Notes: generated by a model not told the origin, from the sequence alone. A stretch of DNA of 64,000 nucleotides from Antedon mediterranea (GCF_964355755.1 NC_092677.1:3618101-3682100), one strand, 5' to 3'. Shown: positions 1 to 64,000, counted from the stretch's first letter. Numbers and translations are program-made.

Positions 1-847
1 ATCAATCAATGTTAAAGGATGAGGAAAATATAATGTTAACAGTAAAAAGTTAGTAAGTAATTAGTATAACAGAGAATATGCATTGTTTAAATGAAAATAT
101 GTTTGCATAGATAAATCCAAAGAAAAATAAAATGGGACAAACCCATGGGATGGATTTATTAAACATAAACGTATTATAATTATATGAAATAAATATGCAT
201 GTAGATGAAAAAAAAAAACAAAAACAACTATGTAAGAAAAAATAAGCTTTGTTAATGAAAATGTGTTATAGATAATATGTATAAAAAGAGGAAACTATGT
301 AATCAATGTGGTTAAATGATAATGTATGTATAAACAAAATAATATATGGAAATAGTTTTTTTTTTAAAGAAAATAAGTAAAAAAAAAAAAAAGTGGAATG
401 AATCCACATAAGAGAAGAAAGTAAAAAAGTTAAATGAAAATTTAAGAAGTTATAGATGCAAAAAAGGATCTGCTGGTTTTGTAAACATTAAAGAACAAAA
501 ATATTAACATTAATGTTAAAGGATGAGAACAATATTATGTTAACAGTAAACATGTAGTAAGTAATGAGTATAACAGAGAATATGCATTGTTAAATGAAAA
601 TGTGGTAGATGAAAAAATCAAAAACAACTATGTAAGAAAAAAAAAAAGCTTGTTAATGAAAATGTGTTACAGATAATATGTTTAATCAATGTGATAATAT
701 GTAAACAAATGAATAAATAAGTATATGTATACAGATGATTAAACAAACATTGTAAATATAATGATATGTATAGTGTATAGTGAAAAATATATGTAAAGAG
801 AACAGTGGTTTGGAAATAAAAGTGGGATGAACCCACATAAGATAAAA
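1..847 (+). mobile_element. 3' UTR of an L1/Tx1-like non-LTR retrotransposon (second copy of 26437-27315; runs off the window start)
   Basis: Near-identical to 26437-27315. Ends at the same GGGATGAACCCACATAAGATAAAA motif that precedes the poly(A) tail in the other copy. Confidence 0.75.
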
Positions 848-3800
848 CTAGATTTGAACTCGTCACTACGGACGAGTTAGGTTATCCGCAGTGCAAAAGC
901 CACGTGCACGTCATACGTTAGAATAGTGCGCGCAAAAAAATAAAACGATTATGGCATTGAAAAATGTTAGTGCGCTCTCTATGTTGCGTCGCGTCTAAGT
1001 ATATACGGTATAACACTATATACTGTATACGTACTACATACAGTGCAGAATAGGTGAAAATAAGTGACCAAAGTTATTGACGCATTTGAATATGATGACG
1101 TCATCACAATTTTTAAAATGGTGGATCATGCGAAAGGTAATTGATTGATCTAGACAATATAAAAAAATTGAGTGAAATGGAATAAGGATAAGTAGAGATG
1201 CGCTCTATTAAATTGACGAGCTATGACGAAAGAGAAAAAAATCCTATATTTTATATTCGGGTGGCCATACGATGACGTCACAATGTCTGGTTAGCCATAT
1301 CAATGCATGATTCGAGAAAAACAACTCATCTACTTCCAGAATCTGAAATTTTAAATATTTTCACCTCGGAGTTTAGAATCTATGACTGTTTTAAAAAAGG
1401 CATAATTTTGACGAATTTTTGAACTTTTTCTTCAAAAACGCGCGCAAATTGTTCAATTCTACGTGCTCGTATGACGTGATTTTAAGTCGAAATTGATTGA
1501 AAATTGGTAAATGTACTAGAAAAGGCTGAAAAAACAAAAATCAAGCAAAAAAAAGATGTTTTTGCGCTACGTGCGCACGCGCGCGTAAAAAAATTGCGCA
1601 CGTGTGGGAATTTTTGAAATGCTCAAAATGACATGAAACGCATAGAAAGTTGATTAGAAATTGATTTTTCGCATTTTGAAATTTCAAACGCGCGTGCGCG
1701 CGTAACTTTTTGTGAAACATGCCATTTTTAATCCATAGAAAGTTTGCGCATGATCTCACTTAAATTTTCACAAAGTTTCAATACAAAACAACTTTTAGTT
1801 TTTATTCTATGATCAATCATTGAAATTCATAAAATCGCGCGTAACTTACGCTGCGCAACTCCAAAATCGTCCAAAAGCTTGGCTGCACATCTACAGCTAT
1901 AGGTCAACCTTATGACAAAGTTATACAATCTTATGTTGGCCACAAGATAGAGATGTGCTGCGAACAAAATTCGGGGAAAGAAAGAAGAATAACATAGAAA
2001 CTAGATTTGAACTCGTCACTACGGACGAGTTAGGTTATCCGCATCGCAAAACCCACGCGCATGACACCTAAGTTAGAATATTGCGCGCAGAAAAACGATT
2101 ATGCCATTGAAAAAATGTTAGTGAGCCCTCTATTTTGTGTCGCATCTAAGTGTGTACGGTATACACTATATACTGTATACGTACTACATACAGTGCAGAA
2201 TAGGTGAAAATAAGTGACCAAAGTTATTGACGCATTTGAACATGATGACGTCATCACAACTTTAAAAATGGTGAATCATGCGAAAGATAATTGATTGATC
2301 TAGACAATATAAAAAAATTGAGTGAAATGGAATAAAGATAAGTAGAGATGCGCTCTATTAAATTGACGAGCTATGACGAAAGAGAAAAAAATCCTATATT
2401 TTATATTCGGGTGGCCATACGGTGACGTCACAATGTCCGGTTAGCCATATCAATGCATGATTTGAGAAAAACAACTCATCTACTTCCAGAATATGTAATT
2501 TTAAAAAAGTTCACCACGTAGTTTAGAATTTATGACTGTTTAAAAAAAGGTCTAATTTTGACGAATTTTTGAAGTTTTTCATCAAAAACACGCGCAAATT
2601 ATCCAATTCTACGTGCTCGTGTGACGTGATTTTAAGTCGAAATTGTTTGAAAAGTTGATAAAATTACTAGAAAAGACTGAAAAAAACATAAATCAAGAAA
2701 AAAACAAACATTTTGCGCAACGTGCGCACGCGCGCGTAAAAAAATTGCGCATGCGTGGGAATTTATGAAATGCTCAAAATGACATGAAACGCGTAGAAAG
2801 TTGATTAGAAATTGATTTTTCGCATTTTGAATTTTTAAACGCGCGTGCGCGCGTAACTTTCTGTTAAACATGCCATTTTTAATCCATAGAAAGTTTGCGA
2901 TTGATATAACTAAAATTTTCACCAAGTTTCAATACAAAATGAGTTTTGGTTTTTAATCTATGATCAATCATTGAAATTCATAAAATCGCGCGTAACTTAC
3001 AATGCGCGACTAAAAATTTAGAAAATAAAGTTTCTTGCACATCTACAGCTACAGGGCAATGTTTTGACAAAGTTATACAATCATATGGTGGCCAGAATTA
3101 GAGATACGCTGCGAACAAAATTCGTGGAAAGAAAGAAGAACATAGACTAGACATGTAACTCGTCACTTTGACGAGTTTGGTTATCCGCCGCGCAAGTGGT
3201 GCAACATTAACATTAAGGGGATAGGTTGAGGACAAAAGGAAGTGTTCACGTTGGCATTATGACCTGAACTGAAGAATATGATATGTTGTTATTGCTGAAT
3301 TTTATCTATATATAAATTCATATATAGTATACACAGTATAATCTGTATCCATATCACATACAGTGTAGAATAGGTGAAATTACGGGACCCGCTATTTATT
3401 GCAATTTTTAACATGTTGACGGTTTTAAAATGAAACGGGAAGGTAGCAATTCCGAAAGGAAATTATCTCAGCAACAACGTATTAGCGTGTAGAAGAAATT
3501 TGAATACGTGAAATATTGATGCGCGCTCTTTTAAATGTAATGAATTATGACGCAAAAGATGAAAATACGACCTTTTTTATTTAACTGGCCATATGATGAC
3601 GTCACAACATCCGATTGGCAACATTTTTACATAATTTCGTATCTACAATCCAATAGCTTCCAGAAAAAGTTTTAATCGTGATTATCAAGTTTTATTCTTA
3701 CGAGCTATAACAGATTAAAATTTACTGTAAAGATGAAATTGATGCCACACGTGATTACAATTTTTAGGCATGATGACGTCAAAAAAATTAAAATATTTTT

Positions 3801-4716
3801 AACTCATGCGAAAGATACTTGATTGACCTAGACAAAATCAAAATCGGGGTGAAAATGGAAAACGGATAAGTGGAGATGCGCTCTATTCAATGTGATGAGC
3901 TATGACGAAAGATACAAAAATCCTAAATTTTATATTCACGTGGCCATACGATGACGTCACAATGTCCGGTTAGCCATATTAATACCTGATCCGATATCTA
4001 CAACTCATCTACTTCCAGAATATGCCATCCACAAAAAGTTGACCGTCTAGTTTAGAAATTACGACTGTTTAAAAAAAGGCATATTTTAAACGAATTTTTT
4101 AACCTTTTCATAAAAAACGCGCGCAAATTGTCCAATTCGACGTGCTCGTATGACGTATCTTTAAGTCGAAATTGTTTAAAATTTGGTAAAATTACTAGAA
4201 AAGGCTGGAAAAATATAAATCACGTGAAAAAAGTACGTTTTCAATACTACGTGCGCACCCCACACGTAAAAATGTGCGCACGCGTGGGAATTTTTGACAT
4301 GCTTAAAACGACATGAAACGCGTAGAAAGTTGATTATAAATTAATTTTGCGCATTTTGAAATTTTAAATGCGCGTGCGCGCGTAACTTTATGTAAAACAC
4401 GCAATTTTTTTTCAACAGAAAGTTAGCGCATGATAAAAATTAAACTTTTGCAAAGTTTCAAGTTGAAATGTTATTTGGTTGTCGAGCTATGTTAAATACG
4501 ACAAAATCGTTAAATCGCGCGTAAGTCACGTTGCGCAATTGTAAAAGTCATGAAAAGCTTCGCTTGACGACGTTACGTAAATGTCAATATGTTAAGATAG
4601 TTACCGAAATGTTATGTTTGCGAGTTTTAGAGAAAAGCGTTACACAAAAATCATACAGGTTGATTTCGTACAATCACAAGAGGTTATCCTGCAACTTCGT
4701 TGCGGATAACCAAAAA

Positions 4717-4747
<31 letters not shown>

Positions 4748-7700
4748 GATCCTGACAATAACAAGGGGTTATCCGCCAAGTGCGGATAACCAACTAGATT
4801 TGAACTCGTCACTACGGACGAGTTAGGTTATCCGCAGTCCTAAAGCCACGTGCACGTCATACGTTGGTGGAATATTGCGCGCAGAAAAACGATTATGCCA
4901 TTGAAAAAATGTGAGTGCGCTCTCTATTCTGTGTCACGTCAAAGTGTATACGGTATACACTATATACCGTATACGTACTACATACAGTTCAGAATAGGTG
5001 AAAATAAGTGACCAAAGTTATTGACGGTTTTGGACATGATGACGTCATCACAATTTTTAAAATGGTGAATCGTGCGAAAGATAATTGATAGACCTAGACA
5101 ATATAAAAAAAATGGAGGGAAATGGAATACAAATAAGTGAAGATGCGCTATATTAAATGTGACGAGCTACGAGGAAAGAGACAAAAATCCTATATTTTAT
5201 ATTCGAGTGGCCATATGATGACGTCACAATGTCCGGTTAGCCATATTGATGCATGATTTGATATCTGCAACTCATCTACTACCAGAATATGTAATTATAA
5301 AAAAGTTCACCACGTAGTTTAGAATTTATGACTGTTTAAAAAAAGGCATAATTTTGACTAATTTTTGAACTTTTTCATCAAAAATGCGCGTAAATTGTTT
5401 AATTCTACGTGCTCGTATGACGTGATTTTAGGTCGAAATTGTTTGAAAGTTGGTAAATTTTCTAAAAAAGACAGGAAAAACAAAAAACAAGCAAAAAAAT
5501 GATGTTTTTGCGCTACGTGCGCACGTGCGCGTAAAAAAATTGCGCACGCGTGGGAATTTTTGAAATGCTCAAAATGACATGAAACGCGTAGAAAGTTGAT
5601 TAGATATTGATTTTTCGCATTTTGAAATTTTAAACGCGCGTGCGCGCGTAACTTTTTGTAAAACATGCCATTTTTAATCCATAGAAAGTTTGCGCATTAT
5701 ATGATTTAAATGTTCACCAAGTTTCAATACAAAATGAATTTTAGTTTTTAATCTATGATCAATCATTGAAATTCATAAAATCGCGCGTAACTTACGCTGC
5801 GCAACTCCGAAATCGTCCAAAAGCTTGGCTGCACATCTACAGCTACAGGTCAATCTTATGACAAAGTTATACAATGTTATATTTGCCAGAATTAGAGATA
5901 TGCGACCAACAAAATTCGTGGAAAGAAAGAAGAACAAAGAACTAGATTTGAACTCGTCACTTCGGACGAGTTAGGTTATCCGCAGCGCAAAGGCCACGGC
6001 ACCAAAGGCCACGAAACATCATACGTTAGAATATTGCGCAAAGAAAAACGATTATGCCATTGAAACAATTTCAGTGTGCTCTCTATTTTGTGTCCCGTCT
6101 AAGTATATACAGTATACACTATATCCTGTATACGTACTACATACAGTGCAGAATAGGTGAAAATAAGTGACCAAAGTTATTAACGCTTTTGAACATGATG
6201 ACGTCATCACAATTTTAAAAATGGTGAATCATGCGAAAGATAATCGATTGACCTAGACAATAATAAAAAAATTGAGGGAATTGGAATACGAATAAAGGAG
6301 ATGCCCTCTATTAAATGTGACGAGCTATGACGAAAGAGACAAAATCCTATATTTCATATTCGAGTGGCCATACGATGACGTCACAATGTCTGGTTAGCCA
6401 TATCGATGCATGATTCGATATCTACACCTCATCTAATTCCAGAATGTGTAATTTAAAAAAAGTTCACCTCGTAGTTTAGAATCTATGACTTTTTAAAAAA
6501 AGGCATAAATTTCACAAATTTTTGAACTTTTTCATCAAAAACGCGCGCAAATTGTTCAATTCTACGTGCTCGTATGACGTGATTTTAAGTCGAAATTGAT
6601 TGAAAATTGGTAAATTTACTAGAAAAGGCTGGAAAAACCAAAATCAAGGAAAAATTGATGTTTTTGCGCTACGTGCGCACGCGCGCGTAAGAAAAGTGCG
6701 CACTTGTTGGGATTTTTGATATGCTCAAAATGACATGAAACGCATAGAAAGTTGGTTAGAAATTGATTTTTCGCATTTTGAAATTTTAAACGCGCGTGCG
6801 CGCGTAACTTTTTGTAAAACTTGCCATTTTTAATCTACAGAAAGTTTGCGATTTATATGACTTAAATTTTTACCAAGTTTCAATACAAAATGACTTTTGG
6901 TTTTTAATCTATGATCAATAATTGAAATTCATAAAATCGTGCGTAACTTACGCTGCGCGACTCGAAATTTGAAAAAAAAAGTTTCTTGCACATCTACAGA
7001 TATAGGGCAATCTTTTGACAAAGTTTCACAATCTTCTGTTGGCTAGAATTAGAGATACGCTGCCCACAAAAAATGGGAGAGAAGTGTGGAAAGAAAGAAA
7101 TAAATACTAGATTTGAACTCGTCACTACGTACGAGTTAGGTTATCCGCAGCGCAAAAGCCACGCGCACGATATAAGTTAGAAAATGTTAGTGTGCTCTCT
7201 ATTTTGCGTCACGTCTGAGTATAAACGGTATACACTATATACTGTATACGTACTACATACAGTGCAGAATAGGTGAAAATAAGTGACCAAAGTTATTGAC
7301 GCGTTTGGACATGATGACGTCATAACAATTTTAAAAATGGTGAATCATTCTAAAGATAATTGATTAACCTAGGCAATATATAAAAATGGGGGGAAATGGA
7401 ATACGGATAAGTGGAGATGCGCTCTATTAAATGTGATGAGCTTTGACGAAAGAGACAAAAATCCTATATTTTATATTCGTGTGGCCATACGATGACGTCA
7501 CAATGTCCGGTTAGCCAAATCGATGCATGATTCTATATCTACAACTCATCTACATTCAGAATATGTAATTTAAAAAAAATTCACCACGTAGTTTAGAATC
7601 TATGACTGTTTAAATAAAGGCATAATTTGTACAAATTTTTGAACTTTTTCATCAAAAATGCGCGTAAATTGTTTAATTCTACGTGCTCGTATGATGTGAT

Positions 7701-10520
7701 TTTAAGTCGAAATTGTTTGAAAGTTGGTAAATTTACTAAAAAAGACAGGAAAAACAAAAATCAAGCAAAAAAATGATGTTTTTGCTCTACATGCGCACGC
7801 GCGCGTAAAAAAATTGCGCACGCGTGGGAATTTTTGAAATGCTCAAAATGACATGAAACGCGTAGAAAGTTCATTAGAAATTGATTTTTTGCATTTTTTA
7901 ATTTTAAACGCGCGTGCGCGCGTAACTTTCTGTAAAACATGCCATTTTCTCTCCATAGAAAGTTAGCGCATGATATGACTTAAATTTTCACCAAGTTTCA
8001 ATACAAAATGATATATAGTTTTTATTCTATGATCAATCATTGAAATTCATAAAATCGCGCGTAACTTACGCTGCGCGACTCAAAATTCATAAAAAAAAGT
8101 TTCTTGCACATCTACAGCTACAGGGCAATCTTTTGACAAATTTATACAATCATATGTTGGCCAGAATTAGAGATACGCTGCCAACAAAAAATGGGAGAGA
8201 AGTGTATAAAGAAAGAAATAAATACTAGATTTGAACTCGTCACTACGGACGAGTTAGGTTATCCGCAGCGCAAAGGCCACGTGCACGTCATACGTTAAAA
8301 CATTGCGCGCAGAAAAACGATTAAGTAATTGAAACAATTTCAGCGTGCTCTTTATTTTTCGTCACGTCTGAGTATATACGGTATACAGTATATACTGTAT
8401 ACGTACTACATACAGTGCAGAATAGGTGAAAATAAGTGACCAAAGTTATTGACGCTTTTGAATATGATGACGTCATCACAATTTTTAAAATGGTGAATCG
8501 TGCGAAAGATAATTGATAGACCTAGACAACATAAAAAAAATGGGGGGAAATGGAATACAAATAAGTGGAGATGCGCTATATTAAATGTGACGAGCTACGA
8601 GGAAAGAGAAAAAAATCCTATATTTTATATTCAAGTGGCCATATGATGACGTCACATTGTCCGGTTAGCCATATTGATGCATGATTTGATATCTGCAACT
8701 CATCTACTACCAGAATATGTAATTATAAAAAAGTTCACCACGTAGTTTAGAATTTATGACTGTTTAAAAAAAGGCATAATTTTGACTAATTTTTGAACTT
8801 TTTCATCAAAAATGCGCGTAAATTGTTTAATTCTACGTGCTCGTATGACGTGATTTTTAGTCGAAATTGTTTGAAAGTTGGTACATTTTCTAAAAAAGAC
8901 ATGAAAAACAAAAATCAAGCAAAAAAATGATGTTTTTGCGCTACGTGCGCACGTGCGCGTAAAAAAATTGCGCACGCGTGGGAATTTTTGAAATGCTTAA
9001 AATGACATGAAACGCGTAGAAAGTTGATTAGATATTGATTTTTCGCATTTTGAAATTTTAAACGCGCATGCGCGCGTAACTTTTTGTAAAACATGCCATT
9101 TTTAATCCATAGAAAGTTTGCGCATTATATGACTTAAATTTTCACCAAGTTTCAATACAAAATGAATTTTAGTTTTTAATCTATGATCAATAATTGAAAT
9201 TCATAAAATCGCGCGTAACTTACGCTGCGCGACTCAAAATTTGAAAAAAAAAGTTTCTTGCACATCTACAGATATAGGCCAATCTTTTGACAAAGTTATA
9301 CAATCTTCTGTTGGCTAGAATTAGAGATACGCTGCCCACAAAAAATGGGAGAGAAGTGTGTAAAGAAAGAAATAAATACTAGATTTGAACTCGTCACTAC
9401 GGACGAGTTAGGTTATCCGCAGTCCTATAGCCACGTGCACGTCATACGTTGGAATATTGCGCGCAGAAAAACGATTATGCCATTGAAAAAATGTGAGTGC
9501 GCTCTCTATTTTGTGTCACGTCAAGTGTATACGGTATACACTATATACCGTATACGTACTACATACAGTTCAGAATAGGTGAAAATAAGTGACCAAAGTT
9601 ATTGACGCTTTTGCACATGATGACGTCATAACAATTTTTAAAATGGTGAATCATGCGAAAGATAATTGATTGACATAGACAATATAAAGAAATTGAGGGC
9701 AATGGAATACGGATAAGTGGAGATGCGCTCTATTAAATGTGATGAGCTATACGAAAGAAAAAAAAATCCTATATTTTATATTCGAGTGGCCATACGATGA
9801 CGTCACAATGTCCTGATAGCCATATTGATACATGATTCGATATCTACAACTCATCTACTACCAGAATATGTAATTATAAAAAAGTTTACCACGTAGTTTA
9901 GAATCTATGACTGTTTAAAAAAAGGCATAATTTTGACAAATTTTTGGACTTTTTCATCAAAATTGCGCGCAAATTGTTTAATTCTACGTGCTCGTATGAC
10001 GAGATTTTAAGGCAAAATTGATTGAAAATTGGTAAATATATTATAAAAGACAGAAAAAACAAAAATCAAGCAAAAAAAAGATGTTTTTGCGCTACGTGCG
10101 CACGCGCGCGTAAAAAAATTGCGCAAGCCTGGGAATTTTTGAAATGCTCAAAATGATATGAAACGCGTAGAAAATTGATTAGAAGTTGGTTTTTTGCATT
10201 TTGAAATTTTAAACGCGCGTGCGCGCGTAACTTTCTGTGAAACATGCAATTTTTAATCCATAGAAAGTTTGCGCTTGATATGACTTAAATTTTCACAAAG
10301 TTTCAATACAAAATAACTTTCGGTTTTTAATCTATGATCAATCATTTAAATTCATAAAATCGCGCGTAACTTACGCTGCGCAACTCAAAATTCATAAAAA
10401 AAAGTTTCTTGCACATCTACAGCAACAGGGCAATCTTTTGACAAAGTTATACAATCATATGTTGGCCAGAGTTAGAGATACGCTGCGAACAAAATTCGTG
10501 GAAAGAAAGAAGAACATAGA

Positions 10521-10551
<31 letters not shown>

Positions 10552-13500
10552 GATCCTGACAATAACAAGAGGTTATCCGCCAAGTGCGGATAACCAACTA
10601 GATTTGAACTCGTCACTACGGACGAGTTAGGTTATCCGCAGCGCAAAGGCCACGTGCACGTCATACGTTAAAATATTGCGCCCAGAAAAACGATTAAGTC
10701 ATTGAAACAATTTCAGTGTGCTCTCTATTTTTCGTCACGTCTGGGTATATACGGTATACACTATATACTGTATACGTACTACATACAGTGCAGAATAGGT
10801 GAAAATAAGTGACCAAAGTTATTGACGCTTTTGGACATGATGACGTCATAAAAATTTTAAAAATGGTAAATCTTTCGAAAGATAATTGATTGACCTAGGC
10901 AATATATAAAAATGGGGGAAAATGGAATACGGATAAGTGGAGATGCGCTCTATTAAATGTGATGAGCTATGACGAAAGAGACAAAAATCCTATATTTGAT
11001 ATTCGTGTGGCCATACGATGACGTCACAATGTCCGGTTAGCCAAATCGATGCATGATTCTATATCTACAACTCATCTACATTCAGAATATGTAATTTTAA
11101 AAAAGTTCACCACGTAGTTTAGAATCTATGACTGTTTAAAAAAGGCATAATTTTGACTAATTTTTGAACTTTTTCATCAAAAATGCGCGTAAATTGTTTA
11201 ATTCTACGTGCTCGTATGACGTGATTTTTAGTCGAAATTGTTTGAAAGTTGGTAAATTTTCTAAAAAAGACATGAAAAACAAAAATCAAGCAAAAAAATG
11301 ATGTTTTTGCGCTACGTGCGCACGTGCGCGTAAAAAAAATTGCGCACGCGTGGGAATTTTTGAAATGCTTAAAATGACATGAAACGCGTAGAAAGTTGAT
11401 TAGATATTGATTTTTCGCATTTTGAAATTTTAAACGCGCATGCGCACGTAACTTTTTGTAAAACATGCCATTTTTAATCCATAGAAAGTTTGCGCATTAT
11501 ATGACTTAAATTTTCACCAAGTTTCAATACAAAATGAATTTTAGTTTTTAATCTATGATCAATAATTGAAATTCATAAAATCACGCGTAACTTACGCTGC
11601 GCGACTCGAAATTTGAAAAAAAAAGTTTCTTGCACATCTACAGATATAGGGCAATCTTTTGACAAAGTTATACAATCTTCTGTTGGCTAGAATTAGAGAT
11701 ACGCTGCCCACAAAAAATGGGAGAGAAGTGTGTAAAGAAAGAAATAAATACTAGATTTGAACTCGTCACTACGGACGAGTTAGGTTATCCGCAGTGCAAA
11801 AGCCACGTGCACGTCATACGTTAGAATAGTGCGCGCGAAAAAATAAAACGATTATGGCATTGAAAAATGTTAGTGCGCTCTCTATGTTGCGTCGCGTCTA
11901 AGTATATACGGTATAACACTATATACTGTATACGTACTACATACAGTGCAGAATAGGTGAAAATAAGTGACCAAAGTTATTGACGCATTTGAACATGATG
12001 ACGTCATCACAATTTTTAAAATGGTGGATCATGCGAAAGGTAATTGATTGATCTAGACAATATAAAAAAATTGAGTGAAATGGAATAAGAATAAGTAGAG
12101 ATGCGCTCTATTAAATTGACGAGCTATGACGAAAGAGAAAAAAATCCTATATTTTATATTCGGGTGGCCATACGATGACCTCACAATGTCTGGTTAGCCA
12201 TATCAATGCATGATTCGAGAAAAACAACTCATCTACTTCCAGAATCTGAAATTTTAAATATTTTCACCTTGGAGTTTAGAATCTATGACTTTTTAAAAAA
12301 AGGCATAATTTTCACAAATTTTTGAACTTTTTCATCAAAAACGCGCGCAAATTGTTCAATTCTACGTGCTCGTATGACGTGATTTTAAGTCGAAATTGAT
12401 TGAAAATTGGTAAATGTACTAGAAAAGGCTGAAAAAACAAAAATCAAGCAAAAAAAATATGTTTTTGCGCTACGTGCGCACGCGCGCGTAAAAAATATGC
12501 GCACGCGTGGGAATTTTTGAAATGCTCAAAATGACCTGAAACGCGTAGAAAGTTGATTAGAATGGAATTTTTCGCAATTTGAAATTTTAAACGCGCGTGC
12601 GCGCGTAACTTTATGTCAAACATGCCATTTTTAATCCATAGAAAGTTTGCCCTTGATATGACTTAAATGTTCACCAAGTGTCATTACAAAATGACTTTTG
12701 CTTTTTAGTCTATGTTAAATACGCGAAATTCATAAAATCGCGCGTAGCTTACGCTGCGCGACTCTAAAGTAAAAAAACGAGCTGTCCTGCACTTCTACAC
12801 ATAGAGGTAAATCTTCTGACAAAGTTATACGATGTAATGTTGATCAGAATTTGAGATACACGTGACACAAAATTTTGGGAAAGAAAGAAGAATAACATAG
12901 AAAAAACTAGATTTGAACTCGTCACTACGGACGAGTTAGGTTATCCGCAGCGCAAAAGCCACGTGCACGTCATACGTTAGAATATTGCGCGCAGAAAAAC
13001 GATTATGCCATTGAAAAAAATGTGAGTGCGCCCTCTATTTTGTGTCACGTCTAAGTATATACGGTATACACTATATACTGTATACGTACGACATACAGTG
13101 CAGAATAGGTGAAAATAAGTGACCAAAGTTATTGACGGTTTTGGACATGATGACGTCATAACAATTTTAAAAATGGTGAATCAATCGAAAGATAATTGAT
13201 TGACCTAGACAATATATAAAAATGGGGGAAAATGGAATACGGATAAGTGGAGATGCGCTCTATTAAATGTGATGAGCTATGACGAAAGAAACAAAAATCC
13301 TATATTTGATATTCGTGTGGCCATACGATGACGTCACAATGTCCGGTTAGCCAAATCGATGCATGATTCGATATCTACAACTCATCTACATTTAGAATAT
13401 GTAATTTTAAAAAAGTTCACTACGTAGTTTAGAATCTATGACTGTTTAAAAAAAGGCATAATTTTGACAAATTTTTGAACTTTTTCATCAAAAATGCGCG

Positions 13501-16500
13501 TAAATTATTTATTTCTACGTGCTCGTATGACGTGATTTTAAGTTGAAATTGTTTGAAAGTTGGTAAATTTACTAGAAAAGGCTGAAAAAACAAAAATCAA
13601 GCAAAAAAAAGATGTTTTTGCGCTACGTGCGCATGCGCGCGTAAAAAATATGCGCACGCGTGGGAATTTTTGAAATGCTCAAAATGACCTGAAACGCGTA
13701 GAAAGTTGATTAGAAATGGATTTTTCGCAATTTGAAATTTTAAACGCGCGTGCGCGCGTAACTTTATGTCAAACATGCCATTTTTAATCCATAGAAAGTT
13801 TGCACTTGATATGACTTAAATGTTCACCAAGTGTCATTACAAAATGACTTTTGCTTTTTAGTGTATGTTAAATACGCGAAATTCATAAAATCGCGCGTAG
13901 CTTACGCTGCGCGACTCTAAAGTAAAAAAACGAGCTGTCCTGCACTTCTACAGATAGAGGTAAATCTTCTGACAAAGTTATACGATGTAATGTTGATCAG
14001 AATTTGAGATACACGTGACACAAAATTTTGGGAAAGAAAGAAGAATAACATAGAAAAAAAAAAAAAAAAAAAAGATCCTGACAATAACAAGAGGTTATCC
14101 GCCAAGTGCGGATAACCAAAAAAAAAAGATCCTGACAATAACAAGAGGTTATCCGCCAAGTGCGGATAACCAACTAGATTTGAACTCGTCACTTCGGACG
14201 AGTTAGGTTATCCGCAGCGCAAAGGCCACGTGCACGTCATACGTTAGAATATTGCGCGCAGAAAAACGATTACGCCATTGAAATAATGTTAGTGCTCTCT
14301 CTATTTTGCGTCACGTCAAAGTATATACGGTATACACCATATTCTGTATACGTACTACATACAGTGCAGAATAGGTGACAATAAGGGACCCAAGTTATTG
14401 ACGTTTTTGGACATGATGACGTCATCACAATTTAAAAAATGGTAGATTATGCGAAAGATAATTGATTGGCCTAGACAATATAACAAAATGGGGGGAAATG
14501 GAATACGGATAAGTGGCGATGCGCTCTATTAAATGTGATGAGCTATGCGAAAGAGACAAAAATGCTATATTTTATATTCGAGTGGCCATACGATGACGTC
14601 ACAATGTCCGGTTAGCCATATCGATGCATGATTTGATATTTACAACTCATCTACTTCCAGAATCTGAAATTTTAAAAATTTTCACCTCGGAGTTTAGAAT
14701 CTATGACTTTTTAAAAAAAGGCATAATTTTCACGAATTTTTGAACTTTTTCATCAAAAACGCGCGCAAATTGTTCAATTCTACGTGCTCGTATGACGTGA
14801 TTTTAACTTGAAATTGTTTGAAAGTTGGTAAAATTACTAGAGAAGGTTGAAAAAACAAAAATCAAGCAAAAAAAACATGTTTTTGCCTTACGTGCGCACG
14901 CGCGCATAAAAAAAATGCGCACTCGTGGGAATTTTTGAAATGCTCAAAATGGCATGAAACGCGTAGAAAGTTGAATAGAAATGAATTTTGCGCATTTTGA
15001 AATTTTGAACGCGCGTGCGCGCGTAACTTTATGTAAAACATGCCATTTTTAATCCATAGAAAGTTTGCGCATGATATAACTTAAATTTTCACCAAGTTTC
15101 AATACAAAATGACTTTTCGTTTTTAATCTATGATCAATCATTGAAATTCATAAAATTGCGCGTAACTTACGCTGCGCAACTCGAAAATCAACAAACAAAG
15201 TTTCTTGCACATCTACAGATATAGGTCAATCTTATGACAAAGTTATTCAATCATTTGTTAGCCAGAATTAGAGATATGCGACCAACAAAATTCGTGGAAA
15301 GAAAGAAGAAAAAAGAAAAAAAAGAAAAAAAAAAAAAAGATCCTGACAATAACAAGGGGTTATCCGCCAAGAGCGGATAACCAACTAGATTTGAACTCGT
15401 CACTACGGACGAGTTAGGTTATCCGCAGAGCAAACGCCACGCGCACGTCATACGTTAGAATATTGCGCAGAGAAAACCATTATGCCATTGAAAAAATGTT
15501 AGTGCGCTCTCTATTTTACGTCACGTCTAAGTATACACAGTATACACTATATATTGTATACGTACTACATACAGTGAAGAATATGTGAAAATAAGTGGCC
15601 CAAGTTATTGACGCTTTTGGACATGATGACGTCATCACAATTTTTAAAACGGTATATCATGCGAAAGATAATTGATTGGCATAGACAATATAAAAAAATG
15701 GGGGGAAATGGAATTAGGATAAGTGGAGATGCGCTCTATTAAATGTGATGAGCTATGACGAAAGAGACAAAAATCCTATATTTTATATTTGAGTGGCCAT
15801 ACAATGACGTCACTATGTCCTGTTAGCCATATCGATGCATGATTCGATATCTACAACTCATCAACTTCCAGAATGTGTAATTTAAAAAAAGTTCACCTCG
15901 TAGTTTACAATCTATGACTGTTTTAAAAAAGGCATAATTTTCATGAATTTTTGAACTTTTTCATCAAAAACGCGCGTAAATTGTTCAATTCTACGTGCTC
16001 GTATGACGTGATTTTAAGTCGAAATTGTTTGAAAGTTGGTAAATTTACTAAAAAAGACAGGAAAAACAAAAATCAAGCAAAAAAAAGATGTTTTTGCGCT
16101 ACGTGCGCACGCGCGCGTAAAAAAATTGCGCACGCGTGGGAATTTTTGAAATGCTCAAAATGACCTGAAACGCGTAGAAAGTTGATTAGAAATTGAATTT
16201 TTGCCTTTTGAAATTTTAAACGCGCGTGCGCGCGTAACTTTTTAGAAAAGTGCCATTTTAAATCCATAGAAAGTTAGCGCATGATATAAATAACACTTTT
16301 GCCAAGTTTCAATTAAAATTGCTTTTTGGTTTTCAATCTATGTTAAATACGCAAAATTCACAAAATCGCGCGTAACTTACGCTGCGCGACTCTAAAGTCA
16401 AAAAACGAAACGTCCTGCACATCTACAGCTACAGGTCAATCTTATGAAAAAGTTACACAATCTTCTGTTTGCCAGAATTAGAGATACGCTGCCAACAAAA

Positions 16501-19500
16501 TTCAGGGAAAGAAAGAAGAATAACATAGAAAAAAAAAAAAAAAAAAAAAAAAAAAGATCCTGACAATAACAAGAGGTTATCCGCCAAGTGCGGATAACCA
16601 ACTAGATTTGAACTCGTCACTACGGACGAGTTAGGTTATCCGCAGTGCAAAAGCCACATGCACGTCATACGTTAGAATATTGCGCGCAAAAAAAAAACGA
16701 TTATGGCATTGAAAAATGTTAGTGCGCTCTCTATTTTGCGTCGCGTCTAAGTATATACGCTATAACACTATATACTGTATACGTACTACATACAGTGCAG
16801 AATAGGTGAAAATAAGTGACCAAAGTTATTGACGCATTTGAACATGATGACGTCATCACAATTTTTAAAATGGTGGATCATACAAAAAGATAATTGATTG
16901 ATCTAGACAATATAAAAAAATTGAGTGAAATGGAATAAGGATAAGTAGAGATGCGCTCTGTCAAATTGACGAGCTATGACGAAAGAGAAAAAAATCCTAT
17001 ATTTTATATTCGGGTGGCCATACGATGACGTCACAATGTCCGGTTAGCCATATCAATGCATGATTCAAGAAAAAAAACTCATCTACTTCCAGAATCTGAA
17101 ATTTTAAATATTTTCACCTTGGAGTTTAGAATCTATGACTTTTTAAAAAAAGGCATAATTTTCACAAATTTTTGAACTTTTTCATCAAAAACGCGCGCAA
17201 ATTGTTCAATTCTACGTGCTCGTATGACGTGATTTTAAGTCGAAATTGTTTGAAAGTTGGTAAAATTACTAGAGAAGGCTGAAAAAACAAAAATCAAGCA
17301 AAAAAAACATGTTTTTGCGCTACGTGCGCACGCGCGCGTAAAAAAATTGCGTACGCGTGGGAATTTTTGAAATGCTCAAAATGACATGAAACGCATAGAA
17401 AGTTGATTAGAAATTGATTTTTCGCATTTTGAAATTTTAAACGCGCGTGCGCGCGTAACTTTTTGTAAAACCTGCCATTTTTAATCCATAGAAAGTTTGC
17501 GCATGATATGACTTAAATTTTCACCAAGTTTCAATACAAAATGACTTTTGGTTTTTAATCTATGATAAATCATTGAAATTCATAAAATCGCGCGTAACTT
17601 ACGCTGCGTAACTCCGAAATCGTCCAAAAGCTTGGCTGCACATCTACAGCTATAGGTAAATATTATGACAAAGTTATACAATCTTATGTTGGCCAGAATT
17701 AGAGATATACGACCAACAAAAATCGTGGAAAGAAAGAAGAACATAGAAAAAAAAAAAAAAAAAAAAAAAAAAAGATCCTGACAATAACAAGAGGTTATCC
17801 GCCAAGTGCGGATAACCAACTAGATTTGAACTCGTCACTACGGACGAGTTAGGTTATCCGCAGCGCAAAGGCCACGTGCACGTCATACATTAAAATATTG
17901 CGCGCAGAAAAACGATTAAGTCATTGAAACAATTTCAGTGTGCTCTCTATTTTTCGTCACGTCTGAATATATACGGTATACGCTATATACTGTATACGTA
18001 CTACATACAGTGCAGAATAGGTGAAAATAAGTGACCAAAGTTATTGACGCTTTTGAACGTGATGACGTCATCACAATTTTGAAAATGGTGAATCGTGCGA
18101 AAGATAATTGATAGACCTAGACAACATAAAAAAATGGGGGAAATGGAATACAAATAAGGGGAGATGCGCTATATTAAATGTGACGAGCTACGAGGAAAGA
18201 GACAAAAATCCTATATTTTATATTCGAGTAGCCACACGATGACGTCACAATGTCCGGTTAGCCATATTGATGCCTGATTTGATATCTGCAACTCATCTAC
18301 TATCAGAATATGTAATTATAAAAAAGTTCACCACGTAGTTTAGAATCTATGACTGTTTAAAAAAAGGCATAATTTTGACAAATTTTTGAACTTTTTCATC
18401 AAAAACGCGCGCAAATTATCCAATTCTACGTGCTCGTGTGACGTGATTTAAAGTCGAAATTGATTGAAAATTTATAAATTTACTAGAAAAGGCTGAAAAA
18501 ACAAAAAACAAGCAAAAAAAGGATGTTTTTGCGCTACGTGCGCACGCGCGCGTAAAAAAATTGCGCACGCGTGGGAATTTTTGAAATGCTCAAAATGACA
18601 TGAAACGCGTAGAAAGTTGATTAGAAATTGATTTTTCGCATTTTGAAATTTTAAACGCGCGTGCGCGCGTAACTTTTTGTAAAACATGCTATTTTTAATC
18701 CATAGAAAGTTTGCGCATGATATGACTTAAATTTTCACCAAGTTTCAATACAAAATGACTTTTAGTTTTTATTCTATGATCAATCATTGAAATTCACAAA
18801 ATCGCGCGTAACTTACGCTGCGCGACTCGAAATTTGAAAATAAAAGTTTCTTGCACATCTACAGCTACATATCAATCTTATGAAAAAGTTATACAATCAT
18901 ATGTTGCCCAAAATTAGAGATATGCGACCAACAAAATTCGTGGAAAGAAAGAAGAAAATAGAAAAAACTAGATTTGAACTCGTCACTACGGACGAGTTAG
19001 GTTATCCGCATCGCAAAACCCACGCGCATGACACCTAAGTTAGAATATTGCGCGCAGAAAAACGATTATGCCATTGAAAAAATGTTAGTGAGCCCTCTAT
19101 TTTGTGTCGCGTCTAAGTGTGTACGGTATACACTATATACTGTATACGTACTACATACAGTGCAGAATAGGTGAAAATAAGTGACCAAAGTTATTGACGC
19201 ATTTGAACATGATGACGTCATCACAATTTTAAAAATGGTGAATCATGCGAAAGATAATTGATTGATCTAGACAATATAAAAAAATTGAGTGAAATGGAAT
19301 ACGGATAAGTGAAGATGCGCTCTATTAAATTTGACGAGCTATGACGAAAGAGAAAAAATCCTATATTTTATATTCGGGTGGCCATACGATGATGTCACAA
19401 TGTCCGGTTAGCCATATCAATGCATGATTCGAGAAAAACAACTCATCTACTTCCAGAATATGTAATTTTAAAAAAGTTCACCACGTAGTTTAGAATTTAT

Positions 19501-22500
19501 GATTATTTAAAAAAAGGTCTAGTTTTGACGATTTTTTGAAGTTTTTCATCAAAAACACGCGCAAATTATCCAATTCTACGTGCTCGTGTGACGTGATTTT
19601 AAGTCGAAATTGATTGAAAATTCATAAATTTACTAGAAAAGGCTGAAAAAACAAAAATCATGCAAAAAAAAGATGTTTTTGCGCTACGTGCGCACGCGCG
19701 CGTAAAAAAAATTGCGCACGCGTGGGAATTTTTGAAATGCTCAAAATGACATGAAACGCATAGAAAGTTGATTAGAAATTGATTTTTCGCATTTTGAAAT
19801 TTCAAACGCGCGTGCGCGCGTAACTTTTTGTGAAACATGCCATTTTTAATCTATAGAAAGTTTGCGCATGATCTCACTTAAATTTTCACAAAGTTTCAAT
19901 ACAAAACAACTTTTAGTTTTTATTCTATGATCAATCATTGAAATTCATAAAATCGCGCGTAACTTACGCTGCGCAACTCCAAAATCGTCCAAAAGCTTGG
20001 CTGCACATCTACAGCTATAGGTCAACCTTATGACAAAGTTATACAATCTTATGTTGGCCACAAGATAGAGATATGCTGCGAACAAAATTCGGGGAAAGAA
20101 AGAAGAATAACATAGACTAGACTTGAACTCGTCACTTCGGACGAGTTAGGTTATCCGCAGCGCAAAGGCCACGCGCACGCCACACGTCAGAATATTGCGC
20201 GCAGAAAAACGATTATGCCATTGAAAAAAAATTTAGTGCGCTCTCTATTTTGCGTCACGTATAAGTATATACGGTATACGCTATATACTGTATAGGTACT
20301 ACATACAGTGCAGAATAGGTGAAAATATGTGACCAAAGTTACTGACGCTTTTGTACATGATGACGTCATAGAAATTTCAAAAAATGTGAATCATGCGAAA
20401 GATAATTGATTGACCTAGACAATATAAAAAAATTGAGGGAAATGGAATACGGATAAGTGGAGATGCGCTTTATTAAATGTGACGAGCTATGACGAAAGAG
20501 AAAAAAATCCTATATTTTATATTCGAGTGGCCATACGATGACGTCATAATGTTCGGTTAGCCATATTCATGGATGATTTGATATCTACAACTCATCTACT
20601 TCCAGAATCTGTAATTTAAAAAAAGTTCACCACGTAGTTTATAATCTATGACTTTTTTAAAAAAGGCATAATTTTCACGAATTTTTGAACTTTTTCATCA
20701 AAAACGCGCGCAAATTTTTCAATTCTACGTGCTCGTATGACGTGATTTTAAGTCGAAATTGTTTGGAAGTTAGTAAATCTACTAAAAAAAGACAGGAAAA
20801 ACAAAAATCAAGCCAAAAAATGATGTTTTTGCGCTACGTGCGCACGCACGCGTAAAAAAATTGCGCACGCGTGGGAATTTTTGAAACGCTCAAAATGACA
20901 TGAAACGCGTAGAAAGTTGATTAGAAATTGATTTTTCGCATTTTGAAATTTTAAATGCGCGTGCGCGCGTAACTTTCTGCGCAACCTGCCATTTTTAATC
21001 CATAGAAAGTTTCCGATTAATATGACTTAAATTTTCACCAAGTTTCAAACCAAAATTACTTTTGGTTTTTAATCTATGATCAATCATTGAAATTCATAAA
21101 ATCGCGCGTAAGTTACGCTGCGCAACTCGGACTGGACCGAAAACCTTATTACGACATCTTCAGATAGAGGTCAATCTTCTGATAAAGTTATACAATGTTA
21201 TGTTAAGAAGATTTTGAGATACACGCGCAACAAAATTCTGGGAAAGAAAGAAGAAAAAAGAAAAAAAAGAAAAAAAAACTAGATTTGAACTCGTCACTTC
21301 GGACGAGTTAGGTTATCCGCAGCGCAAAAGCCACGCGCACGATATAAGTTAGAATATTGCGCGCAGAAAAACGATTATGCCATTGAAAAAAATGTTAGTG
21401 TGCCCTCTATTTTGTGTCACGTCTAAGTATATACGGTATACACTATATACTGTATACGTACTACATACAGTGCAGAAAAGGTGAAAAGAAGTGACCAAAG
21501 TTATTGACGCTTTTGGACATGATGACGTCATCACAATTTTAAAAACGATATATCATGCGAAAGATAATTCATTGGCCTAGACAATATGTAAAAATGGGGA
21601 GAAATGGAATACGGATAAGTGGAGATGCGCTCTATTAAATGTGATGAGCTATGACGAAAGAGACAAAAATCCTATATTTTATATTTGAGTGGCCATACGA
21701 TGACGTCACAATGTCCGGTTAGCTATATTGATGCATGATTCAATATCTACAACTCATCTACTTCCAGAATATGTAATTTAAAAAAAGTTCACTACGTTGT
21801 TTAGAATCTATGACTTTTTTAAAAAAGGCATAATTTTCACGAATTTTTAAACTTTTTCATCAAAAAGGCGCGCAAATTGTTCAATTCTACGTGCTCGTAT
21901 GACGTGATTTTAAGTCGAAATTGATTGAAAATTGGTAAATTTACTAGAAAAGGCTGGAAAAACAAAAATCAAGCAAAAAAAAGATGTTTTTGCGCTACGT
22001 GCGCACGCGCGCGTAAGAAAAGTGCGCACGCGTGGGAATTTTTGAAATGCTCAAAATGACATGAAACGCGTAGAAAGTTGATTAGAAATTGATTTTTCGC
22101 ATTTTGAAATTTTAAACGCGCGTGCGCGCGTAACTTTCTGTAAAACATGCAATTTTCTCTCCATAGAAATTTAGCGCATGATATAAATTAAACTTTTGCC
22201 AAGTTTCAATTTAAATGGTTTAATAGTTTTCGATCTAAATGACATTCTCGAAATTCATAAAATCGCGCGTAACTTACGCTGCGCAACTCGGACGGTACCG
22301 AAAACCTTATTACGACATCTTCAGATAGAGGTAAGTCTTTTGATAAAGTTATATAATGTTATGTTGTGAAGATTTAGAGATACACGCGCAACAAAATTCT
22401 GGGAAAGAAAGAAGAATAAGAAAGAAAAAAAAAAAAGATCCTGACAATAACAAGGGGTTATCCGCCAAGTGCGGATAACCAAAAAAAGAGAAAAAAAAAA

Positions 22501-25006
22501 AAGATCCTGACAATAACAAGAGGTTATCCGCCAAGTGCGGATAACCAAAAAGAAAAAGAAAAAAAAAAAAAAAAAAAAAAAGATCCTGACAATAACAAGG
22601 GGTTATCCGCCAAGTGCGGATAACCAACTAGATTTGAACTCGTCACTACGGACGAGTTAGGTTATCCGCATCGCAAAACCCACGCGCATGACACCTAAGT
22701 TAGAATATTGCGTGCAGAAAAACGATTATGCCATTGAAAAAATGTTAGTGAGCCCTCTATTTTGTGTCGCGTCTAAGTGTGTACGGTATACACTATATAC
22801 TGTATACGTACTACATACAGTGCAGAATAGGTGAAAATAAGTGACCAAAGTTATTGACGCATTTGAACATAATGACGTCATCACAATTTTAAAAATGGTA
22901 AATCATGCGAAAGATAATTGATTGATCTAGACAATATAAAAAAATTGAGTAAAATGGAATACGGATAAGTGGAGATGCGCTCTATTAAATTTGACGAGCT
23001 ATGACGAAAGAGAAAAAAATCCTATATTTTATATTCGGGTGGCCATACGATGACGTCACAATGTCCGGTTAGCCATATCAAGGCATGATTCGAGAAAAAC
23101 AACTCATCTACTTCCAGAATAAGTAATTTTAAAAAAGTTCACCTCGTAGTTTAGAATTTATTACTGTTTAAAAAAAGGTTTAATTTTGACGATTTTTTGA
23201 AGTTTTTCATCAAAAACACGCGCAAATTATCCAATTCTACGTGCTCGTGTGACGTGATTTTACGTCGAAATTGATTGAAAGTTGGTAAAATTACTAGAGA
23301 AGGCTGAAAAAACAAAAATCAAGCAAAAAAAAGATGTTTTTGCTATACGTGCGCACGCGCGCGTAAAAATATTGCGCACACGTGGGAATTTTTGAAATGC
23401 TCAAAATGACATGAAACGTATAGAAAGTTGATTAGAAATGAATTTTTCGCATTTTGAAATTTTGAACGCGCGTGCGCGCGTAACTTTTAAGGAAAGTGCC
23501 ATTTTAAATCCATAGAAAGTTAGCGCATGATATAAATTACACTTTTGCCAAGTTTCAATTAAAATTGCTTTTTCGTTTTCGATCTATGTTAAATACGCAA
23601 AATTCACAAAATCGCGCGTAACTCATGCTGCGGGACTCTAAAGTCAAAAAACGAAACGTCCTGCACATCTACAGCTACAGGTCAATCTTATGAAAAAGTT
23701 ACACAATCTTCTGTTTGCCAGAATTAGAGATACGCTGCCAACAAAATTCAGGGAAAGAAAGAAGAATAACATAGAAAAAAAAAAAAAAAAAAAAAAAAAA
23801 AGATCCTGACAATAACAAGGGGTTATCCGCCAAGTGCGGATAACCAAAAAAAAAAAAACTAGATTTGAACTCGTCACTACGGACGAGTTAGGTTATCCGC
23901 ATCGCAAAACCCACGCGCATGACACCTAAGTTAGAATATTGCGCGCAGAAAAACGATTATGCCATTGAAAAAATGTTAGTGAGCCCTCTATTTTGTGTCG
24001 CGTCTAAGTGTGTACGGTATACACTATATACTGTATACGTACTACATACAGTGCAGAATAGGTGAAAATAAGTGACCAAAGTTATTGACGCATTTGAACA
24101 TGATGACGTCATCACAATTTTAAAAATGGTGAATCATGCGAAAGATAATTGATTGATCTAGACAATATAAAAAAATTGAGTGAAATGGAATACAGATAAG
24201 TGGAGATGCGCTCTATTAAATTTGACGAGCTATGACAAAAGAGAAAAAAATCCTATATTTTATATTCGGGTGGCCATACGATGATGTCACAATGTCCGGT
24301 TAGCCATATCAATGCATGATTCGAGAAAAACAACTCATCTACTTCCAGAATATGTAATTTTAAAAAAGTTCACCACGTAGTTTAGAATTTATGACTGTTT
24401 AAAAAAAGGTCTAATTTTGACGATTTTTTGAAGTTTTTCATCAAAAACACGCGCAAATTATCCAATTCTACGTGCTCGTGTGACGTGATTTTCAGTCGAA
24501 ATTGATTGAAAATTCATAAATTTACTAGAAAAGGCTGAAAAAACAAAAATCAAGCAAAAAAAAGATGTTTTTGCGCTACGTGCGCACGCGCGCGTAAAAA
24601 AATTGCGCACGCGTGGGAATTTTTGAAATGCTCAAAATGACATGAAACGCATAGAAAGTTGATTAGAAATTGATTTTTCGCATTTTGAAATTTCAAACGC
24701 GCATGCGCGCGTAACTTTTTGTGAAACATGCCATTTTTAATCCATAAAAAGTTTGCGCATGATCTCACTTAAATTTTCACAAAGTTTCAATACAAAACAA
24801 CTTTTAGTTTTTATTCTATGATCAATCATTGAAATTCATGAAATCGCGCGTAACTTACACTGCGCAACTCCAAAATCGTCCAAAAGCTTGGCTGCACATC
24901 TACAGCTATAGGTCAACCTTATGACAAAGTTATACAATCTTATGTTGGCCACAAGATAGAGATGTGCTGCGAACAAAATTCGGGGAAAGAAAGAAGAATA
25001 ACATAG

Positions 25007-25040
<34 letters not shown>

Positions 25041-25146
25041 TCCTGACAATAACAAGGGGTTATCCGCCAAGTGCGGATAACCAAAAAAAAAAAAAAAAAA
25101 AAGATCCTGACAATAACAAGGGGTTATCCGCCAAGTGCGGATAACC
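848..25146 (-). mobile_element. Tandem and nested array of 20 non-autonomous Helentron/Helitron2-associated (HINE, DINE-1-like) elements, about 1.15-1.2 kb each
   Basis: On the minus strand a complete unit reads TT-GGTTATCCGC-ACTTG-GCGGATAACC (5' subterminal repeat hairpin), a short core, a T-tract, the body, then GCGGATAACC (3' subterminal repeat), the stem-loop AACTCGTC-CGTAGT-GACGAGTT and CAAATCTAG-T. No target-site duplications. The + strand CTAG ends lie at 848, 2001, 3147, 4794, 5942, 7107, 8225, 9379, 10598, 11751, 12907, 14174, 15385, 16602, 17820, 18968, 20117, 21279, 22628 and 23859. Confidence 0.85.
3147..4711 (-). mobile_element. Divergent, longer (1.56 kb) HINE family member nested in array unit 2
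   Basis: Has its own variant ends (CTAGACATGTAACTCGTCACTTTGACGAGTTTGGTTATCCGC ... GGTTATCCTGCAACTTCGTTGCGGATAACC). It splits the host motif GAAGAACATAGA^AAAA...GATCCTGAC, which is intact at 10510-10560. Confidence 0.85.
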
Positions 25147-25159
25147 AAAAAAAAAAAAA

Positions 25160-25847
25160 TAATAATGTGTTTAAGCCTGCGATAGAGATAAAAAGAAGGT
25201 TAAGATGTACACAAAATTGGATCAGTGAATATTCATGTGTATTGAAAGCCATTCCAAAAGAATGGAAATGTATTTTAAAATCAACACATGACATTAATGT
25301 AAATGATATACCTATTACAAACAATAAGGTCTTAAATATGACGTCTAGACAATTATATAGATTCATAATAGATGCTCAATATATTACACCTACGGCACAG
25401 GTTAAGTGGGAATCCATATTTGGTAATATGCCATGGACAAAAATATGGGTTAAGAAAGTTTCTGGTCTTAAAGAAAAAAAACTGGCACATTTTAATTTTA
25501 AATTGTTGCACAGAATATTGCCAACAAATGAAAGATTACATAGGTGGAGACTTGTAAATTCCCCATGTTGTGACACATGCAATGTTATTGAGAATGATAA
25601 ACATATGTTAGTAGAGTGCATAACAGTAAAATGTTTATGGAGAGAGATAAACGAAATAATTAGAGCAGTAAGCATACATATTCCTGTTTTTTCTTTCAAA
25701 AGACTTTTATTTGAAACTGACAATAATTACGTAAATAAATTATACACTTTAGGAGCATTTTGTATTTATAAAGTAAAGATATTAAGTTTATTGGAAAAAG
25801 AAAAAAAATCAATCTCCTACAAATGTTTAAATCTGAAAAAAAGATAA
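25160..25847 (+). pseudogene. ORF2 C-terminal fragment with CCHC zinc-binding (zf-RVT) region
   Basis: Part of ORF 25071..25847. The first ~30 codons of that ORF are HINE end and poly-A sequence, not LINE. Confidence 0.75.
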
Positions 25848-27330
25848 GAAATATGTAAATCTGCAGGTATACTGTATATGCTCAACCAGATTAAGGAAGA
25901 AAATATGTAAATGAGATACCATGAATGATGAATCTATTATGTTTTTTTTTTTTTTTTTTTTTTTTTCTTGCTACTATATTGTATGTTTTGTAAATATGTA
26001 TACCTTGATGATTTGAAAAAAAAAAGACAAAATGTGAAAAGCTTTTTATAGATTGATGATAAAAAAAAATGATGAAGGATAAGAAGGTTTAGGTTTAAGT
26101 GGTGAAGTGTTTTCATCAAAGCTTTTATATTATAGGTATATACCGTATATATGTAATTTGCACATTCTTACTGCATGTGGAATTTTGAAATGATAAAATG
26201 GTTAAAAAGAAAAAAACAATTTCTAATTTTTTTAATGGATCATTAAACACAAATGTTGTTAAATGATAATGTATGTATAAAAAAATAATAGAATAAATAA
26301 TAAATAAAAAAAAATAATTGAATGAACCCACATAGGAAAAAAAAAGTTAAATGAAACTTTGATGGGTTATACTGTAGATGCAAAAAAAGATAATCTGTTG
26401 GAAATAAATTTTGTAAACATTTAAAGATAAAAAAAAATCAATGTTAAAGGATGAGGAAAATATAATGTTAACAGTAAAAAGTTAGTAAGTAATTAGTATA
26501 ACAGAGAATAAGCATTGTTTAAATGAAAATATGTTTGCATAGATAAATCCAAAGAAAAATAAAATGGGACAAACCCATGGGATGGATTTATTAAACATAA
26601 ACGTATTATAATTGTATGAAATAAATATGCATGTAGATGAAAAAAAAAACAAAACAACTATGTAAGAAAAAAATAAGCTTTGTTTATGAAAATGTGTTAT
26701 AGATAATATGTATAAAAAGAAGAAACTATGTAATCAATGTGGTTAAATGATAATGTATGTATAAACAAAATAATATATGGAAATAGTTTTTTTTTTTTTA
26801 AAGAAAATAAGTAAAAAAAAAAAAGTGGAATGAATCCACATAAGAGAAGAAAGTAAAAAAGTTAAATGAAAATTTAAGAAGTTATAGATGCAAAAAAGGA
26901 TCTGCTGGAAATAAAAGTTTTGTAAACATTAAAGAACAAAAATATTAATATTAAGGTTAAAGGATGAGAACAATATTATGTTAACAGTAAACATCTAGTA
27001 AGTAATGAGTATAACAGAGAATATGCATTGTTAAATGAAAATGTGGTAGATGAAAAAATCAAAAACAACTATGTAAGAAAAAAATAAGCTTGTTAATGAA
27101 AGTGTGTTACAGATAATATGTTTAAAAAGAGGAAGCTATGTAATCAATGTGATAATATGTAAACAAATGAATAAAACTCTTTAAATAAGTATATGTATAC
27201 AGATGATTAAACAAACATTGTAAATATAATGATATGTATAGTGTATAGTGAAAAATATATGTAAAGAGAACAGTGGTATGGAAATAAAAGTGGGATGAAC
27301 CCACATAAGATAAAAAATAAAAAAAAAAAA
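25160..27330 (+). mobile_element. 5'-truncated L1/Tx1-clade LINE: ORF2 C-terminus, long AT-rich 3' UTR and poly(A) tail
   Basis: ORF carries zf-RVT-type motifs (W..IW, FNFKLLHRILPTNERL..W, CDTCNVIENDKHMLVEC). A-tail at 27311-27330. Confidence 0.8.
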
Positions 27331-27331
27331 C

Positions 27332-27535
27332 CAATAAAATATCTAATTTTTAAAGGTATACACAACTCAAAGACTGCCCCTGCAGACTCCTGGCTAAACA
27401 TATTAATAAACGATTCTAATTAAACTCACCCAAAGGGTTCCAAATAACAAATAAAGATGATTACACAGCATGAATATCTCACACGATACCAAATTGTATA
27501 TGATTTCGTTCAGCCTGCGTATTGTACGCAACTCA
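27332..27535 (-). repeat. Truncated 3' LTR of the BEL element
   Basis: About 200 bp nearly identical to 32436-32633. Bounded by the LINE poly(A) on one side and fused to the integrase on the other. Confidence 0.85.
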
Positions 27536-30500
27536 TTTATTGTATTGTCAGCCCCTCTGAAACATTTGCCATTGTCACTCACCAATAAAGATGGTGCTCC
27601 TCTGATGCTTACAAATCGTTCCATTGCTTGTAGGAACGCTTGGGTAGTAAGATCTTGGACACAGGTTAAGTGTACAGCTCTAGTCACGGCACACGTAAAA
27701 ACTGCACAATATCCTTTTCTGGTGGTATTTTTGTTCAGTTTAACGTTAACTGGGCCCAGATAGTCTACGAGTGTGGAACTAAATGGTGGTAAGCATGGTT
27801 TCACTCGGAAGTCTGGTAGGTCAGCCATCTTCTGCTCTATTGGCTTCCCTTTGTGTCTCCTACAAATAGTACATTGTCGTACAACTGTTTTTGAGATGTT
27901 GGTATCCCCAATAATCCAAAACTTCTTTCTGACCTCTTATGCGGTTCTCAGGTGGCCCCCATGTAAAGAGTGTCTGTGTCTATCCCGAACAATCAGTAAA
28001 CTGATATGGCTTCCCTTCGGTAGTAGGTAAGGGTGTCTTATGTCATACGACAGTGGTGCATTCTTAATCCGTCCACCAACACGGTACACTCCTTCTTTCT
28101 CATCGAAGACTGGATCTAGCTTCATGATGTTGTGATCATTGAAATTTATCTCAGCTTGTCCCTGTCGGATCCAAAGCAACTCAGCTTCCTTCAATGCATG
28201 TGGTGAAGGCCACTCAGAAATTTGTGAAGTTAACTTCTTTAACCATTGGTTCTTTGGTAACTGCTTTAAGGACACAACTCTTGCTGTGACCATCTTAAGT
28301 TTTGGCCAACTAGAAAACTTGGTGGGATCAAGTATTCTTTCAAATTCAGGGATAGCCTTTATTTTGAGTGTTAGTGTCTTAGCATTACGGACATGGAATT
28401 TCTTTTGTTCTCCATCTTCAGGAGCTACTTGAACATTTGTCGGAGTTTTAGGCCAAGAGATTGGTGGTGATCGTCGGAACCCTGGTCCATCGATGACTTT
28501 CTTCATATCGTCAATGTTTCCTCCTCTTGAAACAATATCTATAGTGTTCTGGTCTGACGGTACAAAGGCAATATCTTTGATCGGGTCAAATTCAGAAGTG
28601 ATCTCACCTACACGGTATGCAACATACGATCGGAAAGATTTAGATTGACCTCTCAGCCAACTGATGGCAGTCATACTGTCTGTCCAAATCTTTGAATAAA
28701 CTATGTCAAACCTCAAAGCATTCTTTACAGTGAGCATCAGCCTTGAAAGCAGCAGAATTGGTTGAAGTTCTTTCCTGGGGATGCTTGATTGTTTAAGTGG
28801 TGTGAGTCTGGCTCGGGCGCACACAAACGACAAATAAGCTTCAGTTGACTCTTCATGTGACCACCTTAGCCAAACTCCAATACCCATAGCATCTTCTGGA
28901 GCATCACTTGCACCATGCAGAGATACTTTTGGTAATGGTCTTTTTCCTCTAAATGGCTCTGGAATAAGACATCTTGGAATTTCTATGTCACTTGCTTTTT
29001 CAAGGTCTTCATTGATTTCACTGAGAATAGCACAAAGTTCACCTCTCTGGTTAAGTGGTGTATCCCAATCAATGTTTAGTTGCCACAGTTTTTGTAACAG
29101 TGTTTTCGGTCGGACAAGGATACCGGAAAGCATACCGAATACGTCATAGTAAGAAGCGGTTTGTTTCAGAATGCTACGTTTAGTTGGGATTACACCTTGA
29201 ATTAGTTTTACCTCTTTGACCTTTAGAGTGTCGTTCACAAGGTCCCACTTTGTTCCCAAAGCTGTTGCAGCAGTGGCGTGTTCTGATTCATCACACATAT
29301 TCCTAACGTTGGATTGCCATTTTCTGATATTGAAGTTTCCTTTCTTCAGAGTCTCAATGAGTTTAGACTTTAAGTTGTCAGCCTCATTAGCATCAGTAAC
29401 AGATTCATTCAAATCATCCATGTAAAACTGGTCAGTAACAATTCTTTCTAATTGTTTATCACCGGGTGCATGCTCAGATACTATATGTCTCAAAGTCACA
29501 ATAGCCGCAGTGATGGCTTGTCACCAAATGTAACAGTCGTCAACTCGTACACTTGAATTGGATGGTTAGGATTCTCTCTGAACACAAATCGATGAAAGCG
29601 GGCATCATCAGAACTGATTTTAATAGCCTGGAACATCTTACTAATGTCGGAAATTATACCAACTTCGTTTTCTCGGAATCGTAGGGCAACATCAAAAAGA
29701 TCTGTATTAACATTTTCTCCTTTATATAAATAATCATTAAGAGAATGGCCTTGAAATCTTGCCTTCCCATCATATACCACTCTCACAGGTGTTGTTTTAG
29801 ATTCTTTGGTTACGGCAAAGTGTGGTAAAAACCACATCTTCCTTCCAGCCTCTCTATCTCTTTGTAGCTCTGCTTCTGTCACTCGACGAGAGACACCTCT
29901 TTTCAGTTGATCTCTCATTTGTTCGCAATACACTTCCCATTCTATGCTTCTATTCTCAAATTGCTTTTCTAGGCTCTTCAGTCTCTTCACAGCATACCCA
30001 TAGTTATCTGGAAGGTCATTTGGTGCCCTTTTCCAAGGCAATCTAATTTCATAAGTTCCATTTGGCAGTTGTTTCACACTCTGATCAATTGCTTCCGTTG
30101 CCTTGCGGTTTGTAAGATTTTCCGAGCATTTGCACTTCTTTGGTTCTAAACCCATTGTCTCAATGCCAAGAAAATCTTCCATTGGTCCAACTGCAGACAC
30201 ATTAACATAGTTGAAGAGTGCTGATGTGGTGAGTTGTCCTCCTTGGATAAACCATCCAAAAGGACATTTCACGGCTACAGGTTCATTGATACATTCACCT
30301 CGGAGGTACTCTTCCCAAATCATTAAGTGTGTGTTATCGACACCAAGCAGTACATCAATAGTTGGGTATGGAGCAACTTGTAAATCAATTTCATTTAGAT
30401 GACTGTATTGTTTAAGCTGTTCTTTGTATACTATAGGAGCATCTCCGCAGGGTTCGTCTATTTCTGTGACGGTGAGTGGACAAGACCATGTACCATTTAC

Positions 30501-32128
30501 GTCTTCAATGTAGCAATTCAGCAATCGTAGTTTCTTAGTAATTGTCTTACCACCAACCAGACTCAGATCGTGTTTTTGATAAACATCTTGATTAGTAAGT
30601 GGAATGAGTCCCGATCTCAGAAGTGTCGCTTGGCTTCCACCATCCAATAAGATACGCACTAGACGGCGGGTTTTGCCACATCTCAGGTACCCCATAACAG
30701 TAGGTAAAGTCACTTGTAATTTACTGCCTGCCTGCTTAACAACTGTGGTTGGATCCGCTGGTTGAAATGGTTGAGCATTGCAATTAAGATTGGGTTGATC
30801 CTTTCTTTCATACAAGACAGGACAAACAGCCGGAAAGTGAAGGTTACTTCCACAAGATGGAGTTCCACAAGGTGCGGCAAATTGACAGGAATTCTTATCA
30901 TATGGAGGTTTACCAGCAGAGCAATTGTTGTGACCACATCTAAAACAGATTCTGTTCTTTTTCATCACTTCATATTTCTCCTTTTGAGACAAACTTCGAA
31001 ACTTGTTACAACTCTTTAAGAAATGGGTATTCGCAGTTGAATGTAGTGCACACTTGGGATTTCTATTGTAGTCTGACTTGTATCCTTCTGCAGATGACAC
31101 TACAGCAGCATTTGAAGCCTTCTTTGACGATGAAGATGATTCAGTTTCAGTCATGGGCATAGCTTTCTCAAGTAACAATAATTGGCTGTACAGCCATTTA
31201 ACCAAGCCAGTGAGAGAATGACCTGTTTCGTTGTCCCTAACGCTTTTATAGTAAGCTATTCTGTGTTCTTCTGGTAATTTCTGTTTTATTTGGCTCAGCA
31301 TGATTTTGCTGTTCAATTCTCCAGATAAACCAATGGTTTCCGCTCTGGTTTCAAACGTTTGAAGGGTTTGGACAAAACGACTCATGGCTGGAATGTTGAT
31401 CTTGTCCTTACTTTCATAGGACTTTCAATTCTCTAGATCCTTCAACAGACTATCAACCACTCTGTCTTTGTCTCCGTAGCGTTCATCTAACACTTCCCAA
31501 GCTCTAGCCACATCGATACATCCTTTAACCATGTTTCTTTCTTTGCTGTTAATCATAGATTCAGTTAGCTGGTAGAAACATTCAATCTCAGTTAGATTAG
31601 TTGCACAATGTGTAAATAATTCTTTAAATCTTTTGTAATCCCGGATGTTGCCATTAAATGTATAGTAGGATACTTCATCTTTGCCATGGTAGGCGTTGAC
31701 CTTGCCATAGCAGGTCGAAGTGTAGGTGAACTGAATGCAGGCGGCGAGGCAACCGTACCAGCAGGCTGCGTTGAGGCTGATGTTTGAAGAGGAGTTGTAG
31801 GAGTTGAGAATGGTACATCGACTGTAGATTGTGAGTGGCGCAGGGTAATCTCCCGTTTTGCACATACAAACTTTTGAAGGAAATCCATCTCACATTCTGA
31901 CATCCATTTCTCTTCCGTTTCAAATTCTCCCTGGTCTTCAATTACATCAATCAGTTCAGAGTGTTTTAACTCAACTTTTCTGAACTGTTCCTCCGCCTTG
32001 ATAATGTAAGTTTTTAAAACATCTGGTTCGCAATTTTCTTTAAGTAGTGATTCTATCATGGACAGAGTCCTTGTTAACTGACCTTTGCTGTTCCGTCTGG
32101 TAAGCTTCAGTTTGTTTAAGTCTGCCAT
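27530..32128 (-). pseudogene. BEL/Pao gag-pol polyprotein, frameshifted in several places, integrase truncated
   Basis: Gag (FNGNIRDY..F, AWEVLDERYG, three Cys/His knuckles), protease LLDGGSQAT, RT (FLPHFAV, RVVYDG, DISKMF, FYMDD), RNase H (LHGASDA, IPRKEL, WTDS) and integrase (HGG, MADLP, DYLGP, CAVTRAVHL, SDNG) are spread over five ORFs. Confidence 0.9.
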
Positions 32129-32435
32129 TGTAATTATTTCACTAGTTGTTGAAGCTGTTGTGGAATCGGTGAGAAATAATGAGGTGAACACGTTGTTGCA
32201 ATATGTTGTCTTTATTAGATTTATTATTATTCAACAACTGTGTTGGGTTGTCTATAAGAACAAACAAAATACACTAAGTAGATAGTTCTGTAGTCAACAA
32301 ATACTTCGAAACATATGATAATAAAGAATAGTACGACTACCCCCTCTATAGTAATAGAAAGATGTAGACACTCGTACGCCGACTCGACTCGAAGTGATAA
32401 CGTCAAGCGAGGCCTAGATATATGAACTTTAACAA

Positions 32436-32679
32436 CAATAAAATATCTAATTTTTAAAGGTATACACAACTCAAAGACTGCCCCTGCAGACTCCTGGCTA
32501 AACATATTAATAAACGATTCTAATTAAACTCACCCAAAGGGTTCCAAATAACAAATAAAGATGATTACACAGCATGAATATCTCACACGATACCAAATTG
32601 TATAAAATTTCGTTCAGCCTGCGTATTGTACGCGCACTGGCACGCAACTCACAAATTGAAAACAAATGACGTCATGACA
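32436..32679 (-). repeat. 5' LTR of the BEL element (inner boundary not determined; probably extends below 32436)
   Basis: Matches 27332-27529; TG start at 32679. No clear primer-binding site recognised. Confidence 0.75.
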
Positions 32680-32683
32680 TCAG

Positions 32684-35172
32684 GGGACCTCCTTAATCGT
32701 CCAGTATAAGTTAGAGTAGGACCGCTGGTCCCGTTTACTCAGCCCTCATCTTTTAAATCTGAGTGTAACTCAATTACGATTTTTTATATAGTGAAATTTG
32801 ATACTGTATTTGTGAGAAAATGGCGGATTGCTCCTGGGAGTCACTTGGTGGGATTATACTAGGGTACGTACCTCCTTAGTCGTCCAGTATAAGTTAGAGT
32901 AGGACCACTGGTCCTGTTTACTCAGCCCTCATCTTTTAAATCTGAGTGTAACTCAATTACGATTTTTAATATTATAGTGAAATTTGGTACTGTATTTGTG
33001 AGAAAACGGCGGATTGCTCCTGGAAGTCACTCGGTGGGATTATACTAGGGTACCTTCTTAGTTGTCCAGTATAAGTGAGAGTAGGACCGCTGGTTTTGTT
33101 TACTCAGCACCCTCATCTTTTAAATCTGAGTGTAACTCAATTACGATTTTCAATATTATAGTGAAATTTGATACTGTATTTGTGAGAAAATGGCGGATTG
33201 CTCCTGGGAGTCACTTGGTGGAATTATACTTGGGTACCTCCTTAGTCGTCCAGTATAAGTTAGAGTAGGACCGCTGGTCCCGTTTACTCAGCCCTCATCT
33301 TTTTAATCTGAGTGTAACTCAATTACAATTTTTTATATAGTGAAATTTGATACTGTATTTGTGAGAAAATGGCGGATTGCTCCTGGGAGTCACTTGGTGG
33401 GATTATACTACTAGGGTACCTCCTTAGTCGTCCAGTATAAGTTAGAGTAGGACCGCTGGTCCTGTTTACTCGACTCAGCCCTCATCTTTTAAATCTGAGT
33501 GTAACTCAATTACGATTTTAAATATTATAGTGAAATTTGGTACTGTATTTGTGAGAAAACGGCGGATTGCTCCTGGAAGTCACTCGGTGGGATTATACTA
33601 GGGTACCTCCTTAGTTGTCCAGTATAAGTTAGAGTAGGACCGCTGGTCTTGTTTACTCAGCCCTCATCTTTTAAATCTGAGTGTAACTCAATTACGATTT
33701 TTAATATTATAGTGAAATTTGATATTGTATTTGTGAGAAAATGGCGGATTGCTCCTGGGAGTCACTTGGTGGGATTATACTAGGGTACGTCCTTAGTCGT
33801 CCAGTATAAGTTAGGGTTGGACCACTGGTCCCGTTTACTCAGCCCCCTCATCTTTTAAATCTGAGTGTAACTCAATTACGATTTTTAATATTATAGTGAA
33901 ATTTGATACTGTATTTGTGAGAAAATGGCGGATTGCTCCTGGGAGTCACTTGGTGGGATTATACTAGGGTACCTCCATAGTCGTCCAGTATAAGTTAGGG
34001 TGTGACCACTGGTCCCGTTTACTCAGCCCTCATCTATTAAATCTGAGTGTAACTAAATTAAGATTTATAATATTTTAGTGAAATTTGATACTGTATTTGT
34101 AAGAAAATGGCGGATTGCTCCTGGGAGTCACTTGGTGGGATTATACTAGGGGACCGCCTTAATCGTCCAGTATAAGTTAGAGTAGGACCACTGGTCCCGT
34201 TTACTCAGCCCTCATCTTTGAAATCTGAGTGTAACTCAATTACTATTCTTAAAATTATAGTGAAATTTGATACTGTATTTGTGAGAAAATGGCGGATTGC
34301 TCCTGGGAGTCATTTGGTGGGATTATACTAGGGTACCTCCATAGTCGTCCAGTATAAGTTAGGGTGTGACCATTGGTCCCGTTTACTCAGCCCTCATCTT
34401 TTAAATCTGAGTGTAACTCAATTACGATTTGTTATATAGTGAAATTTGATACTGTATTTGTGAGAAAATGGCGGATTTCTTCTGGAAGTTACTCGGTGGG
34501 ATTATACTAGGGTACCTCCTTAGTCGTCCAGTATAAGTTAGAGTAGGACCACTGGTCCTGTTTACTCAGCCCTCATCTTTTAAATCTGAGTGTAACTCAA
34601 TTACGATTTTTTATATAGTGAAATTTGATACTGTATTTGTGAGAAAATGGCGGATTGCTCCTAGGAGTCACTTGGTGGGATTATACTAGGGTACCTCCTT
34701 AGTCGTCCAGTATAAGTTAGAGTAGGACCGCCCTGGTCCTGTTTACTCAGCCCTCATCTTTTTAAATCTGAGTGTAACTCAATTACGATTTTAAATATTA
34801 TAGTGAAATGTGGTACTGTATTTGTGAGAAAACGGCGGATTGCTCCTAGCCTGGAAGTCACTCGGTGGGATTATACTAGGGTACCTCCTTAGTCGTCCAG
34901 TATAAGTTAGAGTAGGACCGGTGGTTCCGTTTACTCAGCCCTCATCTTTTAAATCTGAGTGTAACTCAATTAAGATTTTTTATATAGTGAAATTTGATAC
35001 TGTATTTGTGAGAAAATGGCGGATTGCTCCTGGGAGTCACTTGGTGGGATTATACTAGGGTACCTCCTTAGTCGTCCAGTATAAGTTAGGCTGGGACCAC
35101 TGGTCCCGTTTACTCAGCACTCATCTTTTAAATCTGAGTGTAACTCAATTACGATTTTTAATATTATAGTGA
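32684..35172. repeat. ~182-bp tandem satellite, about 13.6 copies
   Basis: Unit CCTTAGTCGTCCAGTATAAGTTAGAGTAGGACC...GAGAAAATGGCGGATTGCTCCTGGGAGTCACTTGGTGGGATTATACTAGGGTACCT recurs every ~180-186 bp. Confidence 0.97.
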
Positions 35173-35790
35173 AAAAACACAAGTTTCATCAAATGCAACG
35201 GCAATTACGGAATAAGACATTTTGTTAGGAAAAATTTGAGTTTTTGTAAAAGGTCAATGACCTTTTGACCTCTAGTTAAGTATAACTGTTGTATCAATTG
35301 TTTTTTTAATGTATATTAGTAGGATATATATACTATACACATTGGTACTAAAGCTATTTAGATATGATTATAAAACAATGGATTATAGGCATAAACGCTA
35401 CCCCTACCCAAAAATTGTTTACATTACATTTGATCAAGAATCAATTTCAATAAGAATAGTACATCATTACTTTTAAAATTCTTCTAGTTAACATCATGTT
35501 TCCTATTTTATATATCGATAGGTACAGAAAAAACACAATTTTGATTAAATGCATCCACAATTATGGTATACGATATAACAGTTAATCATTTTTTAAAGGA
35601 AAAAAATGAGTTTTTGTAAAAGGTCAATAACCTTTTGACCTCTAGTTATATAAATAAGTGTTGTATTTTGTTTTTTTAAATTGCATATTAGAAAGAAATA
35701 TATATTCTACACACTGATATCAAGATTATTGAGATTGGATTATAAAACCACAAGTTACGGGCATAAATGTTACCCCCTACCCCAAAAATA
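35172..35790. repeat. Diverged two-copy tandem duplication (~360-bp period), probably transposon-internal
   Basis: AAAAAACACAA...GAGTTTTTGTAAAAGGTCAAT(G/A)ACCTTTTGACCTCTAGTTA...TACCCCTACCC occurs at ~35172-35415 and ~35528-35790. Confidence 0.7.
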
Positions 35791-35970
35791 TTTACGGAAT
35801 AAAATCCCTATATAGTTGTTGAGATTACGTAAAAAATAGTGTGTTCCAATGCTTCAATTTTCGGTGACTTTTAATATGGCATTCTAAACTACATTTGGAA
35901 TGAAAAAATCAATGTTTCGTTACTATTGCAATTTGTGGTGGGTTTACCTCTAAATATCACTAGATTGACT

Positions 35971-36118
35971 GGACTAGACGCAACACAAGGACGTACCGCA
36001 ACGTAAATGAGTTGACCAATCACAAACGATGGATTATTCGCAATGTCGCTTGTCATTGGTCAACACGCTTGCGTTGCGTTTACTTCCTTGCGTTGCGTCC
36101 GAGTGGGAACCAAGCTTT
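35971..36118. mobile_element. Short palindromic MITE, left end truncated
   Basis: GACGCAACACAAGGA...TTGACCAATCACAA pairs with TTGTCATTGGTCAA...TCCTTGCGTTGCGTC. Right terminus is GTGGGAACCAAGCTTTA. Confidence 0.65.
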
Positions 36119-36301
36119 ATGCAGACAATTTTAAAACGGTCAAAATGACTGTTCTCTTGTGTAGAGGCGTTTGGTATTGAATCATAAACAATTAACCAAT
36201 CAGATGCAAGTATAGGTTTCTCCTGTCTCAGACGCGCAGTGTGTATTTGAAGAAGTCAATGATTCCCGCAGCAAGATGACGTAAGTGTAACGCAAGCATT
36301 G

Positions 36302-36850
36302 TTTTTTTTTTTTTTTTTTTTTTTTATTTATTCTGGTATATAAAACATTACAAAAAGCAGAACAAGTCTGAAATTATTGTAGCACATTATATAAAAAATT
36401 TACATTACAGATAAAAAATACAAAACAATTTACAATATGCATAAGAAAAATAAATATACTGTACATTGATCATTAAAATTTATCTAGTATTTTAAATATA
36501 TTTATCAAGGTTTTAATTTATTTTAAGCAATATATACAATAGTATTAATTTAAATGAATTTATTTATTTTATTTATTGAAAAAATCCTATATAAAAAAAA
36601 TTATTTCGAGTTAAGCAGATTAACAATATACGGAACAGCAGACCGTTTATATCTCTGTCTGTTTTGCTTTTAGGCACTTCCAGATTTCCACCATTGGATC
36701 TAAGATTTAATTTTCGCTTGCGGCAAGGAGGGAGCATATCCCTGTGCAAAGCCGATTTTATGAGACCCTGACCAAAAGAAAGGACCAGACTTTCCCTCCT
36801 TGCCGCAAGCGAAAGGAGTTGCGTCTCGATATATATATCGTACGATAATT
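36302..36850 (-). mobile_element. 3' fragment of a CR1/L2-group LINE with poly(A) tail
   Basis: ORF 36573..36866 contains SLAARRESL...LPP...NLRS...VPKSKTDR, typical of LINE ORF2 C-termini. Poly-T at 36302-36325. Confidence 0.6.
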
Positions 36851-36944
36851 TTTCCCATGTGGCCAATCACGACGCGATCTGAACTGTCGTGATTCATGGT
36901 CAAAACTCTCTTGCGCCTACGTCATTTAGTTGCGTTATATATAT

Positions 36945-37650
36945 AAACTTTATTTAGACACGAGACTGATGTGCAGTACAACTCGTTCAATCAATATTGA
37001 TTGTTTTTACACAAGTTCGTGATACTGTATTACAAAACAAACAAAAAAATCAACACCATATAAATACAACAGAAACGAACAAAATTGAAATTGAAAAGAA
37101 ACAAAATTACAGCAGAATCCCCTTCATCTGACACCTCTATTTAGGGTACACCATACCGGTACTTCCTGTGTAAACGGAAACCCTTATCGAAGTGTATAAT
37201 TCATGGGGATTCAACTGTAATACATAATAAATCTTTTGGATTTCATTGACGTTAAAATAATAGTGATAAAACACACATTTTACATAGTATTTAGCCATTT
37301 TAAAAGTTGGGTGTAGATCGTAGATTACCATACCATTATGTTTTACAATGCATTTTTCAGATACGTTTTAAACAACTTAACTGAATTTGGAAGGGTATCA
37401 ACATTGAGACTATTCCATATAATTGCTCCACGATAAGACAGACTTCGTTTTTTAAAATCGGTTTTTGGCTTTGGGATGAATAGATGTGTATCACTGTTCC
37501 TTAGATTATAATTTATATCATTGAATGTAAATACATTATTTAGGTAAGGTGGGGCATTATCTGTCAAAACCTTATATATAACCATACAACATTCATATCT
37601 ATCTTGATAAAATAAAGGTGACCAATTAATTTGCCTTAGTGCCTCACTAC
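36945..37650 (-). mobile_element. 3' fragment of a Crack/CR1/L2-group LINE
   Basis: ORF 37343..37585 reads YKVL...APPYL...YNLRNS...IPKPKT...KRSLSYRGAIIWNSL. Minus-strand AATAAA near 36950. Confidence 0.75.
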
Positions 37651-37702
37651 TAACCCTTCACGTGAGAAATAAAATTATTTCTTTGTTGTCAAAAACTCAT
37701 AC

Positions 37703-38553
37703 CATTTAGTTTCTTTGTCAGTAGCCTCGTGGCATCCTCTCGGGCATCCTCTACGTCAAACTGGCCTTTGTATTTCATCGCCCTGGTAACGGACACGCCC
37801 AATGTGATACCAAACAGACGACATGTGTAGTCAGTGATAGCGCCACCAGACGGGAAGTAATCCACTTCCATTTCGGTCTTCAAAAGCTCGGCACCAAAAC
37901 AGCGATGTAACATTTCAAAACTACGATAAAATAAAGAAAATTATCATTTTTTCCCCAATAAATCATGTCCATAACACCAATTAAAAAATGAATTATATAA
38001 ATGTTCATTACAATTTTCTAAGCATTTTTCTAAGGTTTTTTATTTTATTCCACATTTATCATCAGTAACAGTGCCAATAAATCTATAAATAGTAAAACAT
38101 TACTAACTTTTCTTTATTAAATTTTAAGTTTATGTATTGTACTACCATATTGAGCAATATTACTAATCATACATGTTATTAATCTTATCTGAGAACTTCA
38201 GATTCAACCGAATTTCCACCAGCATTTGGACACATCTCTAGCTTCTTTCCAGAGGACGATAACTCCATAGACGCGAACGATCTGAAACAGTTGAAAGAGC
38301 ACTGGACTAGCGCCCTCTCTCCAGCATGCTCAACTGCGCGTGCAAACTTAAAATAGTCGCATAGCTTAACACCAAAGTTCTTCCCAATGTAGATGTTATT
38401 TGGAGACGTAGTATTTCGTATACTTGTCTTGGTTTGTTGAGATTCTTTTGTGGTGATATTTTTCACAAATCCGACTTTGCAAAAGGCCTTCCTTTGGCCA
38501 CGGCGGCCGGTATTCAAAAAAGCGATAGGGGTACGCTCTGGAACACCTCTCAT
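37703..38553 (-). pseudogene. AAC4-like ('AAC-rich mRNA clone AAC4 protein'-like) gene copy A; exon 1 38553-38189, exon 2 37920-37703; exon 3 not found
   Basis: Spliced translation ...PNAGGNSVESEVLS-FEMLHRCFGAELLKTEMEVDYFPSGGAITDYTCRLFGITLGVSVTRAMKY...LLTKKLNG resembles the family as I recall it. Phases join correctly, with acceptor TTTATCGTAG and second donor G|GTATGA. The first donor reads AG|ATAAGA instead of GT. Confidence 0.75.
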
Positions 38554-38785
38554 TCATCGCTATCCGTCGCTGGGTATTTGCTGTCATATTCGTCATTGTC
38601 ATGTTTAAAGATTTCTCTGCTACTAACTTTACTTCCTTGATTTCTACCGCTTGTATTACATTGTGTTTATATTGTAGCCTACCTTGTTGTGTTGTTGTGC
38701 AACGCGCTCTCTGTTTTAACTTGCTTTATATATTGTGACAGTATATTACGACATTTCTAAAAATAGAACATTATTTAATTGAAAT

Positions 38786-38802
38786 CGCCGGGAGCCAATC
38801 AG
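38786..38802 (-). promoter_or_regulatory. Conserved CCAAT-box motif (GGAGCCAATC) upstream of the AAC4-like paralogs
   Basis: The same motif lies upstream of all three copies: ~38791, ~55110 (GGAGCCAAATC) and ~57981. Confidence 0.4.
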
Positions 38803-38869
38803 CTTTCAAATACGCTATGATGTAAGATTTTGACAATAAGTGAAATCGGACGCCATCACTGTGATGCAT

Positions 38870-39185
38870 AGTGGCCAAATCTAGCATAATTATGCCGTCT
38901 AGCATAATTTTGACCCACTAGGAATAATTTTTAAAAATCTTGCATAATCTGGCATAATTCTAAAAAAAAACAATTTTTTATTTTTTCGAACAAATCTACC
39001 ATAATATTGTAAGCAAATCTAGCATAATTTGGCCAAAAACCCGATATAACCATTTTTTGTTTTGTTTTTCGCTGTTGTGACATGGTACATACAACATTAT
39101 ATACCATGTTTTGGTGACATTCTCCTATAATTGTGCCTAGAATAATGACATAATTCTGTGCTGCCACCTAGCATAATTTTGTTTT
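38870..39185. repeat. Cluster of CTAGCATAATT motifs, probably a subterminal fragment of a DNA transposon
   Basis: About eight copies of (CTA)GCATAATT-like motifs in ~310 bp. Confidence 0.4.
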
Positions 39186-40058
39186 CATCGCCAAACTGCT
39201 GTGATGTGGACTTCATTTGAACATGATAATATTTAATCAAATATGTGACTATATTATTAATATCAATATTAAATTTATTAATATTATTATCATGTAGGCC
39301 TACGAATGTTTTTTTAATGATATCATCAAAGCAGCAACGTGACATTTAAAATTTACATTTACATTAAATTTAAAAAAAGGTTAAATACATTGCTAACATT
39401 AGCCCTATTTGTGCTGTTAAACTCCGATTTAATCCGATGTGTATCCTCCAAAACAAGTGAGAAATGTTTGATTTACAATGGGGATTAACAATCGGATTAA
39501 CTTTGCGTTTAAAATTAAGTGTACGTACGTTACGTATGATATAGGCAATAGAGATATTACTCTATGTATAGGCCTACCTGTAAAATCTATCAAATGTATA
39601 TAACGACAACTAATAGGCCTATACATACTACGAGCAAACGTCGGAGTAACTATCTGTCTCTGCACATGTACGTTAATTTAATATTGTTTATTTCATTTTA
39701 TAACCGTCAACATTTACTGTATATTCTCACAATTTGATTCCTATATTCGAGAAGCGACGACAGATTTTCGTTATTAATAACACCCGATTATCTAAATAGG
39801 CCTAACAATGTTTACGATTTGTAAAACTAAACAACTGTTGCTGTATTGATGAATGGTTTATTTTATCCATTGAAAGTTGTTACATAAATTTAAATACGCT
39901 TCAATAATCCTATTCAGTTTGTGTCACGCAATTTATTTTTAGCCAACAATGTATTGTATGAAGGTTTGCAAGGCAAAAATCAATGTGATGATATTGCGGT
40001 AGGCCTACACCATGAATGTAGTTCCGAAAAGAACTGTTGAGCTTCGTCACATTTCGAT

Positions 40059-41130
40059 CAATATGCTTCGATCGTCCGCACTCTCACTACAATCAATATT
40101 GATAAAACGTCGATAAAATCAACAGTTCTCTTCTTATTTTCGTCGTATCCGCAAACTTTATATGATCATGCGTGTTACCGAAAATGTCAATTTCATAAAT
40201 GTATGTCTTCTTTGATTTGATTCTAAATCAGAATGTATATTTTTTGGCGTAAAATTCAACAATATGGTTAATAAAACCCCAAAGCACCGACAACAATAAT
40301 AGCATTTTAATGCGTTTTGGCTTAATTTAGTTTTTAGCACTTAGCATTCAATATATGCTATCAATTTGAAAAAAATTGAAAACTATTTTATATGAAGTCA
40401 CTGCTAACAATAAACAAGCGATTACAATATTAAACTTTTCTAGGATTATGATTAGCAATTTGCTTAACAGAGCATTATGATTCCAGGGCGTGTTTTAAGA
40501 ATAATATATTGCGGTCATTTGAGATACCCAGTGTATAATTATGGTTGCGTGCAATTAGCAAAAGATATGTATCAGTTAATGGACAACGTACAAGAGCTTT
40601 TATTTATAATGCAGACAATTTTAAAAATCGTCAGAGACGTTGACCAATATTGCAAGTGCTTGTGATTGGTCAAAATTACATACGTTGCATACAACACCCG
40701 ATTCTGACTGTATATAAAGTTTACCGTTGCGCGGTTAAAGCCTGTTTTCTTGTCGACGTTATTCGACGCTATCGTTAACAATAATCGGCGATCATCTGCG
40801 TAAACATAGAAATGTTAACGATTTACAGGAAAAGGTACTCGCTATCGTTATCATTTCAACTTGATCGTTTTCAAACGATCGTCGTTGAACTGTTACTGGT
40901 TTGTTTATCCGTTTAAGTCTGTTTTCCTGTCGACGTTATTTGACGCTATCGTCGTTGATCGTTAAAAGTTCAACGACGATCGTAACAATATGCTTCGATC
41001 GTCCGCACTCTCACTACAATCAGTATTGATAAAACGTCGATAAAATCAACTCTTCTTTTTATTTTTTACATTGTATCGCAAACTTCATACTGTTATAATT
41101 ATCAAATGCGTGTTAGCGCAAAATTCAATC
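40059..41130. repeat. Direct repeat pair (~130 bp at 40061 and 40988) with further internal duplicated motifs
   Basis: ATATGCTTCGATCGTCCGCACTCTCACTACAATCA.TATTGATAAAACGTCGATAAAATCAAC occurs twice. TGTCGACGTTATT.GACGCTATCGT occurs at ~40751 and ~40928. Confidence 0.7.
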
Positions 41131-41248
41131 TTCATTTCAATCTTTCTTATTTCTTTACACTTTTACAAGGCATGTAAGCATATTCGCTTTGATTTGCAAA
41201 CCTAAATAAGAATGTAATTGTATTATCTATATAAATCCAAAGGCAAAT

Positions 41249-44200
41249 TACTGAAAAAAATGACAATGCTGTGGGTATCAGTGGCTGGATCTCAATGGAT
41301 ATACAAAATAAAATAAGCACTGACAAAAATGACAATGCTGTGGGTATCAGTGTCTGGATCTCAATGGAGATACAAAATAAAATAAGCACTGAAAAAATGA
41401 CAATGCTGTGGGTATCAGTGGCTGGATCTCAATGGAGATACAAAATAAAATAAGCACTGAAAAAATGACAATGCTGTGGGTATCAGTGTCTGGATCTCAA
41501 TGGAGATACAAAATAAAATAAGCACTGAAAAAATGACAATGCTGTGGGTATCAGTGTCTGGATCTCAATGGAGATACAAAATAAAAAAAGCACTGAAAAA
41601 ATGACAATGCTGTGGGTATCAGTGGCTGGATCTCAATGGAGATACAAAATAAAATAAGCACTGAAAAAAATGACAATGCTGTGGGTATCAGTGGCTGGAT
41701 CTCAATGGAGATACAAATTAAAATAAGCACTGACAAAAATGACAATGCTGTGGGTATCAGTGCCTGGATCTCAATGGAGATACAAAATAAAATAAGCACT
41801 GAAAAAAATGACAATGCTGTGGGTATCAGTGGCTGGATCTCAATGGAGATACAAAATAAAATAAGCACTGAAAAAAATGACAATGCTGTGGGTATCAGTG
41901 GCTGGATCTCAATGGAGATACAAAATAAAAAAAGCACTGAAAAAATGACAATGCTGTGGGTATCAGTGGCTGGATCTCAATGGAGATACAAAATAAAATA
42001 AGCACTGAAAAAAATGACAATGCTGTGGGTATCAGTGGCTGGATCTCAATGGAGATACAAAATAAAAAAAGCACTGAAAAAATGACAATGCTGTGGGTAT
42101 CAGTGGCTGGATCTCAATGGAGATACAAATTAAAATAAGCACTGACAAAATGACAATGCTGTGGGTATCAGTGGCTGGATCTCAATGGAGATACAAAATA
42201 AAAAAAGCACTGAAAAAATGACAATGCTGTGGGTATCAGTGGCTGGATCTCAATGGAGATACAAATTAAAATAAGCACTGACAAAAATGACAATGCTGTG
42301 GGGTATCAGTGGCTGGATCTCAATGGAGATACAAAATAAAATAAGCACTGAAAAAATGACAATGATGTGGGTATCAGTGGCTGGATCTCAATGGAGATAC
42401 AAAATAAAATAAGCACTGAAAAAAATGACAATGCTGTGGGTATCAGTGGCTGGATCTCAATGGAGATACAAATTAAAATAAGCACTGAAAAAATGACAAT
42501 GATGTGGGTATCAGTGCCTGGATCTCAATGGAGATACAAATAAAATAAGCAATAAAAAAATTACAATGCTGTGGGTATCAGTGGCTGGATCTCAATGGAG
42601 ATACAAAATAAAATAAGCACTGAAAAAATGACAATGCTGTGGGTATCAGTGGCTGGATCTCAATGGAGATACAAATTAAAATAAGCACTGAAAAAATGAC
42701 AATGCTGTGGGTATCAGTGGCTGGATCTCAATGGAGATACAAAATAAAATAAGCACTGACAAAAATGACAATGCTGTGGGTATCAGTGGCTGGATCTCAA
42801 TGGAGATACAAATTAAAATAAGCACTGACAAAAATGACAATGCTGTGGGTATCAGTGGCTGGATCTCAATGGAGATACAAAATAAAATAAGCACTGAAAA
42901 AATGACAATGCTGTGGGTATCAGTGCCTGGATCTCAATGGAGATACAAAATAAAATAAGCACTGAAAAAATGACAATGCTGTGGGTATCAGTGGCTGGAT
43001 CTCAATGGAGATACAAAATAAAATAAGCACTGAAAAAATGACAATGCTGTGGGTATCAGTGGCTGGATCTCAATGGAGATACAAAATAAAAAAAGCACTG
43101 AAAAAATGACAATGCTGTGGGTATCAGTGCCTGGATCTCAATGGAGATACAAAATAAAATAAGCACTGAAAAAATGACAATGCTGTGGGTATCAGTGGCT
43201 GGATCTCAATGGAGATACAAAATAAAAAAAGCACTGAAAAAATGACAATGCTGTGGGTATCAGTGCCTGGATCTCAATGGAGATACAAAATAAAATAAGC
43301 ACTGAAAAAATGACAATGCTGTGGGTATCAGTGGCTGGATCTCAATGGAGATGCAAAATAAAATAAGCACTGAAAAAAATGACAATGCTGTGGGTATCAG
43401 TGCCTGGATCTCAATGGAGATACAAAATAAAATAAGCACTGAAAAAATGACAATGCTGTGGGTATCAGTGCCTGGATCTCAATGGAGATACAAAATAAAA
43501 TAAGCACTGAAAAAATGACAATGCTGTGGGTATCAGTGGCTGGATCTCAATGGAGATACAAAATAAAATAAGCACTGAAAAAATGACAATGCTGTGGGTA
43601 TCAGTGCCTGGATCTCAATGGAGATACAAAATAAAATAAGCACTGAAAAAATGACAATGCTGTGGGTATCAGTGGCTGGATCTCAATGGAGATACAAAAT
43701 AAAATAAGCACTGAAAAAATGACAATGCTGTGGGTATCAGTGGCTGGATCTCAATGGAGATACAAAATAAAATAAGCACTGAAAAAATGACAATGCTGTG
43801 GGTATCAGTGCCTGGATCTCAATGGAGATACAAAATAAAATAAGCACTGAAAAAATGACAATGCTGTGGGTATCAGTGGCTGGATCTCAATGGAGATACA
43901 AAATAAAATAAGCACTGAAAAAATGACAATGCTGTGGGTATCAGTGGCTGGATCTCAATGGAGATACAAAATAAAAAAAGCACTGAAAAAATGACAATGC
44001 TGTGGGTATCAGTGGCTGGATCTCAATGGAGATACAAAATAAAATAAGCACTGAAAAAATGACAATGCTGTGGGTATCAGTGCCTGGATCTCAATGGAGA
44101 TACAAAATAAAATAAGCACTGACAAAAATGACAATGCTGTGGGTATCAGTGGCTGGATCTCAATGGAGATACAAAATAAAATAAGCACTGAAAAAATGAC

Positions 44201-47200
44201 AATGCTGTGGGTATCAGTGGCTGGATCTCAATGGAGATACAAAATAAAAAAAGCACTGAAAAAATGACAATGCTGTGGGTATCAGTGTCTGGATCTCAAT
44301 GGAGATACAAAATAAAATAAGCACTGAAAAAATGACAATGCTGTGGGTATCAGTGGCTGGATCTCAATGGAGATGCAAAATAAAATAAGCACTGAAAAAA
44401 TGACAATGCTGTGGGTATCAGTGTCTGGATCTCAATGGAGATACAAAATAAAATAAGCACTGAAAAAATGACAATGCTGTGGGTATCAGTGGCTGGATCT
44501 CAATGGAGATGCAAAATAAAATAAGCACTGAAAAAATGACAATGCTGTGGGTATCAGTGGCTGGATCTCAATGGAGATACAAAATAAAATAAGCACTGAA
44601 AAAATGACAATGCTGTGGGTATCAGTGTCTGGATCTCAATGGAGATACAAAATAAAATAAGCACTGAAAAAATGACAATGCTGTGGGTATCAGTGGCTGG
44701 ATCTCAATGGAGATACAAAATAAAATAAGCACTGAAAAAATGACAATGCTGTGGGTATCAGTGGCTGGATCTCAATGGAGATACAAAATAAAAAAAGCAC
44801 TGAAAAAATGACAATGCTGTGGGTATCAGTGGCTGGATCTCAATGGAGATACAAAATAAAATAAGCACTGAATAAATGACAATGCTGTTGGTATCAGTGC
44901 CTGGATCTCAATGGAGATACAAAATAAAATAAGCACTGACAAAAATGACAATGCTGTGGGTATCAGTGGCTGGATCTCAATGGAGATACAAAATAAAATA
45001 AGCACTGAAAAAATGACAATGCTGTGGGTATCAGTGGCTGGATCTCAATGGAGATACAAAATAAAAAAAGCACTGAAAAAATGACAATGCTGTGGGTATC
45101 AGTGTCTGGATCTCAATGGAGATACAAAATAAAATAAGCACTGAAAAAATGACAATGCTGTGGGTATCAGTGGCTGGATCTCAATGGAGATGCAAAATAA
45201 AATAAGCACTGAAAAAATGACAATGCTGTGGGTATCAGTGTCTGGATCTCAATGGAGATACAAAATAAAATAAGCACTGAAAAAATGACAATGCTGTGGG
45301 TATCAGTGGCTGGATCTCAATGGAGATGCAAAATAAAATAAGCACTGAAAAAATGACAATGCTGTGGGTATCAGTGGCTGGATCTCAATGGAGATACAAA
45401 ATAAAATAAGCACTGAAAAAATGACAATGCTGTGGGTATCAGTGTCTGGATCTCAATGGAGATACAAAATAAAATAAGCACTGAAAAAATGACAATGCTG
45501 TGGGTATCAATGGCTGGATCTCAATGGAGATACAAAATAAAATAAGCACTGAAAAAATGACAATGCTGTGGGTATCAGTGGCTGGATCTCAATGGAGATA
45601 CAAAATAAAATAAGCACTGAAAAAATGACAATGCTGTGGGTATCAGTGGCTGGATCTCAATGGAGATACAAAATAAAAAAAGCACTGAAAAAATGACAAT
45701 GCTGTGGGAATCAGTGGCTGGATCTCAATGGAGATACAAAATAAAATAAGCACTGAAAAAATGACAATGCTGTGGGTATCAGTGCCTGGATCTCAATGGA
45801 GATACAAAATAAAATAAGCACTGACAAAAATGACAATGCTGTGGGTATCAGTGGCTGGATCTCAATGGAGATACAAAATAAAATAAGCACTGAAAAAATG
45901 ACAATGCTGTGGGTATCAGTGGCTGGATCTCAATGGAGATACAAAATAAAAAAAAGCACTGAAAAAATGACAATGCTGTGGGTATCAGTGTCTGGATCTC
46001 AATGGAGATACAAAATAAAATAAGCACTGAAAAAATGACAATGCTGTGGGTATCAGTGGCTGGATCTCAATGGAGATGCAAAATAAAATAAGCACTGAAA
46101 AAATGACAATGCTGTGGGTATCAGTGTCTGGATCTCAATGGAGATACAAAATAAAATAAGCACTGAAAAAATGACAATGCTGTGGGTATCAGTGGCTGGA
46201 TCTCAATGGAGATGCAAAATAAAATAAGCACTGAAAAAATGACAATGCTGTGGGTATCAGTGGCTGGATCTCAATGGAGATACAAAATAAAATAAGCACT
46301 GAAAAAATGACAATGCTGTGGGTATCAGTGGCTGGATCTCAATGGAGATACAAAATAAAATAAACACTGAAAAAATGACAATGCTGTGGGTATCAGTGGC
46401 TGGATCTCAATGGAGATGCAAAATAAAATAAGCACTGAAAAAATGACAATGCTGTGGGTATCAGTGGCTGGATCTCAATGGAGATACAAAATAAAATAAG
46501 CACTGAAAAAATGACAATGCTGTGGGTATCAGTGTCTGGATCTCAATGGAGATACAAAATAAAATAAGCACTGAAAAAATGACAATGCTGTGGGTATCAA
46601 TGGCTGGATCTCAATGGAGATACAAAATAAAATAAGCACTGAAAAAATGACAATGCTGTGGGTATCAGTGGCTGGATCTCAATGGAGATACAAAATAAAA
46701 TAAGCACTGAAAAAATGACAATGCTGTGGGTATCAGTGGCTGGATCTCAATGGAGATACAAAATAAAAAAAGCACTGAAAAAATGACAATGCTGTGGGTA
46801 TCAGTGGCTGGATCTCAATGGAGATACAAAATAAAATAAGCACTGAAAAAATGACAATGCTGTGGGTATCAGTGCCTGGATCTCAATGGAGATACAAAAT
46901 AAAATAAGCACTGACAAAAATGACAATGCTGTGGGTATCAGTGGCTGGATCTCAATGGAGATACAAAATAAAATAAGCACTGAAAAAATGACAATGCTGT
47001 GGGTATCAGTGGCTGGATCTCAATGGAGATACAAAATAAAAAAAGCACTGAAAAAATGACAATGCTGTGGGTATCAGTGTCTGGATCTCAATGGAGATAC
47101 AAAATAAAATAAGCACTGAAAAAATGACAATGCTGTGGGTATCAGTGGCTGGATCTCAATGGAGATGCAAAATAAAATAAGCACTGAAAAAATGACAATG

Positions 47201-47510
47201 CTGTGGGTATCAGTGTCTGGATCTCAATGGAGATACAAAATAAAATAAGCACTGAAAAAATGACAATGCTGTGGGTATCAGTGGCTGGATCTCAATGGAG
47301 ATGCAAAATAAAATAAGCACTGAAAAAATGACAATGCTGTGGGTATCAGTGGCTGGATCTCAATGGAGATACAAAATAAAATAAGCACTGAAAAAATGAC
47401 AATGCTGTGGGTATCAGTGGCTGGATCTCAATGGAGATACAAAATAAAATAAACACTGAAAAAATGACAATGCTGTGGGTATCAATGGCTGGATCTCAAT
47501 GGAGATGCAA
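41249..47510. repeat. 68-bp tandem satellite, about 92 copies, highly homogeneous
   Basis: Unit CTGAAAAAATGACAATGCTGTGGGTATCAGTGGCTGGATCTCAATGGAGATACAAAATAAAATAAGCA, with 69-bp variants. Confidence 0.98.
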
Positions 47511-47554
47511 AAAAAAAGCGAAAAGCTAAATCAAAACGATAAGTAAAACAGCCA

Positions 47555-47598
47555 GAAAAGTTAGCAGAGCTTTCGGGCAACACATAGCCCTTCATCAG
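47555..47598 (-). ncRNA. Minimal hammerhead ribozyme core (Penelope/retrozyme type)
   Basis: Minus strand reads CUGAUGA-A-GGGC-uauguguu-GCCC-GAA-AGC-ucu-GCU-A: conserved core, stem II, short stem III and a CUA cleavage triplet (cut after 47562). The 5' strand of stem I is missing, replaced by the adjacent Helitron-like repeat. Confidence 0.65.
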
Positions 47599-47599
47599 T

Positions 47600-47791
47600 T
47601 CTATATATAAATCTACGTAAGGGCAAAATTCGGTAAATCGCGCGTTACTTCTAGGATGTTTACTCGATGGTATATCAAGTTGGTTCGTACTTTCGGTACT
47701 GATTTTAACCACCTGATGTAACCTTGGTTACTAATTAATTTGAGTTAGATAATTAGTTATTGACAATTAAAACGAATTTAGGTTCAATGAT
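47600..47791 (+). mobile_element. Helitron-like 5' end fragment (copy 1)
   Basis: Starts TCTATATATAAA; ~190 bp highly similar to 49523-49715. Confidence 0.55.
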
Positions 47792-48742
47792 TTACGCCAT
47801 GTATTTTCCTCCAAAAAAACATGAACAATGAAGATTACTTTAAAAAGCCATTTCGAAGTATAAATTAAGTTAATCACTTCTGTTTTCACTAAAAGACAAA
47901 ATAAACTGTTTTTCAGGTAAATTGGATCCAGTGTTTGGTCAAAGTGTGTAAGTATTATGTATTGTTATGTATTGTGTGAAGGAAATTGAACGAACTGATG
48001 GAGTTTCCATGACGATTGAATAATTCACTTTAAACTAAACTTTTAAAATTTGAATTCTTAATTTTTTTAATTTGTCAAACATTAGGGGGTAAGCAGAAGT
48101 GAAGGAGCTGTTTTTCGAACTCAGGCGTGTTTTGCGTAGCTTTCAATATAGGCCTATTCCTATAAAAAAAAAAGAGAAATACGAATGGACATTTTCTTTG
48201 TCAAATCAAAATTAATGTGCACAGGCCTATATTGAATGAATTCATTTTAATTATTTAGTGTATGTTGCACAACAAAAGTAAAAAAAAAATCTTCAATGCT
48301 AATGGAGCTTGTTTTATAGATATACATACATAATTATCATATATAAAATATTCTTTTTTAACTGATGTTAACAAGATGTTCCTTGTTTAGATATTTTATA
48401 TATACCAATTATACTCTTGTAAAGATATGGTTGTTTGAAAATTAGCTATATTATGCATTTGTCTTAATTTTTATTTAAGATGAGTAAAATGAGTTACTAC
48501 ATGACTCCGTTTCTGTCTTCAAAAGTGTTGCGTTAAAGCAACAATGCAACAACTACAATAAAATAGAGAACATAGGATAATAATTATGTCACATTCTTAT
48601 AAAAATATGCCAACATAGATTATTAAATACTAGTTATGATGTTCTTCATTTGATTTTCTGCCGTTCATATTTGAGCTTGCGTACAGTAGTAGTGAAGATT
48701 ATGTTTATTTAGGAGGTAGATTATTTAGTGTCGAATTGATGA

Positions 48743-48931
48743 AGCATTTTGTTCCAGAGCGTAACCTGGTACGACTTCATCAGCATATCAAGCAACTCTT
48801 ATGGTTACAGAGCTTTCGCCACAGCAGTGCTGCTCCATATCTGTAAAACCCTGCCGATCTTAGTTCGCCAATGTACTTAACTTAGATTCGTTAACATTTT
48901 TATTAAAAACTCATCTTTTTGCCCAGGCTTA
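48743..48931 (+). mobile_element. Decayed L2-like LINE 3' coding fragment
   Basis: Frameshifted SYGYRAFATA..P and LKTHLFAQAY motifs. Confidence 0.45.
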
Positions 48932-48989
48932 TATCATGGAGGTATTTATACCTCCATGCTTATATATAAAGTCAAAATGCTTCGTATTT

Positions 48990-49522
48990 AAATTTGCAAT
49001 TTGTACAGGACGAAATTAGAAACATGTTCATTGATACGAGAAACAAAAATAATGTGTATATCATCAAAAAGAACACAAACATGGGACAAAGGGGAATATC
49101 TTATGAAGGGCCAAGAATATGGAACAATATTAGTAACGAAATTAGAATGAGTAATAATTTGTATAATTTCAAAAGGAAAATTAAAAGTTTATATATTATT
49201 GAATACAGGAACAATGTAAATAGGTGTTTATGTTATGAACATTTTTTAATTTGTAATCGCATATTATGAACTGAATTATCAATTGTTGTTTTTATAATAA
49301 TTAATATCAATAGTTTAAAATGTTAAAGTTTAAGTTGTTTCACTATTGAGAGGGGCGCCCAAATTAAAGCTTGCTTGCTGTGGCGTCCCTTTTCCACTTA
49401 CCAACTTCTTTTCTTGCATTATATTATTTATGTTCATTTTCAGTTGTATATTTACAGTATTATGCTACTCTGTATTTTGCTTTATTATTTGTGGAAATAA
49501 ATAAATATTATTATTATTATTA
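48990..49522 (+). mobile_element. Crack/CR1-group LINE 3' fragment with stem-loop 3' UTR and (TAT)n tail
   Basis: ORF motif QRGISYEGPRIWNNI...FKRKIK, GC hairpin at 49350-49390, then AATAAA and (TAT)n. Confidence 0.75.
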
Positions 49523-49715
49523 TCTATATATAAATTTACGTAAGGGCAAAATTCGGTAAATCGCGCGTTATTTCTAGAATGTTTACTCGATGGTATATAA
49601 AGTTGGTTCGTACTTTCGGTACTGATTTTAACCACCTGATGTAACCCTGTTTAGTAATTAAATTGAGTTAGATAATTAGTTATTGACGATTAAAACGAAT
49701 TTAGGTTCAACGATT
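49523..49715 (+). mobile_element. Helitron-like 5' end (copy 2)
   Basis: A|TCTATATATAAA start; duplicate of 47600-47791. Confidence 0.55.
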
Positions 49716-49995
49716 TGCCCCAAATAGGGGTGTTTTTCGATCGTGGTATACACTGTCTAATGGATGTCCGTCTTGAAAAATACCCGTAGACGATAATACG
49801 AGGATGCTTCGCATTTTCCTATCTCCTCCTACGATAATTGTTTTTAATGGCTGAAAACCGGTCGAACAGCTCGAGTACAGCATCATAATGTTGAAGACAG
49901 GCCGATTTTCTTTAAAAATCCCTCCTTGCACTAAACCTTGACGTGGTGGATTGGCTTGCGTGTTTTGTTGATCCGGAGAGCTATGCTGGCGGGAG

Positions 49996-50926
49996 GCGAT
50001 TTTTTTTTTCGTACATAAGTTGGGGACCCCCTCATGAAACGTCACAAAATAAACATGAATAATTCATCAGTTAAATTTTCTTGTTCCGTGTGCACCCAAG
50101 CGTATAGCAACAAGAAGTGATTACACAAGTGCGGTACGATTCTAGGCCTATCTCCGCTGTTGTTGCGGCGTGCGATTTCATAGAAGATAGCGGCGTTTTG
50201 TGTGGATTGTCGAAATAATCAGCCTTTAGTTTATGGTGTTTTTAATATAATTTATTACTAAAGAATTACGTGTTAAAATTATAGTTTCTATTAATACTAT
50301 TAGGCCTAATTATTAGTCTCTAAACCCATGTCTATTCTAGTAGTAGCTGTGGGTGTGTGTGACGTGTGTGTGTTAGGTATGACCAAAGATAGTTATCTTT
50401 GGTATGACACAATCCGAGTAATAAGTCAGCAAAATTAAACAATAAATTACACAAAAATACATTTTTTTATTCTCGTGGGTCAAATCTTCCCATCTCATGT
50501 GTTCATATACGCGCATTTTTAAAGTTCCTTTGAGTAGCCTACATCATGCATATTGTTTGATAATAAAATAGCAGAATTAAAAAAATACAGTACACAAATT
50601 ATACACATTCTTTATTCTTGTGGGTCTAAGATTTCATTGGGCTATGTCCAATGAATTACTACTTAGTTTAATGTCTTGCCTAGCTGTCGATTAGCCTCGA
50701 CTCGACACATTTTGTGTGAAGAAGAGTGCGCGAAGGCAATCACGTGGATTGACTTAGAATCCTAGGCCTACTGTAGAAACGTATCGTATCGCAGTTGTGT
50801 AATCACTTCTTGTTGCTATACGCTTGGGTGCACACGGAACAACAAATTTAACTGATGAATTATTCATGTTTATTTTGTGACGTTTCATGAGGGGGTCCCC
50901 AACTTATGTACGAAAAAAAAAATCGC
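49996..50926. mobile_element. Mutator/MULE-like MITE with ~145-bp TIRs and a 9-bp TSD
   Basis: GCGATTTTTTTTTTCGTACATAAGTTGGGGACCCCC... is inverted at 50782-50926. TGGCGGGAG is duplicated at 49987-49995 and 50927-50935. Confidence 0.9.
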
Positions 50927-51292
50927 TGGCGGGAGCCTCGGCTCCTGGTAGGGTTACCCAAGCCAGACAGGTCAAAGGGGAGAAACCAGACGAAGATAGT
51001 GCAACCAAACCCATGGCGCGACTGTTCCAGCATCTGGCGGCAAAGTGGTAGTTGTGACCTCTGTGTCTGGAAGTAGCTTTCGACAAGTTATAACTATTTT
51101 TTAACTGGCTGTAGAATTGGCGAGCGCAGTCAGTATATTCAGCCACCGAAAGATTTAAATGACTACACAATTTCCCCGACGTTCATCCCGCATCGCTCGT
51201 CGCGCGGTTACCAAGGAGCACGTTCTACCGCTGTCCTGGATTCTCCAGCGGAGTCCGAAAAGTCAGCTAGAGATCCAAAAACAAAAACAAAA

Positions 51293-54212
51293 ATGAACTT
51301 GCTGAAATGCAAAAACTTCATCATTATCTCAACCTTTAATGTTCGTACTTTGAACACCATCAATCAGATACCTGAACTTATCGCAAACTCGATAAATTGG
51401 AAAATTGACGTTGTGTGTATTCAAGAACATCGCAAATTTCACGAAGCCAATGAATTAGAATACAAAGATGCTGGCAAAGGTTGGACCCTCATCACAAGCT
51501 CTGCTACGAAAAATGACATAAACGCTACCATAGGAGGCGTCGGCTTACTCCTAAGCCCCAGAGCAATTAAATCCCTTAACAAAATCGAGAAAATCAACTC
51601 CAGAATTATTATTGCAAACTTCAACGGTAACCCAGAAACCACAATTATCTCTTGCTACAGTCCTACAAACGTAGCAGATGAAGATTTGGTCACTCAATTC
51701 TACATCGAACTATCCTCGTTAGTTAGAGATGTTCCAAAACATAATCTTTTATTGATTGGAGGAGATTTCAACGCTCAAATTGGTATGGAAAATAACAAAA
51801 CGTTTTCCTTTCATGATCAGACAAACCGAAACGGTGAACTTTTTCGGGAGTTTGCTGTTGAAAACCGGCTGCTGGTTCTGAATACCAAGTTTCAAAAGAG
51901 AATGGGTAAACTTTGGACCTTCCAATATGCAAACGGTAGAAAAGCTCAACTTGACTACCTTCTTATAAACCACAAATGGAAAAACAGCTGCTTAAACTGC
52001 GAAGCATATAACAGTTTTGCCAGTGTGATATCAGATCATCGCATCGTTTCCAGCCGTATAAGACTGAGTCTTCGAGCAAACAACAAAAAACTTGATAATC
52101 CTCCGCCATATTATTGGAAGTCCTTAATACACGATGGTAATAACCTCGTGCGGTTCACCATTGAACTTAGAAATCGATTTGATGCTCTCCACGATGAAAG
52201 TGTGATCGACAATCCAGATACCACCTATGAAAACTTTGTGAAAGCACACTGGGAAGCCGCTTCCAACTGTATTCTCTTGAAACCTAAAAAACGCAAAAGA
52301 GTACCCTGGGAAACGCAGGCTATTCAAGACCAACGAGAGAGGATCAAACGATCAGCAACTCGTAAAAATGGTAACCCTACACCCCAAAACATCTCAAAAT
52401 TCAACAGAGAGAAGTATAAGTTGACGAGACTCTATCAAATCGAACTGGAAACCTATCTGCAAACTAAGATTGACTCGATTAAGCAATATTCGGTGAATAA
52501 GCAATCATCGATGGTCTGGGATACGATTAATGAAATCTCAGGTAGAAAGCGCATCAGTCAAGCAAAGCTGAAAGCCACCAGTCAAAATGATCGTCTAAAT
52601 CAATGGAAAAACCACTTCAAGAACCTTCTTGGCAACATTCCCAATATAACCAATGTGGAAACCATTGAGCTATTTCCAGCACAGACTGAATCTAACATCA
52701 AAATCGGTCCTTTTAACGACGAAGAGTTAAACAAAGCACTCACAAAAATGAAAAATGGAAAATCCCCAGGACTTGATGGGATTCCTCCAGAAGTGTGGAA
52801 AACGAAACATTTTAACAACGTACTCTTGAAGTGGTGCAATGAGGTCTATGAACAAAGACCTATTCACTACTGGACAAGAGGCTGCATACTACCATTTCCA
52901 AAAAAAAAGGAGATCTTGGAAAGGCCGAAAACTACAGAGGAATAACTCTCACCTCCATTGCTGCCAAGATCTACAATCTTATGCTCTTGAATAGAATACA
53001 ACCATGGATCGAGACAATACTTCGTAAAAACCAAAATGGTTTTAGACAGGGACGCTCAGCAAGCAGCCAGATTCTCACAATTAGGAGAATACTTGAGGGA
53101 GTGCGTGACAAAAATCTTCCTGCAGTCCTCCTCTTTGTAGATTTTGCAAAAGCCTTCGATTCTGTCTATCGTGAAAAGATGCGTGAAATTCTTCTCGTCT
53201 ACAAAATTCCACTTGAGATTGTCAATGCCATAATGATGCTGTACAAAAACTCAAGTGCCCTGGTTCGTTCTCCAGATGGTGATACTGATCCGTTTCGGGT
53301 AAAAGCAGGCGTGCTTCAAGGAGATACTCTCGCTCCCTACATCTTCATCATATGTCTTGATTATGTTCTCCGCTCGGCTATTGATCCACTCAACAAACAC
53401 GGCTTAACATTGAAGCCAAGAATCAGTAAGAGGTTCCCTGCGAAATTGGTAACTGACGCTGATTATGCTGACGATATAGCCCTGTTGTCGAACACGATTG
53501 CTGGAGCAAAAACCCTCCTACACGCCCTTGAAAATGCTGCATCCTCAATCGGCCTCCACATAAATGCCAAAAAAAACCAGAAAGTATGAACGTAAACTGT
53601 CAAGGTCAAATTCAAACTAGCTCCGGATACGCTCTCAATCAAGTCGACCAGTTCACCTATCTTGGCAGCAACATTGCCTCAACAGCAAAAGACGTTGATA
53701 TACGTATCAGCAAAGCCTGGTCAGCTCTCAAACGCCTGACTGTCATATGGAAGTCCAACATCTCAAACAACATGAAGAAAAATTTCTTTAAGACCACAGT
53801 CGAGTCTGTCCTTCTCTACGGGTCATCGACATGGACCCTAACTAAGAAACTTGAAAACACTCTAAACGGAACATATACTAGGATGCTACGAGCCGTTCTT
53901 AACGTTTCGTGGCAAGAGCACCTCTCCAACGCTCAGCTATATGGGAATCTTCGCAAGATCACCGATGTTATCAAAGAAAGAAGAGTCCGATTTGTTGGAC
54001 ACTCTTTCCGCAACAAAAGTGAACTGATAAGCGAACTTATGCTCTGGATGCCATCACATGGGACAAGAAGACCAGGCAGGCCCCCAAAATCATTCATTGA
54101 CCAACTAGTTGCGGACTCCGGCCATACAATTGAAGAGCTACCAGGAGCAATGATGAACAGAGACGGCTGGAAAGAAGTAGTCAAAAGGATCCGAGCAAGC
54201 TCTACGCAGTAG
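51293..54212 (+). CDS. RTE ORF: AP endonuclease plus reverse transcriptase, split by two frameshifts (~52900 and ~53575)
   Basis: APE motifs TFNVRTL, CIQEHR, GGDFNAQ, LDY, SDHR. RT motifs QNGFR, FVDFAKAFDSV, GVLQGDTLAP, YADD, FTYLGS. Confidence 0.93.
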
Positions 54213-54489
54213 TAGTAGTAATATACGTTTATACAAATGTATTGATTTCCGATGAATGGAACATTCCAATATAACTCTTTGCTTTAACACAAGTACCACC
54301 AGCTTTAGGTAAGTTTATTGGCCCTTTGGGAATTAACCTAAAACCTATCTCGATATAGTATTGCAATACTATTTATTCGTTTCTGTAAACCACAATAACT
54401 ATTATAGTCCTGCAGTACGTACATTAAAAAAAAGCATTTCTTTTTACGCTGAAATTACTGTGTATTCGAGAACCATCTGTGGGCACAGC

Positions 54490-54526
54490 CTAGATGGTAC
54501 GCGAGCGAAGCGAGCGTACCATCTAG
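54490..54526 (+). mobile_element. Helitron/Helentron-like terminal hairpin ending in CTAG|T
   Basis: CTAGATGGTACGC-GAGCGAAGCGA-GCGTACCATCTAG-T, a perfect 13-bp stem. Confidence 0.55.
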
Positions 54527-54599
54527 TTATTCTAATTAACAGAACGGAAATTAATATTATTTGCTTACCTCAGAATTTCTGAATCTAATTAATTAATGT

Positions 54600-55155
54600 T
54601 TAAATTTAGTGTATCCTTGAGTTTTCTTCCAGAGGATGAAAGTACCATGGACTCTAACGATCTGCAATCTGAACGATGAACGAACTTTTCCCCTTTCCAC
54701 GATGCGTTACTATTGTCAATTGTTATGATGCCGAAAGTGAACTCCTGACATATTATTTCATTCATAAAACATATCCAATTCAATTTGTACAATGTTATTA
54801 CATTTTCATTTGTAATGGTAATTTATAATTTATTAGAATTCAATATGTTTTGCAGATGATGTTCATGGGGGTGGGGGGGGGGGGGTTGTGCTCAACTGCG
54901 CGTGCAAACTTAAAAATCGCATAGTTTAACACCAAAATTCTTCCCATTGTAGATGTTATTTGAAGACGTATAATAGGCCTAGTATTTCGTATACTTGGTG
55001 ATACTTCTCTAATTCTACAGCAGAATTACATTGTACTTATATTGTACCTTGTTTTGTGCAATTTCGCTACGACATTTCTAAAAATAGAACATTACTAATT
55101 GATATTGCCGGGAGCCAAATCAACTGTCAAATACGGTAAGATGTAATATTTTTGC
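54600..55155 (-). pseudogene. Remnant of an AAC4-like paralog (copy C): exon 1 pieces and promoter
   Basis: 54620-54670 encodes CRSLESMVLSSSGRKL (copy A: FRSFASMELSSSGKKL). 54888-54970 matches 38327-38410, and 55025-55155 matches 38655-38830. Confidence 0.75.
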
Positions 55156-55520
55156 CATCTTACTATAATTCACCAAAAACGTGTTATTGTCTGTCTGTCG
55201 TCCGGGTTTATTCAGAGACTTAAGGGGTCGCATGGTCTTCAAACTTATTTTATTATTTAATTATTAGTGTGGGAGTTTTGAAGAAAGAACGAGTTTGCGT
55301 TCGTTAGGTCCTCAAATCTTGAATGTTTTTAATTGCTTCGATCGAGCTGAAACTTGTGGAAAACAATAATTATATGGATATATTTATTATGTATGCAAGA
55401 AAACAATACTGAGGAGGAGGGCGCCAACCAAGGTCATGCAATGTCAAAGGTCAGGGTAAAATTTAAAAATGGGTCTAATTCATCTGTTATTACAGTATGT
55501 ATGCAAGGTGCAACAACGCG
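55138..55520 (+). mobile_element. Possible non-autonomous Helitron/HINE fragment
   Basis: A|TCTTACTATAAT start, (TGTC)n microsatellite and AAGGTCA motifs. 3' boundary unclear. Confidence 0.35.
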
Positions 55521-55839
55521 ATGGTGAAAGTTTTATCATAGTAATTTTCATGCAATAATTCCACTACAAATAATAGATGAATTGTGCAAAGTAACGATCT
55601 ATATATAAATTGCGGTCCATCTATCCCTGAATTAAGTGCGCATGCGTAAACTAAATAGGTGCGCCATGGATGAGATTTAGACTCTTCCCTGAAAATAAAC
55701 TTGGTGGGCGGAATGCAGCTCAGTAAGAAAGAACGAGTTTGCCTTCGTTATGTCGTCAATGTCAAATCTCAACATTTTCAAATTAGGCCAACTTCGATCG
55801 AGTAGAAACTTGGGTAAAGTATAATCCGTATAAGGCCTA

Positions 55840-56071
55840 CCGTATTTATTCGAATAAACGCCCTGCTTTGAATAAACGCCTCCCAAGAATAAACTCCCTC
55901 TAACATAATTTTGAATAAACGCCACGCCCCATTGTTACTGTATTTTATCATTTCTCGATATTAATTGTGTTATGCCTTAATTAAATAAATATTTTTTCCA
56001 AATCTGATGGGTTATTTAATTCTCCATTACACCCAAAAAATAAACGCATTTGTTTATTCGAATAAATATGG
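55840..56071. mobile_element. Tc1/mariner-type MITE with TA TSD
   Basis: TA|CCGTATTTATTCGAATAAAC ... GTTTATTCGAATAAATATGG|TA. Confidence 0.8.
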
Positions 56072-56582
56072 TATATAGGGCGAGTATGAATCTGATTTTA
56101 AACTACATTTGAAACCCCGAGTATACTTGCTCCTAGTAAGTGTAAATTCAGATGCCATTCTGTGATACTATAACAATTTCTTTGGTTTAGTTTACACGCT
56201 GATTATAGAAGCGTTACTGTTTTAAATGCGTGATTATTTTATTCTTTTCCTTTTTGATATTGTAAGGGTGTTCATCCCAAGGGTCGATGTTGACAGGTCA
56301 CAGGCAACATTTCAGCAGTATACGAACTGCTAAAACTGTGGTATCGCTTGAATATTTCACTTTACACATTTTTTTCATTTGTGCAGGATAATATTTATTC
56401 AAACATAATCGTGTGACAATTGTCTATATTATTAATAATATTTATCAACATATCATCCTGTACAAATGTTGTTTGTTTTAAATTATCACCACCCACCCAC
56501 CACCATCGCCGTCGCCGCCGCTGCCGCCCGTCCACCTCCTCCTTCTCCTCCTCCTCTTTATTACTGTTAATTAAGCGGTCTT

Positions 56583-57923
56583 CTAGTTAAAGTGTTGTTC
56601 TTTTTCAACTAGAACTACAATGAGCATAGTATTAGCTTTCAAACCGTGTTTAATATTCTCCCATGCGTTATAAACTAAATCAGCAAATCGGGGAGACTCT
56701 GTCCAGACGAACATGATCGATTTGTCCGACTTCTTTATCGCTTTCTTCGTTGCATTTTTTAACTCTGCAGAATATAAAAAGAGAATCTTATTTTGTTAAC
56801 ATTTCAACACAACTTCTTTGATGAAATCACAAAAAATATGTAGGCCTATAGCAATATTTTACAGTGAAATTACAAAATATAGTTTTGGTACCGCAGTAAA
56901 TATGCCTCTACGGTAAATGTGTCTATTTTGCTTCTATCACTTTCAAACGCAATGTGCATACCTTTAAGGTTCACTTCCAGGCTTTTTTTTACATCATCTA
57001 TGTTCTTTCTTTCTAGCCATGTAACCGACATACACACCGAAACAACCGCCGACTTATCTGTAAGTTTGAAGTGAGCTTTGGAAGGGGAATACTTGATTTT
57101 AGTTTGAGTTTCCAGTTTTGCATCGGGTAAGAGCAAGAGTAACACCTCAAAGCTATACAATAAAAAAGAGTTAAATTAACAGAGGTATGTGTTCACACGC
57201 ACTAGAATTAAGCGTTCATTAACTGAGTTAAGCTCATCCGAAAACTCTAAAGTTATTATTATACAACTTGGACAAGTGAGAAATAGTAATATGTTCCCAT
57301 CTGATTTTCAACAGGGGTATATCGGATTAACTTGTTTACGGTTTTGTGTTAAAAAATCCTAAGGGACGCTTAAATAGTTAGTCTCACTCGCTTTGACAAG
57401 ATAATGTGTATTTTTTTTAAGTAAAATTCAACAATACTGTTAAACTTAGTTAATTTCCTTGGCAGCTAAAAATAAATAAATGTCAACGATCAACACACAT
57501 TTCTTATAGAAAATCAATTATAAAAAGAACGAAAATGACAATTTGTTGCTAACGTTTAAAAAAAGCATAACAAAGCAAGAGTTTGTCTTACCTGAAAGCG
57601 GCTTTTAATTGAATAGAAGTTCCCGTGGAATTTCTGGTCTTTAAAAACTTCTTTCCAGAGGACGACAATTGATCCTTAGTAAGAAATGAGCTAGTGACTA
57701 GTAAATTGACCTTCATATTCTCTTTAGAATGCTCATTTGCTGGTGTGATCTTATACTCACCTAACTTAACAGTAAAGTGTGGCCCACTATAGATTTTTCG
57801 GGGCTTGTACTCTTCGGGCGGCCTTTTGCGGCGGCGCCGCTTTTTTGTATTAGACTTACTTTTAGACTTGCGTTTTTGAGTTTCTTTCGAAAATATGAAA
57901 TTATTACATCTTTTGGTATCCAT
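56583..57923 (-). CDS. Divergent AAC4-like paralog (copy B), 234 aa; exons 57923-57592, 57152-56962, 56764-56583
   Basis: Canonical GT-AG introns (AG|GTAAGA, TTGTATAG|, G|GTATGC, TTCTGCAG|) at the same positions and phases (2, 1) as copy A. Open frame of 705 nt to TAG. Shares LSSSGKK, SFEVL, SVT and NLK motifs; C-terminus KSIMFVWTES...LKANTMLIV; basic N-terminus KKRRRRKR. Confidence 0.75.
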
Positions 57924-59481
57924 CTGGTAATACTGAATCCAGTCGCGGTGTCACCATTATATAGACAGTGTTGAACAATCGGAGCCAATCAACTTTAAAT
58001 ACGTTATGACGTCGTGATCGTAAGGTGACGATTGAAACCAGACAAAATATAAACCCAGAACAATATCGATATAATATCAACAACAATAATACTATAATAG
58101 CATAATATAATGGAATAATTTTCCCGTTTTAGCAATGTTAATATTTACATGCGGTAGTAATCTAATACTAATTAGATACAGTAATAATCGTGTCGTGAGG
58201 CAGACTGACTTTTTCACTTGACTGAATGCAGTGTACAAAAGTACTTAGCATTGATAAATAGCCGAGGCTGTGTGAAAGGGGCTTTAAATTAAAAAAAAAA
58301 AGATGTAATGCAAAAGAGGACTATAAAGTTGACCACTTCATTTCAAATGTACCATATTTAAATATCATCACTCTTTTGTACCATGTTATATATAGTCATT
58401 AATTTAGAATAAACATTGATTTTGTTTACACTAAATTAGTAGCGTTACCAAATGTAACACTATTCGTATTCGTGTGACTTATTGGCCCGGTCATAATCAT
58501 TGTGAAACTGGTTAATACTGTGCTGCTTAGAATAATTAATCTTGATATACATAGGCCTAAACTCAGTTTAAAAAAAAATTGTTTATTCATAGTGAAACAA
58601 AACAATCCCGCAAACATCGGAATCTTCTGATCAAACTTTATAACTGACTGACGGGAGGCATTAGCTGATGATGGATGATGATAATATTAATTGATTAGAT
58701 ATTCAGAGCCATCAATTAGGCTAAATAAAGATTGGCTCTGCTGGATGATATTTGAATCAGAGCGCCCTCATGGGCAGGTCTATTTATCATCACCCATGCA
58801 TGATGATGATGTATGCTCGGATGATATAATTATATCAATATTCAAATAATATATAAGGCCAAAGCCGGCCATATATATAAAAAGCCGCAGTTACGGCATT
58901 GCGTTCACGGATTTTAGAAAGTCACGTGGGGTGCACACCGGCCATCTTTGGGTCCAACTATGCTTATGTAGGAGTATCGAGTCGAGTCATTTGCTTTTAA
59001 AATGTATAATAGTACAGGAAAACTATGAAATGTCGTTGAAAAAATTGCAACAGAATTTATTTCACCACAATGCATTTCTATAAGGTCCCTATATGAACAT
59101 ACTAAAAGTCTAGAAAAATCCAGGTAGGGGAAATAGGTTTTTTTAAACAAAATGGCCGCCAATGGCGAAAATGCCTAAAAAGGGACAAAAAAAACATAAA
59201 TGATAGATCTAATTACCACTTTATAACAGTTTTTACAAAGGTTTATATATTTCTTTACAGTTTCAAAAATCTGAACTACAATATACACATTATTTTAAGT
59301 GCTGTTAATTAGAAAATGGCCGAAAAACAAATGTTTAAGTATCTTATAGATATATCCCTATTGTTATAATATATAAACGCAGTCCTTCCTATGCTTAATG
59401 CATAGGATTACGGTGTCTAATAATAAATCAGTTAATTTACATTTGTACTGTTATAACAATATATTACAACATTGGTGGTGC

Positions 59482-59802
59482 CAGTGGGGAGGGGTATAGG
59501 GATAGGAGATCATGGGAAGGGTGAGGGAGTCTGTCCCCCCCCCCATCCCCTCTCCCCAATTGGCTATTTTCGGGAGTATATGTAGACAATATGATGATAT
59601 TTCCTAATATGAAACAATACCCCATTGAGTGCTGTTTCAAGGATTTTCATTTTTAAAAGTGATTAAAATTACCCTTTACCGGTATAATATTGTCGGAACT
59701 TCTGGGTGCCCTCCAATTGATGGCCCAGCCAATTGATGCTAGCTGCGCTCTCCTCCCCCCCCCCCCCTCCCCCTCATCGGGAAAATCCTTGCCCCATCAC
59801 TG
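59482..59802. mobile_element. Decayed CAGTG...CACTG MITE (hAT-like) inserted in the left foldback arm
   Basis: CAGTGG start and CACTG end with G/C runs; absent from the right arm. Confidence 0.45.
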
Positions 59803-59817
59803 GACTACAATCTATTA

Positions 59818-60265
59818 CCGTATTTATTCGGATAAATGCTACATTTAGAAAAATCGAATAAACGCCCCCCCCCCCCCATAGGACATCATTTGGAATAATC
59901 TACGCCACTGCACCCGTCCCCCGCCCCCATTGGACATCATTTTGAATAATCTACGCCACTGCACCCGTCCCCGCCCCCATTGGACATCATTTTGAATTTA
60001 TTTCCTCGAATGTACGCCCCGCCACATGCATACAGTATTATATACACAATATTGTATTTTAACACATCTCTATTCACTGAATGACATGATGGTGTTGTAT
60101 TTGTTCATATCTAAAGGGTGTATTTATTTGATTATACATGTTACCGTACCACATTACACCCACAAAAATAAACGCCTCTCCGAATAAACTCCTCACGACG
60201 ATTACACGCCCCCACTACCCTCCTTAAAAATCAACCGCCAAGGGCATTTATTCAAATAAATGCGG
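59818..60265. mobile_element. Second Tc1/mariner-type MITE (same family as 55840) in the left foldback arm
   Basis: TA|CCGTATTTATTCGGATAAATGC ... GCATTTATTCAAATAAATGCGG|TA. Internal ~53-bp tandem duplication at 59875-59997. Confidence 0.8.
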
Positions 60266-62351
60266 TAATTTCACTTTCATCTTGTCAGTATCTCATCTTC
60301 CATCTATTGGTAGGGAATTGAGCATGTGCTGATGCCGTGGCATTCTTAAAAAATAGTGGAGCAGCAGTCAAAACCATATTCTGCAACTGCAATTCATTTT
60401 ACTACAACCTTATTTACAGGTACATCTAATCAACTTTAATAGTTTCTCTGGTGCTGGTAGTAAATTTGTCATCAATACTTTCCATCCCTAGTCTGTGGGT
60501 TGAAGAGTATTTTCTATCCAATGCTATAATACCTGGTAATAAAGACTCACGAAATGAAATTTTGCAGCAAGGGAATAATAGATTTGCTTTTTGCAACTTT
60601 CTCAAAGAAAAGTAGGCTGTCTAAAGTCCCCATTGACTTCCCTCCATATATACGGTAGCTACCAATGTCAAATTCCTGATGCAATGTTTTCTTTTTTTTT
60701 TGGAAACCGTTTGGTTTACAGAATTTGACATACAACTCCAACTGTGATGTGATGATTTTTAAGACCAACACCTTTTCCTAAACCAAATTTACTTACGGCC
60801 CATAATTATAGCCATTAAACACAAGAGTTTACTTTGCCTTCACATAAAGTAACAAACATACATGGTACATAATAAATGTCTTGAAATGTTACTGTTTCGG
60901 TCCAAGAGGTTTGATGTAGCAGTGCTCCCCCATTGATAACATACATTGGGCAGTGAGATGAAGGTTTCTGAGTAGTCTAGCAGTGTGTATGGAGTCAATG
61001 GAGTAAAAGAGGGCTGCAGGAAAAGTACAAGGTTCTTTTTCAACAAATGATGCATTGTGTATGACTGTCTCACATAGCCATCAATGATGAAATAGTATAT
61101 GTGAGGGAATGTGCACTGCTTCTCTATTGATGAATATGGTTGATTTTGACCCATGTGTAATAATTATTATGTTCTTTCCTCTTAAATTAATATTCTGTCA
61201 CGGTTGCTTCATTCATTGATTTAACCGTATGTTCTCGATGAGGGAGCACTGTGAATGCATGTAAAGTCTTTCCTTGGTGTGAAGCTCTGTAAAAATCAAT
61301 TTGCTTTTTATACATGGAATTCAGGGATGTGATACTACATCCCATCTATTTGGTATAGGAAAAGGTGTTAGTCTTAAAAAGTCATAACACCTGGGCAGTA
61401 GTATGCTTACAAACTCTGTAAAACCAAACGTCTCCAAAAAAAAAGAAAGAAACCATCGCATCAGAGGAATTGGCATTGGTAGCTATATACTGTATGGAGG
61501 AATACGTTCAGGGAGAAAGTAGCAAAAAGCAAAACAGCACTTGAAATAAAGTCTATTCCCCCAACAACAAATGCTGCATGTCTATTACCATGGTACAGCA
61601 GTGGATAGAAAATACTCTTCAACCCACAGACTAGGGGATGGAAAGTTACAAATGGCGTGATGTGTCCATTGACGATAAATTTACCACGAGTACCACCGTT
61701 TGTAAAAAATACCACAGCATCAGCACATGCTTAATTCCTACCTATAGACAGAGGATGATAACTGGACAATGAAAATGAATGGATTAATAGATTCTAAGAT
61801 TGTATAATTCTATTGTTGTGACAGTACAAATGTAAATGAACTGTTTTATTAGACACCGTAGTCCTGCATTATGATGCATAGGCCTACGTTGTCTATTACT
61901 ATAACCGTGGTGATATCTTGATACTTAAAATGTGTGTTTTTGCTGCTAAATAGCACTTGAATTAATATGTATATTGCAGTTTAAATGTTTGACAGTAAAG
62001 AAATATAAAAAGCATTATAAAAACTGCTATCAAGTGGTAATTAGATATACAATGTTTTTTGTTCATTTTTAGACATTTTTTGCCATTGACGGCCATTTTG
62101 TTTAAAAAAACCTATTTCCCCTACCTGGACTTTTAGTATGTTCATATAGGGACCTTATAGAAATGCATTGTGGTGAAAAAAATTCTGTTGCAATTTTTTC
62201 AACCTTTTACTGATTCTGAGCATATCTTTCCTGTACTATAACTTTCACAAGGCTTTAAATATCGAATGTAATATCAAAACAATCAATTTGTTTAAAGGTT
62301 TTTGTTAAGATAATAAAAAAATTATAAAGTTACTGCGAACATGATTTTAAA

Positions 62352-62448
62352 CAAATATGGTAGTGATGGCAACATGGCATCAACATGTCCATATATGGCC
62401 ACATCACTTTTTTGTCACATAAAATTTGATAGTGTAGTCAGAGCTTTA
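62352..62448. mobile_element. Partial copy of the short MITE at 63391
   Basis: CAAATATGGTAGTGAT...CACATCAC...TGTCACA...TTTGATAGTGTAGTCAGAGCTTTA. Confidence 0.7.
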
Positions 62449-62728
62449 GATTCTGTAGTACTAGCTAGTAGTAGAGAGGGCTTGGCCCTAGACTAGGCCT
62501 AGTTCTAGTCCACTGTCCTCCAGCTAGCTAGGTCCAGGCTAGGCGCATGTTATTTTATTGTTATGGAAGCTCAGCTGCTGAGGGTTCCGCGCGTGGTGTG
62601 AAAGCTTGGTCTGTCTAGTTTTTAAAAGTAGGCGCTATGTATGTAATGTAATTAATAATAATACTGTCTGAACTATATTAATAACTTTATTTATACCTAT
62701 TAATAATATTAATATTAATTATTTTTAG

Positions 62729-63260
62729 GACAGGAATCATGGATGAACAGAATGAAAAAGAACCTGCTGTGCTAAGCCCCCTGGGAGGCCAAATGATTAA
62801 AGTATGTCTCTATTCTTTCTGTTTATCGGTGGATCCAAGATGTTTGAAAAAGGTGCAGGGGCTTTCATCATAGAAAACAATAATAAACAAATCTTTGGAT
62901 ACTAAGTTATTGCTTAATGAAGTTTTTAATAGTCTGATGACAACTGTCATACACTTCATACAATGTTGTACCCCAATATTGCCCATGCAAATATAAAAAT
63001 AAAATATTTTATTAAAAAAAAAAATTAAAAAAAACATTCAATAAGATTTTTAACATTACCGTATATTCATGTACATATAATTATCTTATAAGATAAGTTT
63101 CTGTATCTTTGTATAACAGTAATTTGTTATTTTTCAGAGATAGTGCTGAGACAGAGGCAGTGTCTGTATTAACAAGTTTAGGGCGTAAAAGAAATTCAAA
63201 TGTCAGTCTTTCACAGGATTCTCCCGATGAAACAGAAGATACGCAGCCAAAGACAAAAAG
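62729..63260 (+). other. Possible first exons of an unidentified host gene (62729-62801 and 63137-63260)
   Basis: TTTTTAG|...ATG GAT GAA...AAA|GTATGT and TTTTCAG|...AAAAG|GTGATT, with open frames MDEQNEKEPAVLSPLGGQMIK and DSAETEAVSVLTSLGRKRN.... The phases do not join directly. Confidence 0.3.
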
Positions 63261-63390
63261 GTGATTCATTATTGGGGTTAATACTGTACTGTACTCCGAA
63301 AATTTAGTTTTCATAGAATTTAGTATCTCTGGAGGGGAGAGAGAGAGCTGGTTTTTATTAGAAACCGCGGGGAAAAAAGTGTTTAATTCT

Positions 63391-63552
63391 TAAGATCTGT
63401 CTAAACTTTCAAACTAGTTCGACAAAAAAAAAGTGTGATGTGCCCAAATATGGTAGTGATATGCCCAAATATGGTAGTGATATGACATCATGTTCACATG
63501 GTCACATCACATTTCTTCTGTCACAAAGTTTGATAGTATAGACAGAGCTTTA
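63391..63552. mobile_element. Short PIF/Harbinger-like MITE
   Basis: Imperfect TIRs AAGATCTGTCTAAACTTTCAAACT and AGTTTGATAGTATAGACAGAGCTT, flanked by TWA-like triplets; internal 21-bp duplication. Confidence 0.7.
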
Positions 63553-64000
63553 GACGTTTTGATTTCGAAGTACACAATCACACCGAGTAAGCTGGAAATC
63601 ATTTTTATCTTTATTAAGGTATTTGTTTTTATTTTAGAGATTTAATGTAAGCCTATTTCAAAATGACACAGAAATGCCTTATTTTCACAAAGGCAACTGC
63701 CGAAGAATGACCGCTCTCAACGTTGTGAATATATTGATAGAAAAACAACGCTTCACGTGTATTTTGCATCTACAACTACAACAAGATATGATGAACGTTA
63801 AATATATATATTTTATAAGACCAGTTAAGATCAGATAAAATGGTTTAAATAGAAATTGTAGCTTTGTTTTCTTTTATTTATTATTAGTTTATGTATATTT
63901 TTTTTCTTTTTCGTATTCGTATTTAATGTTATATCTTGGGGTGGGTCTAACGTCAAAAGTCTTTCTGACTTATATGACCCTTCCCACATGATTACTTCAT

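What the first reader, a model, noticed from the sequence alone, without database searches (positions are those of the whole stretch)
848..25146. Self-targeting 'Russian doll' Helentron array: 20 different elements stacked into each other's A/T tract
Seen: this is not a simple satellite. Many units stop inside their own A-tract (e.g. AACATAGAAA|CTAG at 2001, 12907, 18968, 20117, 21279). Their detached 44-bp terminal caps (GATCCTGACAATAACAAG(A/G)GGTTATCCGCCAAGTGCGGATAACC) reappear later in stacks: 4748; 14074+14128; 22437+22503+22582; 25039+25103. Ends parse like brackets: units 15-18 open and three caps close, units 19 and 20 open and close, then the last cap closes. Neighbouring units belong to different subfamilies. 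Established: Helentrons/HINEs insert at TT without a TSD. Inference: each element carries its own landing pad, so the locus grows by repeated insertion and stores an ordered record of family variants, like a cassette array, with the RepHel enzyme supplied in trans.
Basis: partly seen in the sequence, partly recalled or inferred. Interest (0 to 1): 0.85.

Follow-up and report, generated by a model that had tools for sequence, protein, structure and literature searches.

The report
Transposons landing on their own ends
A 24-kb stretch holds twenty related but different copies of a gene-less jumping element, some sitting inside one another and others joined end to end, likely because new copies land right beside the front end of older ones, a habit already known in outline for this transposon group.

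Summary
The array is real: 20 same-strand, non-coding units (19 of about 1.2 kb, one divergent 1.6-kb unit) and 14 caps at the stated places. On the minus strand they have Helitron2/HINE ends. All 19 internal junctions lie at two spots: 11 at a unit's tail tract, 8 just outside a cap; none lies in 22.9 kb of body. Seven of the 8 post-cap junctions are exactly cap-AA|CTAG between unlike neighbours. Short-read contigs show dispersed copies and suggest that roughly 0.2-0.4 of this family's caps abut another copy (rough). Nesting is direct for U2[U3], U10[U11] and U15[U16[U17[U18]]]. No RepHel partner or long reads could be checked. Self-insertion and abutting insertion are in print (Fusarium, maize, bat), and this scan noted similar nests before, in this genome and others. 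Verdict: new family showing a known behaviour at large scale.

The parts
848..25146 (-). Whole array: 20 non-autonomous Helitron2/HINE-type elements, all in one orientation (element 5' end = cap, on the minus strand)
10598..10640 (-). Example 3' terminus (U9): 11-bp subterminal inverted repeat, 8-bp hairpin stem, terminal CTAG
10552..10597 (-). Example 5' cap (U8): TT, then 10-bp-stem hairpin holding the 5' inverted repeat; -11.5 kcal/mol, z -6.3, 0 of 200 shuffles as stable
9379..10597 (-). Intact reference unit U8: body about 1.14 kb, 32-base A(T) tract, cap, AA
3147..4711 (-). Divergent unit U3 (1565 bp, about 80% to the others over 790 bp, own variant cap) nested in U2's tail
2001..4791 (-). 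Nest U2[U3] with 36-base tract remainder and displaced cap at 4748
11751..14171 (-). Nest U10[U11] with caps 14074 and 14128
17820..25146 (-). Nest U15[U16[U17[U18]] U19 U20] with caps 22437, 22503, 22582, 23802, 25039, 25103
5942..11750 (-). Cluster holding the four units (U5, U6, U7, U9) that end in AAATAAATA|CTAG and never receive a cap
14174..17819 (-). Three complete units (U12, U13, U14) joined end to end by exact cap-AA|CTAG junctions; 88-90% identical to their neighbours
4..847 (+). Left flank, duplicate of 26436-27315 (93.6% with gaps; 11 mismatches in 885 columns)
27283..27331 (+). Empty-site paralogue of the left insertion point (33 identical bases, then an A-rich run, no element)
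25147..25847 (+). Right flank: A13, then the 3' part of a LINE ORF with a zf-RVT domain

Best explanation
This is a stack of 20 gene-less rolling-circle-type (Helitron2/HINE) transposon copies that likely grew by repeated insertion of single copies at two spots beside the 5' hairpin of copies already there, and was likely reshuffled by recombination afterwards or beforehand. Shown: the end structure, the two spots (the T tract just inside the cap, 11 junctions; the boundary just outside it, 8 junctions, 7 of them exactly TT from the hairpin), several closed nests, mosaic bodies and six missing caps. Inferred: a RepHel enzyme from an autonomous partner acts in trans; insertion into the inner T tract pushes the host's cap away (cap stacks); insertion at the outer boundary makes a precise end-to-end join; each new copy brings both spots again, so growth feeds itself and keeps one orientation. 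Least certain: that the enzyme is drawn there by binding the resident hairpin, its own start signal, and not by the T run alone. The six missing caps were likely lost at the right edge or were never imported (read-through of a 3' end carrying a capless body along).
For: 0 of 19 internal junctions in 22,927 bases of body that hold 142 A runs of 6 or more and 3,454 AA steps. Exactly two A before CTAG at 7 of 8 post-cap sites against 1 of 12 other sites (Fisher P=0.0008). Divergent U3, complete, inside U2; rejoined U2 tail matches intact U8's G-plus-11-A ending; rejoined tracts of 14-35 bases against 20-32 in intact units (my sums from the strings). Four simple end-to-end pairs are 88.2-90.5% identical, like the 89.3% mean, while U16 and U20 are 98.8% identical, so whole-unit identity can survive. 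Tail similarity does not predict the next unit's head (Mantel r=-0.27, P=0.98, 17 junctions). Dispersed copies: 32, 15 and 28 contigs with unlike A-rich sequence before the start and 22, 6 and 25 after the cap in X1, X5, X6. Junction-spanning contigs in all three runs; junction-to-cap depth slope 0.41, 0.19, 0.36. Literature: self-insertion and multiple 5' termini in Fusarium (PMC5148889, section 16 and passages; PMC13342296, passages), abutting insertions in bats (PMC4778049, section 12).
Against: Six of 20 units unclosed; bracket order alone is met by 33% of random orders. Cap allele does not track tail type (nearest tail predicts it in 1 of 8 directly capped units; 3 of 5 bracket-assigned caps match). 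The four AAATAAATA units cluster (span of 5 in 20, P=0.013; pattern picked after seeing it), which points to a local copying process or an imported block. Adjacent U10/U11 share 420 of 428 tail columns, as local conversion would give. Within-unit linkage between adjacent 190-column windows is itself patchy (r from -0.04 to 0.48), so the junction test is weak. The body A runs are short (7-10), so a preference for long T runs alone could explain their neglect. Contigs elsewhere in the genome show copies joined inside bodies too (table 5). The depth ratio is rough, and array expansion elsewhere could inflate it. No autonomous partner found; no long reads.
Confidence: 0.62

Rival explanations
1. 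Same insertion history, but targeting is by T runs only: the enzyme prefers the 3' end of long T runs, and each copy happens to supply two; no recognition of the resident element.
For: Helitron2 elements insert after TTTT (PMC3627910, passages); HINEs prefer T-rich sites (PMC4067079, passages); dispersed flanks are A-rich; 6 of 12 non-cap sites leave a single A; body A runs never exceed 10.
Against: Offset is 2 at caps but 1 at most other sites (P=0.0008). The rest of the window has 18 runs of 10 or more A or T in 39.7 kb and none holds a copy; scaled to a genome of some hundreds of Mb (assumed; X1 holds 410 M letters of contigs) the few hundred element-linked runs would be under 1% of targets, against a junction share of roughly 0.2-0.4.
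Confidence: 0.14
2. Much of the array was imported in blocks: multi-cap elements (start at an outer cap, stop at the first 3' end) and capless-body composites (3' end bypass) formed elsewhere and were moved as units, so brackets here only partly reflect events at this locus.
For: Model proposed for Fusarium (PMC5148889 Fig. 7 legend) and maize (PMC3288121, passages); 3' bypass shown for Helraiser (PMC4778049, passages). Explains six unclosed units and the fourfold AAATAAATA junction.
Against: Each of the five extra caps is preceded by a tract-truncated body, and the U2 remainder fits its tail type. The heads that follow the four AAATAAATA junctions differ from about 45 bases in.
Confidence: 0.12
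3. Rolling-circle concatemers or homologous re-integration of joined-end circles made the end-to-end junctions; unequal exchange and conversion then scrambled the bodies (a TE-derived satellite).
For: The cap-AA|CTAG junction is what a joined-end circle would carry; circles are shown for Helraiser and FoHeli1; tandem arrays by rolling circle are reported in plants (review PMC12628747, passages). Mosaicism is strong (incompatibility 0.223 between near sites against 0.493 permuted, P=0.001, 258 sites).
Against: End-to-end neighbours are no more alike than random pairs; swapping heads and tails of the four simple pairs does not restore better-matching units (mean gain 1.5 against 6.3 for all 171 pairs, P=0.72; low power); array distance does not predict divergence (r=0.12, P=0.09) or shared tracts (r=-0.04). 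It does not explain U3 inside U2 or the mixed G-A-G triple cap stack.
Confidence: 0.09
4. The order of units is an assembly artefact.
For: No long reads were available; no listed contig spans the stretch; the best run holds 0.63 of sampled words of 18000-27900.
Against: Units differ by 1-15% and each is unique; the end-to-end junction is in short-read contigs of three samples; nests are internally consistent.
Confidence: 0.03

Closest known systems
Helitron2 / HLE2 non-autonomous elements; HINE and DINE-1 (Bao & Jurka 2013, PMC3627910; Thomas et al. 2014, PMC4067079; Li et al. 2024, PMC11417382; passages read)
   Same: 5' hairpin holding the 5' inverted repeat two bases from the end, 3' inverted repeat just upstream of a 3' hairpin, T-rich targets, no visible duplication, no coding capacity.
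   Different: New sequence family; 11-bp inverted repeat (inside the 8-15 bp of PMC3627910, just under the HELIANO setting of more than 11); a homopolymer tract behind the cap; no partner identified.
FoHeli self-insertion and multiple 5' termini in Fusarium oxysporum (Chellapan et al. 2016, PMC5148889, section 16 and passages; PMC13342296, passages)
   Same: Stacked 5' termini ascribed to self-insertion (up to five in PMC13342296); one copy inserted 2 bp upstream of another's 5' end.
   Different: There the nest was mostly inferred from stacked termini; here capless host bodies and displaced caps are both in place, in a 20-unit block, with seven exact end-to-end joins.
Abutting Helitron insertions in Myotis (Grabundzija et al. 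2016, PMC4778049, section 12) and nested, multi-terminus maize Helitrons (PMC3288121, passages)
   Same: 5' end of one element abuts the 3' end of another; preference for landing near or in other Helitrons.
   Different: Those are Helitron1 elements and a minority of copies; here the junction appears at a large share of caps (rough).
Tandem TE dimers by double insertion (McGurk & Barbash 2018, PMC5932611, passages) and TE-derived satellites (review PMC12628747, passages)
   Same: Site preference, not concatemer formation, makes tandems that can later expand.
   Different: That work rests on target duplications of other TE classes (the word Helitron has 0 hits in its text); here the landing site is carried by the element and no duplication is made.

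Membership tests
Helitron2 / HLE2 (HINE) | 5' inverted repeat 0-2 bp from the 5' end, forming a 5' hairpin | tested here: met
   TT then a 10-bp stem, z -6.3, 0 of 200 shuffles; U3 variant z -5.1
Helitron2 / HLE2 (HINE) | Short asymmetric inverted repeat (8-15 bp), 3' copy subterminal and just upstream of the 3' hairpin | tested here: met
   11 bp, ending 32 bases from the 3' end; pairs with the 5' copy in the junction fold
Helitron2 / HLE2 (HINE) | 3' hairpin near the end | tested here: met
   8-bp stem (z -2.0, 8 of 200 shuffles as stable); U3 9-bp stem with a changed loop (z -2.6, 2 of 200)
Helitron2 / HLE2 (HINE) | Insertion between T and T, no target-site duplication | tested here: met
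   All 20 starts follow an A and all 14 caps are followed by AA; one empty-site paralogue, for the left flank only; variable A numbers keep the exact ends uncertain
Helitron2 / HLE2 (HINE) | Non-coding, interspersed copies | tested here: met
   Longest Met-start frame in the array 115 aa; 0 Rfam matches in 1-27400; many unlike flanks in three runs
Helitron2 / HLE2 (HINE) | Autonomous partner encoding RepHel with the same termini | not testable with these tools
   No genome held; pattern scans of viral, metagenome and prokaryote collections gave 0, 0, 4 unrelated and 0 hits
Helentron in the strict sense | Partner RepHel fused to an endonuclease domain | not testable with these tools
   No partner available
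Classical satellite or rolling-circle concatemer | Neighbours most alike, or periodic higher order, constant junction | tested here: not met
   Adjacent 89.4% against 89.0% permuted, no lag peak; at least three junction kinds
Ordered cassette array (chronological record) | Complete pairing and age that follows position | tested here: not met
   6 of 20 unclosed; private changes against nesting depth r=0.01, P=0.96, 19 units; outermost U1 differs from U20 at 5 of 428 tail columns

The most novel reading that the evidence does not exclude
The RepHel of this family treats the 5' origin of a resident copy as an acceptor: it nicks at the resident's own start boundary and swaps strands with an incoming copy, a site-specific self-integration that puts about a third of all copies exactly end to end and turns a dispersed transposon family into mosaic satellite-like arrays without concatemers.
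Probability: 0.3. Interest if true: 0.65.

Novelty: new member of a known kind. Interest (0 to 1): 0.38.

Why it matters
How Helitron2/HLE2 elements pick targets appears untested biochemically (my recall; no such assay turned up). This locus separates two landing spots and gives a countable signature: the exact cap-AA|CTAG join between unlike copies. If resident ends act as acceptors, self-targeting is a route from dispersed transposons to satellite-like blocks and a way for a parasite to spare host genes. Practically, such blocks will be mis-annotated as 1.2-kb satellites. The behaviour is known in outline and has recurred in this scan, which limits surprise.

Tried and rejected
Whole-genome search: no genome held. 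Relatives or an autonomous partner by DNA pattern: 0 in viral contigs, 0 then 4 in metagenome contigs, 0 in prokaryote genomes; the 4 hits share only the short hairpin, have no body similarity and (L001, the one whose frames I listed) sit among bacterial-type genes, so I dropped them as chance hairpins. RNA gene array: 0 Rfam matches. Bracket parsing as proof: rejected (33% of random orders). Cap allele against tail type: uninformative. Head-tail swap test for circle re-integration: no signal for 4 simple end-to-end pairs (P=0.72) or 10 capless pairs (P=0.49); a third group of 6 pairs gave P=0.006, which I discount because U10 or U19 is in 9 of the 10 highest-gain pairs whatever the partner. 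Summed depth as copy number: my first reading (thousands of copies) was dropped because overlapping short contigs are summed; the slope method gives some 250 caps, roughly. Expression: no RNA holder listed; not evidence either way. What follows AAATAAATA in other copies: not among the rows shown (786 loose ends hidden). Sequence look-up in earlier findings: 0 look-alikes; nothing near. No supplements were read; they may hold more on nested HINEs.

Full report
Observation. The window holds, from 848 to 25146, 20 unit starts and 14 caps, all in one orientation. Nineteen units are 1118-1180 bases to the next landmark and 84.7-98.8% identical (mean 89.0%, 171 pairs); U3 (3147-4711) is a 1565-base relative at about 80% with its own variant cap. 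No other copy is in the window. The longest Met-start frame in the array is 115 aa and Rfam gives 0 matches in 1-27400.

What the unit is. Read on the minus strand a unit starts TT, then a 10-bp-stem hairpin (z -6.3, 0 of 200 shuffles), a short spacer, a T tract of 20-32 bases, about 1.13 kb of body, an 11-bp repeat complementary to the 5' arm, an 8-bp hairpin (z -2.0, 8 of 200) and CTAG. This matches the Helitron2 definition (PMC3627910, passages), HLE2 (PMC11417382, passages) and DINE-1/HINE (PMC4067079, abstract and passages). The 'cap' is thus the 5' end. All 20 starts follow an A and all 14 caps are followed by AA. The left flank (4-847) recurs at 26436-27315 without an element, giving an empty site with an A|A break and no duplication. 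The autonomous partner could not be sought: no genome is held, and four pattern scans gave nothing related.

Where copies sit. Of 19 internal junctions, 11 are at a unit's tail (7 in an A tract, 4 after AAATAAATA) and 8 follow a cap; none is in 22,927 bases of body with 142 A runs of 6 or more, the longest 10. After a cap the spacer is exactly AA in 7 of 8 cases, against 1 of 12 at other sites (Fisher P=0.0008).

Nesting. The cleanest case is U3, a different element with both its ends, inside U2; U2's tail plus the remainder ends in G and 11 A like intact U8. U10[U11] and U15[U16[U17[U18]] U19 U20] also close. The triple stack reads G, A, G at the variable cap base with unlike spacers, so it is no local duplication. 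Limits: six units never close; 33% of 100,000 random orders also never over-close; the cap allele is predicted by the nearest tail in only 1 of 8 directly capped units, so the 3 of 5 matches among bracket-assigned caps say little.

Not a simple satellite, not a clean record. Adjacent units average 89.4% against 89.0% permuted (P=0.18); the four simple end-to-end pairs are 88.2-90.5%. Yet bodies are mosaics: near sites are far more compatible than distant ones (0.223 against 0.493, P=0.001, 258 sites), and tracts of 400-700 columns at 1-2% divergence link different partners, such as U1 head with U10, U1 tail with U20, U10 tail with U11. Shared tracts do not depend on array distance (r=-0.04) and tail similarity does not carry across junctions (r=-0.27, P=0.98), which fits units moving as units, though within-unit linkage is patchy and the test weak. 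Signs of local remodelling exist: the four AAATAAATA units cluster (P=0.013, picked after seeing it) and U10/U11 are adjacent. Private changes do not track depth (r=0.01). The block looks young and fast-built, and its order is at best a partial history.

Genome context from reads. Thirteen runs hold part of 18000-27900; I laid 4 of them once and 3 of those again. All are short-read contigs; X1 may be the source sample. Loose ends with low agreement show many unlike A-rich flanks before the start (32, 15, 28 contigs in X1, X5, X6) and after cap-AA (22, 6, 25), so dispersed copies exist, also in organism B. Contigs spanning the end-to-end junction occur in all three. Treating the rise in summed depth per base as word depth, junction-only words reach 0.41, 0.19 and 0.36 of cap words. 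With single contigs near depth 300 in X1 (11 of 14 X1 joints shown lie at 274-330) that is some 250 caps and 100 junctions. The tool warns that depth is no copy number; X5 and X6 are noisy, and arrays amplified elsewhere could inflate the share. One search also shows a few joins inside bodies, so targeting is not absolute.

Mechanism. From Helraiser work (PMC4778049, passages and section 12) the 5' end is required, the 3' hairpin terminates and can be bypassed, and joined-end circles form; FoHeli1 circles are reported too (PMC5148889, passages). I infer that a partner RepHel inserts single copies at T|T beside resident 5' hairpins. Inner insertions displace caps; outer ones give the precise join; each copy renews both spots. 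That the hairpin itself attracts the enzyme is the least certain step: it rests on the fixed offset and on the high junction share against under 1% expected from T-run counts (18 long runs in 39.7 kb; genome size assumed). Missing caps may reflect loss at the right edge, where the flank is a LINE frame and not the partner of the left flank, or import of composites.

Comparison and novelty. Self-insertion with stacked 5' termini is proposed for Fusarium (PMC5148889 section 16; up to five termini in PMC13342296, passages), nesting for maize (PMC3288121, passages), abutting insertion for bats, and double insertion as a source of tandems for other TE classes (PMC5932611, passages). PMC7492417 (passages) describes oyster HINEs in T-rich sites with 0 hits for 'nested'. 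My searches listed no paper on a preserved animal HINE nest of this size; most subscription papers are outside the library and Xiong et al. 2016 was seen only through a review. This scan has noted similar nests at least three times in this genome and six times in others (unchecked notes, which also call the host a feather star; not tested here). What this locus adds is the second, exact end-to-end spot and a rough genome-wide share.

Verdict. Real; a new HINE family showing known self-insertion at large scale, partly remodelled. Interest 0.38.

Noticed in passing
window 848-25146: The units are rich in CpG (observed/expected 1.71 against 0.68 outside) and carry 1-3 perfect TGACGTCA palindromes each (38 in the array, 1 in the other 39.7 kb). 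This is the CRE/ATF site by my recall; the family could seed such sites.
   Followed up: partly
window 4-847 and 25147-27331: The array sits between two copies of the same LINE 3' region; the right copy begins inside a zf-RVT frame (Pfam E 5.8e-08). A short shared A-rich word at the two edges would fit a tandem duplication older than the array; unequal exchange between two arrays would fit too.
   Followed up: partly
window 27332-32633 (-): BEL/Pao-type LTR retroelement in several frames (Peptidase_A17 and rve hits) with 198-bp direct repeats at 27332-27529 and 32436-32633, 99% identical.
   Followed up: partly
window 32682-35174 and 41250-47517: Two unrelated satellites: 182-bp unit, 13.6 copies; 68-bp unit, 91.9 copies at 97%.
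   Followed up: no
window 51077-54212 (+): LINE with endonuclease and reverse transcriptase domains spread over three frames.
   Followed up: no
window 10569-10617, runs X1 and X5: One contig in each of two samples joins the first 20 bases of the start, through 33 other letters with an 11-A run, to a variant cap: a possible minimal element of about 90 bp (table 5c).
   Followed up: no
window 3523-3665 and 3878-4020: U3 carries an internal duplication at 73% identity, which accounts for part of its extra length.
   Followed up: no
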